A DNA stretch of 64,000 nucleotides from Polyangiaceae bacterium. GTDB lineage: Bacteria > Myxococcota_A > Polyangia > Polyangiales > Polyangiaceae. The stretch spans positions 5,564,914 through 5,628,913 of the forward strand of contig OZ245328.1 of NCBI GenBank assembly GCA_965225775.1, written 5' to 3'. The notes under the pieces are model-generated. The model was given only the letters and a program-made list of their open reading frames with translations. It did no database searches and was not told the origin of the DNA. How positions within the stretch are numbered: the first letter of the stretch is position 1; each line of letters begins with the position of its first letter. The position numbers and the translations under genes were made by a program. Shown in pieces: positions 1 through 64,000 of the stretch.

Positions 1-136
1 GCGGGGCTTTCTGCCTCTGGATCTGAATGGAGTTGCCGCAGTAGCGACACGTCACCACCGGATCGTTGGGGCCCACTTGAAGCGGCGCATTGCACGCCGG
101 ACACCGTTGCTCGAGAAGCTTCACCGAAGCGTTCAT
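1..136 (-). CDS. partial CDS (N-terminus only) of a zinc-ribbon-containing protein; start ATG at 136, continues beyond window start
   Basis: Reverse-strand translation from ATG at 136: MNASVKLLEQRCPACNAPLQVGPNDPVVTCRYCGNSIQIQ..., CxxC...CxxC zinc ribbon typical of myxobacterial protein N-termini; truncated by window edge. Confidence 0.35.
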   Translation of the reverse strand, partial: MNASVKLLEQRCPACNAPLQVGPNDPVVTCRYCGNSIQIQRQKAP

Positions 137-243
137 GAGCGGCAGTGTCGCACGAAACGGGACACGAGCACGTCTCCCGATGCAGCTTTCGCGAGGCCAT
201 GAGGCCTCCGTGATCCGTCCGTGAGCGCGCGCCCGTCCCTCGA

Positions 244-2448
244 CTAAGGCGCCGCGACCGGTGCTTCGAGCGGCTGGACGTCGGGGCGCGCGGCGAGCTC
301 ACCCGGGTGGCGTCCGTCGTTCGCGGGAACGTAGAGCACCACGTTCTCGCCTTCGCGCAGCGGATCGCTCTTCCCGCGCCGATTGATTCGCTCCATGAGC
401 TTGGCGGTCACGCCGTGACGCTTGCCGATGTCTTCCAGGGTCTCACCAGCTTTGGCCTGCACCACGATGCGCCTTCGGCCCTTCTCCTCGAAGTGCGCGA
501 AGAACTCTTCGCTTCCGGAGACCACCGGGCGTACGTCGCTCTCGGCGAGCACGTGCACGTCGCGCATCACGCGGACCGCGTCCTTCACGAACACCTGAAG
601 CGTCATGCCGTCGAGCAAGCGCGCCCGCAAGTCCAGCACGTTCCAGCGTCGCAGCTCGTCCACCGAGACCCCGAAGGCCTCCGCGAGGGTGGGCACGGTG
701 TCGCCGCTCTTCACCTTGTAGAATACACGTGTGCGATCGGGATAGACGTACACGTCGGCCGGGACCACGACCACCGGTCGCTCGCCTTTGGCGGAGGCGG
801 CCGCCGGCGCGGGCTCTTCGCTCTTGGGCACGAGCAGCACGGTCCCGCCGTGGAGCACCTCGCCGGGCGCGATGCCGTTCAGCTCCACCAGCTTGGCCGC
901 GGCGACCCGGTGACTCTGCGCGATGTCGGCGATGGACTCGCCCACCTTGACCACGTACCGGTCGACGCTCTCGCCCTTTTGTTTGGCGAGCTTCTCCGCA
1001 CAGACGGCGCCTTTGCCGGCCGGCACGCGCACCGCGTAGCTCGATTGAGGGTCCCCGGGAGGCGTGCGGGAGGCGCGCAGCTCGGGGTTCAAGGTCTCCA
1101 CGTCTTTGGTCTTGCAGCCCGCAGCCTGCGCGACCGAAGCGAGCGGGGTCCCCGGCGGCACCATCACCTCGTCCGCTTGCACGGGGGAGTCCACGTCCAC
1201 GTTCTGGAAGCCGAACTTGGCCAGGTTCTTCGCCACGATGGCGCACGAGAGGATCTTGGGAACGTAGAGCGTGGTCTCCCACGGGAGCGAGCCCTCGAGC
1301 TTGGCGAGCGCCCAGTAGTCGTTCGTGTTGTACTTCTTCACCACCTGCGTGATGCCGCCGTACCCCATGTTGTACGAGGCCATGGCAAGGTCCCAGGTGC
1401 CGAAGCGCCTATGGAGATCGAGCAAGAAGTCCGCGGCGGCTTCGGTCGCGCTCTGCACGTGGATGCGCTGATCGGCCCAACGGTCTTGCGAGAGCCCGTA
1501 GACGCGGCCGGTCTCGGGCATGAATTGCCACATACCGAGCGCTCCGACCGGAGAGCGCGCCGTGGGCTCGAAGCCGCTCTCCACCATGGCGAGCCAAATG
1601 AGATCTTCCGGAACGCCCTTCTTGGCGAACGTCTTCTTGATTGCGTCGCGGTAGCGACCCGAGCGACGCAGCCAATTGGCGAACATCGCATGTCCGCGCG
1701 GATCGTTTTTCCAAAACTCGAGGTAGCGCACCAGACGGGAGTCCCAGCGCACGGGAATTTCCGGCATCTCGAGGCCCTCGAGCCAAGAGACGTCTTGGCC
1801 CGACTCTCGCGGCGGTCCTTCGCTCGGCATCTCGGGAGAGGCCCCCGAGGTGTGCGGGCGCGGATGCTCTCCGTCGCGCGCGAGCGGCGAAGGCAGCTGC
1901 GAAGGCCAAGGCGCGCCGAGCGAGGGCATGGCCGGCGGGAAGAGCTCACGCTCGGCGTCGTGCAGCGCGGACAGCTCCGCGGTCTCCGCGCCGAGACTCG
2001 CGTCGTCGACCGTGGGGCCTCCGGCGACGGTCCGTCGCCCCTTGGGATCTTCGCGGTGGGAAGGAGACGCGTGCGCTTGCGGTGGCTTCGCGGGGGTCTT
2101 CGGCGCGGGACGTGGCGACGAAGGCGCGGCCGGCTTCGGCGCGGGCGCGGCGGGCTTCGGCGCGGGCGCGGCGGGCTTCGCTTGAGGTGCGCTCGGCGTG
2201 GGCGCGGGCTTGGCGGAAGGCGCCGGCGCGCTCGGCTTGGCCGACGGGGCCTGCGGTGGGCTTGCCGAAGGCTTCGCGGGAGCGGGTTTCTGAGGAGGAG
2301 GAGTCGGCTTTCCCACCGCCGCCGCGCTCGGCTTTCCGAGAGGAGGGAGCGGCTCGGCTGCCGCGGCGGTCAACGGCCCGAGCAACGACGCGATCGCCAC
2401 CCATGCACCAACCGAACGAAGACCCCGCATGGGCGTAGGTCCTCGCAT
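244..2448 (-). CDS. membrane-bound lytic murein transglycosylase D-like protein (SLT domain + 3 LysM domains) with long Pro/Ala-rich N-terminal low-complexity region
   Basis: 734-aa ORF; signal peptide; SLT motif LIWLAMVESGFEPTARSPVGALGMWQFMPETG; three LysM-like repeats (YVVKVGESIADIA..., YKVKSGDTVPTLA..., QAKAGETLEDIGK...). Confidence 0.8.
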   Translation of the reverse strand: MRGPTPMRGLRSVGAWVAIASLLGPLTAAAAEPLPPLGKPSAAAVGKPTPPPQKPAPAKPSASPPQAPSAKPSAPAPSAKPAPTPSAPQAKPAAPAPKPAAPAPKPAAPSSPRPAPKTPAKPPQAHASPSHREDPKGRRTVAGGPTVDDASLGAETAELSALHDAERELFPPAMPSLGAPWPSQLPSPLARDGEHPRPHTSGASPEMPSEGPPRESGQDVSWLEGLEMPEIPVRWDSRLVRYLEFWKNDPRGHAMFANWLRRSGRYRDAIKKTFAKKGVPEDLIWLAMVESGFEPTARSPVGALGMWQFMPETGRVYGLSQDRWADQRIHVQSATEAAADFLLDLHRRFGTWDLAMASYNMGYGGITQVVKKYNTNDYWALAKLEGSLPWETTLYVPKILSCAIVAKNLAKFGFQNVDVDSPVQADEVMVPPGTPLASVAQAAGCKTKDVETLNPELRASRTPPGDPQSSYAVRVPAGKGAVCAEKLAKQKGESVDRYVVKVGESIADIAQSHRVAAAKLVELNGIAPGEVLHGGTVLLVPKSEEPAPAAASAKGERPVVVVPADVYVYPDRTRVFYKVKSGDTVPTLAEAFGVSVDELRRWNVLDLRARLLDGMTLQVFVKDAVRVMRDVHVLAESDVRPVVSGSEEFFAHFEEKGRRRIVVQAKAGETLEDIGKRHGVTAKLMERINRRGKSDPLREGENVVLYVPANDGRHPGELAARPDVQPLEAPVAAP

Positions 2449-2589
2449 CGGAAGGAGCCCCGGTCAACCTTTTGGCAGGAAGCGCCCGGTCACAAGTGTT
2501 CAGTCACGTCGCTAGGGCGTCACGAGCACCCGCGATGCCTGCCACTCCCAAGTCGCATAGACCAAGGGGCCGAGGCAGGATCCGGACGC

Positions 2590-3468
2590 TCACCCCTTGG
2601 AGATGCCCGAGACCGGACCTGTATCGCCGAAACGCGCCGTGTTCTTCTCCAGCACGGACAGGCGCTTTTGCAGCGTGGCGTTCATTCCGTCGAGCTTCTC
2701 GTGGAGCTGCTGGATCTGGAGCTCGGCCTTGAGGTTCACGTCGTATTCGATGTTGGCGCGCACACGCTCGCGCTCGATTTGCCGGTTCTGGCTGAGCAGC
2801 ACGAACACGCTCAGGATGATGGCCTCGAGCGAGACCACCATGGTCAAAAGACCGAAGGGAAAGGGATCGTAGTCACCCCACTTGAAGAGGTGCACGTTGG
2901 TGATGATCCACACGAAGAAGATGCCGAGGTGAATGAAGAGGAACGGGAGCGAGCCGCTGAAGTCGGCAATCCAATCCGCCACCCGCATCACCATCGTGCG
3001 GTTGTCTTCGACCACCTCGTTCTCGTTGCGTGTCGCTGTGTTCCGGATGAACGCGGCGGTGGTGCGCAGGCGTTTTCCCGTGGCGGCGAGGATGGTGAGC
3101 GCCGAAGACGGGTTCTTGCGGAAGAGCTCGTCGAGGTCTTCGCGGTCGACCACGAGCAGCTCCACGTCGGTCGCACACACGGCCGAGGCGGTGCGCGGCC
3201 CCTGGTCGAGCAAGGTGATCTCGCCGAAGAAGTCCCCGGGCTTCACCGTCTCGAGGAGCGTGCGCTCTCCCGTCTTGTTCTTCACGAAGAGCTCGACCTC
3301 GCCCTTCACCACCACCATCATCGAGTCTCCGGGGTCGCCGTAGGCGAAGAGCTCGTGGCCCTTCTCGTGGTTCTCGACGTCGATCTGTTTACACAGCACG
3401 GCGCGGTCGTCGTCGGAGAGCAGCGAGAAGAGCGGGACTTCGGCGAGCATCTCGGAGGCGGCGGTCAT
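2590..3468 (-). CDS. cyclic nucleotide-binding domain protein fused to C-terminal DUF1003-like membrane domain
   Basis: 292-aa ORF; cNMP-binding signature FGEITLLDQGPRTASAVCATDVELLVVDREDL; C-terminal two hydrophobic helices. Confidence 0.65.
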   Translation of the reverse strand: MTAASEMLAEVPLFSLLSDDDRAVLCKQIDVENHEKGHELFAYGDPGDSMMVVVKGEVELFVKNKTGERTLLETVKPGDFFGEITLLDQGPRTASAVCATDVELLVVDREDLDELFRKNPSSALTILAATGKRLRTTAAFIRNTATRNENEVVEDNRTMVMRVADWIADFSGSLPFLFIHLGIFFVWIITNVHLFKWGDYDPFPFGLLTMVVSLEAIILSVFVLLSQNRQIERERVRANIEYDVNLKAELQIQQLHEKLDGMNATLQKRLSVLEKNTARFGDTGPVSGISKG

Positions 3469-3670
3469 AGGCCCGGGATCTCACCACCGATCGCCCGCTC
3501 GCACCGAGAAAATCGGCGAGCCGAACGCACAGATCAGGTTGCGACCGACGATGCCGACCGCCCGCGAGCAAGGCCTTGGTCAACCCATGAAAATCGCAAG
3601 GTTTCGGGACGCGCACGTTCACGGCGCGGGTCGGTTCGGCCGAAGAGCGTGCTAAGCCGTCGACTTCACG

Positions 3671-4540
3671 ATGAAAGGCCGACTTCGATACGACGGGTAC
3701 TTTTGGCGCAAGCTCGCGATGGTGGGCGCATCCAAGGGACCCAAGTGGCTCCTGCGCTACAGCCCGCCGTTCATCGGCCTCGCCGCCATGGCCCTCGTGC
3801 CCAAGGCTCGCCACGCGGTTCGCCGCAACCTCGAGCGCGCACGCGGCAAGCGCTCGGTCTGGCAAGACACGCTCGACATCGCTCGCACCTTCGGGAGCTA
3901 CGCTTCCTCTCTCGCCGAGGCGCTCGCCGCCGGCTCGAAGAACCAGGTCGGCTTCCAGAGCCACACCGTGGACGGCAAAGAAAACATGTATGCCGCACTC
4001 GACATGGAGCGCGGCGTGGTGGTCGCGAGCCTCCACTCGGGTGGGTGGGACGTGCTCGGCTCGCTCTTCGCCGATCGCATCAAGACCGAGTTCACCATCG
4101 TGATGGAGCCCGAGCGCGACGAAGGCGCTCGCCGCTTCCACGACGAGGTACGCGAGCGCGCGGGGGTCAAAGTGGCCCACGCCGGCGACGACCCGATGGC
4201 CGCGCTGCCGCTTTTGCGAGCACTGCGCGCGAAGGGAATCGTGGCCCTTTTGTGCGACCGCACGCCCCCGGGCATGAAAACGTTCGACGTGAAGCTCTTC
4301 GACGCGCCGGGAAAGATCCCCCAGGGACCGTTCCGGTTGGCGCAGGTCTCGGGCGCGCCCATCGTGCCGCTCTTCTGCGCGCGCTCGGGCTTCAAGAACT
4401 ACCACGTGGTCATCGGCGAGCCGATCCTGGTCGCCCGCAACGCCGACGCCGAGGCCTTCCAGAAGGCCGCGCAGACCGTAGCCGACCGCATGACCGAGTT
4501 CGTGCGCGCGTATCCGACTCAGTGGTTCCATTTCGAGTGA
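3671..4540 (+). CDS. lysophospholipid/lipid A biosynthesis acyltransferase family protein (LpxL/HtrB-like)
   Basis: 289-aa ORF, ATG at 3671; HX4D acyltransferase motif (LHSGGWD); N-terminal membrane anchor. Confidence 0.6.
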   Translation: MKGRLRYDGYFWRKLAMVGASKGPKWLLRYSPPFIGLAAMALVPKARHAVRRNLERARGKRSVWQDTLDIARTFGSYASSLAEALAAGSKNQVGFQSHTVDGKENMYAALDMERGVVVASLHSGGWDVLGSLFADRIKTEFTIVMEPERDEGARRFHDEVRERAGVKVAHAGDDPMAALPLLRALRAKGIVALLCDRTPPGMKTFDVKLFDAPGKIPQGPFRLAQVSGAPIVPLFCARSGFKNYHVVIGEPILVARNADAEAFQKAAQTVADRMTEFVRAYPTQWFHFE

Positions 4541-4563
4541 GGGGGAGAGAGCGGAGAGGGATG

Positions 4564-4707
4564 CCCCCACTCGCAGGTGCTCGGCTTCGCCTGCGCGCCT
4601 GCGGTCTCCCCCAAAATTTTCGCCGACGGCCTCTCGCTCCGCGACCAGCGGCGAAAGTAGGGGGAGACGCGAGAGCTCGCGGGGCGGCGCGGGGCACTCG
4701 ATGACTC
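4564..4707. repeat. intergenic repeat element copy A (about 144 bp) containing an internal inverted repeat (gtctcccccaaaattttcgcc ... ggcgaaagtagggggagac)
   Basis: Near-identical to 4777-4902 except an extra ~19 nt in the hairpin loop; lies in 460-bp gap between acyltransferase and epimerase genes. Confidence 0.7.
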
Positions 4708-4776
4708 GGGGGGCCTTCGGTGCGCGAGGCCCTCGGTGCGCGAGGCCCTTGAGAGCGAGGCCCTTGGTGCGCGAGG
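4708..4776. repeat. mini tandem repeat (ggtgcgcgaggccc x3-4) between the two large repeat copies
   Basis: Direct reading: cggtgcgcgaggccctcggtgcgcgaggcccttgagagcgaggcccttggtgcgcgaggcc. Confidence 0.6.
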
Positions 4777-4902
4777 CCCCCACTCGCAGGTGCTCGGCTT
4801 CGCCTGCGCGCCTGCGGTCTCCCCCAAAATTTTCGCCCAAAGCGGCGAAAATAGGGGGAGACGCGAGAGCTCGCGGGGCGGCGCGGGGCACTCGGTGACT
4901 CG
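4777..4902. repeat. intergenic repeat element copy B (about 126 bp) with near-perfect hairpin tctcccccaaaattttcgcc-caaagc-ggcgaaaatagggggaga
   Basis: Direct repeat of 4564-4707; same flanks (cccccactcgcaggtgctcggcttcgcctgcgcgcctgcgg ... gacgcgagagctcgcggggcggcgcggggcactcg). Confidence 0.7.
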
Positions 4903-5003
4903 CGATCCTCACCCTGGACTTCGCGTCGGGTTCGACTTCGTGGCTCGGCGAATTTTCGCCACGTCACGGGGCACTTTTCACGGGTCGACTCTATGGTCTC
5001 GAG

Positions 5004-6401
5004 ATGTCTCTCCCGGAACGTGCCACGGTCGTGCTCGCGGGTGGGAGCGGCTTCGTAGGCCAAGCTCTGGCCGCTCGTCTCTCCGAGCGCTTTCGCGTGG
5101 TCGGTCTCTCGCGCTCCGAGCGTGCACCGGACGAACACGTCGACGAGTGGCGTAAGGCCGACCTCTTCAATCTGCGAGACGCGGAGCGCGCCCTCGTAGG
5201 GGCGAAGTACGCGGTGTACCTCGTGCACAGCATGCTGCCCTCGGCGCGCCTCACGCAGGGCACGTTCGAGGACCTCGACCTCATTTGCGCGGACAACTTC
5301 GCGCGGGCCGCGAAAAACGCAGGCGTCGAGCAGATCGTGTTCCTCGGCGGTCTCTTGCCCACGCAACGCGACCTCTCGCCCCACCTCGCGAGCCGTGTCG
5401 AGGTCGAGAAGACACTCGGCCGCTACGGCGTGCCCGTCACCGTTCTGCGCGCGGGGCTCGTCCTCGGCGGAGGCGGTTCGTCGTTCGAGATGCTGGCGAG
5501 GCTCGTGCGTCGGCTCCCGTTCATGGTGGTGCCCGAGTGGACCAAAACCCTGACGCAGCCCGTGGGCGTAGAAGACGTGGTCGCGCTGCTCTCGTTCTCA
5601 GTCGGCAATGCGGCATGCTTCGGCGAGACGTACGACGTAGGAGCGCCCGAGCGCCTCGACTACCGGTCGCTCATGGCCATGTGCGCGGAGATGCTCGGAC
5701 TCTCGCGGCCCATGTTTTCGGTGCCATTTTTCACGCCGGGGCTCTCACGCCTGTGGGTCTCGCTCGTGACCGGCGCCCCGAAGGACCTGGTCGCGCCACT
5801 CGTGGAGAGCTTGCGCTACGAGATGCTCGCCAACGACTCACGCATCTTCGAGCTGGCCGGCCTCACGCCGACACCGCTTCGCGTGGCGCTGAAACGGGCC
5901 CTCGACGAGCACTCGGACACGCCTCGCGCCTACGCCAGCCCGACCCGAGAAACATCGAAAAAGACCGGTCAAAAGCGGCCCTCGTTCGTGCGCTCGGTGC
6001 AACGCATGACCTTGCCGAAGGACCACGACGCGCAGTGGGCCGCCGAAGAATACGTGCGCTGGCTGCCGCGTGCGCTGCGAGGTCTCGTGCGCGTCGACGT
6101 GGCCGAGAACCGGAGCTGCACGTTCTTCCTCGTGCTGTTCCACATTCCGCTCCTCGTGCTCACCTACGTGCCGGACCGGAGCACGCCCGATCGGCAGCTC
6201 TTCTTCGTGACCGGCGGAGTGCTCTCGCGCCCGGACTTCCGAGGTCGCTTCGAGCTACGCCAGGTGCTGGATCAACGCACGTTGATCACGGCCATCCACG
6301 ACTTCGCACCGAGGCTACCGTGGCTCGTGTACGTGGCCACGCAGGCGCAGTTTCATGCGTGGGTGATGGCGGCTTTTCGGCGGCACGTCGCGCGGGCTTG
6401 A
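5004..6401 (+). CDS. NAD(P)-binding epimerase/dehydratase (NmrA-like) fused to DUF2867-like C-terminal domain
   Basis: 465-aa ORF; Rossmann motif VVLAGGSGFVGQALAARL at N-terminus. Confidence 0.65.
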   Translation: MSLPERATVVLAGGSGFVGQALAARLSERFRVVGLSRSERAPDEHVDEWRKADLFNLRDAERALVGAKYAVYLVHSMLPSARLTQGTFEDLDLICADNFARAAKNAGVEQIVFLGGLLPTQRDLSPHLASRVEVEKTLGRYGVPVTVLRAGLVLGGGGSSFEMLARLVRRLPFMVVPEWTKTLTQPVGVEDVVALLSFSVGNAACFGETYDVGAPERLDYRSLMAMCAEMLGLSRPMFSVPFFTPGLSRLWVSLVTGAPKDLVAPLVESLRYEMLANDSRIFELAGLTPTPLRVALKRALDEHSDTPRAYASPTRETSKKTGQKRPSFVRSVQRMTLPKDHDAQWAAEEYVRWLPRALRGLVRVDVAENRSCTFFLVLFHIPLLVLTYVPDRSTPDRQLFFVTGGVLSRPDFRGRFELRQVLDQRTLITAIHDFAPRLPWLVYVATQAQFHAWVMAAFRRHVARA

Positions 6402-6402
6402 G

Positions 6403-6610
6403 ATGGGAGGGGAGAAGCGAGAAGGGGAGAAGCGAGAGGGAGCGGAGGAGAAGGGGTGCCCCCTCCCGCCCATGAAAGTGGAGCCCGGGTTCGACGGGGA
6501 GCCCGTGGATTTCTACGGTCGCCAGATTGAACGAGCATTGCTCCACTTTCCTGGTCGGCCTCCCCCAAATCGCGTGCTCGGGCTTCGCCCTCCGCGCGCT
6601 CAGGGGGAGG
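6403..6610. repeat. intergenic repeat region: tandem ggggagaagcgaga x2 plus element related to the 4.5-4.9 kb repeats (gtgctcgggcttcgccctccgcgcgc) with hairpin cctccccc...gggggagg
   Basis: Shares the gtgctcgg(g)cttcgcc(c)tgcgcgc core with repeats at 4564-4902; inverted repeat cctcccccaaatcgc...ctcagggggagg. Confidence 0.45.
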
Positions 6611-6650
6611 CTCGAGAAGCCCGTGGCTACGTGCCCGCGCCCGGTCGAGC

Positions 6651-8198
6651 TCAGTGCTTCATGTAGACGCTCTTCGCCGGAGCCACTTGGCCCGGCGTGA
6701 GCTCATGTACACCTCGACCGTTCACGAACTCCACGTCGGCAGGCTTTTCGCAGTCCCCCGCGCACGCGACCGCTCCGGCGGTGCTCGGTTTGGCGGCGGG
6801 CGCGTCCGAGTCGCCGGCGTCTTCACCGCCCGGCAATGCGGGGAGCTTGCTCTCGTCGAAGCCGGTGGGAACCAAGTAGATCTCGGTGGTCGGCGGGTAA
6901 AAGTCGGTCGACTCCTCCACCTTCTTGGTGCCGTCCGTGTACACGAGCGTGCGCGAGCGCTTGATGCGATAGCCCTTGATTCCGCGCTGTTTGATGACCA
7001 CGCGATTGGAGGGCAGATTGGCTTCTTCGGTGACCTTGCGCTTGTAGGCAAGCGTCGCGACCACGTCTCGGCCGAAGGTGACACGCGCGGGCTTGGTCTT
7101 GCCGAGCAGCTCTACGCGCAGCGTGTTCGGGCCGACCTTCGTGTGGACCACCACCGGGAAAGGATGCGGATTGCGCACCTTGAGGTCGACCGCGGGGTAC
7201 ACCACGGTGGAGTCGAGGCCCATCGGGATGTACGCGCTGGGACGAGAGTGCGGGAGACGCTCGAGCACGTCGAGCCCACCGAAGAAGACCGCCGCATGGA
7301 ACGTGGAGGCCACCTGGCAAGTGCCACCGCCCACGCCCTCGACCATCTCGCCCTTGAAGATTTCCCAGCTCTTCTGGAAGCCGTTCGCCTCGCTGCGCTC
7401 TCCCACGATCTCGTTGAAGCTCACGAGCTGACCGGGCGACAAGATGAGACCCTCGAGCTTTCCCGCGGCCACGTCGATGTTCTTCCCGCGACGCGCTTGG
7501 TCTCCGCCGCGCGAAAAATGCGTCTCGAACTCGCTCACCACGGTGGACACGTCCAGGCTGTCCACGAACGACTTGGACACGCGCGGCGGCACGGACACCG
7601 TCACGAAGGGAGCGACGTCTTTGCGATTGGCGAGCTGCGAGCGTGCGAGCGACTCCACTCCGGCGAGCGTCGCGTCCACGTCCACGAAGCTGCCGTTCTT
7701 CTCGGGAATGGTCGCGTGTTTGTCGAGGTCGAGCTTGGCCGAAACAGGCGCCACGTCGAGCTCGGTCTTCTTGGGCTCGAGGGCGGCGGCACCCTTGTCG
7801 CGGTCCACGAGGAGCACGAGTGGCACGTCGATCTCGCCGCGAGATGCCTCTCGTGCGGCCTCGGCGCGCTCCACGAGCGAGCCTTGGTGACCAATCGTAC
7901 CGAGCCGCGCCACGGTGGCCTCTTCGTCGACCGTGATGCCGAGCTCGGCGAACGTGGCCGAAAAGGCGTCGTTCCCGCCGAACTGCAGGGTGACCTTTCG
8001 CGACTCCAGCGCTTCTTTTCGCGCGTGAACCTCGGCGCGACCGTCGGTGCCCTTGGGCACGACCGTGCCGTCGACCCGAACCCCGGGAAGCACGGGCGTG
8101 TCCGGGAGCACGTACGGGCGCGCGGCAAAACACGTCCCCGCCACGGTGAGGGCGGTGAAGGACACGACCAGGAGCCTGAGTGCAGAGGGAGTGCGCAT
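6651..8198 (-). CDS. VanW family protein (secreted, peptidoglycan-binding + VanW domain)
   Basis: 515-aa ORF; signal peptide; VanW-like core GGGTCQVASTFHAAVFFGGL. Confidence 0.7.
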   Translation of the reverse strand: MRTPSALRLLVVSFTALTVAGTCFAARPYVLPDTPVLPGVRVDGTVVPKGTDGRAEVHARKEALESRKVTLQFGGNDAFSATFAELGITVDEEATVARLGTIGHQGSLVERAEAAREASRGEIDVPLVLLVDRDKGAAALEPKKTELDVAPVSAKLDLDKHATIPEKNGSFVDVDATLAGVESLARSQLANRKDVAPFVTVSVPPRVSKSFVDSLDVSTVVSEFETHFSRGGDQARRGKNIDVAAGKLEGLILSPGQLVSFNEIVGERSEANGFQKSWEIFKGEMVEGVGGGTCQVASTFHAAVFFGGLDVLERLPHSRPSAYIPMGLDSTVVYPAVDLKVRNPHPFPVVVHTKVGPNTLRVELLGKTKPARVTFGRDVVATLAYKRKVTEEANLPSNRVVIKQRGIKGYRIKRSRTLVYTDGTKKVEESTDFYPPTTEIYLVPTGFDESKLPALPGGEDAGDSDAPAAKPSTAGAVACAGDCEKPADVEFVNGRGVHELTPGQVAPAKSVYMKH

Positions 8199-8494
8199 CG
8201 CGGAAGTCGAACGCTCGGGTACGGCCAGGCGAATCCCGAGTAAAGCCCTAGAAGTTCATCGATCGGCAGGCGGCCGACATTATGGGGACCTTCTTCGACG
8301 AAGTGAACCTTGCAGCATTCTCCGCGCTCGGACGATCCCGGGCGTTCGCGTTTCGATCAACCGATCGAGACCGCTCCCTTCGACCGCGCCCTTCACGCGA
8401 CGAAACCGTAAGGCCCACCTGCTCAAGTGTTCCCGAGCGGCGCTTCGGGACGACTTTCGTCGGCGTTCGGTGTGGCGCCGCGTGCGCTTCGGGT

Positions 8495-10252
8495 ATGCTC
8501 CGAGGCCGGGTGAAGACCTGCCCTCGTTGCAAGATGCGCTTCGAAAACGCGGCGCGCTCCTGCGTGTTCGACGGTACGCCGCTGGACATGGTGGCCGACG
8601 TGCGTATCGGCACGTTGATCGCAGGGAAATACCTGGTCGGTGAAGTGCTGGGCGAAGGCGGCATGGCCACCGTCTACGCGGCAACCCAGAAGGTCACCGG
8701 CAAGTCGATCGCCCTCAAGGTGATGCACCCCATGCTGGCCACCGACGACGTGGTCCGCGAGCGCTTCCGTCGCGAGGCGAAGAACGCGCAGAAGCTCACC
8801 CACCCGAACATCATCGAGATCTACGACCAGGGCGACACCGAAGACGGCACCGCCTACATCGCGATGGAGCGCCTGCACGGTGCGCCGCTCTCCGCCACCA
8901 TCGGCGCGCGCACCATGACCTTGCCGCGCGCCTTGCGCATCATGGTGCAGCTCGCCCGTGGCATCGCGCGCGCCCACGACCTCGACGTGGTGCACCGGGA
9001 CATCAAGCCCGACAACATCTTCCTCTGCGTGCGCGACGACGGCACCGAGCTCGTGAAAATCCTGGACTTCGGCATCGCCAAGTCCCGCCACGACAGCCGA
9101 TTGACCGGCCAGGGCGAGCTCTTCGGTACGCCGCAATACATGGCCCCCGAGCGCATCAAAAACGCCGAGGTGGGCCCCGCGGCCGATCTCTACGCGCTCG
9201 GCGTGGTGTTCTTCGAGCTGCTCACCGGCGAGCTGCCCTTCGATGCACCGGACATCGCGACCTTCTTCGTGAAGCACTTGAGGGACGCGCCTCCCTCCGC
9301 CGCCGCGAAGAACCCCGAGGTCTCTCCCGAGCTCGACGCGCTCGTAAACGCGCTCTTGGCGAAAGAGCCCGGGCAGCGGCCGGTCGACGGTCACCGCATC
9401 CAGACCACGCTGCTCGAGATCCTCACCTCCCTCTCGCTCGACGCACCTCCCTCGCCCGAGACCCTGACCGAGAGCTCCGGACCGCGCCTCACGCTCGAGC
9501 CCGCTTCGGGCGTAGACGCCTGGAAAAAGCGCATCGACGTGTTCGACGAGATGCTCGTGCTCGCCTTCGGCTCGAAGGACGAAGCACCTCCCGAGCTCGA
9601 CGCGCTGCTCGAAGGAGTGCGCGGTCTCGTGGATGAGCACGGCGCGCTCGCCGAACTTCAGGCCGAGGCACGGCGGGCGGTCGAGCGCATCGTGCACGAA
9701 GGCCGCGAGAAACGCCTCCAGCTCGGCTTCGCGGTGGACTCGCTCGGCCAAGACGCCTCGCGCGCGAAGGAAGAAGCCCGCGAAGCTTCGGCCATGCTCG
9801 AGTCCGCCAAGCTCGCCGACGCCGCGTTCCCGGCGCGCATGAAGGCGCTCGGAAAAGATCTGCTCTTTTGGGAAGGGCGCGCGGCCTTCCGCAATCCGTC
9901 CGCCGATCTCGCCGCGGCCTACGCCGCCTTGGCCACCGCGCAGAACGATTGGCTCGGCGCACGGGCCACCATCGCCGAGCGCGAGAAGGCGCTGGCCGCC
10001 AAAGAAGCGCGCGTCTCGGACATCGACTTCCAAATCCGCGAGCTTCGCGCCGTGCTGGCCAAAGTCGAAGACGCGGTCGACAACGAGCGTGAGGCCGAAG
10101 AGGCCCGCGCGCGCGCTTTGGGTGAACGCGTGGAGACCTTGGAAAAGAGCCTGCTCGCCGAGATTCAGAAGTTTTGCATGCCCCTCCGCAAACGGCAGGA
10201 GCTACGCCCGCTCTTCCGTGAGCTCGAGAGCTCGGGCGCCGTCGTCTCGTGA
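8495..10252 (+). CDS. serine/threonine protein kinase with N-terminal zinc ribbon and C-terminal coiled-coil region
   Basis: Hanks kinase motifs GEGGMATVY, HRDIKPDNIF, DFGIAK, GTPQYMAPE; start ATG 8495 (MLRGRVKTCPRCKMRF). Confidence 0.85.
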   Translation: MLRGRVKTCPRCKMRFENAARSCVFDGTPLDMVADVRIGTLIAGKYLVGEVLGEGGMATVYAATQKVTGKSIALKVMHPMLATDDVVRERFRREAKNAQKLTHPNIIEIYDQGDTEDGTAYIAMERLHGAPLSATIGARTMTLPRALRIMVQLARGIARAHDLDVVHRDIKPDNIFLCVRDDGTELVKILDFGIAKSRHDSRLTGQGELFGTPQYMAPERIKNAEVGPAADLYALGVVFFELLTGELPFDAPDIATFFVKHLRDAPPSAAAKNPEVSPELDALVNALLAKEPGQRPVDGHRIQTTLLEILTSLSLDAPPSPETLTESSGPRLTLEPASGVDAWKKRIDVFDEMLVLAFGSKDEAPPELDALLEGVRGLVDEHGALAELQAEARRAVERIVHEGREKRLQLGFAVDSLGQDASRAKEEAREASAMLESAKLADAAFPARMKALGKDLLFWEGRAAFRNPSADLAAAYAALATAQNDWLGARATIAEREKALAAKEARVSDIDFQIRELRAVLAKVEDAVDNEREAEEARARALGERVETLEKSLLAEIQKFCMPLRKRQELRPLFRELESSGAVVS

Positions 10253-11583
10253 GCTCGCTCCTCGAAGCCTGCGCGGCCGTCGCCGCTCGCCTCGCCGACC
10301 CCACCGAAGCCCGCACGGCAGCTGAAAGTCCCGGGCCGCTCTCCGTGCTCTACGGCGGCGCGCAGCTCTTCGGTGACGCCTCGTTCGCCAAGCTGGGCGC
10401 CCTCGCCGCGAAGACCTTCGACACGTACGTGCAAACCGCACACGATATGCGCGAGGCCACCGGCCTGCCGCTCGAGGACACGCTCGCGCTCGACGTGCGC
10501 GCACGCGTCGCCGACAAGCTCCGGACCGCTCCCCTCGAAGACGTGCGCATCGACTTCGAAGACGGCTACGGCGTGCGCTCGGACGAAGACGAAGACCGCG
10601 ACGCCGATCGCGTGGGCAAGGTGCTCGCGCAGGGGCAGCCCGAAACGCCACGTTTCTGCGGCATCCGCACCAAGGCCTTCGATACGAAGACCGGCGCGCG
10701 CGCGGCACGCACCCTCGCGCGTGTGTTCGAGAAGCTCGACGCACGAACGCTGCCCGAGACCTTCTCGGTCACCTTGCCCAAGGTGCGCACCGCGGAAGAA
10801 GTGGCGCGCTTCTGCGACGTGATCGACCTCGCCGAGCGCGCCGCCTCGCTTCCCGAAGGCCGGGTTCGCCTCGAGCTCATGATCGAGACGCCCGACGCCG
10901 TGGTAGACGAAAACGGCGCGCTCGCCCTGCCGAAGCTCGTTCGTGCCGGCCGCGGACGCGTCGATTCGGTGCACCTCGGTGCGTACGATTTGCTCTCGCT
11001 CGCCGGCGTTGCCGCCAATGCGCAGAGCCTGGAAAATCCGCTCTACACGCACGTGCGCGCGCTGCTCGCGCTCTCCGCCCGCACCCGAGGCGTGCGCTTG
11101 GTGGACGGCGCCACCACGCGCCTCCCGCTCCCGGTCCACAAGGGCGAAACGCCTACCGACACGCAGCGCACGGAGAACGGGCTCCACGTTCGCGCCGCGT
11201 TGGCCGCCCACGCGAAGAACGTGACCTCGGCCCTCGCCTACGGTCTGCACCAAGGCTGGGATCTTCACCCGGCGCAGCTCTGCGCACGCTACGCGGCCGT
11301 AGGTGCATTTTACACTGAAGCGCTCGCCGCCTCGAAAGCGCGTCTCTCGACCTTCGTCGATCGGGCCGCGCGCGCTACCGCGAGCGGCCAGACCTTCGAC
11401 GACGCGGCGACAGCGCAGGGGCTCGTGGTCTTCTTCGCGCGAGGGCTCGCATCGGGCCTCTTGCGTCCGTCGGACCTTGAAGGCGCGGGCCTCTTGCCGG
11501 CCGAGCTCGAAGACCTACGCCTGGCCGACTTCTCCGCGCTCGTGGCGCGAAGAGCGTGCGACCGGGCGCAGGCGCCCGGCTGA
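10249..11583 (+). CDS. HpcH/HpaI aldolase / citrate lyase beta-subunit (CitE)-like family protein (DUF6986-like), translationally coupled to the kinase
   Basis: 444-aa ORF; GTG start overlaps kinase stop (GTGA); CitE-like motifs IDFEDGYG, MIETPDAV, HLGAYDL. Confidence 0.55.
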   Translation: MSSLLEACAAVAARLADPTEARTAAESPGPLSVLYGGAQLFGDASFAKLGALAAKTFDTYVQTAHDMREATGLPLEDTLALDVRARVADKLRTAPLEDVRIDFEDGYGVRSDEDEDRDADRVGKVLAQGQPETPRFCGIRTKAFDTKTGARAARTLARVFEKLDARTLPETFSVTLPKVRTAEEVARFCDVIDLAERAASLPEGRVRLELMIETPDAVVDENGALALPKLVRAGRGRVDSVHLGAYDLLSLAGVAANAQSLENPLYTHVRALLALSARTRGVRLVDGATTRLPLPVHKGETPTDTQRTENGLHVRAALAAHAKNVTSALAYGLHQGWDLHPAQLCARYAAVGAFYTEALAASKARLSTFVDRAARATASGQTFDDAATAQGLVVFFARGLASGLLRPSDLEGAGLLPAELEDLRLADFSALVARRACDRAQAPG

Positions 11584-11589
11584 GTGGAA

Positions 11590-11928
11590 TCAGCTCCCGC
11601 GGTAGGTCGAGTACCCGTACGGGCTCACGAGCAGCGGCACGTGGTAGTGCGAGTCCACTTCGCGAATGCGAAAGGTGACCGTGACCTCGGGGTAAAAACA
11701 CTCGAGGTTTTGCAGGTGATAATACGCGGTGGTGTCGAAGGTGATGCGGTAGACCGCGGCCTCGAGCTTGCCCTCGGGCACCAGATCTTTGATGCGGCCG
11801 TCGGCGTCGGTCATACCGCCACCCGAGCGCACCCAGCCCTCGTCGGTCTTCTTTTCGAGCGAGACGGGCACGCCTGCCGCAGGCTTGCCGAGCGTGGTGT
11901 CGAGAATGTGCGTGGATACGGATCTCAT
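11590..11928 (-). CDS. uraH: 5-hydroxyisourate hydrolase (transthyretin-like)
   Basis: 112 aa; N-terminal STHILDTTLGKPAAG and C-terminal YRGS tetrapeptide diagnostic of HIU hydrolases. Confidence 0.85.
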   Translation of the reverse strand: MRSVSTHILDTTLGKPAAGVPVSLEKKTDEGWVRSGGGMTDADGRIKDLVPEGKLEAAVYRITFDTTAYYHLQNLECFYPEVTVTFRIREVDSHYHVPLLVSPYGYSTYRGS

Positions 11929-11930
11929 GG

Positions 11931-12497
11931 TCAGCGCTTTCCGAAGACGAGCTTCGCCAGGCGAATGTCGGTGATCTTACGTTGTTCTTCGCCGGCGATT
12001 CCGAGCTCGACAGCGGGTTCGTTGGAGAGGCGAGCCCGCGCGATGGCGAGCATCTCGTCGGCGGTCTTGCCGGTGGCGCATACGATGTAGATGCGACCGA
12101 ACTTCTCCCTGTACTTTACATTCACCTCGGCGAGAGCGGTGAGCGTATCGCTCGTGGCTTCGGCGACCCGCGACTGCTCACCGGCGCTCCAGTTGGCCGA
12201 CTTCTGCGTCTGCGGACCTTCGGCCTTTTTGCCGCCGATCTCCGGGTGGGATCGAAAGGCCTCGTCCCAATCGGAAGGCGCGAGCGACGCCCACACCTCG
12301 GCGTTCTTGGCGGAGAGCTGCGCGAGCGAAACGAAGGGCCTCGATGCAGCCATTTTTTCGGCAAACGCGCGCGATCCACAGGCGTGCAAAAACGCGGCGG
12401 TCGCCTCTTCGAGAGGGAGCGCGTTCACGTGACGAATGCCTTCTCCTTCCGTCCGGGTGGAGTCGGCGTCGAGGGCGGGCGTGCGAGGTTCGGACAT
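11931..12497 (-). CDS. uraD: 2-oxo-4-hydroxy-4-carboxy-5-ureidoimidazoline (OHCU) decarboxylase
   Basis: 188 aa from ATG at 12497; conserved HPEIGG motif; 2 bp from uraH start, 7 bp downstream of allantoinase stop. Confidence 0.75.
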   Translation of the reverse strand: MSEPRTPALDADSTRTEGEGIRHVNALPLEEATAAFLHACGSRAFAEKMAASRPFVSLAQLSAKNAEVWASLAPSDWDEAFRSHPEIGGKKAEGPQTQKSANWSAGEQSRVAEATSDTLTALAEVNVKYREKFGRIYIVCATGKTADEMLAIARARLSNEPAVELGIAGEEQRKITDIRLAKLVFGKR

Positions 12498-12504
12498 GAG
12501 GGAT

Positions 12505-13917
12505 TCAGCGTCTTTCGGAGCGAGTGACCCAGCCGCCGTGCGGGCGCCCGAGCGATTGGCCTTCTTCGAACACGGTCTCCCCGCGGAGCAGCGTGCGCAC
12601 CACGCGCCCCGAGAGGCGCCTGCCCTCGTAGGGCGTGATCTTGTTCTTGTGCTCGAGCTCGAGCGCGGCGACGGAGAAGTCACCCTCGGGATCGAAGAAG
12701 CACAGGTCGGCGTCGTAGCCCGGGGCGATCTTGCCCTTGCGCCCCTCGAGCCCGACCAGGCGCGCGGGAGCCTCGGACATGATGCGCGAGAGATCGACCA
12801 GCGAGAAGCCGAGCGTCTTCGCCCGCGTCCACACGGCCGAGAGCCCGATCTGGAGCGACGAGATGCCGCCCCACGCGCGCATGAAGTCGCCCGAGTCGGA
12901 GCACTTGAGGTCGATCGTGGAGGGCGAGTGGTCGGTCACCACCTGGTCCAAAATGCCTTTTTTCAAGGCCTCCCAGAGCTTGTCCTGGTTCTCGCGCTCG
13001 CGCACCGGCGGACAGCACTTGAAGGCGGTGGCGCCGTCCACGATGTCTTCTGAGGCGAACGAGAGGTAGTGCGGGCACGTCTCGGCCGAGAACGGGGTGC
13101 CCGCTTCTTTGGCGCGCAGCACGGTGGGCAGCGCGTCCGAAGAGGAGAGATGCACCACGTGCGCGCGAGCCCGCGTCTCGGCGGAGAGCTTCACCACCAT
13201 CTCGACCGCGGCGTCTTCGGCGCTGCGAGGGCGCGACGCGAGGAAGGTCGCGTAGGCGCGCGGATCGAGGCCTTTCGTGGCTTTTTCCGCGGCGGACAGC
13301 GGCTCGGGCAGCTCGGCGTGCACGAAGAGCGGCGCGCCCACGTCGCTCAAGATGCGCATCCCGCGGCGCAGCTCGTCTTCGTTCACGTGGGAGAACTCGC
13401 TCACCCCGGACTCGGCCAAGAAGCACTTGAACGCGAGCACACCTTCACGGAACAAATCGGCGAGCGCGCCCGGGTTCGACGGAACCACGCCACCGGTAAG
13501 GCCCACGTCGACGAACGCGCGCCCCTCGAGAGCCTTGGCCTTCGCGTGCAGCGCTTCCAGGGAAATCGTCGAGGGAATGCTGTTGAGCGGCATGTCGACC
13601 AGGCACGTCACGCCGCCCTTGGCGGCCGCGCGGGTGGCCGTGTCGAAGCCCTCCCACGAGTCACGCCCGGGGTCGTTGATGTGCACGTGCGTATCGACGA
13701 TGCCCGCCATGACCACGAGGTCGCCGGCGTCGAGCACGGGAGCTCCTGGAGGCACCGCCTCGCGATCGACGAGCGCCCGGATTTTCCCGGACACCACGTG
13801 GATCGCCTTGGGCACGATGGCCCCCTCGCACACCACTCGGTTGCCGACGACGTAGAGCTCGTTCTGGGGAGATGTCACGGGACAGGCAGTGTGGGCGTCC
13901 TCGCGCGACGGGGTCAA
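12505..13917 (-). CDS. allB: allantoinase (cyclic amidohydrolase superfamily)
   Basis: 470 aa, TTG start; metal-binding DTHVHINDPGRDSWEGFDTATRAAAKGGVTCLVDMPLN signature. Confidence 0.85.
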   Translation of the reverse strand: MTPSREDAHTACPVTSPQNELYVVGNRVVCEGAIVPKAIHVVSGKIRALVDREAVPPGAPVLDAGDLVVMAGIVDTHVHINDPGRDSWEGFDTATRAAAKGGVTCLVDMPLNSIPSTISLEALHAKAKALEGRAFVDVGLTGGVVPSNPGALADLFREGVLAFKCFLAESGVSEFSHVNEDELRRGMRILSDVGAPLFVHAELPEPLSAAEKATKGLDPRAYATFLASRPRSAEDAAVEMVVKLSAETRARAHVVHLSSSDALPTVLRAKEAGTPFSAETCPHYLSFASEDIVDGATAFKCCPPVRERENQDKLWEALKKGILDQVVTDHSPSTIDLKCSDSGDFMRAWGGISSLQIGLSAVWTRAKTLGFSLVDLSRIMSEAPARLVGLEGRKGKIAPGYDADLCFFDPEGDFSVAALELEHKNKITPYEGRRLSGRVVRTLLRGETVFEEGQSLGRPHGGWVTRSERR

Positions 13918-14003
13918 GCACGCCGTTGCCCCGCGAGGCGTCTACCGTGCGAGCCCTCCCGCTGACGCGGAGCAGCGCTCGTCCGGTCCTCGCCAACGGC
14001 GGA

Positions 14004-14687
14004 ATGTTCGGCCTTTTTTCCGAGCATCCCTTCGCGCTACCGTTCCATGCTCCGATGGATCGCGAGCAAGCCACAGACGCGCTCCTGGTGCTGCGCAAGC
14101 TCGCCTCGAAGACACGAGACGACACCGCGCTGCAGAACTGGGGCCTAATCTGGATGTGCTCGGCCGTGTCCAACGGCGCGGGCTTCTTCGGCACGCATCT
14201 GCTGTTCGAGAGAGGTCGCTACGAGCCTCTGCCCTACGTGACGCTGTGGGCCGCGGTTTTCGTGGCCAACGGGGCCTTCATCTTGTTCTTGAAGGGCAAG
14301 ACCACGGGCGCCAAATCCTTCGTCGACAAGCAGACCTTCGCCATCTGGAACACGTTCGTCGGCGCGATGGCGCTCACCGCGGTGGTCAACTACCTGCTCG
14401 GCGTGCGCGTGATGCTCTTCATGCCCGCCGTCGCCTGCATCGTCGCCGCGATGACCTTCTCGGCCATGGGCTCGATCATGGGGCGTGTGTGGTACGCCCC
14501 AGCAGGGCTCTGGGCCTGCATGGCCATCGTGATGGCGCTTCGACCACGAGAGCAGTTCGCCATCTTCGCCGTGCTCTGGGCCCTCACACAGGGCACGGGA
14601 GGCGCGCTCCTCCACCGCGAGAAGCTGCGTTTGGCCCGCAAAAACAAGGGCAAATCGAGCAAGGGCGACGAAGGAGCCGACCCGTGA
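14004..14687 (+). CDS. hypothetical polytopic membrane protein
   Basis: ATG at 14004 (MFGLFSEHPF...); about 5 predicted TM helices; stop overlaps next gene start (GTGA). Confidence 0.45.
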   Translation: MFGLFSEHPFALPFHAPMDREQATDALLVLRKLASKTRDDTALQNWGLIWMCSAVSNGAGFFGTHLLFERGRYEPLPYVTLWAAVFVANGAFILFLKGKTTGAKSFVDKQTFAIWNTFVGAMALTAVVNYLLGVRVMLFMPAVACIVAAMTFSAMGSIMGRVWYAPAGLWACMAIVMALRPREQFAIFAVLWALTQGTGGALLHREKLRLARKNKGKSSKGDEGADP

Positions 14688-15727
14688 GCCGGAGGCGAAG
14701 CCTGCCCGAGATTGCCGTGCTCGGAGCGCTGGCGAGCGCGCCCCACGGGCTCACGGCCGAGCTCTTGGTCGACGAGCTCGCGGACGTGGACCTCGACGCG
14801 GAAGCCGCGCTCGCCGCTTGCGAGACGCTCGTTCGCGAGCGCTGCGTGTCGCTCGAGGGCGAATCGTTCGTGCTCACGCCCCACGGAGGTACCGCGCTGC
14901 TCGAGGTGCACGCGTCCATCGAGCGCGCGCTCGATCCTTCGCCCACCACGCCGGGCATGGAGATATGCCCTTCCCTTCCCTGGCTAACCACCGTGCGGAC
15001 CGAGTGGAACGACGCGCTCTCGCTGAATTACGCGGTGGATCCGGACGCGCTCGCGAAGCTCTTGCCGGCGCCCCTTGAGCCCGAGATTTTCCACGGCCGC
15101 GCGTGGGTCCAGGTGCTCGCCTCGCGCCTGCGCGAGATGCGTCCGCAAGGAATGCCCGGGCTCTTCGGCGTGGACTTCCACCAGGTGAGCTACCGCGCCG
15201 CGGTGACCTACACGGGAAGCCACGGACCGCGACGCGGAGGCTATTTCGTGCGCAGCGAGACCGATCACGCGGTCATGCGCGCCATCGGCAACGCGCTGGT
15301 CGAGTTCCGCTTCCACGACTTCGAGGCGGCCAAAATCTCGCTCGCACGGAAGCAACATCGCCTGACGTTCCGCTCCGAATCTCGTGCCGGAAACTCGAAC
15401 GAAAGCGCGTTCGTCACGTCGGTCGAGCTCGACGTAGGCCGAGACCACGCGCCCCCACGCGCGTGCCCGTGGACCTCCCGCGAAGACCTCGGGAGGTCTC
15501 TGGTGGAGTGCTACGACGCGTTCGGCGTCACCGACGACTACGTGTACGTTCTCACCATCGATCGGGAGCCCTGGCGAGAGGCCTTCGCCGATCCGCTCTC
15601 GGTGCGCGTCGATTGGATGAGCAAAGGGCCTCTGGCGGGCGCGGCCACGTTCGACTCGGCGCTCTACCTGCCGAAGCCCTGCCGCTACACGTGGCGCCCG
15701 CTCCGGCGCGAGCGCATCCCGCGATGA
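14684..15727 (+). CDS. DUF2071 (YqjF-like) family protein with N-terminal winged-helix-like segment
   Basis: GTG at 14684; N-term LPEIAVLGALASAPHGLTAELLVDEL; 4-bp overlaps with both neighbours. Confidence 0.5.
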   Translation: MSRRRSLPEIAVLGALASAPHGLTAELLVDELADVDLDAEAALAACETLVRERCVSLEGESFVLTPHGGTALLEVHASIERALDPSPTTPGMEICPSLPWLTTVRTEWNDALSLNYAVDPDALAKLLPAPLEPEIFHGRAWVQVLASRLREMRPQGMPGLFGVDFHQVSYRAAVTYTGSHGPRRGGYFVRSETDHAVMRAIGNALVEFRFHDFEAAKISLARKQHRLTFRSESRAGNSNESAFVTSVELDVGRDHAPPRACPWTSREDLGRSLVECYDAFGVTDDYVYVLTIDREPWREAFADPLSVRVDWMSKGPLAGAATFDSALYLPKPCRYTWRPLRRERIPR

Positions 15728-16536
15728 GCCCGCGCGAAGACCGCGTGGTGGTGATCACGGGCGGGACCAAGGGCATCGGGCTCGCCATGGCCGAGGGCTT
15801 CTTGCATCGCGGCTGTCGGGTGGCCTTGTGCGGGCGCGATCCGGAGTCCGTGCGCGAGGTCGTGGGCGAGCTCGGACGTCGCCACGAGGCCTCGCGCGTG
15901 GTCGGCACGGCCTGCGACGTGAGCCGCACAGAGGACCACCAGAAGCTCCTCTCGTGCGCCAAGCAGGCGTTCGGCAAGGTCGACGTGTGGATCAACAACG
16001 CCGGAACGAGCAGCCCGCAAGTGCCCTTCCTGGCGCAATCTCCCGACGTGGTGAAGAGCGTGGTCGAGACCAACCTGCTCGGCACCATGCTCGGCTCGCA
16101 CGTGGCGCTCACCGAGATGCGCGCCCGAGGATTCGGTGCACTCTACAACATGGAGGGCTTCGGTAGCGACGGAGCCAAGCAGCCCGGCATGACCAGCTAC
16201 GGCAGCAGCAAGGTCGGCGTGCGCTACTTCACCCGCGCCCTCGCCAAAGAGCTCGCGGCGACGCCGCTGCTCGTCTGCACGCTGAGCCCGGGCGTCGTGC
16301 TGACCGATCTCTTGATCGACGTCTACCAGAAGGGCGACCGCGAGAACTACGAGAAGGCCGCCTGGCTCTTCCGCTTCATCGCCGATCCCGCGGACGTGGT
16401 CGGGCCGTGGCTGGCCGACGCCGTGCTCGCCAATCGCAAGACGGACGTTCGGCTGGCCTGGATGACCGTCCCCAAAGCCGTGCTTCGCTTCTTCCAGCCG
16501 AGATTCCACGCACGAAAAGTCTTCCCGCCGCGCTGA
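15724..16536 (+). CDS. short-chain dehydrogenase/reductase (SDR) family oxidoreductase
   Basis: ATG 15724 overlapping upstream stop (ATGA); TGGTKGIG Rossmann motif, NNAG, catalytic YGSSK. Confidence 0.8.
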   Translation: MSPREDRVVVITGGTKGIGLAMAEGFLHRGCRVALCGRDPESVREVVGELGRRHEASRVVGTACDVSRTEDHQKLLSCAKQAFGKVDVWINNAGTSSPQVPFLAQSPDVVKSVVETNLLGTMLGSHVALTEMRARGFGALYNMEGFGSDGAKQPGMTSYGSSKVGVRYFTRALAKELAATPLLVCTLSPGVVLTDLLIDVYQKGDRENYEKAAWLFRFIADPADVVGPWLADAVLANRKTDVRLAWMTVPKAVLRFFQPRFHARKVFPPR

Positions 16537-16555
16537 GCCGGGATAGGCTTAAACG

Positions 16556-17929
16556 ATGCGTTTTGGTTCACTTCGCCGCCTCGGGGCGGTCGTCGTCGCG
16601 CTCGGACTTTTTCTACCCTCGGCGGCGTGCTTCGACTCCACGTGGGGCGAGGCGAAGCGCGCGCAAGAGCGCGAGGCCGCGCGCGCCACTCCGACCGACC
16701 TCAAGGCGCTTTCGGGTGCGGGCGCCAATGGACGCCTCACCCCCATTCGGGTGCACGTGTACGCCTCCCCCAAGTACACGGCCCAGGTGATCGACGCGCC
16801 GAAGCGCTTCGGTGAAACGGTCGAAGAGGCGAACCGCGTGCTCGCCGGCGCCGGCGTGGTGCTCGACGTGGCCTCGTTCGAGACCTGGAGCCCGAGCGAA
16901 GACGACCTGCCCGTGACGCTCGCGGCCTTGGAAAAGGCCTACCCCGGCAACGGCGAAGATTTGTACGTGGGGCTCGTGGGCTCGGTGCCTCGGCTCGCCC
17001 TGTCGTTCCACGACGTCGGCTACGCGACCGTACTCGGTCATCACCTGGTGCTTCGCGCGCCCTCCCGCGCGGACGACGTGGACGCCATCCAACGCAACCT
17101 GGACGAGCTCTCCACCGAAGAGCGCGAGCAGCTCATCAAGAGCCGCCGAAACCACCGCGCCGCCGTGGTCTTGCTGCACGAGCTCGGTCACACGCTGGGC
17201 GCCGTGCACGAAACCGCCGAGTCGAGCATCATGAGCACCTCGTACGCAGCCGAACGAAGCGCATTCGGCCCGGGGAACATGGCCATTTTGAACGCCACGC
17301 TGCGCCATCGCGCCGCCCACGAGTCGCTGCGGGGCGCGCTCGCCCGCGAGATCCTCGGAACGCTCGACCAGCAAAAGGCGGACTTCGTGCCCGCGGACTA
17401 CACGAGCACGCGCGCGTACGTGGCCGAGATCGCCGCGCGCGAGTCTTCGCCTTCACCGACCGAGAGCGAAGCTTCCACGGCGAGCACGGCGAGCGCGGCG
17501 GGCCCGGCGAGCACGACCGCCACCTCGAGCGCCCCTCGAAAGGCGGGTTGGCTCCCGACGCCGGCCATCACCACCCGGCTTCCACCCCCTTCGCTTTCGG
17601 CGTCGACCGCGAGCGCGAGCGCGCCCACGTCGGCGTCCGCGTCGGCCAAGCCTGCCGCGCAGGCGAACGCCCCGGAGACCGCGGTCCCCGGCCTCGACGA
17701 GCTCACCCCCGCGCACCGCGAGCTCTATCGAACGAGCAGCACCGCGTTCGAGTCGGGCGATCCGAAGGGCGCGTGGGATCGCGCAAAGCCGCTTTTTTCT
17801 GCTTATCCGAACAGCTACGCGGTGCAAGACCTCCGCTGCAGGATGGCCATGGCGCTCGCGAGCTACGACGCCGCGCGACCCGAGTGCGATGCGGTCATGC
17901 GCCTCAGCCGCGGTCCCGGAAGAAAGTAG
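16556..17929 (+). CDS. secreted zinc-metalloprotease-like protein (HExxH) with C-terminal TPR-like region
   Basis: 457 aa; signal peptide; LLHELGHTLGAVHE zincin motif. Confidence 0.5.
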   Translation: MRFGSLRRLGAVVVALGLFLPSAACFDSTWGEAKRAQEREAARATPTDLKALSGAGANGRLTPIRVHVYASPKYTAQVIDAPKRFGETVEEANRVLAGAGVVLDVASFETWSPSEDDLPVTLAALEKAYPGNGEDLYVGLVGSVPRLALSFHDVGYATVLGHHLVLRAPSRADDVDAIQRNLDELSTEEREQLIKSRRNHRAAVVLLHELGHTLGAVHETAESSIMSTSYAAERSAFGPGNMAILNATLRHRAAHESLRGALAREILGTLDQQKADFVPADYTSTRAYVAEIAARESSPSPTESEASTASTASAAGPASTTATSSAPRKAGWLPTPAITTRLPPPSLSASTASASAPTSASASAKPAAQANAPETAVPGLDELTPAHRELYRTSSTAFESGDPKGAWDRAKPLFSAYPNSYAVQDLRCRMAMALASYDAARPECDAVMRLSRGPGRK

Positions 17930-17937
17930 CGTCGCGA

Positions 17938-19233
17938 TCAGTAGCTGTCGCTCGCACCGCCGCCTCCAGACGAGCCTCCGCCACCGGCGTAGCCTCCGTC
18001 CGAGCTACCCGACGATCCGCCACCGAACGAGCTCCCGCTTCCGCTGGAGGAACCGCCGCTCGACGACCCGCCACTCGATCCGCCTCCGCCTCCGCCTCCG
18101 CCTCCCACATCCCAACCTCGCTTGGCCGCGAGATACCCGAAGAGCAAGAACCCGAGGACGAGCCCGAAGGGTAGCGCGAGCATGAACGTTCCGTCGGCGT
18201 AGCAACGTGCCCAGAAGCCTGGCTCCACCACCCCGGGCAGCGGTTTTGCGGCTTCCAAATCTCGGCAGAGCTGACCGAAGCCCTCCGCGAACACGAGGGG
18301 TCGAGCCGTGTCGTCGGTGGCGTCGAGGCGCTCGACGAGCTTGCGCGAGAGCGATTGGAGGAGGCTCGCGTGGTCGATGGAGAACTTGCACGCATAGGCA
18401 TAGAAGCGCCTCGCATCGCGCGTGACCACCACGATACCGGCTGCGCCCTTCACCTCCGCGCAGAACTTCGTGATGTTGGTTCCGGCCACGCGCGGCAGAT
18501 CCGCGTCGTTGTCCACCACGACAGCGGCGAACCCCGCCCGATGCTCACGTACGGCCGCTTCGAAATCGGTGCGGTAGCGGTGGATTGCGGGCTCCAGAAA
18601 AGCCGACGTAGGATCCGTGAACGGCCCCGTCGGCTCGAACGTCGGAACAGGTGCGGGAACGACTGCACTGGCGCTCGCCGCAGCCTGCGAGCTCGGCGAG
18701 ATCGTGGGCAGGGGCGTACCGGCGTCGGGAACCATTGGCCCACCGAGCAAGAGCGAGAGAATCGAGTCTACGCCGTCGGCGATGGCGCGGGCCGGTTTTC
18801 CCTCTTTCATGCGTGGCCCCACGCGCTCGGCCAAGATGCGCTTCGATTGCAGGTCGGTGATTTCGCCCCCCACGCCTTTGCCGGTCTCGATGCGCGTGCG
18901 CCGTTCTCCCGTGGCAATCACGAGCAGCACGCCGTCGTCTTTGCCTTTGCGTCCCACCTTCCAGGTATTGAACGCGCCGTAGGCCACGTCTTCGATCGAC
19001 TCGCCGCCGAGTGTGGGCAGAGTGAAGACCACCACCTCGTGCCCGTGGGCCTTGCGGTGAGCCGCCAAACGCTTCTCGAGTGTGTCGAGCTCGTCTTTCG
19101 AGAGCAGGTGCGCGCCGTCGTTCACCGCGCCTACGAGGGGCGGCGGCACGTAAGCGAACGCGCGTGGCGCGACCAGAACGAAGCCGACCAGCCACACGAG
19201 CAGGAAAAGAACGCGAACGTGGGGACGGCGCAT
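17938..19233 (-). CDS. TPM domain (YgcG/DUF477-like) membrane protein with Gly/Ser-rich C-terminal tail
   Basis: Start at 19233 (MRRPHVRVLFLLVWLVGFVLVAPRAFA signal); TPM core VNDGAHLLSKDELDTLEKRL...VVVFTLPTLGGESIEDVA; C-term GGGGGGGGSSGGSSSGG... Confidence 0.7.
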   Translation of the reverse strand: MRRPHVRVLFLLVWLVGFVLVAPRAFAYVPPPLVGAVNDGAHLLSKDELDTLEKRLAAHRKAHGHEVVVFTLPTLGGESIEDVAYGAFNTWKVGRKGKDDGVLLVIATGERRTRIETGKGVGGEITDLQSKRILAERVGPRMKEGKPARAIADGVDSILSLLLGGPMVPDAGTPLPTISPSSQAAASASAVVPAPVPTFEPTGPFTDPTSAFLEPAIHRYRTDFEAAVREHRAGFAAVVVDNDADLPRVAGTNITKFCAEVKGAAGIVVVTRDARRFYAYACKFSIDHASLLQSLSRKLVERLDATDDTARPLVFAEGFGQLCRDLEAAKPLPGVVEPGFWARCYADGTFMLALPFGLVLGFLLFGYLAAKRGWDVGGGGGGGGGSSGGSSSGGSSSGSGSSFGGGSSGSSDGGYAGGGGSSGGGGASDSY

Positions 19234-19315
19234 CGTGCTTCGGAGCGTAGAGCATCGTGAGTGAGCGCGCGCGCGGTGCTGGCGTTCCGCCTCGTGGTCT
19301 GCCAAAACCGAGAGT

Positions 19316-19843
19316 GTGAGCCTTGCCCAAACGCTGTCGTTTCTCTCGCCCGCCAAAGCTCTTCAGGGGAACAAAAACCTCGTCCGGGAGCTATGGGACT
19401 TCGTGCACGGACTGCCGGGCGGCAAGACGCTCTTCTCCCGCGCCATCGGGATGGCTGCACCCTACACGGGAACGATTCCTTTCCAGGTGACCCGTCTCAC
19501 CCGTGGCTACGGCGAGGCCGAGCTCTACGACAAGCCCTTCGTGCGAAACCACCTCTCGTGCATTCACGCCGTCGCCCTCGTGAACTTCGCCGAAGTCACC
19601 GGGAACGTGGTGCTCGCCTACGGCCTCCCCGACGACGCCCGTTTCATCGTGGCGGGCCTCTCGATCGAGTACCTGAAGAAGGCGCGCGGAACCCTCAAGG
19701 GCTCGTGCACGCTCCCCGAGATCACCTCGAGCGAGAAGCGCGAGTACGCGGTGCCCGTGGTGCTCGAAAACGCGAAAGGCGAGATCGTGGCCACCTGCAC
19801 GCTTCGCACGTTGGTTGGCCCCAAGACCCCCGAGAAGACATGA
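19316..19843 (+). CDS. DUF4442 / hotdog-fold thioesterase-like protein
   Basis: 175 aa, GTG start; hotdog-like composition; divergent from TPM gene. Confidence 0.5.
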   Translation: MSLAQTLSFLSPAKALQGNKNLVRELWDFVHGLPGGKTLFSRAIGMAAPYTGTIPFQVTRLTRGYGEAELYDKPFVRNHLSCIHAVALVNFAEVTGNVVLAYGLPDDARFIVAGLSIEYLKKARGTLKGSCTLPEITSSEKREYAVPVVLENAKGEIVATCTLRTLVGPKTPEKT

Positions 19844-19971
19844 CCGCGCACCGCTAACGCAACGCGCCAGACGTTTCGCCCCCGAAATCCAGGGCCGTCG
19901 CCTCGCGCGTCACGCATGCATGAGTGACTTTTGACTGGCATCGGCCGGCACCGGTGCTAGCCCAACGGTCC

Positions 19972-22290
19972 ATGCGCCTCGCCGGTCTAACGGTCCTCCT
20001 CGGTTCTCTCGTGCTCGCTGCCGCGTGCAGCTCGACGACCAACGACGACCCAGGGTCGACCACCCTGCCCGACGGCTCGCTGCCTCCGGTCACGGGCGAC
20101 GGCTCGACCCCCACCGGCGACGGCGGAAACACGGGCCCCATCGACCCCGGACCCGAGGTCTCGTGCGAGACGTCGTTCCGTTACGTGCCCCCGGCCGGTC
20201 GCATCGTGAAGCAGGTGGCGCTCGCGGGCGAGTGGAACCAGTTCGCCAAGCCGGGCACCGCCATGACCGGGCCCGACGCGGACGGCGCGTTCACCGCCAA
20301 GGTGCGCCTCACTCCGGGCGTCACCGCGTACAAGCTCCTGCTCGACGGCAACTACGAGATCGACCCGCAGGCCGAGCTCCGAAAATACGTGGGCGGCATC
20401 GAGAATTCGGCCGTTCGCGCGGCCGATTGCAAAGTGCCCACGCTCGAGTTGAAGGGAAAAATCGCGGTCACGCGGCCCGCCGCGAAGAAGGGTACCTTCA
20501 CCGCCGAGGCCATCTACACCCGCGGCGCAGGCGGCCAGGGCCTCGACCCGACCCAGATCACCGCCGAGCTCCGCAAAGGACGCGCAGTCACCAAGCTCAC
20601 GCCCACGGTCGACGAGCGCACCCGCACCCTGAAGGTCGCCCTCGACAACCTCGAGGACGGAAAATACACGGTCACCTTCCGCGCCAAGGACAAGTCCGGC
20701 AGCACGACCGAGCCGCTTCCCCTGATTTTCTGGGTCGAGCAAGGCACCTTCGAGTGGAAGGACGCGCTCATCTACATGGCCATGGTCGACCGCTTCGAGA
20801 ACGGCGACCGCACCAACGACCCCGCCCCCAAGGCCGGCGTCGACCCCCGCGCGGATTTCAAGGGCGGTGATTTGCAGGGTCTCAAGGCCCGCATCGACGA
20901 CGGCACCTTCGACGAGCTCGGCGTGCGCGCGCTTTGGCTCTCGCCCTTCCACACCAATCCGGGAGGCTCGTACCCGGCCGACGGCGGCGTCGCCAACGTG
21001 ATGGGGTACCACGGCTATTGGCCCACCAAAGCACGCGAGGTGGACGCGCGAATCGGCGGAAAAGCCGCTCTGGAAGCGCTGGTCGAGTCCGCGCACGCGC
21101 ACGGCATCCGAGTGCTCCAAGACTTCGTGGTGAACCACATCCACAAAGAGCACGAGTACTTCACCAGCCACCCGGATTGGTTCCGCACGGGCTGCGTGTG
21201 CGGAACCAATGCTTGCGATTGGACCGAGCACCGCCTCGATTGCCTCTTCGCGGACTACCTCCCGGACGTGAACTGGCAAGTGCCCGCGGCGGCCGAGGGC
21301 TTCACGGACGACGCCGTGTGGTGGCTCGACACGTTCGACCTCGACGGACTGCGCGTGGACGCGGTCAAACACGTCGAAGACGCGTCGGTGCTCGCCCTCC
21401 GCGAGAAGGTGCACCACAAGCTCGAACAATCCGGCCGCCGCGTGTTCTTGACCGGCGAGACGGCCATGGGCTGGAACGATTGCGGCCTGGCCTGCAACCA
21501 GAGCGAATACGGCACCATCAATCGGTACATGGGTCCGCTCGGCCTCGATGGTCAGTTCGACTTCGTGCTCTACCACGCCGTTCCGTACCGAACGTTCGCC
21601 TACGGCGACAAGGGCCTCATCCACGCCGACTACTGGTCGAAGGCCAGCATCGAGCAATACCCGGCCGACTCGGTCATGACGCCGTACATCGGCAGCCACG
21701 ACACCTCGCGCTTCGTCACCTTGGCGAGCTACCGCGGGCAGAACGCGAGCTTCGACCGCAACACGCCCGGCAACAAGTGGTCGAACCAAGCCGGCCCGCC
21801 CGGGGACGCCGAGCCCTTCGCCCGTCACCGCCTCGCCATGGCATGGCTGCTCACGCAACCGGGTGCGCCGCTGCTCTACTACGGGGACGAGTACGGCGAT
21901 TTCGGCGGCGCGGATCCGAACAACCGCACCATGTGGCGCGGCAAGGGCACGCTCTCCGAAGAGGAGCAGAAGACCCTCGCCCTCACCAAGGCGCTCGGAA
22001 AAGCCCGCAGCGAGCTCGCGGCGCTGCGGCGCGGCGACTACCGCACGGTGCTCGCCGAAGAAGACGGCCTCGTGTACGCGCGCACGCTGCCCTCGGGCGA
22101 AGCCGTGCTCGTGGCGCTCACCTCCAATCCCTCGGGTCGTACGATCAGCGTGAACCTGCCCGTCACCGTGCAGCTCACGAGCGGTCAGAAGCTCAAAGAC
22201 CGCCTGAACCCCGGCGTGGAGACCACCGTGAACGGCCGCTCGGTCACCATCACGCTCCCGAGCCGCGGCGCCGCGATCTTCGCGCCCTGA
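19972..22290 (+). CDS. secreted alpha-amylase family glycoside hydrolase (GH13) with N-terminal beta-rich/CBM-like region
   Basis: ATG 19972, lipoprotein-type signal MRLAGLTVLLGSLVLAAAC; GH13 regions GYHGYWP, VVNHIH, GLRVDAVKHV. Confidence 0.85.
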   Translation: MRLAGLTVLLGSLVLAAACSSTTNDDPGSTTLPDGSLPPVTGDGSTPTGDGGNTGPIDPGPEVSCETSFRYVPPAGRIVKQVALAGEWNQFAKPGTAMTGPDADGAFTAKVRLTPGVTAYKLLLDGNYEIDPQAELRKYVGGIENSAVRAADCKVPTLELKGKIAVTRPAAKKGTFTAEAIYTRGAGGQGLDPTQITAELRKGRAVTKLTPTVDERTRTLKVALDNLEDGKYTVTFRAKDKSGSTTEPLPLIFWVEQGTFEWKDALIYMAMVDRFENGDRTNDPAPKAGVDPRADFKGGDLQGLKARIDDGTFDELGVRALWLSPFHTNPGGSYPADGGVANVMGYHGYWPTKAREVDARIGGKAALEALVESAHAHGIRVLQDFVVNHIHKEHEYFTSHPDWFRTGCVCGTNACDWTEHRLDCLFADYLPDVNWQVPAAAEGFTDDAVWWLDTFDLDGLRVDAVKHVEDASVLALREKVHHKLEQSGRRVFLTGETAMGWNDCGLACNQSEYGTINRYMGPLGLDGQFDFVLYHAVPYRTFAYGDKGLIHADYWSKASIEQYPADSVMTPYIGSHDTSRFVTLASYRGQNASFDRNTPGNKWSNQAGPPGDAEPFARHRLAMAWLLTQPGAPLLYYGDEYGDFGGADPNNRTMWRGKGTLSEEEQKTLALTKALGKARSELAALRRGDYRTVLAEEDGLVYARTLPSGEAVLVALTSNPSGRTISVNLPVTVQLTSGQKLKDRLNPGVETTVNGRSVTITLPSRGAAIFAP

Positions 22291-22379
22291 GAGGCTCGCG
22301 AGACGCCCGACCGAAAACGGCGCTACCTTGACCTTGCACGGCTCGGCACCCGCGGTCACCCGACCTCGGACCGAGCCAC

Positions 22380-23099
22380 GTGAAGAGACGGGAGCCCCAC
22401 GTGATCGAAATCGTCCTCTCCGGCCCCGGGCGAAACGCCCTGGGCATGCGCACCATGCAGGCCTGTCTCGACGCGCTCGAGGCCGCAAAAGGCGCGCCGG
22501 TCCTGCTCACCGGAGACGGCCCGGCGTTCTCGGCCGGGCTCGATCTGAAAGAGGTCTCCGCGTTCACCACCGAGAGCGCCAAAGGTTTTCTCGCGCTGCT
22601 CGACCGGCTCGTGGATGCGCTCTACAAGTATCCCGGTCCCACCGCGGCGCTGGTGAACGGGCACGCCATCGCGGGCGGTGCGGTGCTGGCCTTGTGCTGC
22701 GACTACCGTGTGGCGGTCGACGACTCGGGTGTACGCATCGGCCTGAACGAGGTGGCCCTCGGGCTGCGCTTCCCGCCCGCCATCCTGGAGCTCGTGCGAA
22801 GGCGCGTGCCCGAGCGGCACCTCGAGACCGTGGTGCTCGGAGCCGGCCTTTTTTCCCCGCGTGAAGCGCTACGTCTCGGCTTGATCGACGCGGTGGAAGA
22901 AGCACCTCGCCCGAGGGCCGAGGCGGTCTTGTCCGTGCTCTCGAACCACCCGAGAGACGCCTACGCCGACACCAAGGCCGCCCTGCGTCCGAAGCTCGAA
23001 GGACGTCCGCGGGAGGTCGCCGCGTTCGAGGAGCGCGGCCTCGCGAGCTGGTCTTCGCCGGAGCTCAAGGCGCGTATCGCCTCCATCCTCAAGAAGTGA
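22380..23099 (+). CDS. enoyl-CoA hydratase/isomerase (crotonase) family protein
   Basis: 239 aa; crotonase fold motifs LTGDGPAFSAGLDLKEV, NGHAIAGGAVLALCCD. Confidence 0.75.
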   Translation: MKRREPHVIEIVLSGPGRNALGMRTMQACLDALEAAKGAPVLLTGDGPAFSAGLDLKEVSAFTTESAKGFLALLDRLVDALYKYPGPTAALVNGHAIAGGAVLALCCDYRVAVDDSGVRIGLNEVALGLRFPPAILELVRRRVPERHLETVVLGAGLFSPREALRLGLIDAVEEAPRPRAEAVLSVLSNHPRDAYADTKAALRPKLEGRPREVAAFEERGLASWSSPELKARIASILKK

Positions 23100-24039
23100 C
23101 GGTGAGCTCGGCCTCGGTCGGTGGAGGCGAGAGGCGGGCGCCGCTGCGGTCGAGCTTACGGGTGGCCAGCACCGTGTAGAGCGCACGGATTCGTCCGCTC
23201 TCGTCCACCTCGCACGCCATGGCGTACGCCGGAGCGATTCGCCTCTCGCCCGGGTCTTGCTCCGCCACGAAGAACGGCAGACCCGAGAGATCGCGCAGCT
23301 CGAAGCGCGAAGGCATGACGCCCTTCTTGCGCAGGCCGAGCAGCACGCGCACGACGCGCTCGCGCCCGGTCACGGTGATGCCCGCCGCTACGAACTCGCC
23401 TCCCGCGTCGGCGAGCGAGACCGCGTCTTCCGCGAAGAGCGCGCCCAACGCCTCGGGGTCTTCGTCGCGCAGCGCGGCGAGTAAACGCACGAGCGCGTCG
23501 CGGCTGCGCTCGCACGCCTCGGGACGACGCCCACGCTCGTAGCCCTCGAGCTTTTTGCGTGCACGATGCAAGCGCACCTTCACGCTTCCCGCGTTCGAGC
23601 CGAGCATTCGCGCGACCTCTTCCGTGTCGTGCTCGAGCACGTCTCGCAGGAGGAGCACGGCGCGCTCGTTGGGCGTGAGCGCCTCGAGCGCCAACATGAA
23701 CGCGTACGAGACGCTCTCCAGGCGGGAGTAACGGGCCTCCGCGCCGTCTTCTTCGAGTGAGGGAGGCTCCTCCTCGAGCGACTTCGGATCCATGGGAGAG
23801 GGCAGCCACGGGCCTCGGTAGCGCTCGACTTTGCGCCTACGAAGGCTGTCCCTCGCCACGTTCAAGGTCACCGTGACGAGCCACGGCTCGGGGTCCGCGA
23901 GCGCGTCTTTCGGAGGATTCCGTAGGGCGCGCGCGCACGCTTCTTGGACGACGTCGTCGGCGTCGCACGCGGAGCCGGTCATGCGGTACGCGAGCCCGTA
24001 GAGCTTTTTTCGGCTGCGAACGAGGACGTCGGCGAGCAT
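23089..24039 (-). CDS. ECF-type RNA polymerase sigma factor with SnoaL-like C-terminal extension (ECF41/SigJ-like)
   Basis: ATG at 24039; sigma-70 region 2 (LYGLAYRMTGSACDADDVVQEACARAL) and region 4 (NERAVLLLRDVLEHDTEEVARMLG...VKVRLHRARKKL); about 120-aa C-terminal extension. Confidence 0.8.
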   Translation of the reverse strand: MLADVLVRSRKKLYGLAYRMTGSACDADDVVQEACARALRNPPKDALADPEPWLVTVTLNVARDSLRRRKVERYRGPWLPSPMDPKSLEEEPPSLEEDGAEARYSRLESVSYAFMLALEALTPNERAVLLLRDVLEHDTEEVARMLGSNAGSVKVRLHRARKKLEGYERGRRPEACERSRDALVRLLAALRDEDPEALGALFAEDAVSLADAGGEFVAAGITVTGRERVVRVLLGLRKKGVMPSRFELRDLSGLPFFVAEQDPGERRIAPAYAMACEVDESGRIRALYTVLATRKLDRSGARLSPPPTEAELTVTS

Positions 24040-25328
24040 CACGAGACTCCGGTCGAGAGCTCCTTCGAGCGTCGCACGGGCCGCGAAGAACCGCGAGTCA
24101 CGACGCGCTCGGCGGCGTCTTCCGCGCTCGCCAAGACCCCGTCGAGCAGCATGCCTCGTGCCCCCACCCAGTCGCCCACGAGCTCCAGGCCTCGGGTATC
24201 CGGCGAGACGATGCGCCCGGCGAGTCCACCGCTCGTGGCGTCGGGCCGCGCGTGCATCACGACCATCTTGGGCAAAAAGCGCGAGTGTGTGACGCGCGCC
24301 TCCGGGTGCAAACGCGTGACGAGCGACGAAAGCTCGGCCTCTTCGCACGTATCGCCGGGCGCGAGGTACTTCATGGCGTGCACCACCGAGACGCCCTCGG
24401 GCGCGAGCTTCGCGGCCGACGAGTGCATCGAGACGTAGACCGGCTCGTCCACGCCGAAGAGCACGGTGGCATCGCGCACGACCCCCTCGAGCCGCAGGTC
24501 GAGACAAGCTGCATGCACCTTACACGCGTTCGCCGCGACCCGTGAAATGGCCGCGTCCTCCGGGACGAGCTTGGCCGCGGCTTTCGGGTCCACCGCCAAG
24601 ATCACCGCGTCGAAGCGAGCTTCGCGCTCGTCCACAACGAGCCCGGTCGCACGCGGTCCCTCGGGTCCTTCGTCCACGATCACGCGCGTCGCGCGCGCCT
24701 CCCGAACGAGCGAGCCTCCCGCCCGCTCGAGCTCTCGCGTCGCCTGGTCCACGAGCGTCTGCCAGCCTCCGTCGAGGTAGAGCACCCCCGGCCCCGTGGC
24801 GAGCGCGAGCTGGGACAGCGCGTCCGCGGCGCGCAGGCTCTCCACCGGATGCGTGTAGGTTGCAAGCCGCACGAACAGCGCCAAGAGCGCGCGTACGTCG
24901 GGAGAGCGCACCGTTCGCACCAGGAAATTTTCGAACGATTCGTCGCCGTCGGCGCGGAGCTTGCTGAGCCCGGCGAGCAGCCCCAAAGCTTCCCATTTGC
25001 TCTTCGCGTCGAAGAGATCGGTCACGAGGAGCGAGAACGCGGAGGTCGGGAGGGTGTGCAGCGACGAGCGCGCGAGCGCGTAGCCGCGGGTCTTCGGTGG
25101 CGCGCCGCGAAGCGTGAAATCGCACGCGCGAAGCACGCGCTCGGCGTGGCCTCCACGATAGAGGGCACGTGGGCCGAGGTTCCATTTCGCGCCTTCCTGC
25201 GTGTCCGTGCGCGCGCGCCCGCCGAACGAATCCGTGCGCTCGAACACGGTGACCCGTACGCCGCGGCGGGCGAGCAAGAGTGCCGTGACGAGCCCACCGA
25301 GTCCTCCGCCGACGATACCGACCTTCAT
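24039..25328 (-). CDS. FAD/NAD(P)-binding oxidoreductase (amine oxidase / phytoene desaturase-like)
   Basis: ATG 25328; dinucleotide-binding motif MKVGIVGGGLGGLVTALLLARRGVRVTVFER; stop overlaps sigma-factor start by 1 nt. Confidence 0.7.
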   Translation of the reverse strand: MKVGIVGGGLGGLVTALLLARRGVRVTVFERTDSFGGRARTDTQEGAKWNLGPRALYRGGHAERVLRACDFTLRGAPPKTRGYALARSSLHTLPTSAFSLLVTDLFDAKSKWEALGLLAGLSKLRADGDESFENFLVRTVRSPDVRALLALFVRLATYTHPVESLRAADALSQLALATGPGVLYLDGGWQTLVDQATRELERAGGSLVREARATRVIVDEGPEGPRATGLVVDEREARFDAVILAVDPKAAAKLVPEDAAISRVAANACKVHAACLDLRLEGVVRDATVLFGVDEPVYVSMHSSAAKLAPEGVSVVHAMKYLAPGDTCEEAELSSLVTRLHPEARVTHSRFLPKMVVMHARPDATSGGLAGRIVSPDTRGLELVGDWVGARGMLLDGVLASAEDAAERVVTRGSSRPVRRSKELSTGVS

Positions 25329-25470
25329 GAGAGCCTCCGCGCGCACGCGACCTCGGAGGCTCGAACCGTGCGCCGTGCGCGTTCCGAGCCTCTTCCGGGG
25401 CGTGCCTTCACGAGGAGCACGAACGAGCGGTGCGAAAGGTTACCGACGACCGGACGAATTCTTCGCGCGG

Positions 25471-26132
25471 CTATTTTTTCGGCGAAGCGTCGCGACGACG
25501 ACGCACGAACGCGACGACCCCGAGCGCGACGCCGAGCCCGGCGAGCCCCGAGCCCGAGGCGCCCGGTCCCGTCTCACCGGAAGCGGCGGAGCAGCCTTTG
25601 GCGCTCGCGGCCGGAGACGCCACGGCCCCCTTGGGCTCGGGTGCCGCCCCTTGCGACGAAGGCGACAGCGTGCACTCTGCATCTTTCACGGCGAGCACGT
25701 AGGTCTCGCGGATCTCGCTCCGCGTATCGCTCGCCGGGAGGGTGAACTTGAGCGACGGCGAGCCCGTGCACTTGCGCGCACCTTTGGCGAACGCTTCGAG
25801 GTCCGCATCTCGTCCCCCTTCGGGAGACGCCGTACGCTTCGACGCGAAGGCAGCGAGCTTGTCCTTCCCGATCCTGTAGATGTCGCACGTGCCGCCGCGC
25901 CGCCCGACGGCGACGGGCTTGCCCTCTTCGAGCACGCGGTAGTCGAGCACCGGCGCTCCGGAGGACGAGCTGCACGGATACGCGAAGAACGCGTCGTCTT
26001 TGGCGGCCGTCGTGCCGGTGACCACGAATTCGTAGCCCACGAAGCGCGTGCCGTCCGGAGGGGGAAGATCGGCGCGCGCGCTGCGACTCGAGAGCAGCGC
26101 GGCGAACGCGGCGAGCGAGACGAGCCGCGACA
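25471..26132 (-). CDS. secreted protein with MYXO-CTERM sorting domain
   Basis: C-terminus ...GCSAASGETGPGASGSGLAGLGVALGVVAFVRRRRDASPKK (Gly/Cys motif + TM helix + basic tail); N-terminal signal; exact start uncertain (GTG about 26132). Confidence 0.5.
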
Positions 26133-26220
26133 CCGCGATTCGAGAGGAAGGGCGGTCTTTCACGTGTCCCAGCGTACACGAGCCGAGCGCGGCCCACGGA
26201 TTTCGGATAACTTCGTGCGC

Positions 26221-26514
26221 ATGTCGATGAAACGATCCAAATCGCGTGGCACCGGCGCACGCGACTCGGGAGACTCGGACAACGGATTTTTCTCGAAGCC
26301 GAAGGAACCCGAGAAAACCTGGGCGGAGCACGTCGAAGGGAAAGCCGATTCGGACTTCGCGCCCTACGCGATGGACCGCACCTACGCGCTCGGCGCGCTG
26401 GTCCTCCACTCGAAGTTCGGCAAGGGCATCGTGGTCGAGGTCGAGGGCCTGAAGGTCAACGTGCTCTTCGAGGACGCGAAGCGAAAGCTCGGGCACTCGC
26501 AGGTCGTCTCATGA
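26221..26514 (+). CDS. small hypothetical protein (DUF3553-like)
   Basis: 97 aa, ATG 26221; C-terminal HSKFGKGIVVEVEGLKVNVLFED; stop overlaps next gene start (ATGA). Confidence 0.4.
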   Translation: MSMKRSKSRGTGARDSGDSDNGFFSKPKEPEKTWAEHVEGKADSDFAPYAMDRTYALGALVLHSKFGKGIVVEVEGLKVNVLFEDAKRKLGHSQVVS

Positions 26515-26846
26515 TTCGTGGTGGCCTCGTCGAAGTTCCCGTTGCGAGCGTCGGCGCCGCGCTGCGGTTCTACGTGGAGACCTTGGGCATCAAGCTGGTC
26601 GACGATCGCGGCGCAGGCTGCGCGGTCCTCGATGCCGGGGCGGGCTTCCGCTTCGCGCTGATCGAGCGCCCCACGAGCACCCCTCGCGTGACCCTCGGGC
26701 TCGAGGTCGAGTCCATGGAGCGAGCCGTTTCGCTCCTCGAGAACCGGGGCATCGTGTTCCGCAGTCAATCGCTCGCGTCGCACGCCAGTAGCGCCTTCAC
26801 CGACCCGGACGGCAATACGCTCGCGCTCTTCGTCGCCGGGGTCTGA
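26511..26846 (+). CDS. VOC family (glyoxalase/bleomycin resistance/dioxygenase fold) protein
   Basis: 111 aa; MIRGGLVEVPVASVGAALRFYVETLGIKLVDD typical VOC beta-alpha-beta start. Confidence 0.65.
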   Translation: MIRGGLVEVPVASVGAALRFYVETLGIKLVDDRGAGCAVLDAGAGFRFALIERPTSTPRVTLGLEVESMERAVSLLENRGIVFRSQSLASHASSAFTDPDGNTLALFVAGV

Positions 26847-26864
26847 CAGGCCTGCCGCGAGCCG

Positions 26865-26892
26865 CAATCGTGCAAGATGCACGCGATTTTTT
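26865..26892 (+). terminator. intrinsic terminator downstream of VOC gene
   Basis: Imperfect hairpin cgcaatcgtgca-aga-tgcacgcgat followed by TTTTTT. Confidence 0.5.
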
Positions 26893-27016
26893 GCCCGAGT
26901 TTCGGCCAAAATCGCCGATTGCGCGAATACGAGCGAAAAGTTCCCCGTCCACCGACGCGACTACGTTACGGTTTTGGCTCTGGCGCTATCGCCACACTTC
27001 GCGAAAAGGGGAAACC

Positions 27017-27298
27017 ATGCAAGCTGTTGCCGGACTTCTGAGCCTCGTTAGCCTCGCGTGCTGGGTGCTCACGATCATTCGTGCGTTCAAGACCGATGGC
27101 ACCATGTGGGGCGTGCTTAGCATCTGTGGAATCGTCGGCTTCTTCTGGGGTTGGAAGAATGCCGGAAAGCTCGACGCCGAGGCCGAGGCCAAGGGCGAGA
27201 AGCTCGTGCCCCCGGCCAAGATCACGATGATCGTCTGGACCGTGGCGATCGTTCTCGCTTCGGTCGTCGGTAAGCTCGCGGCCCCCGACGCTGGCTGA
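27017..27298 (+). CDS. small hypothetical membrane protein (2 TM helices)
   Basis: 93 aa, ATG 27017 after ggggaaacc; MQAVAGLLSLVSLACWVLTII...GIVGFFWGW. Confidence 0.45.
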   Translation: MQAVAGLLSLVSLACWVLTIIRAFKTDGTMWGVLSICGIVGFFWGWKNAGKLDAEAEAKGEKLVPPAKITMIVWTVAIVLASVVGKLAAPDAG

Positions 27299-27307
27299 TT
27301 CGGAAGA

Positions 27308-28186
27308 GTGACGATGGCGACGGACGGATCGCGAGACGTGACGATCGGGATCTTCGGCGGGACCGGCCTTTATTCGATGGCCGGCCTCGAGCTCGAAGAG
27401 GAAACGACCATCGACACACCTTTCGGTCCTCCGTCGGACGCCGTCCGCATCGGGACCGTGGGCGGTCGTCGCGTGGCCTTCTTGGCACGCCACGGCCGCG
27501 CCCACCGGCTCACCCCTTCGGAGATTCCGTTTCGCGCGAACGTCCACGCGATGCGCCAGCTCGGCGTGCGCTGGATGCTCTCGGCGAGCGCGGTCGGCTC
27601 CTTGCGCGAGCACCTGCCGCCGGGGCACTTCGTCGTACCGCTGCAGATGTTCGACCGCACGAAGCAGCGCGACGAGCACACGTTCTTCGGTCGCGGCATC
27701 GTCGCCCACGTGAGCTTCGCACATCCGGTCTGCTCGGCCCTCGCCAAGGCACTCCACAACGCCGCGGTGGAATGCGGCGCGCCGACCACGCTCGGCGGAA
27801 CGTACGTGAACATGGAAGGCCCGGCGTTCTCCACGCGCGCCGAGTCCGAGTGGCACCGCAGCATCGGCTGCGACGTGATCGGCATGACCAACCTCGCCGA
27901 AGCCAAGCTCTGCCGTGAGGCGGAAATCAGCTACGCGACCCTGGCCATGGTCACCGACTACGATGCGTGGAGCGACCAGGAAGTGCACGTCGAGCAGGTG
28001 GTGGCGCAGCTGCATGCGAACGCCGAGCTCGGCCAGCGTGTCCTCAAGCGAGCCATCGCCAACGTGCCGCTCGAGACCACGACACCGGCCCACGACGCGC
28101 TCCGGAACGCGATTTTGACCCCGAAGGATGCCTGGCCCAGCGAGCGCATCGAAGCGCTGCGGCCGTTCCTCGGGAAGTATCTCTGA
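27308..28186 (+). CDS. mtnP: S-methyl-5'-thioadenosine phosphorylase
   Basis: PNP/MTAP family: IGIFGGTGLY, phosphate-binding region, CDVIGMTNLAEAKLCREAEISYATLAMVTDYDAW. Confidence 0.85.
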   Translation: MTMATDGSRDVTIGIFGGTGLYSMAGLELEEETTIDTPFGPPSDAVRIGTVGGRRVAFLARHGRAHRLTPSEIPFRANVHAMRQLGVRWMLSASAVGSLREHLPPGHFVVPLQMFDRTKQRDEHTFFGRGIVAHVSFAHPVCSALAKALHNAAVECGAPTTLGGTYVNMEGPAFSTRAESEWHRSIGCDVIGMTNLAEAKLCREAEISYATLAMVTDYDAWSDQEVHVEQVVAQLHANAELGQRVLKRAIANVPLETTTPAHDALRNAILTPKDAWPSERIEALRPFLGKYL

Positions 28187-28310
28187 GCCTTCGCCTCAGC
28201 GGACGGTCTCGCCTCTTCCCGCGTCTTTCGGCCTAGCGGAACGAGAGGAACGAGCGGGCACGTCGTGGCGGCTCGAAGGCTTCGCGCAGTCACACTGCGC
28301 GACGGCATTT

Positions 28311-28445
28311 TCAGCGCGCGAACTCGAAGAAGAGCCCGCCGTAGAGGAAGACCACGCCTAGGACGGCCAGCAGCCACATGTGCGCGGAGGAAGAGGCCGG
28401 ACCATACGCGGAGGGAGAACGGTGGAGGATGAGGGAGGAGCTCAT
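28311..28445 (-). CDS. possible small hydrophobic peptide (44 aa) in otherwise empty 450-bp gap
   Basis: Not in supplied ORF track; my translation MSSSLILHRSPSAYGPASSSAHMWLLAVLGVVFLYGGLFFEFAR; weak support only. Confidence 0.2.
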   Translation of the reverse strand: MSSSLILHRSPSAYGPASSSAHMWLLAVLGVVFLYGGLFFEFAR

Positions 28446-28577
28446 GCCGACCATCCTAAGTGCGACACCGAACACTGTCAAGGTCACAGCTGTCTCGGCG
28501 TTTGATGGCGAACGCGCGCGGGCTACCCGCCAGCGCTCTCGACCTGGGTGCGCTCACCACTCCTTGCCTCCCGAACG

Positions 28578-28607
28578 GACGAAACCCCGAGACCTGCGGT
28601 CTCGGGG
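28578..28607 (-). terminator. putative intrinsic terminator for TerB-DUF697 gene
   Basis: Hairpin ccccgagacc-tgc-ggtctcgggg 30 bp after stop; on minus strand followed by TTTCGTCCGTT. Confidence 0.4.
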
Positions 28608-28637
28608 CTCCGTGTGTCGAGGGAATCCGCGGGCGGC

Positions 28638-29579
28638 TCAGGTGAGCGAAGCGAGACGCTTGTCGAAGTCTTCCTGCGAGATCTTGCCGTCTTTGAGGTC
28701 GGCCGAGAGTTGCTCGAGCGCGGCCTTGTTGTCCGACTGCTTCTTCGCGATGTCGTCCTTCTGCTCGGCGTAGGCGGCCTTGCCCTCTTTCTCCGCCGAC
28801 TTGAAGAACGTCTTGAGCGCGGCGACGTCGCCCTTCGCGTCTTCCGCGAAGAACTTCTCCATCACCTTGCCGAGCGCGAAGGTCGCCGCGAACGAGGTGG
28901 TCGCGCCCACCGCGCTCCCCCAGCCGGGGACGAGCTTGGCCAAGCTGTTGACCGCCATGCGCGCCCCCGTGCCGAGACCGAGGCCGTAGAGCATGGACTT
29001 CGCGGCGTTCTTGTCCACCGTGTGGCCCCAATACTGACCGATGTCGCGAATCATCTTGAGCTGAATGCCGAGCACGGCAATCTCACCCACCACGGGCAGC
29101 GGGAACGCACCCAAGATCGCGGTGAACGCCGAGTACTTGAGGATGTCGTTGCGCACCTCTTTGGCGCGCTTCTCCGGGTCGGTGATTGCCTGGATGTTGC
29201 TCGGCAAGACGGTGTCTTTGCCCTCGGCCAAGAGCTTCGTGAAGAAAGTCTTCTGCTCGGCCGTGACCTGGGTCTTCTCCGCGATGACGTCGAGCAGCTT
29301 CTGCTCTTCGGGCGAACACGAGCCGTCGGCGTTGGCCATCGCGAAGGCGCTCTTCCAGATTTCGCCGCGCGCGGCGGGCGACGTGAGGAGCTCGAGCTGC
29401 GCGTCCACGTCGATGGTTTCCGCGAGGAGCGAGTCCGCCGTGGTGCCTGCCGGAAGCGAGATGCCCTCGAGCGCCGCGGCGATCGACTTCTTCTCTTCCT
29501 CGTGAATCTGGCCGTCGGCCTGCGCGACGGCGACGAGAATACGAAGGCTGGCAACCGCTTCTTGTTCCGTGATGGACAT
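28638..29579 (-). CDS. fusion protein: N-terminal TerB-like (DUF533/tellurite-resistance TerB fold) + C-terminal DUF697 (YcjF-like) membrane-associated domain
   Basis: ATG 29579 with GGAGG 9 nt upstream; TerB-like LRILVAVAQADGQIHEEEKKSIAAAL and ...AFAMANADGSCSPEEQKLLD; DUF697-like ILGAFPLPVVGEIAVLGIQLKMIRDIGQYWG. Confidence 0.55.
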   Translation of the reverse strand: MSITEQEAVASLRILVAVAQADGQIHEEEKKSIAAALEGISLPAGTTADSLLAETIDVDAQLELLTSPAARGEIWKSAFAMANADGSCSPEEQKLLDVIAEKTQVTAEQKTFFTKLLAEGKDTVLPSNIQAITDPEKRAKEVRNDILKYSAFTAILGAFPLPVVGEIAVLGIQLKMIRDIGQYWGHTVDKNAAKSMLYGLGLGTGARMAVNSLAKLVPGWGSAVGATTSFAATFALGKVMEKFFAEDAKGDVAALKTFFKSAEKEGKAAYAEQKDDIAKKQSDNKAALEQLSADLKDGKISQEDFDKRLASLT

Positions 29580-29692
29580 GAAAAACCCCTCCGAGACGTG
29601 ACCCACTCGGGCCGTTGTCGTTCACGGAGGCCACGCCCCCGCGCGCCGAGACGAGAACTTGCGCGGGGAAAACTGTCAAGAGAAGCCGCCGA

Positions 29693-30169
29693 ATGGACTT
29701 CCGCGCGCGCGCCGCGTTAGCGTTCCAGGCCGTGAAAGGCTCCGCAACCGTTCTGCTCGGGATGCTCGCCCCGGACCTGCTCGACGAAGCGAGCGCCTAC
29801 GTCCGTGAGGCCTCGCGCGAAGATCCCGCGAACGCCATCGTGTGGACGGTGCTCGTCGCCTCGCACCTCTTCTACAAGGCCGAGGTGGGGCACAACCCCA
29901 AGGTGAAGACCCTCAACGATGCGTTCGTGTACGTGTCCACCAACCTCTCGGTCGGTTATTGCGACATCTTCGCGACCACCGAGCGCGGCAAGCAGATCGC
30001 CACGCTGCTCATGACCTTCGGCCCCGCCCTCGCGGCGCGCGCGCTCGACGAGACCGCGGCAGAGAAGCGCGAAGCGGCTGCCGAGCAGGACAAAAAGCAC
30101 GACGACATGCTCGCTCGACTCGACCGCATCGCGACCCTGCTCGAAGGTCCGGCGACCGTGCGCACATGA
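29693..30169 (+). CDS. minimal 2-TM ion channel family protein (K+ channel pore-loop like) with cytoplasmic coiled coil
   Basis: 159 aa from ATG 29693; TM1 - pore helix - filter-like NLSVGYCDI (cf. TVGYGD) - TM2; alternative TTG start at 29615. Confidence 0.45.
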   Translation: MDFRARAALAFQAVKGSATVLLGMLAPDLLDEASAYVREASREDPANAIVWTVLVASHLFYKAEVGHNPKVKTLNDAFVYVSTNLSVGYCDIFATTERGKQIATLLMTFGPALAARALDETAAEKREAAAEQDKKHDDMLARLDRIATLLEGPATVRT

Positions 30170-30921
30170 GCGCGCTCGCCCCCCTGTTCGCGTTCCCGGT
30201 CGCCGTGTGGACCGTGCTCGTGGCCATTTCCCTCGTCTATTGGCTGTTCGTGATGAGCGGCCTCGTGCACCTCGGCGAGGGCGTGGACGGTGGTGCAGAA
30301 GGCGCCTCCGAAGGCACGGCCGGAGCCATCAAGGGTGCGCTCGAGGGCGCAGCCGGCGGACACGGACCGGACGTGGACCTCGACGGCGACGTCGATCTCG
30401 ACGGCCCCGACGCCGACGTGGACGGAGGAGGAGGCGGACCGACACACGGCTTCTTGGCAGCGTTTCGAATGCGAGACGTGCCGGTCACGGTCTCGTTCTC
30501 GCTCGTCTCGTTCTTCTCGTGGGCCCTCTGCCTGGTGGCGAACTTCGTCGCGCATCGCGTGGCTTACGAGCCCGGACTCCTCGTGAAGTGCCTCGTATGC
30601 TTCTTGGCTGCGCCGCTGTTCGCGCTCCCCCTCGCGTCGCTCTCCACCCGTCCGCTCGCACCGCTCTTGACCACCAAGAAGGCCAAATCGTCCAAAGACC
30701 TCATCGGCAAGACGTGCACGATCCGCACGGGCGAAGCCAACGCGACCTTCGGCGAAGCCTTGGTGAAGGACACGGGAGCGGACCTCGTCTTGCGCGTGCG
30801 CGTCGAAGGCGAGGCCCTGAAGCGGGGCGAAGAAGGCCTCATCGTCGGGTGGGACGAAGAGCGTGAAGAGTACATCGTCGAGTCCATGGACGAAGCGATG
30901 GGCCGACGAAAACGGTCATAA
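30166..30921 (+). CDS. NfeD-like (YqiJ-type, OB-fold) membrane protein
   Basis: ATG 30166 overlapping upstream stop (ATGA); N-terminal TM helices, acidic Gly/Asp linker, C-terminal OB-fold-like beta segment; immediately upstream of flotillin. Confidence 0.65.
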   Translation: MSALAPLFAFPVAVWTVLVAISLVYWLFVMSGLVHLGEGVDGGAEGASEGTAGAIKGALEGAAGGHGPDVDLDGDVDLDGPDADVDGGGGGPTHGFLAAFRMRDVPVTVSFSLVSFFSWALCLVANFVAHRVAYEPGLLVKCLVCFLAAPLFALPLASLSTRPLAPLLTTKKAKSSKDLIGKTCTIRTGEANATFGEALVKDTGADLVLRVRVEGEALKRGEEGLIVGWDEEREEYIVESMDEAMGRRKRS

Positions 30922-31003
30922 GTTTCACTTCGTGTAGGCACGCGTGCCACGCTTCGCCTGCGGACGCGAATCTTCGCGGCTGCTGGACACCAGAGAGCGG
31001 GAC

Positions 31004-32998
31004 ATGCAGGAATACATTCCTTTCATTGCTTTGTTCGGGGCGGGGCTCGTCATTCTGTTCGGCGTCGGAGCGCTCTTCGCCCGATTTTACCGCCAGGTGG
31101 AGCAGGGCAAGGCGCTCATCGTGAACACCTCACGAGCGGAGCCGGCCGTCACCTTCACGGGCAAGCTCGTGCTGCCGGTGGTGAACCGCGCCGAGATCAT
31201 GGACTTGTCGGTCAAGACCATCCAGATCGACCGACGGGGCAAAGAAGGCCTCATCTGCAACGACAACATCCGCGCGGACATCAACGTCACGTTCTTCGTG
31301 CGCGTGAACAAGACCGCGGAAGACGTGCTCAAGGTCGCCCAGTCGATCGGCTGCGCCCGCGCGAGCGACACCCGTACGCTGGTCGAGCTCTTCAACGCGA
31401 AGTTCTCCGAGGCGCTCAAGACCGTCGGAAAGCACTTCGATTTCGAGCAGCTCTATACGAAGCGCGACGAATTCAAGGATGCCATCATCAAGGTGATCGG
31501 CAAGGATCTGAACGGTTTCATCCTCGACGACGCCGCCATCGACTACCTCGAGCAGACGCCACTCGAGGCGCTCGACCGCGACAACATCATGGACTCGGAG
31601 GGTATCCGGAAGATCACGGCCCTCACCGTCGAGCGAAACGTGCAGACCAACGAGCTCCGCCAAAAGGAGCGAATGGAAGTCGGCAGCCAGAACCTGGCCG
31701 CGGACGAGGCGATCTTCCGCTTCGAGCAGCGCAAGGCCGAGGCCGAGGCCAAGAAGGCAAAAGAGATCGCAATCGCGCAATCCCGCGAACAGAACGAAGC
31801 GGCGCGGGTCTCGCTGGAAGAGCAGAAGAAGACCTTGCTCGTTCAGCACAAAAACGAGGAAGAGACCTTCATCGCGGCCGAAGTGAAGGCACGCGGCGTG
31901 GCGATCGCCCAGAAGAACCGCGAGCGCGAGGTGGCCATCGAGACCGAGCGCGTGGAGAAGGCTCGCCAGCTCGAGGTGGTGACTCGCGAGCGCGAAGTGG
32001 CCATTTCGACCTTGGCTCGTGACCGAGACCTCGAGGTGCAGCGCAAGGAAATCGCCGACGTGGTGCGCTCGCGCATCGCCGTCGACAAGACGGTCGCAGC
32101 GGAAGAAGAGCAGATCAAAGACCTTCGCACGACCGCGCAGGCCACCCGCGAGAAGGAGGTCGTGCGCTTGAACGCCGAGGCACAGGCGCAAGAGACCTTG
32201 GTCAAGTTGGTCAAGGCCGCCGAAGCGCAGGAGACCGCCGCCAAGCACAAGGCGCGCGAGAAGGTCATTTCGGCAGACGCCGATCTCGAGACGGCCGACA
32301 AGGTGGCGCGCGCCAAGATTCGATTGGCCGAGGGTGTCCAGGCCGAAGAGGCTGCCAAAGGGCTGGCTCAGGCTCGTGTCCGCGAGGCCGACGCCGTTGC
32401 CACGGAGAAGCTCGGCCTCGTGGAGGCCAAGGTGGCCTTCGAGAAAGCCTCGGCGACCGCCCAGGGAGAAGAGCGCCAAGGCCTTGCCAAGGTGACCGTT
32501 CGCCAGGCCGAAGCCGACGCCATCCAGAGGACCGGACTCGCCGAGGCCACGGTGGTGCGCGAGCGCATGACCGCGGAAGCGACGGGCATTCGGGAGAAGG
32601 CCGACGCCATGCGGTCGCTCGACGCGAGCTCCCGCGAGCACGAGGAGTTCCGCTTGACGCTCGAGCGCGACCGCACGGTGCAACTCGAGAGCATCAAGGC
32701 CCGCAAAGAGCAGGCCCAGGCCCAGGCCGACGTACTCGGCAAATCGCTCGCCAATGCGAAGTTCAATATCGTGGGCGGCGACGGGGCGTTCTTCGATCGC
32801 TACGTCAAGGCGATCGGAATCGGCCAATCGGTCGAAGGGGCCCTCGGCGAGAGCCCCACGCTGCGCGGCATGGCTCGTGAGCTGACGAGCGACGGCTCGC
32901 TCGACCCCGAGCTTGCCGGCCTCATCGAGCGCTTCTCGCGCGGCGACAAAGACGCCCAGAAGAAGCTGCTCGGCATGGTGAAGAAAGACGGCATTTGA
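31004..32998 (+). CDS. flotillin family (SPFH/band-7, YqiK-like) protein
   Basis: 664 aa; N-terminal TM helix, SPFH domain, long Ala/Glu/Lys/Arg coiled-coil flotillin region. Confidence 0.85.
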   Translation: MQEYIPFIALFGAGLVILFGVGALFARFYRQVEQGKALIVNTSRAEPAVTFTGKLVLPVVNRAEIMDLSVKTIQIDRRGKEGLICNDNIRADINVTFFVRVNKTAEDVLKVAQSIGCARASDTRTLVELFNAKFSEALKTVGKHFDFEQLYTKRDEFKDAIIKVIGKDLNGFILDDAAIDYLEQTPLEALDRDNIMDSEGIRKITALTVERNVQTNELRQKERMEVGSQNLAADEAIFRFEQRKAEAEAKKAKEIAIAQSREQNEAARVSLEEQKKTLLVQHKNEEETFIAAEVKARGVAIAQKNREREVAIETERVEKARQLEVVTREREVAISTLARDRDLEVQRKEIADVVRSRIAVDKTVAAEEEQIKDLRTTAQATREKEVVRLNAEAQAQETLVKLVKAAEAQETAAKHKAREKVISADADLETADKVARAKIRLAEGVQAEEAAKGLAQARVREADAVATEKLGLVEAKVAFEKASATAQGEERQGLAKVTVRQAEADAIQRTGLAEATVVRERMTAEATGIREKADAMRSLDASSREHEEFRLTLERDRTVQLESIKARKEQAQAQADVLGKSLANAKFNIVGGDGAFFDRYVKAIGIGQSVEGALGESPTLRGMARELTSDGSLDPELAGLIERFSRGDKDAQKKLLGMVKKDGI

Positions 32999-33330
32999 CG
33001 GCTCGCCGGCCTCTCCCGGGCCGACGACCGTCTCGTGTGCGAACAATCGGCTCGAACCACGAGCCACAGGTTCGGGCTCTCCACGAGGGCCCGAACGAGC
33101 CCCGGCTCTCCGCTGACTCAGCTGATATTGCCGACCTTGTCATCGGAGGACGCTGTCCTCCGCCCCACGGGCAAAAGCCCGCTGGGGGCCCACTCCAGGT
33201 TTTGGGTCCCGGCCCGAGACGGCCACGCATATCAGAATCGTGACCGTCGACTTGAAGACCGGGGTGAACGAACGTCGAGCCCTGCTCGACCCGACGGGCG
33301 CCTCGCGCGACCCGTCCACGGGGACGCGCC

Positions 33331-36300
33331 ATGTCCGAACGAAATGAAGAAGGCTCGGGCGTAGGCTCGCTCGACACCGGCAGCTACGAGGTCGTCAAAC
33401 AACGGCTGGTCGGGCATGTCGACGATCTCACGAAACGCGCCGAGCGGCTCAACGAGGCGCGCAAGGAGGTCTTCGGCTCGTCCGCCTTCGAGCTCTTGCA
33501 CACGAGCCGCGTGCGCACGACCAACGCGGCCCAACCGCGCGACATGATCTCGGTCGACGGGCATCTGCTCTTCGCGTTCGCGGTCACGCTCGGCTTGAAG
33601 AGCACCCCCGCGGTCGAAGACGTGTTCGCGCTCTACAAACTCGACCCCCACGCCGAGGGCGACGGTCTCGAGCCCATTTCGCTCGAGGGTACGTTCCTCT
33701 CCACTCCGGCCTTCGTCTCGGACTTCACGACGGCGTTCCGCTACGCGAAAAACGCCCGAATCCTCAAGCTCAAGAAGACCGACAAGCGCCTACTCGTCAT
33801 CGTCCAGATCGGCGACAAGCTGACCGACGTGCGCGTGTTCCGCTTCGGGATCGACGCCAAGGGCACGGTGGCCTACATCGACGCGCGCGGCGAAGAGGAC
33901 AACGTTCCTCCGGCGCCGTTCGCCTTCTCGTGGACGCGCACGGGGCGAGAACAACAAGTGATGGGTCCGCACCCGCACGTGAACGTGCTCGACGAAGTGT
34001 TCGTCGAGACCGTGGGCGGCGACCTCACCGTCAAGATCGAGAACAACACCAAAGACGGACGGGGCGTCTGGCGCGAGCCGGTGGCCGACCCCAATCAAAC
34101 CCTCGACGACGCCGAGATCTCGTATGCCAAGGTCGGCACGTTGATCTTGCTCCGGGTATTGCCCTATCGCGAAGAGAAGGCGCGTTACCTCGTCTACAAT
34201 ACCCTCAAAAAGAACGTCGTCCGCATCGACGCGATAGGCCAAGCCTGCCTCGAATTGCCCGAGGACCAAGGCATTCTCTTTCCGGGAGGCCACTACGTCG
34301 CCGCGCAAGAAGCACGCATCGTCGACGCCGACGTCTCCGACATGATCTACGAGGGCATGATCCGCGCGCCCAACGGCGAGGACGTCCTCTACGTGTTCTA
34401 CCGCGAGGAAGAGGGGCTCTACCTCCAACTGCCCTACAACCTCATCACCAAGGACCTGGGCGCGCCGGTGCGCGGCCACGGGTACAGCCTGCTCGAAGAC
34501 GGCACCATGCCGCTCTTCCGCGCGCCCGAGGGGGCAGAGGCCACGCGCGTCCACCCCTTCCAGGTCTGGAAGACACCGTTTTCCAGCTTGGAAGAGGCCG
34601 AGCGAGCCGGGCGAGCACGCGGCGGCGACTCGTATCTGGCCAAGGTCGGCAATCCGGCTCTGGTACGCGGAATCAGCGACGCCTTCGCCATTCGGAAACT
34701 CGCGCTCACCGACTCCCCTACCCGACGCACGTTCGAGGAGCTGTGCACACAAGCCGCGCGCGCCATCGACGACCACTATTGGATTGGGCACACCGAGGCG
34801 TTCGACCTCAAGAGCGCCCTCAAAGAAGTCCGCAAGAGCGCCGACGCGGTGTTGCTCGAGTTCGAGAAGGTCGAGGCGTACAAGGCGCAGGCCGAAAAGG
34901 CCCTCGCGGATGCCGCGGAGGCACAGAAAGAGCTCTTTCGTTCGCAGCGACCCGAAGACGTGCCCTCCGCAGAGAGCTACCTCGCCGCGCTCTCCGCGCT
35001 GCGTACGCAACGAGGCAAGCTCGTCGCGCTGCGTGAGCTCCGATACGTGGACCTTGCAGCTATCGACGTCCTGGAGAAGGGGGTCGACGCGCGCTTCGCC
35101 GAGGTGCGTGGTTCCTGCGTCTCGTATTTCGAATCGGAGACGGCTTGGGCTCCGGTCACCGCCGGGCTGGACGAGCTCTCGGCCAAGATCGAGGCGACCA
35201 CGAAGAGCGTCGAGCTCGCACAGCACCAGACGAAGCTCGACACGCTGCACGCACAGCTCTTGCTGCTCGGGGAGACCGTCTCCGGGCTCGAGGTCGACGA
35301 CGCCACCGTGCGCACGCGCGTGCTCGAGCAACTCTCCAAGGCACTCGCCGTGCTCAATCGTGTGCGGGCGTCGTTCGAGGCCAAGCGGAAAGAGCACTAC
35401 GGGCGTGAGGGCCGCGCGGAGCTCGCCGTGCAGCTCGGGGTGTTCGCGCAGGCGGTCGGCGCCGCGGTAGGCTCTTGCCGAACACCGGAGGAATGCGACG
35501 CCGAGCTCGGCAAGCTGCTCCTCCGATTGGAAGAGCTCTCGGGTAGATTCGGCGAGCTGGTCGAGTTCGCGGAGGAAATCGACAAGAAGCGGGAAGAGGT
35601 CACCGAGACCTTCGGCTCGCGAAGGCAGACCCTATCCGACGAGCGCCACAAGCGCGCCGAGGCCCTCGCCACCGCGGGCGAGCGCATGCTCCAGGGCATC
35701 GTCCGCAAGAGCGAGACGTTCGCCGACGAAGAAGAGCTGCTCGCCTACTTCGCCAGCGACCCGATGGTGCAGAAGGTCGCCGATTCGGCCCAAAAACTCG
35801 GCGCGCTCGGGGAGAACGTTCGCGCCGACGAAATGGCCACTCGCCTCAAGGTCGCCAAGCAAGACGCGGTCCGAAAGCTGCGCGACAAACGAGAGCTGCG
35901 CGACGGCGACGGCGTGAAGCTCGGAGGCTTCACGTTCTCGGTCACGAAGAGCGCCGTCGACCTGGTAGTCGTCCCCAAAGACGGCAAATTGGCGCTCCAT
36001 TTGACGGGCACGGACTTCTACGACCCGCTCGAAGCCCCCGAGCTCGACGAGCTCTCGGACGTCTGGGAGCAATCGCTCGCCAGCGAGTCGAAGGCCGTCT
36101 ATCGCGCCGAATACCTGGCCTTCCGCATTCTCGACGACGCAGTGCTCGGGCGCGAAGGACTCGACCTCGCCAAGTTGCGCGAGGCCGTCCGCGAGGGAAA
36201 GCTCGGTCTATTGGTGTCGGACGTGGCCGCCAAGCGCCTCGACGAAGGCTACGAGCGCGGCGTCCACGACCTCGACGCGACGGCCATCCTCGGGCAGCTC

Positions 36301-38850
36301 CTGCCGGCCTTCGAGGCGGCTGGCCCCTTGAGGTTCACGCCCGAAGCCCGCGCTCTCGCCATGACCTACGTGGCGGACTCGCCGCCCGAAGAGCGGCGAA
36401 TTCTGACCAAACGAGCCCAGAGCGTGGCCCGCCTCTCGTCCGTCTTGGGTGAGCCCCGAGGATTGTCGGAGTTGAAGAGCGAGCTGCGGCCTTTGCTGCA
36501 GGCCTACGCCGAAGGCATCGGCCAGCCTCAATCGCAGCAGACCTGCGAGGACGCCGCCGACGTCGTGGTGGAGACCCTCGCCCAGAAGGTGCCTCGCTTC
36601 CCCGTCGCACGCGCCTCGGACGAAGGCGCCAAGATGCTCCGTCGCAAGCTCGAAGACGGCGGAGAGTACCGCGCTCTACAGGACGATCTCGAGGCCCTCG
36701 CGGATCGACCCAAGGAGCGCGCGAGCCTGGCCTCTCAATACGCGCGGAGCTTGGAGAAGCTCGCCTCTCCCCTCTCGACCTTCGCGCACGAGGTGGCCGC
36801 CATCTTGCTGACCGAGGGCAAGATCGACCGCGAAGTTCTGTCGGCCGAGACACGCCTCGACGTCGTTGGATTGCTCGGCACTCACGAGCGTATCGTCGAC
36901 GGCGGACTGGTGCTCGAGCTCGCCGAGACGCTCGTACGCTTGCGCCACTTCGAGACCGTCACGGCCTCGCGATTCCGCCTCTTCCGTACCCGCCGCACGC
37001 GCGTACTGGAGCGCGAGCGCGAGCGCATGCGACTCTCGGAGCTCGTCCCCAAGGTGCTCTCGTCGTTCGTGCGCAACAAGCTCATCAGCGAGGTCTATCT
37101 CCCCTTGGTGGGGCAGAACCTCGCCAAGCAGATCGGGGCGTCGGGTGACCAAAAGCGCACCGACCGAATGGGCCTCCTCTTCTTGGTCTCCCCGCCCGGC
37201 TACGGCAAGACCACGCTGATGGAGTACGTGGCGAGCGTGCTCGGATTGGTCTTCGTGAAGGTCAACGGCCCCGCGCTCGGCCACGACGTCCACTCGCTCG
37301 ATCCGGCCGAGTGCAAGAGCCTCACGGCGCGCCAGGAGGTCGAGCGCATCAATCTCGGCTTCGAGATGGGCAACAACGTGATGCTCTACCTCGACGACGT
37401 TCAGCACACGTCGCCCGAGCTCTTGGAGAAATTCATCAGCTTGTGCGACGCCCAACGCAAAGTAGAGGGCGTTTACCGAGGAAAGAGCCGCACCTACGAT
37501 TTCCGAGGCAAGCGTTTTTGCGTCATCATGGCGGCCAATCCGTACACCGAGACGGGCGCGCGTTTCCGTATCCCGGACATGCTCGCCAATCGCGCGGACA
37601 CCTACAATCTCGGTGAAGTCCTAGGCGCAAAGCAAGACCTCTTCGCGCTCAGCTACGTCGAGAACGCACTCACTTCGCATCCGGTGCTCTCGCCCCTGTC
37701 CGGACGCGAACCGGAAGATCTCTACAAGCTCGTTCGCATGGCCAAGGGGGAAGAGATTCCCGCCTCGGAGCTCTCGCACGGCTACTCGGGGGCCGAGATC
37801 ACCGACATTCTCGCCATGCTGCGCCTGCTCGGCCGGGTTCAAGACGTGCTCTTGCGCGTCAATCACACGTACATCAAAGCCGCCTCCCAGGAAGACGCCT
37901 TCCGCACCGAACCGCCCTTCAAGCTCCAGGGCAGCTACCGAAACATGAACAAGATCACGCAGAAGCTCGCGCCGGTCATGACCGTCGACGAGCTCGAGCG
38001 TACGATCGACGAGCACTACGCGGCCGAGTCGCAGACTCTCACCACGGGCGCCGAGCAGAACCTCTTGAAGCTCGCCGAGCTGCGCGATCGCCTCGACCAG
38101 ACGGGGCGCGCGCGATGGGAAGAAATCAAAGAGGCCTTCAAGCGGACCCGGCGCGGGGGCAAAGAGGGCGACGACCCGGTGGCACGAATGACCGGATCCA
38201 TCTCCGGCGTGGAAGAGCAGCTTCAATTCCTCAACAAGGCCGTGGTGAGTGCGGCCCGCAGCGCCGAGGCGGCGGCCGAACGACCCAAAGACGACTCGCT
38301 CGCCGCGGCCCTCGAGCGACTGGGCGAAGGCGTGGGGAAGCTGGCCAAACAAGACGTACGCGTCACGCTCGCCAATCCGCACCCACAAGTGGTCGAGCTC
38401 GAGGCCATCGTGCAGCTCGGCCAGGCCATGGCCAATGCCGTCGCTCGGGTCTCGGGCCCCGAGTCGGGCGCGTCACAAGCCATCGTGGCCAAATTGGCCG
38501 AGCTCGAGGCCATGCTGGAGCGGCGCTCCGTGGTCGACAAACGACCGGTCGAAGTCGACCTTCGCAAGGGAGACTCGACCAATCTCTTCTGCGACTCGGC
38601 GGGGCTCGTGAAGGGCGTGTTCGTGGGCACCTACGCCAAGGCTCCCGCTCTCCGCAGCGACCTGGTGCTCCAGCTCGTCTTCCCGGGGAACGTCACGGCA
38701 GCCGCCCGCGGCGTCGTCGCGTTCGTGCAGGACGAAGACGGGGATCGACCCGCCGGCTACGGGGTGGCCTTCACCGAGCTCGAAAACGACGGACGAGAGC
38801 TCGTGGCACGTTATGCTCGGGGTCGAGACCCCGTGCTCTACGAGCTGTGA
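33331..38850 (+). CDS. giant (1839 aa) multidomain protein: N-terminal beta-rich region, long coiled-coil/helical regions, P-loop NTPase (AAA-like) domain, C-terminal PilZ-like domain
   Basis: Walker A LFLVSPPGYGKTTL, Walker B VMLYLDDVQ, sensor-like CVIMAANPYTE, Arg RFRIPDM; C-terminal segment ERRSVVDKRPVEVDL...DSAGLVKGVFVGT resembles degenerate PilZ RxxxR / DxSxGG motifs. Confidence 0.7.
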   Translation: MSERNEEGSGVGSLDTGSYEVVKQRLVGHVDDLTKRAERLNEARKEVFGSSAFELLHTSRVRTTNAAQPRDMISVDGHLLFAFAVTLGLKSTPAVEDVFALYKLDPHAEGDGLEPISLEGTFLSTPAFVSDFTTAFRYAKNARILKLKKTDKRLLVIVQIGDKLTDVRVFRFGIDAKGTVAYIDARGEEDNVPPAPFAFSWTRTGREQQVMGPHPHVNVLDEVFVETVGGDLTVKIENNTKDGRGVWREPVADPNQTLDDAEISYAKVGTLILLRVLPYREEKARYLVYNTLKKNVVRIDAIGQACLELPEDQGILFPGGHYVAAQEARIVDADVSDMIYEGMIRAPNGEDVLYVFYREEEGLYLQLPYNLITKDLGAPVRGHGYSLLEDGTMPLFRAPEGAEATRVHPFQVWKTPFSSLEEAERAGRARGGDSYLAKVGNPALVRGISDAFAIRKLALTDSPTRRTFEELCTQAARAIDDHYWIGHTEAFDLKSALKEVRKSADAVLLEFEKVEAYKAQAEKALADAAEAQKELFRSQRPEDVPSAESYLAALSALRTQRGKLVALRELRYVDLAAIDVLEKGVDARFAEVRGSCVSYFESETAWAPVTAGLDELSAKIEATTKSVELAQHQTKLDTLHAQLLLLGETVSGLEVDDATVRTRVLEQLSKALAVLNRVRASFEAKRKEHYGREGRAELAVQLGVFAQAVGAAVGSCRTPEECDAELGKLLLRLEELSGRFGELVEFAEEIDKKREEVTETFGSRRQTLSDERHKRAEALATAGERMLQGIVRKSETFADEEELLAYFASDPMVQKVADSAQKLGALGENVRADEMATRLKVAKQDAVRKLRDKRELRDGDGVKLGGFTFSVTKSAVDLVVVPKDGKLALHLTGTDFYDPLEAPELDELSDVWEQSLASESKAVYRAEYLAFRILDDAVLGREGLDLAKLREAVREGKLGLLVSDVAAKRLDEGYERGVHDLDATAILGQLLPAFEAAGPLRFTPEARALAMTYVADSPPEERRILTKRAQSVARLSSVLGEPRGLSELKSELRPLLQAYAEGIGQPQSQQTCEDAADVVVETLAQKVPRFPVARASDEGAKMLRRKLEDGGEYRALQDDLEALADRPKERASLASQYARSLEKLASPLSTFAHEVAAILLTEGKIDREVLSAETRLDVVGLLGTHERIVDGGLVLELAETLVRLRHFETVTASRFRLFRTRRTRVLERERERMRLSELVPKVLSSFVRNKLISEVYLPLVGQNLAKQIGASGDQKRTDRMGLLFLVSPPGYGKTTLMEYVASVLGLVFVKVNGPALGHDVHSLDPAECKSLTARQEVERINLGFEMGNNVMLYLDDVQHTSPELLEKFISLCDAQRKVEGVYRGKSRTYDFRGKRFCVIMAANPYTETGARFRIPDMLANRADTYNLGEVLGAKQDLFALSYVENALTSHPVLSPLSGREPEDLYKLVRMAKGEEIPASELSHGYSGAEITDILAMLRLLGRVQDVLLRVNHTYIKAASQEDAFRTEPPFKLQGSYRNMNKITQKLAPVMTVDELERTIDEHYAAESQTLTTGAEQNLLKLAELRDRLDQTGRARWEEIKEAFKRTRRGGKEGDDPVARMTGSISGVEEQLQFLNKAVVSAARSAEAAAERPKDDSLAAALERLGEGVGKLAKQDVRVTLANPHPQVVELEAIVQLGQAMANAVARVSGPESGASQAIVAKLAELEAMLERRSVVDKRPVEVDLRKGDSTNLFCDSAGLVKGVFVGTYAKAPALRSDLVLQLVFPGNVTAAARGVVAFVQDEDGDRPAGYGVAFTELENDGRELVARYARGRDPVLYEL

Positions 38851-38936
38851 CAGGACACATGGGGCAAAGCGCCCCGGAGTGCGTGACCGCACGGAGGCGA
38901 CCCCGGCCTTCTCGAGGTTATTTCGACAGGATTTGC

Positions 38937-38952
38937 GGACGGCCCGACCGTT
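38937..38952 (+). promoter_or_regulatory. weak candidate sigma-54 (-24/-12) promoter upstream of REC-REC operon
   Basis: GG(38938-39)-N10-GC(38950-51): acGGcccgaccgttGCt; -12 TTGCT matches, -24 poor. Confidence 0.25.
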
Positions 38953-38979
38953 GCTATGCCCTCATGACCGACGGAAAGG

Positions 38980-39349
38980 AGGCTCTATCATGTCGAACGA
39001 TCTCGTCACGCCCTGGACCGTCTTCGTCATCGACGACGACGACGACAACCGAGAGCTCACCGCCATGCTGCTGACCTCGCGAGGGGCCAACGTGCTCACG
39101 GCGGGCAGCTACGACGAGGCCCTCGGGCGCCTCGCGGAGACCTCGCCCGACCTCGTCTTGTGCGACTTGTCGCTCGGCTCCCACAGTGGAGAGGAAATCC
39201 TCGCCGCGTTCCGCGCCCGCGGGTGCACGGCCGACATCTGGGCCATGACCGGCCACGATACCGCTCCCGAAGGCTTTCGCGGTCTACTCCGCAAGCCGTT
39301 CGGCGCGGACAAGCTGGACGCTCTGGTGCGTCAATCCGGACGGAGCTGA
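38980..39349 (+). CDS. single-domain response regulator (CheY-like REC)
   Basis: 123 aa; ATG 38980 preceded by AAGGAGG; acidic pocket VIDDDDDN, phospho-acceptor CDLSLG, conserved T and K. Confidence 0.75.
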
Positions 39350-39352
39350 GCC

Positions 39353-39811
39353 ATGCACCTCGAGAGGCCACGCACCACGGTCGAAGCGGAAGACGATGCC
39401 GAGCCGCCCTCGTTCGCCGGGGGGGCTCTCGCGGGCGTGCACGTGCTCGTGGTCGACGACGACGAATCGTTGGCGGAGCTGTTCGTCCGCACTCTACGGG
39501 GTGCGGGGGCGAATGTGCGTTCTACACCGAATGGCCGCGATGCCCTCGAGGCACTCCGCGACGGGGCGTTCGACGTGCTGGTGAGCGACCTGGACATGCC
39601 CCACCTCGACGGGCTAGGGCTCGTCTCCGAGCTGCGCGCGTCGGAGCGCCACCGAGGCTTGCCCGCCCTCGCCCTCACGGGGTCCACCATGCCCGACGTT
39701 CGGCGGCGCGCGCTCGAGGCGGGCTTCGATGCATTCGCCACCAAGCCGGTCTTGGCGGACGATCTGGTTGCGGCCGTTCGAAGCCTGCTCGCCACGAGAG
39801 CGCGCACCTGA
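39353..39811 (+). CDS. single-domain response regulator (CheY-like REC) with about 30-aa N-terminal extension
   Basis: 152 aa; VLVVDDDES, SDLDMPHLDG, ALTGST, KP motifs. Confidence 0.7.
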   Translation: MHLERPRTTVEAEDDAEPPSFAGGALAGVHVLVVDDDESLAELFVRTLRGAGANVRSTPNGRDALEALRDGAFDVLVSDLDMPHLDGLGLVSELRASERHRGLPALALTGSTMPDVRRRALEAGFDAFATKPVLADDLVAAVRSLLATRART

Positions 39812-39939
39812 CCCTCGGAGGATTGCGAGCCGCTCGCGGGTTCTGCGAGCGCCGATCGGCCGAACGTCGGGGCGAGTCGGCGTCGGTGCAGGAGGGGCGA
39901 TCGCTCTGGACCGCTACCTCTGCCGTGTACGGCAACGCG

Positions 39940-40599
39940 TCAGAGCGCGGCGACGCGCAGCTCGACTCGACCGCCTTTGTGGGTCTTCACCGTGAGCTCC
40001 CCGCCGTGTCCGCGCGCGATGGCCGCAGCGATGGGAAGTGACACGCCGAGACCATTGGTCGTGGTTGGGCAATCGACGTCGAATCCATCCGGAAACCCCG
40101 GACCGTCGTCCTGGAAGCGAATCAGTAGTCCCGATGCCGAAGATTCGATCGTCAGGTGCGCCTGACTCTTGGCGAAGCGAACGGCATTCAATCCCAGCTC
40201 GACCATGGCAGCGCCCAACAATCGACCGTCGACCGGGAGGTGTGGGACTTCGGGGACCGTCTTGCCGAGAACGATGGACTTCCTATTGGAAGCCTCGTTG
40301 ACCTTCTTCACGACGTCGTCCACCAGGAGGAAAATATCGGTCGGCGCACGCACGACGACCACGCCGAGCCTTTGAATCTCGGAAAAGAGGGCGATCTTCT
40401 CGGACAGCCGAAGCATCTTTTGGGCGCCTCGAGCCGCGAGCGGCAAGAGTGTCTCGAGAGGAGCGCCGGGCTCCTTCGCTTGGTCGAGCGAGGAGGACAC
40501 GATTCCTGCGTGGCCCCGGAGATCGTGAGCCAATCGACGGAGGAACGGGTCCATCAAGCGGTCGAACCCTTCCGCATCGCGCGTGTAGATCCAGCGCAC
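39940..40599 (-). CDS. small cytoplasmic histidine kinase (HisKA + HATPase_c, no sensor domain)
   Basis: 219 aa, GTG start 40599; H-box LAHDLRGH; G-boxes DDGPGFP, GLGVSLPIAAAIARGHGGEL. Confidence 0.7.
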   Translation of the reverse strand: MRWIYTRDAEGFDRLMDPFLRRLAHDLRGHAGIVSSSLDQAKEPGAPLETLLPLAARGAQKMLRLSEKIALFSEIQRLGVVVVRAPTDIFLLVDDVVKKVNEASNRKSIVLGKTVPEVPHLPVDGRLLGAAMVELGLNAVRFAKSQAHLTIESSASGLLIRFQDDGPGFPDGFDVDCPTTTNGLGVSLPIAAAIARGHGGELTVKTHKGGRVELRVAAL

Positions 40600-40600
40600 G

Positions 40601-42013
40601 TCAGCCTACTCGTGGGCCAGGGCTCTGATTCCCGGCGGTCGGTGAGCTATTGGTCACGTCGTAGCGATCGAGCTTTCGGTACAGCGTTCGCCGGTCGAGC
40701 CCGAGCATTTGCGCGGCTTTGGACTTGTTGCCGCCGACCAGCTTGAGCACCTGCCCGATGTAGCGACGCTCGAGCTCGTCCACCGTGACGATCTCGTTCA
40801 TCGTCTCGGCCGAGATGACCACGCGGTTGTTGCGGTAGGCGCGAATGCGCTCGGGGAGGTCTTCGGGAGTGATTTCGTGGAAGCGAGCCATGGCTACCGC
40901 TCGTTCGATGCAATTCTCGAGCTCACGCACGTTACCCGGCCACTCGTAGGCGAGAAGCTTCTCGGCGGCGGCCACCGAGAGCGTCAAGGGCTCGGTTCGC
41001 GAGGTGCGCTTGGCCATGGTCTCCACGAAGTGAGCGGCCAGCTCCAACACGTCCTTCGCGCGCTCTCGAAGCGGCGGCAAATCGATCTTGACCACGTTGA
41101 TACGGAAATAGAGGTCTTCTCGGAAGCGCTTGTGGAAGATCTCTTCTTCGAGGTCTCGATTGGTAGCCGCCACGATACGAGCGTCGAACGGCACTTCCGT
41201 ATTGGAACCGACAGGACGAACCGTGCGCTCCTGTAGAGCACGCAGGAGCTTCGCCTGCATCTCGAGGGGCATCTCCCCGATCTCGTCGAGGAAGAGCGTT
41301 CCGCCGGTCGCCTGGACGAAGATACCGGTACGAGGAGCCTTGGCGTCCGTGAACGCGCCGCGGGCATGTCCGAAGAGCTCGCTCTCCAAAAGATTGGCGG
41401 GAACCGCGGCGCAGTTGATGGCGACGAATGGACCGTCGGAGCGGCGCGATTGCGAGTGAATGGATCGGGCCACGAGCTCCTTGCCGGTTCCCGTTTCGCC
41501 CCACACGAGCACGGACGCCTCGCTCGAGGCGACGCGACCGACGAGATCGTTCACCTTCGACATCGCCGTGCTCGATCCGACGAGGTTGGCGGGGCGGGAA
41601 CCGCACTCGACCAGATTGGCGAGGCGCTTCACCTCGTGCTGCAAGTGACGCGTCTGAATTGCGCGGCCGATGCTCGGGCCGAGGAGCTTCGCGTCGACCG
41701 GTTTGGTCAAGAAGTCGTATGCGCCGACGCGCAGTGCAGCGATGGCGGACTCCATACTGCCCTGCCCGGTCAACACGACGATCGGTAGTCCGGGGCGGCT
41801 CCCGAGGGCACGCTCGCAGAGGGCCAATCCGTCCATTTCGTCCATTCCGAGATCGGTCACGAGGACGTCGAAGTCGGTGGAGACGAGGCGCTCGAGGGCG
41901 TCGTTCGGCGACGTGGTGGTGGTGACCTTGTGACCAGCCGACTTGAGGACCGACGAGACGAGCTCGAGAACGTCTTCGTCGTCGTCGACCGCGAGGATTC
42001 GCCCGGTGTTCAT
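40601..42013 (-). CDS. sigma-54-dependent response regulator / enhancer-binding protein (NtrC family: REC + AAA+ sigma54 activator + Fis-type HTH)
   Basis: 470 aa, ATG 42013; REC ILAVDDDEDVL...VLVTDLGMDEMDG; Walker A GETGTGKE; GAFTDA; ESELFGH; C-terminal HTH RRTLYRKLDRY. Confidence 0.85.
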   Translation of the reverse strand: MNTGRILAVDDDEDVLELVSSVLKSAGHKVTTTTSPNDALERLVSTDFDVLVTDLGMDEMDGLALCERALGSRPGLPIVVLTGQGSMESAIAALRVGAYDFLTKPVDAKLLGPSIGRAIQTRHLQHEVKRLANLVECGSRPANLVGSSTAMSKVNDLVGRVASSEASVLVWGETGTGKELVARSIHSQSRRSDGPFVAINCAAVPANLLESELFGHARGAFTDAKAPRTGIFVQATGGTLFLDEIGEMPLEMQAKLLRALQERTVRPVGSNTEVPFDARIVAATNRDLEEEIFHKRFREDLYFRINVVKIDLPPLRERAKDVLELAAHFVETMAKRTSRTEPLTLSVAAAEKLLAYEWPGNVRELENCIERAVAMARFHEITPEDLPERIRAYRNNRVVISAETMNEIVTVDELERRYIGQVLKLVGGNKSKAAQMLGLDRRTLYRKLDRYDVTNSSPTAGNQSPGPRVG

Positions 42014-42204
42014 GGCGCTGACATTAACACGCAGAAACGAATCGCCAACCCGATCGAGGTGTCTGTGGCAAAGAGCCACACGCGCACAGGATACGGCCTC
42101 ACCATCGAAGAGCGAGCGTTCCGAACCACGCAGATTCGGGCTCCCGAGCGAGACATTTTGTCGCACTCCCCACCTCCGAAACGGGAATTCGACCGGGCAC
42201 TCCT

Positions 42205-42220
42205 TGGCATCGACGGTGCA
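42205..42220 (+). promoter_or_regulatory. candidate sigma-54 promoter (-24 TGGCAT / -12 GTGCA) upstream of DUF1328 gene, divergent from NtrC-like gene
   Basis: TGGCATcgacgGTGCA: GG and GC separated by exactly 10 nt, 9/11 match to TGGCAC-N5-TTGCA; about 60 bp upstream of ATG 42280. Confidence 0.5.
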
Positions 42221-42279
42221 AGAGGGTGGACGACAATCCGACTCCACCTCGAGTCCCCGAAAAGGAAAGAAGGAACATC

Positions 42280-42447
42280 ATGCTTTACTGGGCCGCCGTC
42301 TTCTTCGTCATCGCGCTCGTGTCTGCCGTCCTCGGGTTCGGTGGCATCGCCGCCGGGGCCGCTTCGGTGGCCAAGGTCCTATTTTTGGTGTTTCTCGTGT
42401 TCGCCGTGGTCTCGTTGGTGCTCGGCCGGCGCGCGCCCGCGGCCTGA
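42280..42447 (+). CDS. DUF1328 (YtjA-like) small membrane protein
   Basis: 55 aa; ATG 42280 preceded by GGAAAGAAGGAAC; [40 protein letters not shown]. Confidence 0.6.
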
Positions 42448-42766
42448 CCATTCCGACCGAACGCCTCGGGCTCGTCGCGCGGATCGCGGGCGGTCCCTTC
42501 GACAGCGGGAGCTCGCCTCGGCGACTCCCGCTTTCGTCATTTCGACTCGGCAAGTGGCGCTCGGGAGACGGAAACGACCCAGCGAGCGCGTTTGCCGGTA
42601 CGCCAAATCGCGACACGCGGGGCAGCCATGCCGTGCCCTCTCGCGCGGTCGACGCCGAATCTACCCAATACGTCGGTGATGAACACATGGCACGAGCACT
42701 GCAATCCCTCGAACCGACTCGCATCGACGATCGATGCGCGTGACCAACCCCTCAGGAGACTCGATC

Positions 42767-43261
42767 ATGCGAACCACTCTGCTCTCTCTCGCCGCCTTCG
42801 CCACCTTCGCGACTCTCGCCGCCTGCGACAAGTCCGCAGCCGACGCGAAGCGCGAGGCCGACGAAGCCACGAACGCGGCGCAAAAGTCCGCGGTCGAAGC
42901 GACGCGCAAGGTGGAGGAGACGACCAAGGAGGCGGAGAAGAAGGTCGGCGACCTGCAGGACAAGGCGGCCGACGCCAAGACCCAGGCCGAGCAAGCCGCC
43001 AAGCGCGAGCGTATCGAGCTCCGCGAGAAGGCGCAGAAGGAGCTCGCGACCCTCCAATCCAAGATCGAGAAGGCCGAAATGGATCTCAAGAGCGCCAAGG
43101 CCGACGTGAAGGTCGAGAAGGAGAAGGCACTCGCCGGATTGCGTGCCAGCCGCGACGCCCTCACGACCGACCTCGCCGAGCTCGACAAGGTCGTCGACCT
43201 CGAGTGGCTCGCCTTCAAACAGCGGGTCGAGCGCGATCTCGACAAGGCTCAAAAGGGCTGA
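42767..43261 (+). CDS. coiled-coil lipoprotein (Lys/Glu/Ala-rich)
   Basis: ATG 42767 after AGGAG; lipobox LAAC; KREADEATNAAQK... amphipathic repeats. Confidence 0.5.
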   Translation: MRTTLLSLAAFATFATLAACDKSAADAKREADEATNAAQKSAVEATRKVEETTKEAEKKVGDLQDKAADAKTQAEQAAKRERIELREKAQKELATLQSKIEKAEMDLKSAKADVKVEKEKALAGLRASRDALTTDLAELDKVVDLEWLAFKQRVERDLDKAQKG

Positions 43262-43312
43262 GTATCCGACCACTCCGCTCTGACGACCGATTGTACCGAT
43301 TGGAGATCCCCA

Positions 43313-44262
43313 TGTCCGCGATGATGCCTCCCCCCTCGTCCGTGCGTCCTCACGTCCCTCAGACGGCGTCCGCCTCGGCCCCTGTGCCCGCAACGGCTGT
43401 CGCTCCGGTGCAACTGCCGGCCGGTCCACTTCACATCGACGCGAGCGCACGCTCCCACGTCGGGACCGTGCGAACGCAGAACGAGGACCAATACCTGGTC
43501 GCCAACCTCACGTCCGCGATGGAAGTGGTGAGCGCGACTTCGTGTGCAGAACGCACGTACTTCGGGAGGAAGCCCGCCTCGCTTTTCGTAGTGGCGGACG
43601 GCATGGGCGGCCACGCTGCCGGAGAGAAGGCCTCCGCCATCGCGCTCGCGTCGGTGGAGACCTTCGTGCTCGACGTGCTCGCGCGGCTCGAGCCGGTCGG
43701 GCCGTCGTCTCCGGCGGCCATGCTAGAGGGCGCGTTTCGTCGTGCCGACGAGGCCGTTCACGACAAAGGTCAATCGCGTGAGCGCCTTCGTGGAATGGGG
43801 ACCACGATGACGATGGCGCTGTTCCAAGGGCGCACGGTCCATTTGGCCCACGCAGGCGACAGCCGTGCTTATCTCCTACGCGACGGGAAGCTCTTCCGTA
43901 TGACCCGGGACCATACGTTGGTCGCCGAGCTGGAGGCCAAGGGCCTGCTCACGCCCGAGCAGGTGGACCACCATCCGTTGAAGCACGTCGTCACCAACGT
44001 GATCGGTGGGGGCACGTTGGGCGTGACCCCCGAGATCACGACGTTCCCCGTCAAGGGCGGCGATCGTCTCCTGCTCTGCTCGGACGGTCTCTTCGACGCG
44101 CTCGTCGACGCGGAGATCGAATACGTGCTCCAGACCACGCCGACCCCCGGCGAAGCGTGCGGCCAGCTCGTCGATCATGCCCTGAAGAACGCCGCCAGGG
44201 ACAACGTGACCGCGCTCGTCGTCTCGTTCGAGGAGCAGGCCCTCCCCATTGACCCGAGCTGA
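43313..44262 (+). CDS. PP2C-family protein serine/threonine phosphatase
   Basis: 316 aa; PP2C motifs GTVRTQNED, FVVADGMGGHAAGEKAS, GTTMTMALF, CSDGL, DNVTALVV. Confidence 0.8.
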
Positions 44263-44273
44263 GCGAGGCCCCC

Positions 44274-44819
44274 ATGCGTTCATTCGGAGTGACGTTCGTC
44301 ACCACGCTTCTCGTGTCGATCGGGCTCGCGCTCGCGGGCCGCGAGGCGTTCGCCGAACCCAAGCTCGCGCTCGAAGCCGACTTCGCATTGCCCGTCTCGG
44401 TCAATGGCGCAAAGCCCGGCGCGGGCGGCGCGCTGCGAGGCGGCTACGACATCGATCTCGCCATCTTGCACGTGATGCCCGAGATAGGCCTCGGCTTCCA
44501 CAAGCTCACGGACTCGGCCGGCCCCTCGGTTTTCCGCGGATTCGCGGGGGGTCGTGTGGGAATCGGCGCCGGGGTCCGCTTGGACGGCTTCGCGCACATC
44601 GGCTACGGCTACCTCGGAAGTCCCGCACCGCCTTTCGGCGCGGTAGACAGCTCGTACGGTGCCCCCATTCTGGACGCGGGCCTCGCGCTCGACTTCACGT
44701 TGATCCCGGTGGTCGACCTCGGCCTTCACGGATCCTACAACACGGCCCTCACCCAGAACGGCGCGGCGGACACGCCTCGCTGGATTGGATTGGGCGCGCA
44801 CGTCGCTTTCGCGTTCTGA
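44274..44819 (+). CDS. outer-membrane beta-barrel (OmpA-N/OmpW-like) protein
   Basis: 181 aa; signal peptide; alternating Gly/aromatic beta-strand pattern; C-terminal ...HVAFAF. Confidence 0.5.
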   Translation: MRSFGVTFVTTLLVSIGLALAGREAFAEPKLALEADFALPVSVNGAKPGAGGALRGGYDIDLAILHVMPEIGLGFHKLTDSAGPSVFRGFAGGRVGIGAGVRLDGFAHIGYGYLGSPAPPFGAVDSSYGAPILDAGLALDFTLIPVVDLGLHGSYNTALTQNGAADTPRWIGLGAHVAFAF

Positions 44820-44927
44820 GCTTACCCCCTTCCTTTTCCCGACAATCGCGCGAGAACGGCGACCTCGACTGCTCTCGGGGTCGCCGGTTTCGTTGCTATC
44901 GCGACGAGGTCTTCGTCCCTACCGGCC

Positions 44928-45440
44928 TCAGGTGGCGGGCGCCTTTTGCGTGAGCGCGCCGAGGTAGTCGCGCTTGCCGAGCCCAACGCCATTGTGTCGG
45001 AGGATTGCGTAGGCGGTCGACAGGTGGAAGAAGAAGTTCGGCACGGCATGCTCCAGGAAGTAGTCCTGGCCGGTCATGGTACGACCTTCCCAGCGGGGCT
45101 GCGTTACCGTGCGCGTGGCGGCGTCCGCGAAGTCGCTCGCCGAGTACGTCTCGAGATTGGCAATCACCGAGCGCACGCGCGATTGCAGCTCGCCGAGCGA
45201 AGCTTCGTTGTCGGAGTGAGTGGGCGCCTCTTTACCGGACACGCGCGAAGCGGCGAGCTTGGCGGTGTCGCACGCGACCTGCACCTGGCGTGCGAACGGG
45301 AACTGATCCGGTGCGAGGCGAAAGCCGAGATAGAGGTTCGGATCGAACCCCTTGGTCTCGGCGTGCACGCGGGCCGTCTCGAGCCACTTGTCGAGCTGGG
45401 CCAGTTGTTTCTTCATTTGCGAGAGGAGCTCGTAATACAT
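44928..45440 (-). CDS. DUF1993 family protein
   Basis: 170 aa, ATG 45440 (MYYELLSQMKKQLAQLDKWLETA...). Confidence 0.65.
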   Translation of the reverse strand: MYYELLSQMKKQLAQLDKWLETARVHAETKGFDPNLYLGFRLAPDQFPFARQVQVACDTAKLAASRVSGKEAPTHSDNEASLGELQSRVRSVIANLETYSASDFADAATRTVTQPRWEGRTMTGQDYFLEHAVPNFFFHLSTAYAILRHNGVGLGKRDYLGALTQKAPAT

Positions 45441-45495
45441 GGCGGCGAGGGTATCACTCGCCCTCGCCGCCCGCCCTCGCATCGACGGCGATCGC

Positions 45496-46767
45496 TCAGA
45501 GGCAAGCGCCGAGCTCGAAATAGCCGGGCTTCGACTCGCGAAGGACGACCGGAGTGAACCCCACGAAGCCCACGAACTGGTCGGAGCCGTTCGCACACGC
45601 GTAGCTCTTGGAGAGCCCGCAGGTGTGCACTCGCCCGGCCAGAAGGTGCCCGTACACCGTGGACCCGAAGGTCTTGCAGGAGGTCCCCCCGGACGAATCG
45701 GGCGTCCCCGCGTCGACGACCGGACCTGCGTCCACGGGCGCCGAGGCGTCGGGCGTCCCGGCGTCGGAAGGATCTGGCGTTCCCAGACCGAAGAAGAGAC
45801 CGGCGTAGTACGTGGAGCAGATGCCGGCCGACAGAACGTACGCGCCAGGCGTTCCGCATCCATTGGCAGGAGCGAAGCCCGGCTCGATGGCCGTGCCGTG
45901 TCCCATATTGGGGACGAGCCACTTTTCGACCCGCGGCTCGCCGGCCGCGTCCCGATAGACGGTGTGGGTCGCGCCTCTCACGGTCTCGGTGACGTCCGCG
46001 GTCGTGTCCACGCCGGACACGTCGGCCCATTGTTCCACCAGCTCGTTCGCATTGGCGGGTCTAACGGTCGTGTCCGAGCTTCCTTGCCAAATGGAAACGC
46101 GCGGAGCGGCGTAGTTTCCCTTGGACGCACTCCGAGCGAGCTGCCCCCATTGGGCTGAGCTCTTGTCCACGTTGCCGCCCATACACGTGAAGGCGTCGCT
46201 CTGCGACGTCGCGCAACGGTAGGGCAATCCGGCCATGATCGCGCCGGCCGCGAACACGTCCGGATAGGCCGCGAGCATGACCGAGGTCATCGCCCCGCCC
46301 GCCGAGAGGCCGGTCACGTACACCCGTCGAGGATCGATTGAGTGGCGGGTCTTCATCGCCTCCACCATCTGCGCGATCGAGAGCGCCTCGCCCGATCCGC
46401 GTGAGACGTGCGCCGAGTCCCACCACTGGAAACAGCGGTTCGAATTGTTCGACGAGCTCTGCTGCGGGTAGAGCACGTGGAACTTCCACCGGTCGGCGAG
46501 CTGGTTCCATCCCGCGGCGGCGTACGCGTCGGCCGACTGCGTGCAGCCGTGGAGCGCGACCACGAGGGGAGCGTCGTCGGGCACGCCGGCCGGCGTGTAC
46601 TCGAACATGGAGAGCTTGCCGGGGTTCGACCCGAAGCTCGTCACTTGCGTCAGGGCGAGGCCTTCCGCCCGTGTCGCCTCGGAGCCGTCCCCTTCGCCGC
46701 CGCACGCGGCGACCGAGACACCGAGACCGAGAATCACCTTCGCCGAGACACTGCGTGCATTCCACAT
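45496..46767 (-). CDS. secreted esterase, PHB depolymerase family (LpqC-like) with C-terminal Cys-containing domain
   Basis: ATG 46767, lipoprotein signal ...AACGG; LVVALHGCTQSADAYAA and GLSAGGAMTS (GxSxG) motifs. Confidence 0.75.
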   Translation of the reverse strand: MWNARSVSAKVILGLGVSVAACGGEGDGSEATRAEGLALTQVTSFGSNPGKLSMFEYTPAGVPDDAPLVVALHGCTQSADAYAAAGWNQLADRWKFHVLYPQQSSSNNSNRCFQWWDSAHVSRGSGEALSIAQMVEAMKTRHSIDPRRVYVTGLSAGGAMTSVMLAAYPDVFAAGAIMAGLPYRCATSQSDAFTCMGGNVDKSSAQWGQLARSASKGNYAAPRVSIWQGSSDTTVRPANANELVEQWADVSGVDTTADVTETVRGATHTVYRDAAGEPRVEKWLVPNMGHGTAIEPGFAPANGCGTPGAYVLSAGICSTYYAGLFFGLGTPDPSDAGTPDASAPVDAGPVVDAGTPDSSGGTSCKTFGSTVYGHLLAGRVHTCGLSKSYACANGSDQFVGFVGFTPVVLRESKPGYFELGACL

Positions 46768-47006
46768 GGCCAGGACCTCCACGCGCTCGATCGTGAGCGC
46801 GGGCGACCCTTCAGCAGGTTCCATGCCGCCATGCGTTACAATCGATTCGCTTGGTTTCTCCTACACATGCGTCGCCAATGACGCAACACAGCATTCATCC
46901 CGCGCGTCACAAATGACGCAGCGCGCCCTCTCCGCGTGCGGGCACGCGTGGCCCGCTCGCCCCTTTCGAGTCGAGCGAGCGGGCGGTCCACGGGAAGGTC
47001 ACGCTC

Positions 47007-47138
47007 TCACTTGCTCTTCTTCGCGCCCGCGACCTGAGCCTGGCTGACCTTCTCGGCGGCCGCAGCCTTCTTTTGGTTCTTGCCGGCCGCGTCACGTTTT
47101 TTCGACTTGTCTTTGTCTTTGGGGGATTTGTCGCCCAT
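47007..47138 (-). CDS. possible small Lys-rich basic protein (43 aa)
   Basis: MGDKSPKDKDKSKKRDAAGKNQKKAAAAEKVSQAQVAGAKKSK; weak support only. Confidence 0.2.
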   Translation of the reverse strand: MGDKSPKDKDKSKKRDAAGKNQKKAAAAEKVSQAQVAGAKKSK

Positions 47139-47290
47139 GAGTGCACCGCCGTTCGTTCGAGGGGAAAGGCGAACGGTCGGCCTCGAGGACGCGGAAGTCC
47201 ATGCGGGCGTCGATCGACACACGAAGATGACGAGACGCCACGAGCTCGTGCGCGACGTCCTTCGACGAAATGCCGAGAAAACGCGGCGTA

Positions 47291-48247
47291 TCAGACGCCG
47301 AAGCGCGCCGGGTCCTTCTGCACGAACGCCACGTACGCTTCGCTCGGCAGGTGCGGCTCGATCTCGCCCGACTCCACGGCCTTCTCGAGCTCGCGCTTGA
47401 TATCGCCGACGAGACGAGAGGGAGGGAGCCCGAAGGCCTTCATGACCTCGTCTCCGACCCCCTTGGGCAGCGGCGGCTTCACCGCGTCTTCGGCGGCCAG
47501 GCGCGCGATACGTGCCGCGAGCTCTTCGATCTGCTGGAGGCCCCTGCGCTTCTTTTCGGGGCGCTTCGTGGTGATGTCCGCGCGCGCGAGGCAGAGCAAA
47601 TCTTCGAGGTGCAGGCCGAGCTCCCTAGCGAAGCGACGCACGGCGCTGTCGGTCCACTCCGGGTCGTACTGATTGGCGCGCAGGTGATGGAGCACCAGGA
47701 AACGCACCGTTTCCTTCAGAGATGCTTCGGGCGTGAACAGGCCGAGGCGGCGGTCGAGCTTGTCGAACATGCGCGTGCCCACCTCGGCGTGCCCGAGGAA
47801 GTGCACCTTTCCGTCCGGGCTGATGCTGCGGGTCTTCACCTTGCCGATATCGTGGAAGAGCGAAGCCCAGCGCACCTCGAGCCGAGGCACCGCCTGACGC
47901 ACCACTTGCTTCGTGTGCTTCCACACGTCCTTGTGCCGCCACTCGCCGTCACCGAAGCCGACCATGGCAAAAACTTCGGGAAAAATGGCCGAAAGCGTCC
48001 CATTTTCCAGAAGGACGTCGAGCCCGAGCTCGGGGTCTTGGCCCATGACCACGCGGTCGAGACGCGCACGAACCGCTACGCGATCGAGCTTCACGGCAGC
48101 TTTGAGGGCCTCCGTGTCGGCGCGGATCACGAGGCCCTCGTGGGCCCCCCGCTCGGATGCACACGCCGCTTGTTCGAGCGCGTCCATGACGTCGTCGAGG
48201 GAAGCCGGAGCCTGGGGCTCGATCTCGGGTTGTTCGACGGCGCTCAT
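47291..48247 (-). CDS. HD domain-containing protein (CCA-adding enzyme / poly(A) polymerase C-terminal HD-like phosphohydrolase)
   Basis: 318 aa; HD motif ASLFHDIGK, RWASLFHD..HFLGHAEVG; no nucleotidyltransferase head. Confidence 0.65.
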   Translation of the reverse strand: MSAVEQPEIEPQAPASLDDVMDALEQAACASERGAHEGLVIRADTEALKAAVKLDRVAVRARLDRVVMGQDPELGLDVLLENGTLSAIFPEVFAMVGFGDGEWRHKDVWKHTKQVVRQAVPRLEVRWASLFHDIGKVKTRSISPDGKVHFLGHAEVGTRMFDKLDRRLGLFTPEASLKETVRFLVLHHLRANQYDPEWTDSAVRRFARELGLHLEDLLCLARADITTKRPEKKRRGLQQIEELAARIARLAAEDAVKPPLPKGVGDEVMKAFGLPPSRLVGDIKRELEKAVESGEIEPHLPSEAYVAFVQKDPARFGV

Positions 48248-48371
48248 GTAAGGGTGCGCGTGTGTAGTTCATGGACGGGGTTTCGGCAACGAGTCCGCGT
48301 CTCGAGAAGGTCCGTCCGTCGCTTCCGAGCTTGCTCTTCCGAGCCGACGTGACAGAAACTCCGGCATCCCC

Positions 48372-49031
48372 ATGCGCGCACGCATCGCTGCCTCCACGCT
48401 CCTCGTCGCCTCCATCGTCGCCGCTTGCAGCGGCTCGGCACCGAGCGATCTCTTCTCCACCGATATCGCCTTCGACGGAGGCTCGGGCACCGTCACACCG
48501 CCCGGCACCGGCACGACAGGCAAGGACAGCGGAGGCCCGACGACCAAAGACGGCGGCGTCGTCCCCGGAGAAGACAGCGGCATCGTGGAGCCTCCTCCGC
48601 CTCCTCCGGTAGACGCCGGCAAGCCCGACTCGAGCGTGCGCGACAGCGGCACAGACTCGGGCGCGGACTCGGGCACCACCGGCATCACCTGCGGCACGAG
48701 CTCGTGTGGCCTCGCCGATACGTGCTGCGCCATCTACAACAACTCGAGTGGCAACTACCGCTACGAGTGCCGCGCGGGTCAGGTGACGTGCCCCGAACCG
48801 TCCACGCAGATCGAGTGCGACAGCGCCGAAGACTGCGGCGCGGGCAAAGTCTGCTGCGGCGACAAGGCCTCGGTGGGCAACTACTACAACGACATCACCT
48901 GCAAGAGCTCCTGCAGCGGCAACGGCGACGTGCGCTTCTGCAACCCGGCTTCGCCCGCAGCGAGCTGCCCGGCCGGCAAGGCGTGCCGACAGTCCGCCAT
49001 CTTGCCGAACTACTACTACTGCGAGCCCTGA
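48372..49031 (+). CDS. secreted Cys-rich lipoprotein (about 20 Cys), hypothetical
   Basis: Lipobox VAACSG; Gly/Thr/Asp-rich linker then Cys-rich region; followed by a strong terminator. Confidence 0.5.
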   Translation: MRARIAASTLLVASIVAACSGSAPSDLFSTDIAFDGGSGTVTPPGTGTTGKDSGGPTTKDGGVVPGEDSGIVEPPPPPPVDAGKPDSSVRDSGTDSGADSGTTGITCGTSSCGLADTCCAIYNNSSGNYRYECRAGQVTCPEPSTQIECDSAEDCGAGKVCCGDKASVGNYYNDITCKSSCSGNGDVRFCNPASPAASCPAGKACRQSAILPNYYYCEP

Positions 49032-49059
49032 GCCCACGCCTCGGCACGGTCCACTCGAG

Positions 49060-49096
49060 GCCACGGACAGTCGACTGTCCGTGGCCTTTTCCGTTC
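49060..49096 (+). terminator. Rho-independent terminator
   Basis: Perfect 14-bp palindrome ggccacggacagtc/gactgtccgtggcc followed by TTTTCCGTT, 29 bp after stop of 48372-49031. Confidence 0.6.
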
Positions 49097-49418
49097 ATCC
49101 CGCATCCCCGCTCGAGTCGGTCCCCCGAGGGCTCGGCCGCGCGGACGAAGAAGCCGACGGGTACTCCTGCTCTTCGATGGACGCGGACGAGCTCGACTCG
49201 GGCATCTTCGTGTCACGTTTCAACAGAACGAACAGAACGAAGAGCGTGGCGAGCGCGGCCGCTCCGGCGAGCACGAGTCGAGATTTCTGCACGCACCGAG
49301 CGTAGCTCCAACCCGACGATTTTCGAGGCATCCCGGGGCTTCTCGTGGGCCGTGGCAAAAGGCCTCGCCTCTGCGAGACACCCGTTCACCCTTCGTTCGC
49401 GGACGACAGGAACGTGGA

Positions 49419-51368
49419 GTGTCGACGGTGGCGCAGACCGTGCGCGACCCGTGGGACATCCGCACACGGACTGCTAGGATGCGCGCCAATATGCAGCTTC
49501 GTCTCGGCCGTGGTGTGGAAACCGCCCTTCACAAGACCGCTACGTTTCTTTGGCCTTGGGTTCAGCGAATGAACGAGCGCATCGAGCGCCCGGCAGCTCA
49601 CCCGAAGTGGGCGCCGGCGCCGCTCTTGAAGCGCAAGGAGCGCACGTTCCCCACCTTGGGCTTCCCGCGCGAGACCGACTCGCTCTGCCCGAAGTGCGTG
49701 AAAGAAGTACGCGAGGCCGTGCTCTCCGGAGAGCGTGAGCTCTCGTCGCTGATCGACGGCAAACCGGGCGAGATCCGCGCGCGCATCGTCGAAGAGCACG
49801 GGCAGGTGCTCATGCGCAAGACGTGCCCGAAGCACGGCGAGATCGAAGACGTGATGGCCGTCGACGCGCGCTTCCTCCAGCGCATCGAGAAGCTCTACCC
49901 GGGCCGCGACTACCTCGCGCCGCTCACCAAGCTGCGCGACCACGGCACCTCGAGCATCCAGTACGGCCGCGGGAGCGTGCTCGTGGTCGACCTCACGAAC
50001 CGCTGCAACATGATGTGCGACCCGTGCTTCATGGACGCGAACCAAGTGGGCTTCGTGCACGAGCTCTCCTGGGAAGACGTGACCAAGATCCTGGACGACT
50101 CGATCGACGTGCTGCCGCGCCGTCAGATGAGCATCCAGTTCTCCGGCGGTGAGCCCACGCTCTCTCCCCACTTCTTGCCGGCCATCAAATACGCCCGCGA
50201 AAAAGGCTATTTCGCGGTGCAGGTGGCCACCAACGGCATCCGCTTCGCCCAAGACCCCGAGTTCGCGAAGCAGGCCAAAGAAGCGGGTCTCCGCATGGCT
50301 TACCTGCAGTTCGACGGCATCGGCAACGAAGCCAACTCGCACCGCAAGGTGGGCAACCTCTACGACGTGAAGCTGCGCGCGATCGAGAACCTGCATGCTG
50401 CAGGTATCGACGTCATCTTGGTGGTCACGGTCGTCAACGGCGTGAACAACGAGCAGGTCGGCAAGATCGTCCAGTTCGCGATCGACAACGCCGACAAGAT
50501 CACGGTCGTCTCGTTCCAGCCGGTGAGCTTCACCGGCCGCGACGAAGACGTCGACGATGCCACGCGCAAGGCCCAGCGTTACACGCTCTCGCACCTCGCG
50601 AGGGACGTGAAAGACCAGTGCGGCTTCTCCGAGCCGCTTCGCGACTGGTTCCCGCTCTCGGCCATGGGTCCCTTCAGCGACCTGACGGACACCCTGCTCG
50701 GCGACCGCGCCGACTGGGGCAGCATGAAGTGCGGCTGCCACCCCAACTGCGGCATCGGCACCATCTTCTTCGTGAACAAGCGCACCAAGCAGTGCGTGCC
50801 GCTCACCGAGTTCTTGGATCTCGAGCAGCTCCTGCTCGACGTGCAGGACATCACCGACGCCGCCCAAGGCCGCAACCTGAGCGTGGCCGAGATGGTGGTC
50901 GCGCTCCTCAAGAACTACGACCCGCGCAAGGCCCCCGAAGGCTTCGATTTCCCCACCCTCGTGAAGCAGTTCATGAGCCAGACCGGCGCCCGCGGCAAGA
51001 AGGTGGGCGACTTCGAGAAGGACGCGCACGAGTTCGAGTGGCGCGTGCTCTTCGTGGCCGGCATGTGGTTCCAGGACCTCTTCAACTACGATTTCCGCCG
51101 CACCGAGATGTGCATCATCCCGTACGGCACCCAGATGGGCGAGATCAGCTTCTGCGCGTACAACACGGGCGTGGGCTGGCGGAACATCATCGAGAAGATG
51201 AAGGCCAACGCGAGCGTCGCCGATTGGTACCGCGAGCACGGACGCCACGCCGTGTACGCCAAGAACCAGAACCTGCCCTTGCCTCCTTCGCTCGGCACCA
51301 TCGTGAACGCCGAGGGCGAGCCCACGCTGAAAAAGCGCGTCTCGCTTCGCGTGCTCGAGGCTCGCTGA
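49419..51368 (+). CDS. radical SAM enzyme (649 aa) with N-terminal CxxC...CxxH zinc-ribbon/rubredoxin-like motif and large C-terminal extension containing extra Cys cluster
   Basis: GTG start; canonical CNMMCDPC (CxxxCxxC) rSAM motif, SGGEPTL glycine-rich SAM motif; N-term CPKC...CPKHG; C-term CGCHPNCGIG. Confidence 0.8.
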   Translation: MSTVAQTVRDPWDIRTRTARMRANMQLRLGRGVETALHKTATFLWPWVQRMNERIERPAAHPKWAPAPLLKRKERTFPTLGFPRETDSLCPKCVKEVREAVLSGERELSSLIDGKPGEIRARIVEEHGQVLMRKTCPKHGEIEDVMAVDARFLQRIEKLYPGRDYLAPLTKLRDHGTSSIQYGRGSVLVVDLTNRCNMMCDPCFMDANQVGFVHELSWEDVTKILDDSIDVLPRRQMSIQFSGGEPTLSPHFLPAIKYAREKGYFAVQVATNGIRFAQDPEFAKQAKEAGLRMAYLQFDGIGNEANSHRKVGNLYDVKLRAIENLHAAGIDVILVVTVVNGVNNEQVGKIVQFAIDNADKITVVSFQPVSFTGRDEDVDDATRKAQRYTLSHLARDVKDQCGFSEPLRDWFPLSAMGPFSDLTDTLLGDRADWGSMKCGCHPNCGIGTIFFVNKRTKQCVPLTEFLDLEQLLLDVQDITDAAQGRNLSVAEMVVALLKNYDPRKAPEGFDFPTLVKQFMSQTGARGKKVGDFEKDAHEFEWRVLFVAGMWFQDLFNYDFRRTEMCIIPYGTQMGEISFCAYNTGVGWRNIIEKMKANASVADWYREHGRHAVYAKNQNLPLPPSLGTIVNAEGEPTLKKRVSLRVLEAR

Positions 51369-51375
51369 GCCCCTG

Positions 51376-52371
51376 ATGCTTGCAGATTGCACGAGTACGT
51401 CGCGCGGAGTCTTCCGAGGCGTCGTGCTCGTGCTCGCAGGTGTCGCGTCGGCTTCGCTCGGGTGCTCCGGGGCACGGCGACACGAAGCGCAGGCGAACGC
51501 CGAGGCTTCGGAGGCAGGCGAACGCGTGGTCGAGATCGCCTCGGGCGGCCGCACGCGGCGCTACCTCTTGCACGTGCCTCCTTCGGGGGCCTCCCAAGCG
51601 AACAGGCCGCTCGTGGTCTCGCTCCACGGCGCGGGCGGAAGCGCCGCGTACATGGCCAAGAAGACCGGATTTTCGGCGCTCGCCGATCGCGAAGGGTTCG
51701 TCGTGGCCTACCCGGATGGCATCGACCACCGCTGGAACGACGGTCACGATCCGGAGAGCTCGCTCGCCAAAGAAGGCATCGACGACGTCGGGTTCTTGCT
51801 CGGCGTGCTCGCGGACGTCGCCAAGAAGACCCGCATCGATCCCACACGCGTCTACATGAACGGCATGTCGAACGGCGCGTTCATGACCTCGCGCTTCGCC
51901 TGCGCGCACGCCGATCGCGTGGCGGCCATCGGGCTCGTCGTGGGCACCATGGGCCCCGAGCAAGGTGCACACTGCACGTTCTCCGCGCCGGTCTCGGTCA
52001 TCGGATTCATGGGGACACGCGACCCCATCGTTCCCTACGAAGGCGGCGACGTGCGACTCGGGCCCTTCGTTCGCGGGCGCACGCTCTCCGCGGCCGAGGC
52101 CTTTCGCGTGTACTCCACGCTGAATGGCTGCGCCCCGTCCAACCGAGAAGACGTGGCGGATCGGGATCCGCGAGACGGCTCACGTGCGCACGTCGACGTG
52201 TCCTCGTGCGCGCGAGAGACGCGCGTCGAGCTCTATTCGTTCGAGGGCGCGGGCCACACTTGGCCGGGTGGCGATCAGTACATGGCCTCGAGCGTAGTGG
52301 GCACGGTGAACCGCGACGTGGACGCGAGCGCCACCATGTGGGCCTTCTTCACCGAGCACGGCCGCAAGTAG
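51376..52371 (+). CDS. secreted esterase, PHB depolymerase family (LpqC-like)
   Basis: 8 bp after rSAM gene stop; signal peptide; LVVSLHGAGGSAAYMAK, GMSNGAFMTS (GxSxG) motifs. Confidence 0.75.
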   Translation: MLADCTSTSRGVFRGVVLVLAGVASASLGCSGARRHEAQANAEASEAGERVVEIASGGRTRRYLLHVPPSGASQANRPLVVSLHGAGGSAAYMAKKTGFSALADREGFVVAYPDGIDHRWNDGHDPESSLAKEGIDDVGFLLGVLADVAKKTRIDPTRVYMNGMSNGAFMTSRFACAHADRVAAIGLVVGTMGPEQGAHCTFSAPVSVIGFMGTRDPIVPYEGGDVRLGPFVRGRTLSAAEAFRVYSTLNGCAPSNREDVADRDPRDGSRAHVDVSSCARETRVELYSFEGAGHTWPGGDQYMASSVVGTVNRDVDASATMWAFFTEHGRK

Positions 52372-52383
52372 CCGCGCGCGCCG

Positions 52384-53205
52384 TCAGAAGCCCGTCTTGC
52401 CGATCATCGATTTTCCACCGATGCCGTCGGCGGGCCACTCGAACGTCTCCTCGAAGCTCTTGCCGTCGATCGACGTCACGCGAATCGTGAAGGCGCCTTT
52501 GCCGAAGCCCTTCGCATCGGTGAGGGTACCGTCACCGCCGCGCTCGAGGGCGACGTAGTCGGGGTGGTTCTGGCTCTTCACCTCCACCTTCGCGACGGGC
52601 AAACGCACGTTGCGCACCCAAAGGCTCGACCACCACTCGCTCGCTTCGGTTTGGAACTCGTAGAGGGGCTTGCCCGTGTCCGCGCAGGACGCGAACTGCC
52701 AGCTCATGGTGCGCGGATACTCGCCCGAGTCGAGCAGCGCGAAGGCCTCGGGACTCACGTCGAGGCTATTTTTCGTGGTGTCTCCGTAGGTGACCACGCG
52801 CAAGAGCGCACTCTTTCCTTTGGCGGTTTTGACGAGCACACACGCATCGCAGTACCCCGCCACGTTGGGGATGCCCTGCCACAAGCCGGCGAGCAGCTGA
52901 CCTTGTGCCTTACGTGCAGCAGACGAGTACTTGGTGGCCGGCGCGCAGGCGTTGTGCCATTGGGTCTCTTCGTAGTCGACAGGGCCGAGATGGAACTCAC
53001 CGCCCTCGTAGGTCTCGCCGTAGACCACGGTGCCACCCTCGGTGGTCACGCCGGGCACGGGTGCGCTCGTGCCGGGGTCCGTGCCGGACGGATCGCCCGA
53101 GGTGCCGCTCGGCGAGCTCGGGCTCGTCCCCGTGCCTCCGCAGTGCAGTGCGAGCACGGAGATTCCCGCACCAAAGAGCCCGGAAACGATGCGTTTCGCC
53201 GACAT
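52384..53205 (-). CDS. secreted hypothetical protein (possibly double-psi beta-barrel/expansin-like fold)
   Basis: 273 aa from ATG 53205; signal + Ser/Gly/Thr/Pro linker; Cys pairs (HNACAP, YCDACV). Confidence 0.45.
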   Translation of the reverse strand: MSAKRIVSGLFGAGISVLALHCGGTGTSPSSPSGTSGDPSGTDPGTSAPVPGVTTEGGTVVYGETYEGGEFHLGPVDYEETQWHNACAPATKYSSAARKAQGQLLAGLWQGIPNVAGYCDACVLVKTAKGKSALLRVVTYGDTTKNSLDVSPEAFALLDSGEYPRTMSWQFASCADTGKPLYEFQTEASEWWSSLWVRNVRLPVAKVEVKSQNHPDYVALERGGDGTLTDAKGFGKGAFTIRVTSIDGKSFEETFEWPADGIGGKSMIGKTGF

Positions 53206-53282
53206 GGAGAGCAGCGTAGCAGAGGTGCATCGAAGGACGAGGGCTGGTCCGCCGGCACGAATGCCCGCATGCTCCTCCGGCC

Positions 53283-54770
53283 ATGACCGCCGCCCCCGCC
53301 GTTCTCCCGCGTGCCACGAGCCAGGAGCTCGCTGCACTCTACACGCGTGCCTCGGCCAACGTGCCCGACGAGCGCCGTGAGGTCTTGCACGTGCGCGAAG
53401 GGGCGCTCCCGTCCGAGCTCCGTGGCGTGCTCTTCCGCAACGGCCCCGGAAAGAACGAGGCGTTCGGCACCCCGTACGACCATCCGTTCGACGGCGACGG
53501 CATGGTCCTTCGCTTCGCCTTCGACGGACAGCGTGTGCATTACACAAACCGCTGGGTACGCACCTCGTTCTTCCTCGCCGAGGAGCGCGCGCGCCGCATG
53601 CTCTACCGAGGCTTCGGGACCAACCTACCGGGCGGGCTCGTGAAGAACCTCTTCCGCACCACCTTCAAGAACGCCGCGAACACCTCGGTGGTGATGCACG
53701 GCGGAGCGCTGTTGGCCCTCTGGGAAGGCGGGCTTCCTCACGCACTCGCGCCCGACACGCTGGCCACGCTCGGCCCTTACGACTTCGAGGGCCAGCTCGA
53801 CAACCGCGCCTCGCGACTCTCTCGCATGCTCGCACCGAGCCTGCCTTTCTCGGCGCATCCGAAGCTCTGTCCGCGCACCGGAGAGCTCTTCGGCTTCGGC
53901 ACGGCCTACGGCCCGGAGGACCGCTTGATGCTCTACCGCGTCTCGCCAGAGGGGCGCATGCACGAGCCCGAGAGCCTGCCACTCGAGCAGCTCACGTTCA
54001 TGCACGACTTCGTGCTGACCGAGAAAAACCGCCTTTTTTTCCAGGTTCCGGCGCGCTTCGGTGTGGCCCGCGCGCTCTCCGGATTGACGAGCCCGGCCGA
54101 CTCGATCCGCTTCGGAGAAGGACCCACGCGCATTCGTGTGGTCCCGCGCGACGGCTCGCGCGAGACGTGGTTCTCGGCAAGCCCGGCCTTCGTGTTCCAC
54201 TTCGTGAACGGCTTCGAGCGCGAAGACGGCACGATCGTGATCGACGCCATGCGCTCCGACCGTTTTCCCGCCATGCCCGATCCGAAGCGTCTTCGCTCGG
54301 GCGAGCCTTCGTACCCCGCGCCGCTGCTCACACGCTACGAGCTCGACACGAAGCGCGGCGAGGTGCGCGAGACCACGGTGAGCCGTGTGCCGGCAGAGCT
54401 GCCCACCGTGGCTCCTTCGGAAGCGACGCGTCGGCACGGGCTCGCCTTCGCCATCGCGGGGACCGAGCTCGGTTCGAATGAGAGGCTCACGAGCCCCTTC
54501 TTTTCCCGGGTGATCCGCTTCGACCGCACGAACGGCACCGAGAGCTACCGTGACTTCGGCCATGCCCTCCCGGGGGAGCCGCTCTTCGTCCCGCGAGAGG
54601 GCGACACGCGCTCGGGCTGGGTGCTCACGCTCGTGTACGAAGCGAGCCGCGACAAGAGCGCGCTCCACGTGCTGCGCGCCGAAGACCTCGAGACCGTGTG
54701 CGTGCTCGATCTTCCGCACGGCGTACCGCCGGGATTCCACGGCACGTGGGTGCCCGAAGCGCGCGCATGA
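53283..54770 (+). CDS. carotenoid cleavage oxygenase family (RPE65/CCD) protein
   Basis: 495 aa; family-typical GVLFRNGPGKN, DHPFDGDGMV, HDF, FHFVN, and C-terminal GFHGTW (Fe-binding His motifs). Confidence 0.85.
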   Translation: MTAAPAVLPRATSQELAALYTRASANVPDERREVLHVREGALPSELRGVLFRNGPGKNEAFGTPYDHPFDGDGMVLRFAFDGQRVHYTNRWVRTSFFLAEERARRMLYRGFGTNLPGGLVKNLFRTTFKNAANTSVVMHGGALLALWEGGLPHALAPDTLATLGPYDFEGQLDNRASRLSRMLAPSLPFSAHPKLCPRTGELFGFGTAYGPEDRLMLYRVSPEGRMHEPESLPLEQLTFMHDFVLTEKNRLFFQVPARFGVARALSGLTSPADSIRFGEGPTRIRVVPRDGSRETWFSASPAFVFHFVNGFEREDGTIVIDAMRSDRFPAMPDPKRLRSGEPSYPAPLLTRYELDTKRGEVRETTVSRVPAELPTVAPSEATRRHGLAFAIAGTELGSNERLTSPFFSRVIRFDRTNGTESYRDFGHALPGEPLFVPREGDTRSGWVLTLVYEASRDKSALHVLRAEDLETVCVLDLPHGVPPGFHGTWVPEARA

Positions 54771-54786
54771 CAGGTCCGCGCGAGCC

Positions 54787-56211
54787 TCATGGTGGCGCGA
54801 GATCGCGATCCTTCTTCATGGCCTTCGCGGCCACGTCGTCCGGCAAAAACGAGTAGTTCGAGCCGATCATGCCGATCAGGTTCCAGCGCGAAACAGTGGA
54901 GGTCACGCTGCCCGCGCTCGAGACCGCGTCGAGCGTGAACGCACCCGACGAGACCTTGGTCTCGGCCGACCCGTACGAAAACGAGAGCCCGAACGTGCCG
55001 CGTGTCTGCGCGCCGAGCAAGGTGAGCGCGAGGCTCCCGCCGAACATGTCGATGTGATCTTCGTTGGTCGATCGCCTCGGCACCGAAGAGAGATCGGTGA
55101 ACGCGCCGACCTCGACCGCCACGTCGGGCGTGATGCGCACCTCCGCCCCCACGTTGACGTTGGGCTGCACCACGCGCTCGAGAGTGAGGGGGGCAGCGTC
55201 CGCTCGGGGTGCCCCGTCGACGCGCTGAGGGACGACGCCCGAGGCAATCTTGATCGAGCGAGGCAGGTTCACCGAAGCGTCGGCCGACAGCGTGTACCCC
55301 TTTCCGAGACACGCGGCTCCGAAGGCGAATCGCAGGGGAAATCCAGCCCCACTCGTGCCGGAGAAACGAACCGGCGTGGCGTCGATCGAAGGACCCGAGG
55401 CGTCCAGCGTCGCCGACGCCACGTTGTAGCTCTGTCGATACGAGCCGTACACGTCCCACGTCGGCGTCGTGAGCTGCCAACCGAGCGCGAACGACCGCGT
55501 GGGCGTCCAGCGCACGCCGACCTTCGCGCGAAGCCCGATGGCGAAGGTCTCGGCCTCGGTGCTCGCGGAGACGAACTCGTTTCCCGCGACGCCGGGGATC
55601 GCGAGCGGTCGCGTGACGAGAAACGCCGTGGTGGTGTTCGAGGTGCGCAAGAGGCCGCCCGCCGACACACCGAGGGTGAGGTTCGAGCCCAATTGGTAGG
55701 CGTAGCCGAGGTCGCCCGCGAGCACGTCGTCGCGAATCGACGTGGTGAGGTAGTTGCGCGAGGCCGCGTTGGTCGGCTCGGATTTCAGGGAAATCGAAGC
55801 GGGAACCGTGACCAAGAAGCCGAACGTCTGACGGCCTCGTCTTGTCTCCTGCTCGCCTCGCGAAACGATGTACACTGCACCTACCGCACTCGGAATCGAG
55901 TGGTAGGTGGTCGCCTTCAAGTCTTGGCCTTCGCCGAGCGCACGGGGGAGCGAGTAGCTCTGAACCATGTACGCGTTGGCGACCAGCTCGAGGTGCGAGT
56001 GTTCGGCGCAACCGAGGCCGGCCACGTTGTAGTGGAGCGCGGCTTCGTCGCAGGCGAGCGCCGTATACGCGCCGCCCATGCCGGCTGCGCGACTGCCCAT
56101 GAGGTGCGACTGGTTGTCGTACACGGTGGCGAGGCCGCCGGCCCTGGAAGGCCGCGCCGCGAAGAGCGACGACGAGAGGCACGCCGAGAGAACCACACGC
56201 CGGACGAACAT
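54787..56211 (-). CDS. outer-membrane transport protein, OmpP1/FadL/TodX-like
   Basis: 475 aa from ATG 56211; signal peptide; beta-barrel pattern; C-terminal aromatic ...IGMIGSNYSFLPD. Confidence 0.5.
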   Translation of the reverse strand: MFVRRVVLSACLSSSLFAARPSRAGGLATVYDNQSHLMGSRAAGMGGAYTALACDEAALHYNVAGLGCAEHSHLELVANAYMVQSYSLPRALGEGQDLKATTYHSIPSAVGAVYIVSRGEQETRRGRQTFGFLVTVPASISLKSEPTNAASRNYLTTSIRDDVLAGDLGYAYQLGSNLTLGVSAGGLLRTSNTTTAFLVTRPLAIPGVAGNEFVSASTEAETFAIGLRAKVGVRWTPTRSFALGWQLTTPTWDVYGSYRQSYNVASATLDASGPSIDATPVRFSGTSGAGFPLRFAFGAACLGKGYTLSADASVNLPRSIKIASGVVPQRVDGAPRADAAPLTLERVVQPNVNVGAEVRITPDVAVEVGAFTDLSSVPRRSTNEDHIDMFGGSLALTLLGAQTRGTFGLSFSYGSAETKVSSGAFTLDAVSSAGSVTSTVSRWNLIGMIGSNYSFLPDDVAAKAMKKDRDLAPP

Positions 56212-56356
56212 GCCGCGCGAGTATCGAAGGGCGTGTCCGCGCCGACAAGATGCATGTTCGACGACCCGAGCTTCTCCACGAAATTCAGCCAAATCCCTCA
56301 TCTTTCGACGATCCGAGCGGGAACCTTCGACGCGGCGGCGGTGTCGGAGAGCGCCC

Positions 56357-58201
56357 ATGAAGCTGCCCTCGCGCTCGCGCCGTTCGTTCCTCGGGTCCTT
56401 CGGACCTGTCGCGCTCCTCGGCGCGTTCGCCACGGTGCTCCCGATCGACGAAGCACGCGCCGACAGCTGCTTCGCGGACGGCCCCCCGAACACCACAGCG
56501 GCCTCGGCGACCGAAGCCCTCGCGTCGGCGGAGCGCGCGCTCGCGGCCTCGCAACCGGAAGAAGCCGCCATCGGCTTCCGAGCCCTCGCCCTGCGCGAGC
56601 CCTCGACCGAGCTCGGCGCTCGGGCCGCGCTCCGCTACGTCGAGACCACGACGCGCATCGCCACGAGCTCGGAGCGCAGACGCGAACCTTGCTTCGATCG
56701 CCTGTCCGCCGACCTCCCTCGCGTGATCGAGCTGCACTGCCGGAGCGCGAGCACGAGCAAAGCCCCTTCCACCTGCGAGACGCTCGATCGCGTTCGGGTC
56801 GACCTCGGCCGGCTGCACGCGGAGAGAAAGGTCGCACTCGCGGACAAGACGAACGGCTCCGAGGCCAAGCGCCTCTACGAACAGGCCGCCGAAACCTACA
56901 TGCTCGCGTTCCGAGAGCATTGCACGACCTCCACGACGGTCTCGCCGAGCCTTCACTGCGACGAGCTCGCGTACAACGCCGCGCACGCGTTTCGCGCGGC
57001 CGGTCTCTCGACCCGCGCCATCGATGCGCACAAATCGCTCGTGGTCTTCGACGACGTACGCAAGGGCCAATCGCCACTCGCCCGAAAGTCCCTCTACGAG
57101 CTCGGCGCGCTCTACCGCGCACTGACGCTGTACGAGAGCGCAGCCGAGTTTTTCGAGCTCTACGCGAGCCGCGCAGAGGCCGAGCGCGAAGCACCGGCAG
57201 CCTTGTCGGACGCCATCGTGATGCGCCTCGCCCTCGGAGACGTCGAGCGAGCCACGAAAGACGTGGACACCTTCGTGCAGCTCTTCGCTGGCTCGAAGCC
57301 CGTGCTCACGGCGGACGCGATCTTCGTGCTCGCTGCACACGCGAAAGAGCACGGGGACACGGAGCGAGCCTTGGCCATCTTGAAGGGAAAGGAAGCCCTC
57401 TTCGAGCGTTCACCCGTCGACCTGCGAATCCGTGAGACGGCCCTTCGCGCGCGCGCCCATGCCGAGACCCCCGAGACGGCCGAGCTCGCGAGAGGCGAGT
57501 ACGCCATGGTCGTCTCGATGTGGGGAACCGGAGCTGAGGCGCTGAAGAGCCTCCAGCACGAGTACCCGGAAGCCGACGAATCCCAGCGGCTTCGTCGACT
57601 CGGCAAGTCGCTCGACGCGGTCGGCGAGGCCCTTTTCGCGGCCGCCGAAGACGAACGTCTGGCGCACGTCGAGACCGTGAAGCCTGGCGTGTACGCAGGG
57701 CCCAACGACGGCGCCGCCATCCTTCGCTACGTGAAGAGGACCGTGCCCGGCTGGGCGCAGAAGCGTCGAACCGCCATCCAACGAGCCGAGGCGCTCTACC
57801 GTCGGATCACCGAGCTCTCGCCGGTCCCGCCCCCGCGATGGACGGTGGACGCGACGGCGCGCGTCGCCGGTATGTGGGCCTCGTTCTCGAGCGACTATTT
57901 CCTCGTGGTTCCGAAGAGGATGAGCCACCCACCGAACGCGGACGTAAGCTCGATTGAGCTGCTCGATCTCGCAGGCGCCGGAGCGGTCCGAGCCGATCAC
58001 GCGAAGCCCGCGTACCAGCAGTGCGTGATGCTCTCGGTGCGCTACCAGTACGCGGACGAGCTTACGAAAGGCTGCGAGCGCTGGCTCGTCGGGCGGAGGC
58101 TTCTCTCCCCGACCGACGAGCTCGTGCCCGGCCTCCGGACAAGCTCACCCGTCACGTTCGCGCCGTTGACCGAGAGGTCGCACGAAACGGAAGCTCGCTG
58201 A
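56357..58201 (+). CDS. Tat-signal secreted helical/TPR-like repeat protein, hypothetical
   Basis: ATG 56357; twin-arginine SRRSFLGSFGPVALLGAFA; Ala/Leu-rich helical repeats. Confidence 0.5.
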   Translation: MKLPSRSRRSFLGSFGPVALLGAFATVLPIDEARADSCFADGPPNTTAASATEALASAERALAASQPEEAAIGFRALALREPSTELGARAALRYVETTTRIATSSERRREPCFDRLSADLPRVIELHCRSASTSKAPSTCETLDRVRVDLGRLHAERKVALADKTNGSEAKRLYEQAAETYMLAFREHCTTSTTVSPSLHCDELAYNAAHAFRAAGLSTRAIDAHKSLVVFDDVRKGQSPLARKSLYELGALYRALTLYESAAEFFELYASRAEAEREAPAALSDAIVMRLALGDVERATKDVDTFVQLFAGSKPVLTADAIFVLAAHAKEHGDTERALAILKGKEALFERSPVDLRIRETALRARAHAETPETAELARGEYAMVVSMWGTGAEALKSLQHEYPEADESQRLRRLGKSLDAVGEALFAAAEDERLAHVETVKPGVYAGPNDGAAILRYVKRTVPGWAQKRRTAIQRAEALYRRITELSPVPPPRWTVDATARVAGMWASFSSDYFLVVPKRMSHPPNADVSSIELLDLAGAGAVRADHAKPAYQQCVMLSVRYQYADELTKGCERWLVGRRLLSPTDELVPGLRTSSPVTFAPLTERSHETEAR

Positions 58202-59449
58202 CTACTTGATGATCACACCCGACGAAGAGTCGTTGCACACGGCGACCTCGAGCAGCACGCCGAGGAGCGCTCGCTCCTGCGGGCTCAGCTGCGCCGAGAA
58301 GGGCTCGGTGTGGTACGTGCTGAAGAGCACGCGTCCGCAGCCCTGCTCGAAGCTCACGGTGGCCGGCTTGGCGGGCGCGCCCGCCTTCGAACCGCTGACC
58401 CACACGCGCGGCGTCACGGTCTTGCCTGCGCCGTCGGTGACCGGCGAGACCCGGTCGATGTTGGTGTAGTTGCGCTGGAGGGTGAACGTCTGCAGGCTCT
58501 GCGCGTTCATCCAGGAAGCGAGCCCGGTGTCGTTCACCGTAGCCTGCGCGTCGTACGCGATGTGCTCGCAGCCCGAGCACGCGGACTGGCTCGCGCCGGC
58601 GAAGCTCACGAAGCCCGGGAAGGTGCGCGCGAGGAAGTCGTAGTGCCAATCGGTCACGTAGAGGCGCCCGCCCGCTTGCACGAACGACCTCAAATTGTCC
58701 TGGATCGTCTTGTCGGCCGAGAGATCCGTGTTGGGAGCGGGCTGCGTGAAATCGCCGCAGGGCAAGAACACGATGTGGCGATCGTCGACGCGCGTCTTGT
58801 TCGTGAGGAACGCGCGCGCCGCTTCACCGACGAGCGGGCTCTGCACGATCTCGATGGCCGACGGGTCGATGCCGAGCTTCTGCAGCGAGGCCTCGATCTC
58901 GTCGTACGCGCCGTGCACCACGGTCATACGCGGGACTTCGTCGCCGGTGGCCGCGTCCGACTTGCCGGGCAGGGTCGAGAGCGTAGTGGGGAGACGCTCT
59001 TCGCCCTTCGAGACGTAGATCTCGCGCACGCGACGGAAGCCGCCCTTTTGGATCACGATGAACTGGGTACCGACCTCGGTCAGCTCGAGCGAGAACTGGC
59101 CCTTTTCGTCGGCGATGGCGTGCGGCGTCTTGGGCGCGAGGGTCACGCACGAGTCGCAGAACACCTTCTGCGGCGTGGGCTCGGGCTTTGTCTTCGCGAC
59201 GTACACGAGCGCCCCCGCAACCGGCACGGTGCCGTTCGGCGCGAACACGGTACCCGTGAGTTTGGCCACCACGGCCGTCGGCGACCCGATTTCACCGCCG
59301 AAGCCGGGAGTCGACCCGCTCGGAGCAGGGGTCCCCGTGCCCGGCGTGGTCGACGACGGGTCCTCGTCCGGAACCGTATCGCGCACTTGCGATGCACAAC
59401 CGACAGCGAAAGCCACGAGGGCGACGAACGGGAGGACGCGTCGAATCAT
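58202..59449 (-). CDS. lipoprotein with carboxypeptidase-regulatory-like beta-sandwich domain, hypothetical
   Basis: ATG 59449; lipobox VGCAS; GTVFAPNGTVPVAGALVYVA resembles CarbopepD_reg-like fold. Confidence 0.5.
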   Translation of the reverse strand: MIRRVLPFVALVAFAVGCASQVRDTVPDEDPSSTTPGTGTPAPSGSTPGFGGEIGSPTAVVAKLTGTVFAPNGTVPVAGALVYVAKTKPEPTPQKVFCDSCVTLAPKTPHAIADEKGQFSLELTEVGTQFIVIQKGGFRRVREIYVSKGEERLPTTLSTLPGKSDAATGDEVPRMTVVHGAYDEIEASLQKLGIDPSAIEIVQSPLVGEAARAFLTNKTRVDDRHIVFLPCGDFTQPAPNTDLSADKTIQDNLRSFVQAGGRLYVTDWHYDFLARTFPGFVSFAGASQSACSGCEHIAYDAQATVNDTGLASWMNAQSLQTFTLQRNYTNIDRVSPVTDGAGKTVTPRVWVSGSKAGAPAKPATVSFEQGCGRVLFSTYHTEPFSAQLSPQERALLGVLLEVAVCNDSSSGVIIK

Positions 59450-59613
59450 GAGCGCCGGTCTACTTCCCGGCCGCTTACCGCGCCGCTTACACAGCACTTA
59501 CATGGGAGCCACGATTTAGGGCGATTTCCGCACCAATCGACGAGACCTGTGTACCCTAGGTCGACGCACCCCGGCATGTCCAGGCGACTCGGCCGGAGCG
59601 AGCGGGAGGCCAT

Positions 59614-62208
59614 TTGGACGACGGTTCGCGAAACTTCTTCGGCCGAGACGGCGAGCTCGATCTCGTTCGGTCGAGCCTTTCTGCGAATCGCCTGGTCACC
59701 GTTCTCGGAGCACCCGGTGTCGGAAAGTCGGCGCTCGTCGCGCGGGTCGGCTCGAGGAGCGCGCGCGAGACCTTCCTGCGCGCCGATTGCACACGAGTGA
59801 AGACCCTGGTCGAGGTGAGGCAAGCCGTCGCGCGGGGCGCCGACGGTGCCGAGGCCTTCGCGGGGTTCTTGGGCAAGCTCGGCAAGCCCGTGGTAGTGCT
59901 CGACGAAGCCGACGCCCTGGGCGACGAAGCCGCCGCGATCGCCAAAGCGGTGCTCGCAGCCTCGCGCGAGGTGCGGGTGCTCGTGGCCACGCGGGAACGC
60001 CTCCGGCTCGCGGGGGAAGCGGTGGTGCACCTCGCCCCTCTCGACCTCCCGGACGAGACCTCGGACCCCGACGAAGCTACACAAGCCGCGTCGATGGCGC
60101 TGTTCGTGGCGCGAGCACGCGAAGCCGACGCGCGCTTCCGTCTCGACCGCGAGTCGACCCCCATCGCCGTGCGCATCGTGCGTGCACTCGAAGGGCTTCC
60201 GCTCTCGATCGAGCTCGCAGCGGCGAGGCTCGCCGTGCTCGATCTGGTCACGCTCGAGCACGCGGTGCACGAGGGTGCGCCGTTCGAAGACGCCACTCTC
60301 GACGTCCCGGAACGGGCCCGCTCGCTCGAGGCCTGCCTCCGCCCGAGCCTCGCGTCACTCGATTCGAAGAGCCTGCGCGCGCTGAGCGTTCTCGCTCAGT
60401 TTCCCTCGGAATTTTCCCTAGAGAGTGCGCTCGCGGTCCTCGGTGGAAGGGAGGCTCCCGAGGGCCTCGCGGAAGCCACGCGCGAGCTCGAGCGCTTGCG
60501 GGAGAAGTCGCTGCTCGACGTGGACTCGCCCTCGGGAGCGCGCGGGAGATCGATCCGCATGCTGCGCGCGGTGCGGGACGCTGCTCGCGCGCGATCGACG
60601 CCCGACCTCGAGCGATCCTACGTCGCGCGACTCGCCGCCCTCGCCACGGAGCGGGTGCGTGCCCGCGGAGGACCGCTCGCGCTCGCGCGGACCAATCACG
60701 GCGACGAGCACGTCGAGAGCTCCGGGTTCGCTCGTGGATTCGAGCTCGCACGCGGGCACGGCCATCTCGAGGCCATGGCCGAGCTCACCCTGGGGACGAG
60801 CGCCACCTTCCTCGGCAAGGGACCTCTCGCGCGCTTCGAGGAAATGCTCGATGAAGTCGTCGCGCGAGAAGCGGAGCTCGGTGAGGAGCTTCGCGCCGAT
60901 CTCCGACTCTCGCGCGGCCAAGCTCGACTCTCCGGTGGCACGCGAGACGCGGCGATCGAAGACTTCGAGCGCGCCCGGAGCGAAGGCTCGAGAACCACAC
61001 GCGCCATCGCCACGAGCAAGCTCGCCTTGGTGCGTGGTCTTCGCAGCCAGTTCACCGAGGCACACGCGCTCTTCGACGAAGCACGCGAGCTGCTCGTCGG
61101 GGTGGATCGCCCCGACCTCGAGGGCCGCCTCCACAAGGATCGCGCGAACGTCTACGCCGAAGAAGGACGCGACGAAGCGTACGCCGAGCTTTTGTCCGCC
61201 AAGGCGTGCTTCGAGCGCTCCCGCGAGCCTCGGGAGAGCGCGTTCGTGAGCCTGTTGCTCGGCACCCGTCACTGCGACGACGGCAAGCTCGAGCTCGCGC
61301 GTCGCGCCTGCGACGACAGCATCGAGCTGTTCCGCCAGGTGGGCGACGAGCGCTCGGTAGGTTGGGCGTACACCATCCTCGGCCTGGTCGAACAAGAGTC
61401 ACGCGCGTTCGGCATGGCCCGTGAGCGTTTCTCCCAAGCCGTGGAGGTTGCGCGAAAGGTCGGCGATCGCCACACGGAAGGCCTGATCGAGGCCTATTTC
61501 GCCGGTCTCGAGCTCGAGCTCGGCGAGCTCGACGAAGCCGCAGCCAGAGCGAACGAGGCCGTCCGAGCGATCGAGGCCGCGGGCGACAAGCACGGTACGT
61601 CGGTGGTGCAGGCCGTCTTGGCCGTGGCGCTTCACAAATCGGGACGCTCGGTCGAAGCCGAAGAAGCCATCGCGAGCGCGCGCGCCGCCGCCGCCGGAGA
61701 CGGTCGAGAGGCTCGTAGGATCGCCGTCGAGGTGCTCGCGCTCACCCTCGCAGAGGACATCGCGCAGAGCGCCGTCGATGGGCTCGTCGAGGGAAAAAAA
61801 CCGGTCGAGGAGCTCCGTTTCGCGCTCCGCATCGTCGCCAAAGGGCGCGGCAGCACGGAGCGTCCTCGCATTTCGGAGGAGCTGGTGGTCGGGCCCTCGC
61901 AGGCGTGGGTCCGCACACCGACCTCGGTGGTCGAGCTCGCCAAACGCCCGGTGCTGCGCCGACTCTTCCAAGCACTGGCGAAAGAGCGCGCGAGCTCCCC
62001 CGGCAAGCCGGTCCCCGCGACCAAGCTCGTCCGACTCATGTGGCCGAACGAGAAGATCGTGCCTCGCGCGGCGATGAACCGGCTCTACGTCGCGGTCACT
62101 CGCCTCCGGGAAGAAGGCCTCGGCCCTGCCCTCGCGCGCGAGGGCGACGGTTACCTCTTGCGACCCGACGTTGCGATTCGAGCGGCAAAACCAGGCGAAA
62201 GCCGCTAA
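59614..62208 (+). CDS. STAND-like P-loop ATPase + TPR repeats + C-terminal OmpR/PhoB-type winged-helix DNA-binding domain (864 aa)
   Basis: TTG start; Walker A VLGAPGVGKSAL, Walker B VVVLDEAD; TPR-like helical repeats; C-term KLVRLMWPNEKIVPRAAMNRLYVAVTRLR...GYLLRPD (trans_reg_C-like). Confidence 0.7.
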   Translation: MDDGSRNFFGRDGELDLVRSSLSANRLVTVLGAPGVGKSALVARVGSRSARETFLRADCTRVKTLVEVRQAVARGADGAEAFAGFLGKLGKPVVVLDEADALGDEAAAIAKAVLAASREVRVLVATRERLRLAGEAVVHLAPLDLPDETSDPDEATQAASMALFVARAREADARFRLDRESTPIAVRIVRALEGLPLSIELAAARLAVLDLVTLEHAVHEGAPFEDATLDVPERARSLEACLRPSLASLDSKSLRALSVLAQFPSEFSLESALAVLGGREAPEGLAEATRELERLREKSLLDVDSPSGARGRSIRMLRAVRDAARARSTPDLERSYVARLAALATERVRARGGPLALARTNHGDEHVESSGFARGFELARGHGHLEAMAELTLGTSATFLGKGPLARFEEMLDEVVAREAELGEELRADLRLSRGQARLSGGTRDAAIEDFERARSEGSRTTRAIATSKLALVRGLRSQFTEAHALFDEARELLVGVDRPDLEGRLHKDRANVYAEEGRDEAYAELLSAKACFERSREPRESAFVSLLLGTRHCDDGKLELARRACDDSIELFRQVGDERSVGWAYTILGLVEQESRAFGMARERFSQAVEVARKVGDRHTEGLIEAYFAGLELELGELDEAAARANEAVRAIEAAGDKHGTSVVQAVLAVALHKSGRSVEAEEAIASARAAAAGDGREARRIAVEVLALTLAEDIAQSAVDGLVEGKKPVEELRFALRIVAKGRGSTERPRISEELVVGPSQAWVRTPTSVVELAKRPVLRRLFQALAKERASSPGKPVPATKLVRLMWPNEKIVPRAAMNRLYVAVTRLREEGLGPALAREGDGYLLRPDVAIRAAKPGESR

Positions 62209-62218
62209 GTCCGGGGCC

Positions 62219-63313
62219 ATGAGCCTCACCGTCGTCCAGGCCGCCGACTTGCCCGCCCCCGCTCGCGTCCTCCACGAGGCCTTGTCGAAGCTCGCCCCGG
62301 TCGAAGCGAGCTCGACAACGGTGATGGAAGGCAAGCCGGTCGCGTACGCCGTAGCGGCGAAGCTGGACGATCACGCGATTGCGGTCGCCACCTCGGTGGG
62401 CGAGCCGAAAGTACGTGCAGTCCTCAAGCTCGCGGGCACGCCGATCGAAGCGATGATCGTGGTGCGATCGCTCGTGCATCGAAGCCCGAAGCGCCTCGTC
62501 TCGGACGGCCTCGTGCCCGCGGACTTCGCCGATCTCGAAGAGGTCCCACTCGAGCTCTGTTCGCCTCAGTACGTGGTCGACACGAACGAGACGTTCGGCC
62601 TCGAGCTGCCGGGGCTCGTGTCCGTGGTCGGGTGCAACTGGGCCGAGATGGCCGAAGACCCGGAGGCCCGCCCGGCGCTCGTGGCCGCGCGCTGCAAGAC
62701 GGGCATCACGAACGACGCGCTCTCGCCTCTGAACGGCACGATCGCCGGCATTTCCAGGGCGATCCGCAAAGCCAAGGCTCCCATCTTGGACGACGCGGCC
62801 TGGGCGCTCGAGACCCTGGTGGAGGATCACCCGGAAGAGGTCCGCGCGTGCCTGCAGGAGCTCGTGCTGCTCGAGGGTCTCACCGAAGACCGGCTCGAGA
62901 TCGTGGGCGCGCTCGTCGACTCAACCAACGAGGCGCTCGTCGAGCTCGTGGACAGCCTCCCCGCGGACGGAAGCCCGCGCGTGGTGCTCTGCCAGCTCCG
63001 CCTCGACAGCATCGCGCCCGCCGGTCAGGGGCGCGTGGTGGTGGTCTACTTTTACCCCGCGCTCCATTCCGATAAGACCAAGCTCGAGCGCCGCCATCCG
63101 GAGCGCCCACTCGGCGATCTCGCGGCCAAACGAGGCTTCGCCGAGGTGGACGCCGTGCTCGAAAAGCACCGGGGAACCGTGCTCGAGGCCCTCGCCGCCC
63201 GCGAAGGGCTGAAGCTCCAGCGCGGCTTCCACGCCGACGTATCGCTGCAAGATGCACGCGCTTCGTTCGTGGAAGACGGCTTCGTCCCGGTGCTGCTCGT
63301 GCTCGATCCGTGA
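62219..63313 (+). CDS. hypothetical protein (364 aa), downstream of and co-directional with ATPase-TPR-wHTH gene
   Basis: ATG 62219, 10 bp after upstream stop; no recognisable motifs. Confidence 0.45.
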   Translation: MSLTVVQAADLPAPARVLHEALSKLAPVEASSTTVMEGKPVAYAVAAKLDDHAIAVATSVGEPKVRAVLKLAGTPIEAMIVVRSLVHRSPKRLVSDGLVPADFADLEEVPLELCSPQYVVDTNETFGLELPGLVSVVGCNWAEMAEDPEARPALVAARCKTGITNDALSPLNGTIAGISRAIRKAKAPILDDAAWALETLVEDHPEEVRACLQELVLLEGLTEDRLEIVGALVDSTNEALVELVDSLPADGSPRVVLCQLRLDSIAPAGQGRVVVVYFYPALHSDKTKLERRHPERPLGDLAAKRGFAEVDAVLEKHRGTVLEALAAREGLKLQRGFHADVSLQDARASFVEDGFVPVLLVLDP

Positions 63314-63570
63314 AGAAGATCGCCAAATCCGACGCCCGGGAAGCCCTTACATGCCGTGGAAGAGCATCACCGGACTCGGGAGATGCTCGTACAGGCTCTG
63401 CAACCGCGACTCCGGACCTCCGGACATGCTCATGCAGAGGCTGCAAGAGCTTCTCCGAAGTCCGCTTACGCCCTTACAGAGACAGTCAGAGCCTATGTGG
63501 AGGTCCGGATATTCTCTTGCAGAGCCTGGAAGCGCTTCCCGGACCGGATATTCGACGTACGCAGCTTCAA

Positions 63571-64000
63571 TCACTCCGCGGTCGCGCTCTGCAGGAGCAG
63601 CACCATGTGACGAGCCTTGAGCGTCACGAGCTGTCCGGGGAACGGCTGCGTGCCGTCGACCGGGACGTCGGTCGTGCGGGGCTCGCCGTCGAAGTAGAGC
63701 GTGATGCCGGTCTCGGCTTCGACCTTCGGCAGGGGGATGACGAGATCCGCGAACGCCGTCGTGAAGGCGCGCGTCTCGGTGGGGTTTTGCGCCGGCGTCC
63801 ACGTGACCTCGATGGGCTTGGTGGTGCTGGTGGGCGAGGCGTCTCCTGGCGCCATGAAGAGCGTCAAGTTCACCGTATTTTTGGGCGCGACGCCCTCGAA
63901 CTGGCCGGCGCGCAGCGCGTAGCGGAGCCTCAGGTTCTTGCTTCCTGCGGCAATGCGAAGGCCCATCTTCGAGCCCTGCGAGACACGCAAACAGGCCGGG
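63571..64000 (-). CDS. partial CDS (C-terminal portion; start beyond window end), hypothetical secreted-type beta-rich protein
   Basis: Open minus-strand frame running to window edge; stop at 63571. Confidence 0.4.
   Translation of the reverse strand, partial: PACLRVSQGSKMGLRIAAGSKNLRLRYALRAGQFEGVAPKNTVNLTLFMAPGDASPTSTTKPIEVTWTPAQNPTETRAFTTAFADLVIPLPKVEAETGITLYFDGEPRTTDVPVDGTQPFPGQLVTLKARHMVLLLQSATAE

Follow-up and report, generated by a model that had tools for sequence, protein, structure and literature searches.

A family of small structured interspersed repeats in Polyangiaceae that brackets an epimerase gene

In this work we describe a previously undescribed family of small structured interspersed repeats, so far seen only in Polyangiaceae/Polyangia (Myxococcota), three copies of which surround a single epimerase gene in the 64,000-nt stretch of DNA from an uncultured Polyangiaceae bacterium that was analysed as a whole (hereafter the window; G+C content 66.7%). 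The family is new, and the kind to which it belongs, that of small structured interspersed bacterial repeats, is known; its unusual traits are a near-invariant core, hypervariable stem tips that covary, and a low apparent copy number. The interpretation that we favor, with a probability of roughly 0.55, is that of a non-autonomous DNA element, mobile or recombinogenic, whose hairpin form is recognised by an enzyme encoded elsewhere. For the Polyangiaceae, no REP-like family or other small interspersed repeat is described in Rfam or in the searchable literature, and the searchable literature on myxobacterial REP, MITE or REPIN sequences and on DUF559-associated repeats contained nothing relevant.

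The three copies of the window, named A, B and C, are all intergenic (Table 1). Units A (4562-4708) and B (4775-4902) lie in the 463-nt spacer between an lpxL-like acyltransferase gene and the epimerase gene, a location that had been proposed from the sequence alone and that the Pfam assignments of both neighbors bear out. The epimerase protein is identical to P0125, encoded on a 9.89 Mb NCBI/ENA contig. The stop codon of lpxL directly adjoins the 5' tract of element A, and neither an intrinsic terminator nor a sigma-70 promoter was found at the lpxL-epimerase locus; since A starts at this stop codon with no terminator in between, A and B are probably co-transcribed. No tRNA or tmRNA was present at the locus, and a cmscan of positions 3500-7500 against Rfam 15 at E<=10 returned only irrelevant sub-threshold matches to mir-679 and sR51. 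No further copy was detected by blastn in the 64 kb, and a broad covariance model (R2), run with filters off, identified exactly the same three copies in the window.

Table 1. Features of the lpxL-epimerase locus, in window coordinates
Feature	Position	Strand	Evidence
LpxL-like acyltransferase, lipid A biosynthesis, flanking gene	3671..4540	+	Pfam PF03279, E=2e-23
Purine-rich G-run tract GGGGGAGAGAGCGGAGAGGGATG, lineage-specific 5' module of A	4541..4563	+	
Element A core	4562..4668	+	Model R1, 88.7 bits, E=5.5e-15; regex dissection
Element A 5' tail TGCCCCCACT			
A stem I, around hairpin 1 (4583-4591, GGCTTCGCC)	4572-4580/4595-4603		
A stem II, around hairpin 2 (4613-4659, long-loop type)	4604-4612/4660-4668		
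A 3' extension GCGAGAGCTCGCGGGGCGGCGCGGGGCACTCGATGACTCG, lineage-specific	4669..4708	+	
16-nt mini-tandem GGCCCTCGGTGCGCGA x4.3, between A and B	4712..4779	+	TRF score 94
Element B core	4775..4862	+	Model R1, 86.7 bits, E=1.4e-14
B stem I	4785-4793/4808-4816		
B stem II	4817-4825/4854-4862		
B 3' extension	4863..4902	+	Alignments with L001, L006
YbjT/DUF2867-type NAD(P)-binding epimerase-like protein, bracketed by elements	5004..6401	+	Pfam PF13460, PF01370; homologs
Purine-rich tandem AGGGGAGAAGCGAGA x3.3, 5' module of C	6402..6458	+	TRF
Element C, CTCGCCCG...GGTCGG subfamily, diverged	6455..6613	+	Model R1; inverted repeats

The sequence-only reading had described A and B as near-identical elements, and this was upheld by direct repeats of 72 nt (4553-4624/4766-4837, 94%) and 62 nt (4647-4708/4841-4902, 97%), together with a blastn alignment of 4564-4708 to 4777-4902 (84% over 145 columns). 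The extra segment of about 19 nt that it had placed in the loop of A, a single 19-nt indel, plus two or three substitutions account for the entire difference between the units; the core of B is that of A except for its short hairpin-2 loop (CAAAGC). The bounds it gave to the units were near those found here, although the true start is slightly earlier and in this lineage includes the purine-rich 5' tract. Only two purine tracts exist in the 64 kb, each directly 5' of an element. The mini-tandem between A and B was recovered by TRF (period 16, 83% matches). That the pair is not a CRISPR was also correct: there are two long units (126 and 145 nt) with unequal start-to-start spacings (213 nt for the first half and 194 nt for the second), a 16-nt tandem lies between them, cas genes are absent, and an array needs at least three regular repeats. 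A coding sequence is likewise out, as the hairpin inserts (9-27 nt) and the A versus B indel (19 nt) differ by non-multiples of three; all reading frames are open because the GC content is high, and the six-frame translation of the element gave a single spurious ORF, on the L017 contig, in the protein database.

On the + strand, A is predicted to fold with about -80 kcal/mol (-79.9 to -80.5) and B with -73.7 kcal/mol, the corresponding z-scores against dinucleotide shuffles being -3.5 and -4.9. The inverted repeat GTCTCCCCCAAAATTTTCGCC / GGCGAAAATAGGGGGAGAC was found in both units, and the long stem-loop that had been expected of it is possible, because the 3' extension of the window lineage pairs with the 5' half; however, it is merely one of two iso-energetic folds. 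For B the long hairpin (-73.7) compares with -73.4 kcal/mol for the two-arm fold of the family, and for A the energies are identical and the two-arm fold is the MFE. In the folding of A, the G-run of the 3' extension is able to pair with the 5' C-run, which closes the structure.

The diverged third relative that had been suspected at 6480-6605, C, proved to be a true diverged member of the family: the covariance model R1, which was untrained on C, recognised it with 31.1 bits (E ~7e-4 to 9e-4), and by blastn it has merely words of 14-16 nt in common with A and B (E = 3-6). In place of stem I it carries a long hairpin (6466-6484/6540-6558). In its stem II, GCCTCCCCC/GGGGGAGGC (6558-6566/6603-6611), a T:A pair has become C:G, a compensatory change, and as its second hairpin it has CCTCCCCCAAATCGCGTGCTCGGGCTTCGCCCTCCGCGCGCTCAGGGGGAGG, the type found most often at this position in the family. 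C is predicted to fold with -75 kcal/mol (z=-4.0). The tandem that had been reported near 6410-6440 is also present, as GGGGAGAAGCGAGA (TRF 6408-6456, period 15, 3.3 copies).

The suggestion that these units belong to a dispersed family was confirmed outside the window. A scan of one genome per species with an exact 20 nt of the 45-nt core gave 22 loci, of which 21 belonged to Polyangiaceae, Polyangiales or Polyangia MAGs, representing 12 species, and the remaining one was a chance match in Pyrobaculum; a further match (L025) received no support from the covariance model. Several genomes showed two to four matches of the core 20-mer on different contigs, copy numbers that are lower bounds since ascertainment was by an exact 20-mer, a search that is itself responsible for part of the conservation seen in the core. 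Both the source genome and the MAGs were covered as pieces of 8-20 kb. Model R1, built from 22 copies, detected 32 copies in 294 kb, 31 of them distinct, including five on one strand of L017 (4.6 kb), three in L019 and two in L010; one MAG had seven copies on three short contigs. Neighboring copies were mostly on the same strand (3/3 in the window, 2/2 in L006, 5/5 in L017). A first genome scan with a hairpin pattern specific to the window gave 0 matches because the hairpin-2 core differs between lineages. Metagenome scans with two patterns also gave 0 matches, in a collection that is incomplete, as the JGI contig L006 contains the second pattern, and no match to the family was found among viral contigs, plasmids and phages.

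Members of the family start with (GG)GTTGCCCCC, end with GGGGGAGAC and measure ~85-120 nt, or 126-160 nt in the lineage of the window. Their architecture consists of (GG)GTTGCCCCCACT, stem I (CGCAGGTGC/GCGCCTGCG) with a variable hairpin 1, GTCTCCCCCAA, a variable hairpin 2 and GGGGGAGAC, the last of which pairs with GTCTCCCCC as stem II; the family can be searched with the pattern CCCCCWCTCGC-N(30-70)-GGTCTCCCCC-N(15-60)-GGGGGAGAC. Over 45 nt of the 5' half, the four full copies from the two lineages of the window's group share one and the same sequence, which is near-identical in other genomes. Each hairpin has the form GTGC-UC-[variable tip]-U(G/C)C-GCGC, and the inner motif of stem I, GTGCTC-[tip]-TSCGCGC, recurs in hairpin 2 in 22/32 copies, so that the element amounts to two similar irregular hairpins in direct orientation. 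The termini, GTTGCCCCC versus rc(GGGGGAGAC)=GTCTCCCCC, match at 7/9 positions, a likeness that is short and imperfect.

A structured module had been proposed as one possible nature of the units, and fold prediction together with strong covariation in all helices showed that the structure is conserved. Among the 31 distinct copies standard pairs occupied 97% of the cells and 9/21 pairs were changed on both sides (43 cells), values that none of 500 shuffles reached, although the alignment was fitted to the model and the covariation counts therefore lean towards structure; compensatory changes were also visible in a raw MAFFT alignment. Sliding the partners by 1-3 columns lowered pairing to 40-62%. 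Stem I covaries between subfamilies, with CGCAGGTGC/GCGCCTGCG in one versus CGCGGGTCC/GGGCCCGCG in another, and the tips of both hairpins vary in sequence and length and always pair (e.g. GGC/GCC, GCGC/GCGC, GGCCC/GGGCC, CCGGCC/GGCCGG, GGCTTGC/GCAAGCC). Every copy alone folds into the same shape, T-N-C triloops being 45 of the 70 terminal loops. The sense strand folds slightly better in 23/31 copies (p=0.006), an asymmetry that discriminates weakly between RNA and DNA because inheritance accounts for the invariant U.G pair of stem I, and because L012, L015 and L017a have C.A mismatches in stem II that would become wobble pairs only on the opposite strand and speak for that strand.

The neighbors of the copies are unrelated housekeeping genes, among them uvrC, dnaE, rne, rpsA, sodA, a tRNA synthetase, fab genes, transporters and hsdM. 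According to crude gene calls, the gene on the 5' side was co-oriented with the element in 14 cases and opposite in nine, and such mixed orientation argues against a cis RNA specific for a gene. Genes within 80 nt were all upstream and co-oriented (A and C of the window, two copies of L006, and L016, L023, L028 and L029). An intrinsic terminator precedes the element by 20-30 nt in L016 and L019, too short a distance to accommodate a separate promoter. The sole gene family that recurred beside copies, at five loci, was DUF559, with a Vsr-like nuclease fold. No transposase or RAYT gene recurred within ~4 kb of any copy; no RAYT was present in the 67 ORFs within 1.5 kb, among the best 25 of 62 Pfam families; the flanks contained no integrase or recombinase near any copy; and 230 kb of flanks revealed neither a larger shared unit nor a transposase, as would mark the parent insertion sequence of a MITE.

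Four truncated genes, three 3' fragments of rpsA and one DUF559 gene, end precisely at the 5' terminus of an element, immediately before GTTGCCCCC. The rpsA fragments start at aa 445 (L010), ~540 (L017) and ~567 (L019), each in the orientation opposite to the element, and an intact rpsA is present as well in the MAG of L017, on contig L016, where an element follows 74 nt downstream. The junction of the truncated DUF559 gene in L017 shows 11/13 nt of microhomology and could be due to illegitimate recombination rather than to enzyme cleavage. Twelve junction pairs were examined and none showed a target-site duplication; nor was a clean pair of empty and filled sites found, so that transposition itself was not seen. 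The 5' flanks end in GG in 8/12 cases (TTGG in four). Copies at orthologous or paralogous sites were 96-100% identical, whereas their flanks were 57-89% identical, and the copy behind rpsA exceeded in identity the neighboring rpsA coding sequence (83%).

Related contigs, reached via orthologs of the epimerase gene, allowed the locus to be compared between lineages. In L006, which comes from a close relative, the lpxL-epimerase order is kept, with a long-loop, A-type unit after the lpxL-like gene; a full B-type unit, with the short loop, follows the epimerase stop codon, whereas B of the window lies upstream of the gene, and synteny with the window stops right after that copy. Upstream of its epimerase gene, L006 retains only the 3' tail of B, the core being missing. 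L001 (96% protein identity) contains A, another mini-tandem, and a B tail without the B core. The 3' extension follows A and B of the window and is also found in L001 and L006, but not in other family members; both copies of L006 are preceded by purine tracts equivalent to those of the window, and the mini-tandem region is hypervariable, with a different sequence in L001 and L006. Three contigs assembled from short reads, L001, L007 and L008, terminate inside units; for the left junction of L001 and L007, which takes an alternative form, nothing matching was found. The central hairpin reads AAAATTTTCGCC/GGCGAAAAT in the window and L001 versus AATTTTTTCGCC/GGCGAAAAAA in L006, a compensatory change. 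As this change is common to both copies of one genome and the A and B loop types predate the split of the lineages, it points to homogenisation between copies or a shared constraint. Distant relatives (82-89%) have the epimerase gene in another neighborhood (DUF975 / PhoU-pst), where the element is absent, and homology to them extends from 31 nt ahead of the start precisely to the stop codon.

Together, these data point to mobile DNA. The copies occupy unrelated loci in both orientations, some of them directly behind terminators; they truncate genes at one precise end and mark synteny breaks; neighboring copies tend to share a strand; and the element has two similar direct hairpins with no target duplication. 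From this we infer that the element is mobile, that it passes through a single-stranded DNA intermediate and that an enzyme acts on it in trans. The hairpin would probably be recognised as single-stranded DNA, which would make the family closest in kind to REP/REPIN sequences and to the hairpin-ended miniatures of IS200/IS605 transposons (PATEs). At the lpxL-epimerase locus, A and B would be an old tandem pair, with both loop types present in L006; the B core would have disappeared from L001 and from L006 with end points that differ between them, and replication slippage at the start of the 3' extension would have built the 16-nt mini-array. The very stable hairpins that A and B are predicted to form in the intercistronic RNA would be a side effect and not the purpose of the element, even though their presence in the lpxL-epimerase transcript may affect its stability.

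Some observations count against mobile DNA. No transposase gene recurs within ~4 kb of the copies, neither a target-site duplication nor a clean pair of empty and filled sites was found, and the copy number seen is low, with three copies in 64 kb, all at one locus; conservation is stronger than is usual for decaying selfish insertions, and a function selected by the host would fit it equally well. The slightly better folding of the sense strand would also suit RNA.

The name 'REP/MITE-like' given to the units in the sequence-only reading is adequate as a description of kind; as a strict assignment it fails, since REP, REPIN and MITE each lack at least one defining feature here. The basic REP unit is an imperfect palindrome of ~20-40 nt in extragenic DNA, and all 31 distinct copies of the family have two arms of ~35-45 nt, each an imperfect hairpin. 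The family resembles REPs in consisting of short, GC-rich imperfect palindromes that are extragenic, often just after stop codons, and clustered; it is also non-coding, conserved over long times and more so than its flanks, and likely recognised as hairpins. REP sequences number tens to hundreds per genome; the copy number observed for the family is low, with lower bounds of three in 64 kb and two to four exact-core matches per MAG. A RAYT gene is usually flanked by REP repeats, and near the copies none was seen among the Pfam families listed. REP and REPIN sequences are mobilised by RAYT (Y1 HUH) transposases (Bertels and Rainey, PMC3116915, PMC3337134; Ton-Hoang et al., PMC3479197). REP palindromes bear a conserved head of four nucleotides, GTAG or CGTC, on one side (PMC3733652); this head is missing here, the heads of the family being GTTG(CCCCC) and GTCT(CCCCC), with GTAG/CGTC adjoining neither arm in the alignment. 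A REPIN is made of two inverted REPs that form one long hairpin (PMC3337134), whereas the arms of the family are direct (22/32 copies) and form a single long hairpin only in the window lineage, by way of a non-homologous 3' extension. Moreover, the tips of the family are hypervariable with compensatory change, unlike REP, which is one homogeneous sequence.

PATEs are hairpin-ended miniature derivatives of IS200/IS605-family transposons. They depend on a cognate Y1 TnpA in the genome and have a fixed target of four or five nucleotides 5' of the left end. The family shares with them a pair of similar, irregular hairpins near the ends, both direct and on one strand, the lack of a TSD, a sharp end, and the tendency of neighboring copies to share a strand. 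It differs in that no TnpA/TnpB gene or remnant was found near copies, a fixed target tetranucleotide was not established, and the 7/9 terminal inverted match is not an IS200/IS605 feature; the resemblance, judged by analogy with that group (a related survey is PMC6006769), is one of architecture only and not of homology. The MITE-like intergenic repeats ERIC/IRU, RU-1/2/3, Correia/NEMIS and pneumococcal BOX (Delihas, PMC2229807, PMC3184786) are similar in being modular intergenic or intercistronic sequences of 100-170 nt with long stem-loops, co-transcribed with their neighbors and occasionally intragenic. They have clear TIRs, usually a TSD or TA target, and are near-uniform within a genome, whereas in the family the TIR is of 9 nt and imperfect, the TSD is absent and the internal hairpins differ between copies. 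Finally, lineage-specific RNA motifs of the Rfam type also consist of conserved blocks joined by covarying helices in one bacterial family; the present repeats differ from these in having no Rfam 15 match and in being multi-copy, in both orientations, truncating genes and lying sometimes behind terminators.

The serious rival is that the family is a functional structured RNA whose copies are held by host selection and not by transposition, which we consider possible though on the whole doubtful. It could act in cis, in 3' UTRs or intercistronic regions, where the hairpins would protect or process the upstream mRNA, or as an sRNA whose unpaired C-run (GCCCCCAC) and CUCCCCC/GGGGGAG stem would act on Shine-Dalgarno-like sequences. 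The covariation in all helices, the identical 45-nt core, the fold z-scores and the conservation of orthologous copies above that of their flanks, and even of the rpsA coding sequence, all fit such an RNA well. Against it, Rfam gave no match even at E<=10. The preference for the sense strand and the invariant U.G pair of stem I agree with it, but the C.A mismatches of stem II do not, and triloops prevail over the GNRA/UNCG tetraloops. The RNA reading finds support in the genes within 80 nt, always upstream and co-oriented; it is opposed by the mixed orientation to neighbors overall, by the copies directly behind an intrinsic terminator, which lack promoter space, by the absence of a U-tract and a promoter-like site at the locus, and by copies that interrupt or truncate genes.

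A related and more tentative proposal, which we hold to be rather unlikely, is that the family is not selfish but a new functional structured nucleic acid, either a multi-copy ncRNA with a near-invariant 45-nt core or the recognition module of a hairpin-specific enzyme. If it were such a module, the neighboring DUF559 (Vsr-like) nuclease would be a candidate partner, and the system would reshuffle genes, as in the case of the bracketed epimerase gene and of the gene fragments that end at the terminus.

We regard as improbable that the copies are recombination or attachment sites, similar to integron attC or to att sites, that bound gene cassettes such as the epimerase. This gene is indeed bracketed by copies in the window and in L006, its homology to distant relatives breaks off at the stop codon and shortly before the start, several copies begin right at a stop codon in the orientation of the gene, and conserved ends around a variable structured middle resemble the logic of attC. 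Yet the ends, GTTGCCC... and ...GGGGGAGAC, lack the attC core sites RYYYAAC / GTTRRRY, by which an integron attC can be rejected; no integrase or recombinase was found near any copy; and the neighbors are large housekeeping genes in mixed orientation and not promoterless cassettes. That the units are just a tandem duplication of local DNA, with hairpins due to chance and no family behind them, as the restriction of copies to one locus within the 64 kb could have suggested, is refuted by the second site in L006, the presence of the core at unrelated loci in 12 other species and the significant covariation.

In summary, Polyangiaceae myxobacteria have some of the largest bacterial genomes, and for them our work provides a repeat family with a sharp architecture, strong covariation and a ready covariance model. 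The family offers a marker by which contig breaks and synteny breakpoints of Polyangiaceae MAGs can be explained, a test case for hairpin repeats that stay conserved as the tips of their stems turn over, and an entry point to the enzyme that would recognise the element. Between the lpxL-like and epimerase genes it is also a candidate modulator of mRNA stability. If the family should prove to be an RNA, or to serve a new nuclease or transposase as substrate, its interest would be considerably greater.

DUF559 was the sole gene family found repeatedly adjoining the elements. A module of ~575 bp, which carries a small gene of the DUF559 family (Vsr-like endonuclease), is itself repeated both within and between Polyangiaceae MAGs, at 74-90% nucleotide identity, and truncated copies occur among these repeats. 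The 3' end of rpsA, encoding ribosomal protein S1, is partially duplicated as well, in three fragments that each differ in length. The 5' end of an element directly adjoins each of them, and the element lies in the opposite orientation in all three cases; one MAG harbors both an intact rpsA (contig L016) and a fragment (L017). In contig L026, three paralogous genes lie in tandem (2526-7984; 74-80% nucleotide identity), and an element precisely separates copies 1 and 2.

Positions of features located near the elements
Feature	Sequence	Position	Remark
Purine-rich tracts	Window	4535-4563, 6400-6458	Sole two in 64 kb
Third AATTTTCGCC motif	Window	4949-4960	~45 nt 5' of epimerase start
rpsA 3' fragment	L010	7385-7771	
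rpsA 3' fragment	L017	2915-3052	
rpsA 3' fragment	L019	1114-1222	
DUF559 module	L016	2732-3303	
DUF559 module	L017	1027-1599, 2588-2783	
DUF559 module	L019	2275-2848	
DUF559 module	L010	6179-6597	
DUF559 module	L006	3339-3929	

Both purine-rich tracts of the window begin at a stop codon and run into an element, and they contain several runs of G3-G5, which are possible G-quadruplex formers. Counterpart tracts are present in L006, a JGI contig with a related lpxL-epimerase locus, where the epimerase ORF extends into the tract.

Two Logan assemblies, independent of each other and belonging to different lineages, show an alternative 5' half of element A. The contigs L001 (positions 1-30) and L007 (1-40) open with ...CCAAGGGGTGGGAAGT fused to CCAA(AA/TT)TTTTCGCC, so that the entire 5' half is swapped for other sequence, with the breakpoint within the C-run of stem II. 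This replacement sequence occurred nowhere else in the DNA compared; the normal 5' half is found in L006 and in the short-read contig L008.

Apart from its third occurrence, the AATTTTCGCC motif is confined in the window to the hairpin-2 arms. The third motif is conserved in L001 and, in altered form, in L006, does not co-vary with the hairpins, and may be either a relic of an older element copy or an operator.

A generalised hairpin pattern gave 0 matches in the metagenome contig collection. Because L006 matches this pattern and gave no match there, the collection is incomplete for JGI contigs, and its negatives therefore carry little weight. A tandem repeat unrelated to the elements is located at 63360-63464 of the window (43-nt unit, 2.5 copies, 68% matches).

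Compared with four contigs carrying epimerase-gene relatives (L002-L005; 82-89% identity to the window gene), homology of window positions 4973-6401 extends from 31 nt before the ATG to exactly the stop codon. In these contigs the gene lies next to a DUF975 gene and to the PhoU-pst operon, implying that it is differently located in the window lineage, where elements flank it on both sides.

Follow-up and report, generated by a model that had tools for sequence, protein, structure and literature searches.

The window analysed here (a stretch of 64,000 nucleotides from a Polyangiaceae bacterium, GCA_965225775.1 OZ245328.1:5564914-5628913) contains the gene for a giant soluble ATPase, which is preceded by three genes on the same strand and followed by genes for two-component and sigma-54 regulation (Table 1). 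The 1839-aa open reading frame reported in an earlier note on this DNA is genuine. The encoded protein is a full-length member of the Pfam family DUF3686 (PF12458; 555 bits compared with a cut-off of 25, model positions 1-448 of 448). At least 3845 homologues of the ATPase were found at E<=1e-5, with at least 565 confirmed matches among species-representative genomes, and its N-terminal domain falls into 640 clusters at 50% identity. The family members are soluble and ~1600-1900 aa long. The earlier note was right that no function has been described for them, and no experimental work on any DUF3686/PF12458 member was found in the literature. The architecture as such, which the note considered to be new, had already been listed by Ravi et al. 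2024 (PMC11237479).

Table 1. Genes and domains at the ATPase locus (positions counted from the first letter of the window).
Feature	Position	Strand	Remarks
TerB-domain membrane protein, 321 aa	28638..29606	-	divergently transcribed; Pfam TerB E 5e-8; weak DUF697, SHOCT-like
Small K+-channel-pore-like protein, 135 aa	29762..30169	+	ends 3 nt before the YqiJ-like start
YqiJ/YuaF (short NfeD-like) membrane protein, 249 aa	30172..30921	+	first conserved operon gene
YqiK-type flotillin, 664 aa	31004..32998	+	TM + SPFH/Band-7 + long Glu/Ala-rich helical region + flotillin C-terminus
Giant AAA+ ATPase, 1839 aa	33331..38850	+	ATG start; soluble; named 'DNA repair ATPase' in databases (DUF3686 family)
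N-terminal module of a helix, a divergent beta-propeller-like domain and further helices	33424..34779	+	Pfam DUF3686 aa 32-483, E 1.4e-166
Predicted helical rod/bundle, about 750-800 aa	34780..37170	+	DUF7902 aa 605-688, Pfam E 9e-21
One AAA+ module (aa 1281-1430), followed by a lid and, as far as ~aa 1640, a conserved helical extension	37171..38250	+	
PilZ-like domain (barrel and helix), aa about 1740-1839	38548..38847	+	without c-di-GMP motifs; only in Polyangia-type homologues
Stand-alone REC	38990-39349	+	AAGGAGG 7 nt before start codon; 139 nt downstream of ATPase
Stand-alone REC	39353-39811	+	
Sensor-less histidine kinase	39940-40599	-	
NtrC-type activator, REC-sigma54-HTH_8	40601-42013	-	

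Pfam searches, composition and predicted structures agree with the domain order given previously, i.e., a beta-rich region, a helical region, an AAA+ module and a degenerate PilZ fold. In the predicted structure of the N-terminal part, residues 54-414 are beta-rich (pLDDT 88). The middle region, termed coiled coil by Ravi et al. (PMC11237479), has a helix-favouring composition (A/E/L/K/R/Q 56%, P+G 9%); this refers to composition only, and structure was predicted for its ends, aa 484-520 and 1225-1280. A sequence scan revealed no hydrophobic or transmembrane (TM) segment in the ATPase, whereas both of its upstream partners carry TM segments.

The AAA+ module gives only weak Pfam matches (AAA/AAA_5, aa 1283-1406) and is recognizable by its motifs and by the core plus lid in the predicted structure. 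Walker A (SPPGYGKTT, K1293), Walker B (LYLDD, D1355-D1356) and the sensor-1 asparagine (MAANP, N1403), all of them noticed earlier, are invariant in 79 of 79 homologues from several phyla, as is R1421. Judged by these strictly kept catalytic motifs, the protein is an ATPase under selection. Note that Walker B ends in DD and its Glu is absent in every homologue, so that the mechanism and rate of hydrolysis are uncertain. The arginine of the 'FRIP' motif previously proposed (R1413) is variable across homologues (K37/R30/Q10/E2). R1421 (IPDMLANRAD), which is invariant and in the model terminates the helix preceding beta-5, is the better arginine-finger candidate.

The designation 'AAA/STAND-like' can be kept in its first half only. 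Searches in Pfam and NCBIfam revealed no NACHT, NB-ARC or AP-ATPase match, and by structure the module groups with the ring-forming AAA+ ATPases: a Foldseek search against the PDB resulted in 732 matches at E<=0.001, the best 50 of which are all AAA+ proteins, and the neighbours of the core include RuvB (E 6e-8), NorQ/MoxR (NorQ TM by target 0.57-0.61), MCM and Lon. A beta-hairpin is predicted between Walker B and sensor 1 (aa 1378-1389, strands 1378-1382 and 1385-1389; pLDDT about 73-77), the feature by which the pre-sensor-1 beta-hairpin superclade of AAA+ proteins (RuvB, MoxR, MCM, Lon) is recognized, and the top folds are RuvB, NorQ, MCM and Lon. By sequence, however, the P-loop half is similar to Rix7, p97 (both classical AAA) and RuvB.

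The presence of RuvB among these top neighbours, the NCBI product name and the Pfam entry, described as 'ATPase involved in DNA repair', would all fit the database reading of a repair ATPase acting on DNA. However, the likeness to RuvB is limited to the generic AAA+ core, for which NorQ, MCM and Lon score equally, Pfam and NCBIfam searches revealed neither a DNA-binding nor a nuclease domain, and the conserved neighbours in 81 loci are membrane and envelope-stress genes and never repair genes. A function in DNA repair is therefore highly improbable. The name 'DNA repair ATPase' is unsupported, with no DNA-related domain or neighbour found; it probably comes from the legacy annotation of long coiled-coil ATPases (cf. 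the SbcC-type COG).

The three co-oriented genes upstream of the ATPase gene were left out of the earlier note; the conserved partners are among them. The YqiJ-like protein has three hydrophobic segments (aa 1-35, 103-127 and 133-159) and an OB-like C-terminal segment. Its family profile (A5) aligns with E. coli YqiJ (hhalign probability 90.4%, E 1.4e-6), and Pfam YqiJ_N is matched by four of 19 orthologues. The flotillin, with a single N-terminal TM segment (aa 3-29), belongs to a family whose profile (A2) aligns with E. coli YqiK over 410 columns (probability 99.9%, E 4.1e-33). Its best PDB profile matches, QmcA and Flotillin-1, are weak, and its orthologues are named 'SPFH domain-containing protein' or 'flotillin family protein' by PGAP.

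We fetched 81 ATPase loci from at least six phyla (Myxococcota, Gamma- and Betaproteobacteria, Actinomycetota, Planctomycetota, Acidobacteriota). A flotillin gene (42-87% identity) is located on the same strand 5' of the ATPase gene in 77 of these loci, directly adjacent in 75, and a YqiJ-like gene lies 5' of the flotillin gene in 72/81 loci according to clustering and in 63/81 according to tblastn. Exceptions are the ATPase homologues of loci L019, L005 and L069, which are not flotillin-adjacent. Further copies are located on Deinococcus and Hymenobacter plasmids. Across phyla, the ATPase is thus inherited together with the flotillin and the YqiJ-like protein. In the window, the flotillin and ATPase genes are separated by a gap of 332 nt, and their co-transcription is therefore not assured.

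[quoted passage not shown] 2024, mSystems, PMC11237479), which linked it to phage-shock-type (PSP) envelope stress and gave Dokdonia ANH61663.1 as an example of a PSP-associated operon. The ATPase gene is the third gene of this widespread, already noted and uncharacterized membrane-stress operon.

Beside the operon, a K+-channel-pore-like gene (Pfam Ion_trans_2 E 4.6e-5, NCBIfam K_channel_Meth E 7e-6) is present in eight Myxococcota loci, at times on the opposite strand, and is lineage-specific. The TerB neighbour is kept in the closest relatives only (contig P0001, loci L001, L084 and L085). Recurrent neighbours in the clustering of the 81 loci are DUF2170/YjfI plus PspA (23 loci), PLD-like (10), rhomboid (8) and TelA (7) genes, and on plasmid pQBR103 YjfI-PspA-rhomboid genes are found near the operon. 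These further neighbours, like the TerB gene beside the window operon, belong without exception to the membrane- or envelope-stress genes.

The patchy distribution across phyla, the occurrence on large plasmids (13 records, pQBR103 among them) and the PLD-like and rhomboid genes downstream at some loci could be taken as signs that the module is membrane-associated and serves in conflict or against phages, with the AAA+ protein sensing infection and triggering damage to the membrane or its phospholipids. Nevertheless, the ATPase matched none of the PADLOC families at E<=0.1, its neighbours are genes of stress response rather than of defence islands, and an identity of 42-79% across phyla together with stable synteny is unlike that of fast-evolving defence genes. 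Such a role in defence appears distinctly unlikely.

The C-terminal tail of the ATPase matches TIGR02266 (28.5 bits, E 1.3e-6) and Pfam PilZ (18.1 bits, E 0.0034), both under the cut-offs and with alignments starting at model positions 28 and 42, so that only the C-terminal two-thirds of the models are covered. Twelve of 14 homologous tails match Pfam PilZ (PF07238; best E 1.3e-8), the predicted structure is a barrel-like, six-stranded beta domain with a helix (model residues 516-607, pLDDT 87-95), and a domain profile (A6) searched against the PDB matched only Xanthomonas PilZ structures (3dsg, 3cnr, 4f48, 7lkq; E 5e-5 to 3e-4). The PilZ-like fold suggested earlier is therefore present. Seven of ~75 complete homologues from the fetched loci carry it, and these are all of Polyangia type; most family members do not possess it. 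Of the two c-di-GMP-binding motifs, RxxxR is absent (RRSVVDKR in the window has the wrong spacing, and homologues possess a single Arg, PRFDV), and D/NxSxxG is absent as well (AGLVKG in the window; DVVxxGG in homologues, with V replacing S). The proposed responsiveness to c-di-GMP is thus doubtful, the N-terminal part of the PilZ models also being unmatched. With both motifs absent, and with the Xanthomonas PilZ proteins, which do not bind c-di-GMP, as its sole sequence relatives of solved structure, the tail more likely serves to dock proteins than to sense c-di-GMP. A partner resembling FimX or PilB was not found for the window tail.

Domain searches found the two receivers with their AAGGAGG site, the sensor-less kinase and the NtrC-type activator downstream of the ATPase gene as described before. 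Their linkage to the ATPase is restricted to the window and one 95%-identical contig. In 80 species-representative genomes this adjacency is absent, and the next four closest relatives (75-79% identity, among the matches listed) have different downstream genes each time. Across the 81 loci, no kinase gene is located within 10 kb, and matches to receivers or enhancer-binding proteins are merely scattered. Furthermore, a search for sigma-54-type promoters gave no match in front of either the operon or the ATPase gene. Across the window, 50 such matches compare with 51 expected by chance, and the best site (42688-42702, one mismatch) faces not the ATPase but the operon that encodes a PP2C phosphatase and a 161-aa protein.

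These data bear on the idea that c-di-GMP and the two-component/sigma-54 genes control a motor or scaffold, with c-di-GMP bound by the PilZ domain and the kinase phosphorylating both receivers to regulate the ATPase. The PilZ-like fold, the closeness of the receiver pair with its strong ribosome-binding site, the kinase and NtrC genes nearby and the NtrC-like activators within 10 kb of the ATPase at two further Myxococcota loci (L004 and L036) speak for it. Still, the linkage is missing from every relative below 95% identity, PilZ is missing in most family members, the binding motifs are absent and the best solved relatives do not bind, and no sigma-54 promoter match lies upstream. We regard this control as very unlikely. 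The signalling system supposed in the earlier note to be built round the ATPase is unsupported, and we infer that the receiver, kinase and NtrC genes lie beside it by a species-level coincidence of gene order.

What the conserved context suggests instead is that the ATPase is the ATP-driven subunit of a three-gene membrane module and remodels flotillin/YqiJ assemblies, a function that we consider somewhat probable. The flotillin and YqiJ-like proteins would form an oligomeric SPFH assembly at the cytoplasmic face of the inner membrane, on which the ATPase, probably a ring oligomer, would dock via its propeller and helical-bundle head. During envelope stress, it may spend ATP to assemble or disassemble this structure or to extract clients from it, as Vps4 acts on polymers of ESCRT-III/PspA type or as FtsH works inside the HflK/C cage. 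The PilZ-like tail would be an addition of the Polyangia lineage and, by analogy to the Xanthomonas PilZ for PilB and FimX, would most likely serve protein-protein docking.

A related possibility is that the ATPase is a quality-control unfoldase, which extracts or unfolds damaged membrane proteins in a flotillin microdomain, e.g., for rhomboid or other proteases, and leaves flotillin itself unremodelled. The flotillin context of the two functions is identical, a rhomboid gene lies downstream in eight loci, and precedents exist in FtsH inside HflK/C and in the FloA-NfeD pair of S. aureus, which stabilizes unfolded proteins (review, PMC13086221). However, a canonical aromatic pore loop is not visible after beta-2 (sequence 1307-1330 read directly), and no protease consistently linked to the operon was found by clustering of the 81 loci. 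We therefore consider an unfoldase unlikely and prefer the remodelling of flotillin/YqiJ assemblies.

The comparison of this remodeller with HflK/C-FtsH and with Vps4-ESCRT-III/PspA is an analogy of principle, a membrane-scaffolding polymer served by an AAA+ machine, and homology is confined to the AAA+ core. The window ATPase possesses neither the protease domain or TM anchor nor the MIT domain of these proteins, and its predicted pre-sensor-1 hairpin would set it apart from FtsH and Vps4, which belong to the classical clade. NorQ/CbbQ (MoxR family) and RuvB are the best structural matches to its core plus lid (TM 0.57-0.61 for NorQ) and share with it the 'NP' after sensor 1 and, if the model is right, the pre-sensor-1 hairpin. 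Yet identity to them is only 14-18%, their Walker B is DE rather than DD, and the window protein has ~1300 additional aa in N- and C-terminal extensions, no VWA partner and no RuvA-binding features. Its tail lacks RxxxR and D/NxSxxG just as the Xanthomonas PilZ (Xac1133/Xc1028; 3cnr, 3dsg, 4f48, 7lkq), the only solved sequences matched by its profile, with which P. aeruginosa PilZ (PA2960) is grouped. The Xanthomonas protein is free-standing and binds the ATPase PilB and FimX, whereas the window tail is fused to an ATPase and modelled as a fuller barrel. The NfeD-flotillin pairs YqiJ-YqiK of E. coli and YuaF-FloT of B. subtilis are homologous to the first two genes of the operon and alike in membrane topology; the window flotillin is ~110 aa longer, and in E. 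coli K-12 no ATPase gene follows yqiK at the yqiJK locus. Finally, apart from the PilZ-like tail, which Ravi et al. (PMC11237479) did not mention, and the lineage-specific K+-channel-like and TerB neighbours, the window matches the 'abbreviated' form of their operon without CesT/Tir-PspA, being identical to it in the three genes, the gene order and the domain order of the ATPase.

The giant gene described in the earlier note is real: it is one uninterrupted open reading frame, and we assign it with very high confidence to an operon type consisting of genes for a YqiJ-like protein, a YqiK-type flotillin and an AAA+ ATPase. Among the 81 examined loci with homologues of this ATPase, the flotillin gene is located upstream on the same strand in 77 and directly adjoins the ATPase gene in 75 (orthologue identity 42-87%), and a YqiJ-like gene is present in 63 loci according to tblastn and in 72 according to clustering. 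As single sequences, the flotillin-like and YqiJ-like proteins had no match in Pfam, NCBIfam or PDB. The profile of 23 flotillin orthologues could be aligned with E. coli YqiK (hhalign probability 99.9%, E 4.1e-33, 410 columns), and its top PDB matches were QmcA and Flotillin-1; two of the orthologues match Pfam Band_7, and PGAP annotates them as 'SPFH domain-containing protein' or 'flotillin family protein'. The YqiJ-like family was aligned with E. coli YqiJ (hhalign probability 90.4%, E 1.4e-6), and 4 of its 19 members match YqiJ_N. The flotillin has one N-terminal transmembrane segment, and the YqiJ-like protein has three hydrophobic segments. In E. coli K-12, yqiJ and yqiK are likewise paired, but they are not followed by an ATPase gene.

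Features of the giant ATPase locus in the window
Feature	Position	Strand	Basis
TerB-domain membrane protein, 321 aa	28638-29606	-	divergent from operon
K+-channel-pore-like protein, 135 aa	29762-30169	+	Ion_trans_2 E 4.6e-5; NCBIfam K_channel_Meth E 7e-6
YqiJ-like protein, 249 aa	30172-30921	+	conserved upstream gene, YqiJ profile alignment
YqiK-type flotillin, 664 aa	31004-32998	+	conserved upstream gene, YqiK profile alignment
Giant AAA+ ATPase, 1839 aa	33331-38850	+	unbroken ORF
Single-domain receiver	38990-39349	+	AAGGAGG 7 nt ahead of ATG
Single-domain receiver	39353-39811	+	domain search
Sensor-less kinase, 219 aa	39940-40599	-	DHp/H-box plus HATPase_c only
NtrC-type activator (REC, sigma-54, HTH_8)	40601-42013	-	domain search

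The flotillin and ATPase genes are separated by 332 nt in the window (32999-33330), by 172 nt in the 95%-identical contig P0001 and by 8-130 nt in further close relatives; the gap in the window contains a hairpin followed by a T-run (33182-33207) and may represent an insertion or an internal terminator/promoter. At a few loci (L019, L005 [Labilithrix-type] and L069), ATPase homologues, some of them PilZ-tailed, do not adjoin a flotillin gene, which is either absent within 10 kb or located 3.5-6.5 kb away. These proteins may be paralogues that departed from the operon.

The earlier note regarded the architecture as undescribed. In fact, the three-gene operon, including its 3-TM YqiJ/YuaF protein, had already been listed in a survey of phage-shock-protein partners, which found it with or without CesT/Tir-PspA and its abbreviated form widely distributed (Ravi et al. 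2024, mSystems, PMC11237479). This survey makes no mention of a PilZ-bearing subgroup. In the literature searched, DUF3686 and PF12458 are not mentioned, and we found neither experimental work on the ATPase family nor any paper that brings PilZ, flotillin and AAA+ together. With its PilZ tail, which is specific to Polyangia, the locus represents a variant of a flotillin-linked AAA+ system described so far only computationally, and apart from the PilZ accretion the window adds little to the known operon.

The ATPase family includes at least 3845 proteins (E<=1e-5), with at least 565 confirmed matches in species-representative genomes; homologues from different phyla share 42-54% identity over about 1620 residues, and the exact sequence of the window protein had no match in public assemblies. 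The N-terminal domain (Pfam DUF3686, 'ATPase involved in DNA repair', aa 32-483, E 1.4e-166) was found in 640 clusters (50% identity), where it nearly always opens a protein of 1600-2000 aa. An AlphaFold model of aa 1-520, built from an alignment of 49 sequences (pLDDT 88, pTM 0.86), consists of a long N-terminal helix followed by a beta-rich domain (aa 54-414), after which the C-terminal helices pack back onto the first one. The model suggests that the head is a propeller-like domain, divergent and without a close relative among solved structures, since its highest-ranking PDB matches found with Foldseek are all beta-propellers (Elp1, YncE, paraoxonase, sialidases, DCAF1; E 1e-6 to 1e-4), yet with low TM-scores of 0.3-0.4. 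The middle region (aa about 500-1225), which contains DUF7902 (Pfam, aa 605-688), has a composition favouring helix. The protein lacks any hydrophobic segment and is predicted to be soluble.

The model of aa 1225-1839 (pLDDT 77) comprises one AAA+ core with its lid, more helices and, at the C-terminus, a beta-barrel plus helix; in the core, Walker B and the sensor-1 strand are separated by a beta-hairpin (aa 1378-1389). This module had been labelled AAA/STAND-like, and we dropped the STAND reading: weak Pfam AAA/AAA_5 matches (aa 1283-1406) and the structural neighbours found with Foldseek, i.e., RuvB, the MoxR-family NorQ (TM-score by target 0.57-0.61), MCM and Lon, show it to be clearly AAA+. 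Sequence matches to solved proteins (Rix7, p97, RuvB) are confined to the P-loop half of the module. The Walker A, Walker B and sensor assignments of the earlier note hold. Across 79 homologues representing several phyla, there is no variation in Walker A (SPPGYGKTTL), in Walker B (LYLDDIQH; aa 1351-1360, 37381-37410), in the sensor-1 residue N1403 or in R1421. The proposed 'FRIP' arginine (R1413) does not hold, as it varies between K, R, Q and E; R1421, being invariant and ending the helix that precedes beta-5, is more likely to be the arginine finger. Walker B has Asp-Asp, and none of the 79 homologues has Glu there; this motif resembles the DnaA-type 'DDIQ' Walker B and may mean that ATP hydrolysis is partner-stimulated rather than constitutive.

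The PilZ fold proposed for the C-terminus could be confirmed. The last 139 aa gave sub-threshold matches to TIGR02266 (28.5 bits) and Pfam PilZ (18.1 bits), each spanning just the C-terminal part of the model, and the barrel and its helix were modelled with a pLDDT of 87-95. As the matches listed from a Foldseek search of the PDB with the C-terminal model were all AAA+ proteins, the fold was tested through a sequence profile: 12 of 14 homologous tails match Pfam PilZ (best E 1.3e-8), and the tail profile matches exactly four PDB sequences, all of them Xanthomonas PilZ proteins (3dsg, 4f48, 7lkq, 3cnr). The domain is limited to Polyangia-type homologues (Labilithrix, Polyangiaceae and related MAGs; 7 of about 75 complete proteins at the fetched loci), and no hidden PilZ domain was found in the C-terminal tails of non-Polyangia homologues. 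The latter tails are Ala/Pro/Gln-rich, 60-280 aa long, and end in a short conserved helical element (e.g., '...VVNQPVPGLD..L..LA..IE.S..P...' in L007, L013, L018, L057, L072 and other loci); those of Myxococcus, Corallococcus and Archangium are of low complexity and lack PilZ. The window ATPase retains the helical element (aa about 1675-1710) ahead of its PilZ domain. The RxxxR and [D/N]xSxxG motifs are both absent from the window protein and from its homologues, which leaves the idea of c-di-GMP binding unsupported. Most simply, the Polyangia tail is a docking module, and this Polyangia-specific domain is a natural handle in the search for interaction partners.

The receiver pair with its AAGGAGG sequence, the sensor-less kinase and the NtrC-type activator downstream of the ATPase gene are all present as first described, and together with the PilZ-like tail they had suggested a motor or scaffold under c-di-GMP and two-component/sigma-54 control. 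However, this linkage is not conserved. When each window protein was searched with tblastn against the 81 loci (10 kb on either side), the kinase was found in none of them, and matches to the receivers or the activator were sporadic, occurring in few loci and directly downstream of the ATPase in L076 only. In the close comparison set (P0001 plus four relatives with 75-79% identity), receivers, kinase and activator are absent downstream of the ATPase in all four of the latter; their places are taken by a Ser/Thr kinase-DsbA fusion (P0003), a thioesterase (P0005), an unknown 345-aa protein (P0006) and small ORFs (P0008). The signalling neighbourhood is incidental. Furthermore, a scan of the window for TGGCAC-N5-TTGC with <=2 mismatches revealed 50 matches (51 expected), i.e., chance level, and none upstream of either the operon or the ATPase gene. 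One of just two single-mismatch matches (42688-42702, + strand, TGGCACGAGCACTGC) lies just 5' of a small ORF (42734-43261, 161-aa protein) followed by a PP2C phosphatase gene, an operon divergent from the adjoining NtrC/kinase operon; although such matches occur at chance frequency, this operon appears a more plausible target of the activator than the ATPase. No Rfam family was found in the whole window and therefore no c-di-GMP or other riboswitch. With conserved linkage and c-di-GMP motifs both missing, we regard joint control by c-di-GMP and the two-component genes as quite improbable; the domain order and the PilZ fold of the original interpretation stand, and the functional unit, c-di-GMP and novelty do not.

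Clustering of the flanking ORFs of all loci and annotation of the clusters with Pfam revealed other recurrent neighbours: DUF2170/YjfI together with PspA on the upstream side at 23, mostly gammaproteobacterial, loci (e.g., L028, L030, L045), a rhomboid protein downstream in 8, a PLD-like protein downstream in 10, and TelA in 7. Extended operons have DUF2170/YjfI and PspA upstream and rhomboid plus PLD-like protein or TelA downstream. On the plasmid pQBR103, the genes YjfI-PspA-rhomboid-DUF2491-DUF350-DUF1190-glutathionylspermidine synthase are located directly upstream, and the module can also be found on large plasmids of Pseudomonas, Streptomyces, Deinococcus and Hymenobacter. Every recurrent neighbour points to membrane or envelope stress and none to DNA repair, which makes the DNA-repair role implied by the family name highly improbable. 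The label 'DNA repair ATPase' has been given without support to thousands of database entries; correcting it matters. A role as a conflict or defence module is unlikely as well, the ATPase having no match in PADLOC.

Two further genes lie next to the operon in the window. The 135-aa K+-channel-pore-like protein, whose gene ends 3 nt before the YqiJ-like gene, has 'SVGYCD' at the place expected for a selectivity filter and lacks a strong hydrophobic segment; the gene is found beside the operon in 8 Myxococcota loci, at times on the opposite strand. As SPFH proteins regulate channels, it may encode a lineage-specific client of the operon. The 321-aa protein has a TerB domain, one transmembrane segment, a DUF697-like region and a SHOCT-like C-terminus, and its gene is conserved in the closest relatives only. 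Ter-type stress genes recur at other loci (TelA in seven, TerD on the Streptomyces plasmid).

A giant AAA+ protein, predicted to be soluble and strictly conserved in its catalytic motifs, is inherited together with a YqiJ-like protein and a flotillin anchored in the membrane, and PspA-type stress genes often accompany them. The flotillin/YqiJ pair would form an SPFH assembly at the inner face of the membrane, as QmcA-YbbJ, HflK/C and eukaryotic flotillins are known to do likewise (cited in PMC13086221). The ATPase would dock via its propeller and helical head and spend ATP to assemble, disassemble or service this assembly or its clients under envelope stress, with the PilZ-like tail serving docking in Polyangia. 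We give this specific remodelling mechanism about an even chance. Action as a membrane-protein unfoldase inside the flotillin domain, which overlaps with remodelling, has a small probability.

The physiological role of bacterial flotillin/SPFH scaffolds is debated, and we know of no ATP-dependent factor that builds, dismantles or services them. As its gene almost always directly follows that of a flotillin, across at least six phyla and several large plasmids, the giant ATPase is a concrete candidate for an energy-dependent partner of bacterial flotillins. More tentatively, DUF3686 ATPases might be dedicated ATP-driven machines for the assembly and disassembly of flotillin (SPFH) cages, their activity or localisation being gated in Polyangia via a docking PilZ domain. 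If this is true, the energy-consuming regulator missing so far from the picture of flotillin microdomains would have been found, and the DUF3686 ATPase would be for flotillin cages the counterpart of Vps4 for ESCRT-III.

What the first reader, a model, noticed from the sequence alone, without database searches (positions are those of the whole stretch)
49419..56211. Large radical-SAM enzyme (possible Tes/MSS-like C-C lipid coupling enzyme) in operon with a secreted esterase, near a carotenoid-cleavage oxygenase and FadL-like channel
The 649-aa rSAM protein has an N-terminal CxxC...CxxH ribbon, a canonical CNMMCDPC cluster and an extra Cys cluster (CGCHPNC) in a long C-terminal extension. This layout is reminiscent of archaeal tetraether synthase (GDGT-MAS/Tes) and bacterial membrane-spanning lipid synthase homologues, although I cannot verify family membership by eye. 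It is followed at 8 bp by a PHB-depolymerase-type esterase. The neighbourhood also holds an RPE65/CCD oxygenase, a secreted Cys-containing beta protein and a FadL-type hydrophobic-substrate porin. Together these suggest a lipid or isoprenoid modification locus.
Basis: inference. Interest (0 to 1): 0.6.

Follow-up and report, generated by a model that had tools for sequence, protein, structure and literature searches.

The report
Bacterial Tes-like radical SAM lipid enzyme
This myxobacterial gene encodes a stand-alone radical SAM enzyme related to the archaeal enzyme that joins two lipid tails into membrane-spanning lipids, but it belongs to an uncharacterised bacterial branch missing one iron-sulfur cluster, and its neighbours show no conserved link to it.

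Summary
ORF 49419-51368 (likely start 49479) is a full-length homologue of archaeal tetraether synthase Tes/GDGT-MAS: PDB 7TOL E=3.6e-74, NCBIfam Tes E=2e-105, AlphaFold model against 7TOM TM 0.85.

It is not a Tes equivalog. It scores 353 bits against a cut-off of 450. It is about 32% identical to archaeal Tes by BLAST (35% over aligned columns). It lacks the N-terminal [4Fe-4S] cluster motif. The rubredoxin-like site, the radical SAM cluster, and the residues aligned to the C-terminal cluster (Cys/Met) and the conserved Tyr are all kept.

It belongs to a highly conserved bacterial clade found in Polyangia, many Acidobacteriota and Gemmatimonadota. This clade is separate from the bacterial clade that is 40-47% identical to archaeal Tes and probably holds the published "top" homologues.

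The "operon/lipid locus" reading fails. The esterase sits next to the gene only in a 99%-identical contig, not in relatives at 89-55% identity, and no neighbour is conserved across 85 loci. The esterase is secreted and feruloyl-esterase-like.

The most likely function is radical C-C coupling of lipid tails. This is inferred, not shown. It is a new member of a known but functionally untested kind.

The parts
49419..51368 (+). Radical SAM enzyme of the Tes/GDGT-MAS superfamily, in the bacterial clade that lacks the N-terminal cluster. The longest ORF gives 649 aa; the probable start is ATG 49479 (629 aa).
   Evidence: ORF list. Pfam and NCBIfam hits. PDB 7TOL E=3.6e-74. The gene call of the 99%-identical P0001 is 629 aa. 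AF2 model pLDDT 83.8, TM 0.85 to 7TOM.
49479..49673 (+). Clade-specific N-terminal extension (residues 21-85). It includes an amphipathic helix at 31-54 and the conserved WPWVQRMN / PKWAPAPLLK / FPxLGFPRETDS motifs. The aligned archaeal Tes sequences (485-520 aa) have no such extension.
   Evidence: Helix 31-54 is modelled at pLDDT about 96. WPWVQRMN served as a conserved scan pattern. MJ0619 has its first ligand at C9 (PMC9433317). No TM segment is present.
49674..49856 (+). Rubredoxin-like zinc-ribbon domain with a 3Cys+1His site: C90, C93, C136, H139. These correspond to MJ0619 C9, C12, C33, H36.
   Evidence: Pfam Zn_ribbon_HMPTM at 52 bits, above the 27-bit cut-off. Ligands are conserved 80/80; C136 and H139 are invariant across bacterial and archaeal sequences.
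49857..49991 (+). Linker (residues 147-191) where GDGT-MAS carries the [4Fe-4S]N motif CPYDCGLCPNH. Here there is no Cys at all, so that cluster site is absent.
   Evidence: MJ C73, C77 and C80 fall in alignment gaps in the query and in 80/80 relatives. Motif survey.
49992..50480 (+). Radical SAM core: the CX3CX2C motif (C196, C200, C203) followed by F204, and the GGEP motif (243-246). The QPVSFTGR loop (Q367, S370, R374) lies just downstream of this interval, at about nt 50517-50540. These match residues named in GDGT-MAS's 5'-dA binding and active-site-closing network.
   Evidence: Pfam Radical_SAM residues 192-354. Invariant columns in the 79-sequence alignment A2. GDGT-MAS residues Phe106, Gln268, Ser271, Arg275 (PMC9433317).
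50616..51239 (+). C-terminal auxiliary-cluster / lipid-pocket domain. C444, C565, C579 and M549 align to MJ C338, C455, C470 and the labile Met439. Y569 aligns to Tyr459. Two further clade-invariant Cys (C438, C440) form CxCxxxC.
   Evidence: Alignment to 7TOL. 80/80 conservation. Invariant across archaea and bacteria. Motif survey.
51376..52371 (+). Esterase of the PHB-depolymerase / feruloyl-esterase family (CE1-like) with an N-terminal signal peptide ending in ...SLGC, so probably a lipoprotein. It is adjacent to the radical SAM gene but is not a conserved partner of it.
   Evidence: NF050058 at 174 bits, above the 150-bit cut-off; Esterase_PHB. Nearest PDB entry is feruloyl esterase 9J07, E=6e-18. 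The adjacency is absent from all 85 related loci whose DNA was fetched; it is seen only on the 99%-identical contig. The signal peptide was read from the translation.
53283..54770 (+). Carotenoid / apocarotenoid cleavage oxygenase (RPE65 family). A neighbour that is not syntenic with the radical SAM gene elsewhere.
   Evidence: Pfam RPE65 E=1e-117. PDB 2BIW apocarotenoid-15,15'-oxygenase E=2.6e-72. No tblastn hit in the related loci.
52384..53217 (-). Secreted expansin EXLX1-like protein (a weak match). Neighbour only.
   Evidence: NCBIfam NF041144 at 81 bits, below the 100-bit cut-off. Pfam Expansin_C E=0.089.
54787..56208 (-). Probable outer-membrane protein of unassigned family.
   Evidence: No Pfam hit at E<=5. 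PorV/PorQ N-terminal match at 28.9 bits, below the 90-bit cut-off.

Best explanation
The gene encodes a soluble or peripherally membrane-associated radical SAM enzyme. It belongs to the Tes/GDGT-MAS superfamily, in a distinct and strongly conserved bacterial clade found in Polyangia, many Acidobacteriota, Gemmatimonadota and others.

**Shown by sequence and model.**
- It has the GDGT-MAS fold.
- It keeps the 3Cys+His rubredoxin-like site and the CX3CX2C radical SAM cluster.
- It keeps the SAM/5'-dA-binding residues.
- It keeps residues aligned to the C-terminal auxiliary [4Fe-4S] site (three Cys plus the labile Met) and the conserved active-site Tyr.

**How it differs from archaeal Tes.**
- It has lost the surface [4Fe-4S]N cluster.
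- It has gained a roughly 65-residue N-terminal extension.
- It carries two extra invariant Cys next to one ligand of the C-terminal cluster.

**Inferred mechanism, by analogy to GDGT-MAS.**
1. Reductive cleavage of SAM gives a 5'-deoxyadenosyl radical.
2. The radical abstracts H from an unactivated terminal carbon of a glycerolipid alkyl tail.
3. The substrate radical is parked as a C-S adduct on the C-terminal cluster.
4. A second SAM-derived radical on a second tail attacks that adduct and forms a C(sp3)-C(sp3) bond.

In a bacterium rich in iso-branched or ether lipids, this would give iso-diabolic-acid-type or brGDGT/brGTGT-type membrane-spanning lipids.

**Genomic setting.** The gene behaves as a solitary gene. 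Its 8-bp juxtaposition with a secreted feruloyl-esterase/PHB-depolymerase-type esterase, and its proximity to a CCD, an expansin-like protein and an outer-membrane protein, are species-specific. They are most likely functionally unrelated.
For: **Homology to Tes/GDGT-MAS.**
- 7TOL E=3.6e-74 over query residues 118-607.
- NCBIfam Tes E=2e-105 over profile positions 2-481 of 486.
- AF2 model pLDDT 83.8, pTM 0.87.
- Foldseek to 7TOM/7TOL: E=3e-39, TM 0.85. The next hits cover only the radical SAM core (TMq <= 0.29).

**Conserved catalytic residues.**
- Invariant columns across 79 bacterial and archaeal sequences include C136, H139, C196, C200, C203, F204, GGEP, Q367, R374, C444, M549, C565, Y569 and C579.
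- The same residues are conserved 80/80 in relatives from genome contigs.
- GDGT-MAS ligand and mechanism data come from PMC9433317.

**Strong purifying selection.**
- Polyangia members are 64-89% identical to the query; Acidobacteriota members are 55-63% identical.
- More than 120 Korobacteraceae-type clusters (clustered at 90% identity) are 92-99% identical to the L071 protein used as query.

**Clade structure.** It comes from the motif survey, an NJ tree and BLAST identities.

**No conserved neighbours.**
- tblastn of nine window neighbours against 80 loci gave no hits.
- Clustering of flanking ORFs found no shared family.
- A Pfam survey of 77 downstream genes found SurE as the most frequent family, in only 5.
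- Relatives at 89, 86, 82 and 78% identity have different neighbours.
- Only the 99%-identical contig repeats the window's gene order.

**Esterase.** It is secreted and feruloyl-esterase-like.
Against: **No experimental support for the clade.** No bacterial Tes homologue has been shown to make membrane-spanning lipids (PMC11868695, PMC13459092).

**Poor match to known lipid producers.** Using e<=1e-50 and >=30% identity, Tes homologues were found in only 3 of 14 acidobacteria that make iso-diabolic acid (PMC13159169). This clade therefore cannot be the general iso-diabolic-acid synthase.

**A closer bacterial clade exists.**
- The window's clade is only 30-33% identical to archaeal Tes.
- A separate bacterial clade is 40-47% identical and retains [4Fe-4S]N.
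- Both occur in the same Korobacteraceae genome (L071), which suggests the two have diverged in function.

**Structural uncertainties.**
- Loss of [4Fe-4S]N and gain of two Cys could mean different electron transfer or different chemistry.
- I could not read in the paper which Cys ligate [4Fe-4S]C in 7TOL. That assignment rests on universal conservation alone.

**Organism.** Membrane-spanning lipids have not, to my knowledge, been reported from myxobacteria.

**Divergent relatives.** Some relatives have lost the C-terminal Cys (Terriglobus roseus WP_014786616) or the radical SAM motif itself (P0247).
Confidence: 0.5

Rival explanations
1. The protein has the Tes fold and radical machinery but a different reaction or substrate. 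This clade would perform another modification of a hydrophobic chain. Examples are an intramolecular macrocyclisation, a mid-chain cross-link, or a sulfur insertion using the C-terminal cluster. It might also act on a non-glycerolipid such as an alkyl, polyketide or isoprenoid chain. It would not be making membrane-spanning lipids by tail-to-tail coupling.
For: - It scores below the Tes equivalog cut-off (353 against 450 bits).
- It lacks [4Fe-4S]N and has two extra invariant Cys (C438, C440) beside the C-cluster ligand.
- It co-occurs with a closer-to-archaeal Tes paralogue in L071.
- It matches iso-diabolic-acid producers poorly (PMC13159169).
- GDGT-MAS itself forms an S-containing lipid adduct (PMC9433317), so thiolation-type outcomes are chemically within reach.
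Against: - Every residue aligned to the GDGT-MAS catalytic and C-cluster site, including the labile Met and the active-site Tyr, is invariant.
- The whole C-terminal lipid-pocket domain superposes on GDGT-MAS (TM 0.85).
- No partner genes suggest a natural-product pathway.
Confidence: 0.3
2. The radical SAM enzyme and the downstream esterase would form a functional operon inside a lipid or isoprenoid modification locus, together with the CCD oxygenase, the secreted proteins and the outer-membrane channel.
For: - The gap is 8 bp, both genes are on the same strand, and no terminator-like site lies between them.
- The same order recurs on one independent metagenome contig.
- All of these proteins could plausibly handle hydrophobic substrates.
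Against: - The recurring contig is 99% identical, so it is the same species.
- Relatives at 89% (L085), 86% (L082/83), 82% (L081), 78% (L032, L084) and the other 79 loci carry none of these neighbours.
- The esterase has a signal or lipoprotein leader, whereas the radical SAM enzyme is cytoplasmic and has no TM segment.
- The esterase's nearest solved relatives are feruloyl and acetyl-xylan esterases. It sits among other secreted polymer-degrading-type proteins: a second PHB-depolymerase-type esterase and an expansin-like protein.
- The 'FadL' assignment is unsupported.
Confidence: 0.07
3. The protein would be a pterin C-methylase. This is the historic annotation of MJ0619 as 7,8-dihydro-6-hydroxymethylpterin dimethyltransferase (HMPTM), which still propagates in JGI names for this clade.
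For: - JGI names many members this way.
- In one Polyangia locus (L081) the gene is followed at 12-13 bp gaps by GTP cyclohydrolase I and a short-chain dehydrogenase.
- FolE homologues lie 1-5 kb away in five Vicinamibacterales-type loci.
Against: - The pterin methylase activity could not be reproduced, and the GDGT-MAS active site is a long hydrophobic tunnel occupied by lipids (PMC9433317).
- The acidobacterial FolE genes are convergent rather than co-directional, and those loci are related to each other, so they count as about one event.
- The window has no FolE within 64 kb.
- 79 of the 85 loci show no such link.
Confidence: 0.04

Closest known systems
Archaeal tetraether synthase Tes / GDGT-MAS (MJ0619; PDB 7TOL, 7TOM; NCBIfam NF045702; Zeng 2022, Lloyd 2022)
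   Same: - The overall four-part fold matches (TM 0.85).
- It has the rubredoxin-like 3Cys+His site and the CX3CX2C radical SAM cluster.
- It has the SAM/5'-dA contacts F204, Q367, S370 and R374.
- Residues align to the C-terminal cluster Cys (C444, C565, C579), the labile Met (M549) and the conserved Tyr (Y569).
- There is no TM helix.
   Different: - It is only about 32-35% identical and scores below the equivalog cut-off (353 against 450 bits).
- The [4Fe-4S]N motif (C73, C77, C80, His) is deleted.
- It has an extra conserved N-terminal extension of about 65 aa.
- It has two extra invariant Cys (CxCxxxC).
- The host is bacterial and makes no archaeol, so the substrate must differ.
Bacterial Tes homologues of the [4Fe-4S]N-containing clade (P0277-P0279, P0283; the second gene in L071). 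These are probably the Koribacter and Solibacter usitatus 'top' homologues of Zeng 2022 and Chen 2022.
   Same: - Same superfamily and same bacterial phyla (Acidobacteriota).
- Both are hypothesised to make brGDGT, and both are untested.
   Different: - Those proteins are 40-47% identical to archaeal Tes and keep the CPxxCGxCxxH cluster motif.
- The window's clade is 30-33% identical and lacks the motif.
- The two clades are about 30-38% identical to each other and co-occur in one genome.
- Equating the N+ clade with the named Koribacter and Solibacter proteins is my inference from identity values, not a direct check.
Bacterial membrane-spanning lipid synthase Mss (Thermotoga maritima, Thermoanaerobacter ethanolicus; Sahonero-Canavesi 2022)
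   Same: It is a radical SAM enzyme proposed to couple two lipid tails. That is the reaction type I infer for the window's protein.
   Different: - It is a separate radical SAM family, described as only remotely related to Tes.
- The diabolic- and iso-diabolic-acid producers screened in that study, including the two Mss source organisms, lack Tes homologues (PMC13159169).
- I had no Mss sequence available for a direct test.
NCBIfam TrsS radical SAM (seleno)protein (NF045646)
   Same: It is the second-best family hit: 225 bits over residues 118-402, covering the ribbon and the radical SAM core.
   Different: The score is far below the cut-off (490), and only the N-terminal half matches.

Membership tests
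Tes / GDGT-MAS (tetraether lipid synthase) | Full-length sequence and fold homology to the solved enzyme (7TOL/7TOM) | tested here: met
   phmmer E=3.6e-74, query residues 118-607 against chain residues 35-515. Foldseek TM 0.85, E=3e-39.
Tes / GDGT-MAS (tetraether lipid synthase) | Score at or above the curated NCBIfam equivalog cut-off (NF045702, 450 bits) | tested here: not met
   353.2 bits.
Tes / GDGT-MAS (tetraether lipid synthase) | Rubredoxin-like mononuclear Fe site C-X2-C...C-X2-H (MJ C9, C12, C33, H36) | tested here: met
   C90, C93, C136, H139, conserved 80/80. Pfam Zn_ribbon_HMPTM above its cut-off.
Tes / GDGT-MAS (tetraether lipid synthase) | N-terminal auxiliary [4Fe-4S]N cluster ligated by C73, C77, C80 and a His | tested here: not met
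   There is no Cys between residues 137 and 195. The MJ ligands fall in gaps in the query and in 80/80 relatives. The motif is present in the archaeal and N+ bacterial representatives.
Tes / GDGT-MAS (tetraether lipid synthase) | Radical SAM CX3CX2C cluster and SAM-binding motifs | tested here: met
   C196, C200, C203, F204, GGEP 243-246, Q367, R374 are invariant.
Tes / GDGT-MAS (tetraether lipid synthase) | C-terminal auxiliary [4Fe-4S]C with three Cys and labile Met439, plus conserved Tyr459 | tested here: met
   M549 and Y569 align to Met439 and Tyr459. C444, C565 and C579 align to MJ C338, C455 and C470. All are invariant across bacteria and archaea. Which MJ Cys are the actual ligands is inferred from conservation; I did not read it from the structure.
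Tes / GDGT-MAS (tetraether lipid synthase) | Catalyses tail-to-tail C(sp3)-C(sp3) coupling of lipid chains | not testable with these tools
   This needs lipidomics or an enzyme assay. No bacterial homologue has been tested (PMC11868695).
Mss (bacterial membrane-spanning lipid synthase) | Sequence homology (e<=1e-50, >=30% identity) to T. maritima / T. ethanolicus Mss | not tested
   No Mss sequence or model was available in the tools. The literature states that Tes is only remotely related to Mss (PMC13159169).
SPASM/twitch radical SAM peptide maturases and MoaA/NirJ-type enzymes | Score above the family cut-off, including the C-terminal SPASM/twitch domain | tested here: not met
   The best hit is NirJ1 at 84 bits against a 650-bit cut-off. 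All hits are confined to core residues of about 179-400. PDB hits SkfB and MoaA have E of about 1e-4.
Extracellular type-1 scl-PHA depolymerase catalytic domain (the neighbouring esterase, 51376-52371) | Score above the NF050058 cut-off (150 bits) | tested here: met
   174.3 bits, model kind hypoth_equivalog. The nearest solved proteins, however, are feruloyl esterases, so the substrate is open.
FadL / Toluene_X outer-membrane channel (54787-56208) | Match to the Pfam or NCBIfam FadL-family model | tested here: not met
   No Pfam hit at E<=5. The only match is PorV/PorQ at 28.9 bits, below the 90-bit cut-off, over 54 residues.

The most novel reading that the evidence does not exclude
Polyangia myxobacteria, together with the many Acidobacteriota and Gemmatimonadota that carry this clade, would use an N-cluster-less Tes variant to make membrane-spanning lipids. 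These would be iso-diabolic-acid, brGTGT or brGDGT-type lipids built from iso-branched or ether lipid tails. Soil myxobacteria would then be an unrecognised source of the brGDGT palaeoclimate biomarkers. It would also show that the surface [4Fe-4S]N cluster of GDGT-MAS is dispensable for C(sp3)-C(sp3) coupling.
Probability: 0.3. Interest if true: 0.7.

Novelty: new member of a known kind. Interest (0 to 1): 0.42.

Why it matters
**Why the enzyme class matters.** Which organisms and which enzymes make bacterial branched tetraether lipids (brGDGTs) is a long-standing open question. These lipids underpin widely used palaeotemperature and pH proxies. Bacterial "Tes homologues" are the leading candidates, but none has been tested.

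**A caution for genome screens.** At least two different bacterial clades hide under the "Tes homologue" label:
- One is 40-47% identical to archaeal Tes and keeps all four metal sites.
- The other, the clade found here, is 30-33% identical, lacks the N-terminal [4Fe-4S] cluster, and extends into Polyangia myxobacteria.

Published screens that call Tes homologues with e<1e-50 and >20-30% identity probably lump the two together. This window's member passes such thresholds against some archaeal Tes queries; other clade members sit close to the 30% line.

**Testable material.** Cultured carriers include Pendulispora and Polyangium fumosum. They offer aerobic, cultivable systems for testing the clade's function.

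**The instance itself.** This is one more copy of a very common gene, and its genomic context gives no functional clue.

Tried and rejected
**1. Synteny as a route to function.**
- tblastn of nine window neighbours against 80 genome loci gave no hits.
- All-against-all clustering of flanking ORFs found only shadow ORFs of the radical SAM gene itself, plus family-level synteny in 10 loci or fewer.
- A Pfam survey of 77 downstream genes found no recurrent family; SurE was the commonest, in 5 of 77.
- The cluster representatives annotate as phosphoglucomutase, PCMT, SurE and similar housekeeping genes.

**2. The FolE / short-chain dehydrogenase lead from L081.** I followed it with tblastn. It appears in six loci, five of them one related acidobacterial group with convergent gene orientation. 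I rejected it as functional evidence.

**3. Supplementary files of Zeng 2022 and Sahonero-Canavesi 2022.** I looked for myxobacterial entries and found nothing held.

**4. The third homology search, with an acidobacterial member.** The aim was to find named cultured carriers such as Edaphobacter or Solibacter. The top 120 hits were all near-identical MAG proteins (Korobacteraceae), so the question stayed open.

**5. Cys-Cys geometry in the model.** The AF2 coordinates are not exposed to the script tool, so I could not measure whether C438 and C440 sit at the C-terminal cluster.

**6. A second Tes-like gene in the window.** None was found.

**7. Window-wide Pfam survey.** It shows no ether-lipid, fatty-acid or isoprenoid cluster.

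Full report
**Observation**

The window is about 67% G+C. Its radical SAM gene has its closest relatives in Polyangia myxobacteria: Labilithrix, Pendulispora and Polyangiaceae MAGs.

The ORF at 49419-51368 (+) is real and has strong coding signal (GC3 0.90, GC2 0.41). A 99%-identical protein on an independent metagenome contig is called from M21. The likely start is therefore 49479, giving 629 aa.

- C90-x2-C93 ... C136-x2-H139
- C196-x3-C200-x2-C203
- C438-x-C440-x3-C444

All are conserved in 80 of 80 relatives retrieved from genome contigs.

The neighbouring genes check out as follows:
- The esterase starts 8 bp after the stop codon.
- The RPE65-family oxygenase is confirmed.
- The "FadL-type" channel is not confirmed. 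It has no Pfam hit even at E<=5, and only a short, sub-threshold PorV/PorQ match.

**What the protein is**

It is homologous over essentially its full length to the archaeal tetraether synthase Tes, also called GDGT-MAS (MJ0619):
- phmmer against PDB sequences gives 7TOL at E=3.6e-74, aligning residues 118-607 to chain residues 35-515.
- The NCBIfam Tes model matches at E=2e-105 over profile positions 2-481 of 486.
- An AlphaFold2 model built on 79 bacterial and archaeal sequences has pLDDT 83.8 and pTM 0.87.
- That model superposes on 7TOM/7TOL with target-normalised TM 0.85. All other PDB hits (HydE, MoaA, SkfB, viperin, LipA and others) cover only the radical SAM core, with TMq <= 0.29.

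It is not met.

**Where it departs from Tes**

The score of 353 bits is below the curated equivalog cut-off of 450. Identity to archaeal Tes is about 32% by BLAST, or 35% over aligned columns. By contrast, the best 120 hits to MJ0619, all archaeal where a source names them, are at least 52% identical to it.

According to Lloyd et al. 2022 (PMC9433317), GDGT-MAS has four metal sites:
- a rubredoxin-like Fe (C9, C12, C33, H36);
- a surface [4Fe-4S]N (C73, C77, C80 and His);
- the radical SAM cluster;
- [4Fe-4S]C, with three Cys and the labile Met439, lying near the strictly conserved Tyr459.

Mapping these onto the window protein gives the following:
- The rubredoxin site, the radical SAM cluster, Met439 (M549) and Tyr459 (Y569) are all kept.
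- The three C-domain Cys that are conserved in all the intact clade members and archaeal Tes compared (C444, C565, C579, equal to MJ C338, C455, C470) are kept.
- 5'-dA-site residues (F204, Q367, S370, R374) are kept.
- The [4Fe-4S]N motif CPxDCGxCxxH is deleted. There is no Cys between residues 137 and 195, and the MJ ligands fall in gaps in the query and in all 80 relatives.

The clade has also gained two features:
- A conserved N-terminal extension with a confidently modelled amphipathic helix at residues 31-54.
- Two extra invariant Cys (C438, C440).

There is no transmembrane segment.

**The clade**

A scan of one genome per GTDB species found at least 599 encoding loci. The best 80 fall out as follows:
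- Polyangia, at 64-78% identity.
- Acidobacteriota of many orders (Pyrinomonadaceae, Bryobacteraceae/Solibacteraceae, Vicinamibacterales, Korobacteraceae/Terriglobales, Thermoanaerobaculia, Holophagales), at 55-63%.
- Gemmatimonadota and Eisenbacteria.

An exhaustive HMMER search of 1.84 billion cluster representatives found 548 clusters at E<=1e-30.

A motif survey, a crude NJ tree and BLAST identities separate two bacterial groups:
- **The N- clade**, which contains the window protein. It has no [4Fe-4S]N motif, carries CxCxxxC, and is 30-33% identical to archaeal Tes.
- **The N+ clade** (P0277-P0279, P0283). It keeps the cluster motif and is 40-47% identical to archaeal Tes.

The N+ identity values match those published for the "top" bacterial homologues: Koribacter at 42% and Solibacter usitatus at 40% to MA_1486 (PMC8941075; bioRxiv 10.1101/2022.04.07.487437). 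The N- values match the 32% reported for Edaphobacter aggregans. This mapping is my inference. I could not retrieve those named proteins.

One Korobacteraceae locus (L071) carries both types about 6 kb apart. That suggests the two are functionally distinct paralogues.

Conservation inside the N- clade is very high. More than 120 clusters (each clustered at 90% identity) are 92-99% identical to the L071 protein used as query.

Some offshoots are degenerate:
- The Terriglobus roseus protein WP_014786616 has lost the C-domain Cys.
- P0247 has lost the radical SAM motif itself.

**Genomic context**

None of the window's neighbours lies near the radical SAM gene in any of the 80 genome loci. The neighbours tested were the esterase, the expansin-like protein, the CCD, the outer-membrane protein, the Cys-rich protein, the HD protein, the second esterase, DUF1993, and the large protein at 56078-58201.

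No other gene family is a conserved neighbour either.

Close relatives have different flanks:
- 89% identity (L085) and 86% (L082, L083): a 170-aa unknown protein downstream. L082 and L083 also have a sigma factor directly upstream.
- 82% (L081): FolE, a short-chain dehydrogenase, a LON-substrate-binding-domain protein and a Rieske protein.
- 78% (Pendulispora, L084): a convergent Ser/Thr kinase.

Only the 99%-identical contig repeats the window's order.

The esterase has a signal or lipoprotein leader (read). It is most similar to feruloyl esterases and PHB-depolymerase-family esterases. It sits among other secreted proteins, including a second such esterase at 45496-46824 and an expansin-like protein.

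A cytoplasmic, oxygen-sensitive radical SAM enzyme and an exported esterase are unlikely to be partners. Co-transcription in this one species remains possible, since the gap is 8 bp and no terminator lies between the genes. It is not evidence of shared function.

A Pfam survey of the rest of the window shows no lipid or isoprenoid gene cluster.

**Mechanism**

Shown here:
- the GDGT-MAS fold;
- an intact radical SAM site;
- intact residues aligned to the C-terminal cluster, Met and Tyr.

Inferred by analogy to GDGT-MAS (PMC9433317):
1. A 5'-dA radical abstracts H from the terminal carbon of a lipid tail.
2. The substrate radical is stored as a C-S adduct on [4Fe-4S]C.
3. A second SAM-derived radical on a second tail attacks the adduct and forms the C-C bond.

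The isopropyl terminus of phytanyl is chemically the same as that of the iso-fatty acids typical of myxobacteria and acidobacteria. That comparison is argued in PMC8941075. The lipid make-up of the two phyla is my own knowledge and was not checked here. An iso-diabolic-acid or brGDGT-type product is therefore the natural guess.

Against this:
- No bacterial Tes homologue has been tested (PMC11868695, PMC13459092).
- Tes homologues were found in only 3 of 14 acidobacteria that produce iso-diabolic acid (PMC13159169).
- The N- clade co-occurs with a more Tes-like paralogue.
- The loss of one cluster and the gain of two Cys could signal altered chemistry.

I put about 0.5 on lipid-tail C-C coupling and about 0.3 on a different modification of a hydrophobic chain. 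Small probabilities go to the operon reading (0.07) and the obsolete pterin-methylase annotation (0.04).

**Novelty and verdict**

Bacterial Tes homologues are already reported (Zeng 2022; the sequence similarity network in Lloyd 2022; Chen 2022; Halamka 2022; the Black Sea survey of 2025). This is therefore a new member of a known but functionally unverified kind.

Two points may be useful to specialists:
- There is an explicit split into N+ and N- bacterial clades, and the [4Fe-4S]N site is absent from the window's clade.
- That clade is firmly present in cultivable Polyangia.

Interest is moderate.

Noticed in passing
L081:8001-12244 (Polyangia MAG contig; radical SAM gene 82% identical to the window's): The radical SAM gene is followed on the same strand, at 12-13 bp gaps, by GTP cyclohydrolase I (FolE) and a short-chain dehydrogenase. 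After a gap of about 60 bp come a LON-substrate-binding-domain protein and then a Rieske protein. FolE and LON-domain homologues also lie 1-5 kb from the gene in five Vicinamibacterales-type loci (L041, L046, L047, L048, L058), but FolE there is on the opposite strand. This recalls the superseded pterin-methylase annotation of MJ0619.
   Followed up: partly
L071:6980-9085 and L071:15142-15860: One Korobacteraceae (Acidobacteriota) contig carries both bacterial Tes-like types about 6 kb apart. One is a member of the window's N-cluster-less clade. The other is the start of a gene with the CPDDCGLCGMH cluster motif; that fragment is 50-53% identical to archaeal Tes over about 175 aa.
   Followed up: partly
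P0245 (Terriglobus roseus DSM 18391, WP_014786616.1) and P0247: These are degenerate relatives of the clade. The T. roseus protein (45% identical) keeps the radical SAM motif and the Met but has lost the CxCxxxC motif and both C-terminal Cys. P0247 (44% identical) has lost the CX3CX2C radical SAM motif itself.
   Followed up: no
window 45496-46824 (-): This is a second, stronger PHB-depolymerase-type esterase (NF050058 at 331 bits) with a signal peptide and a Cys-containing C-terminal extension, 2.6 kb upstream of the radical SAM gene. Together with the expansin-like protein (52384-53217) and the Cys-rich secreted protein (48372-49031), it makes the neighbourhood look like a patch of secreted polymer-acting proteins.
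   Followed up: partly
window 23122-24030 (-): This stretch encodes a sigma-70-family protein 53% identical to the sigma factor that lies directly upstream of the radical SAM gene in relatives L082 and L083 (86% identical radical SAM genes). In this window it sits 25 kb away.
   Followed up: no
window 49095-49358 (-): A small 87-aa ORF lies in the 387-bp gap upstream of the radical SAM gene, on the opposite strand. It has one hydrophobic segment (LVLAGAAALATLFVLFVLL). The gene caller on the 99%-identical contig did not call it. Whether it codes is not assessed.
   Followed up: no
window 47291-48247 (-): This 318-aa HD/HDIG-domain protein matches only the C-terminal half of actinobacterial-type CCA tRNA nucleotidyltransferase (TIGR02692 at 165 bits, cut-off 439). 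It therefore looks like a stand-alone HD phosphohydrolase domain without the nucleotidyltransferase head.
   Followed up: no
window 30944-38850 (+): The region holds a very large ORF (1839 aa, 33331-38850) preceded by a 684-aa ORF. The window-wide Pfam survey found DUF3686 ('ATPase involved in DNA repair', E=1e-166) and DUF6986 (E=4e-105) somewhere among the window's ORFs. I did not check which ORF carries them.
   Followed up: no
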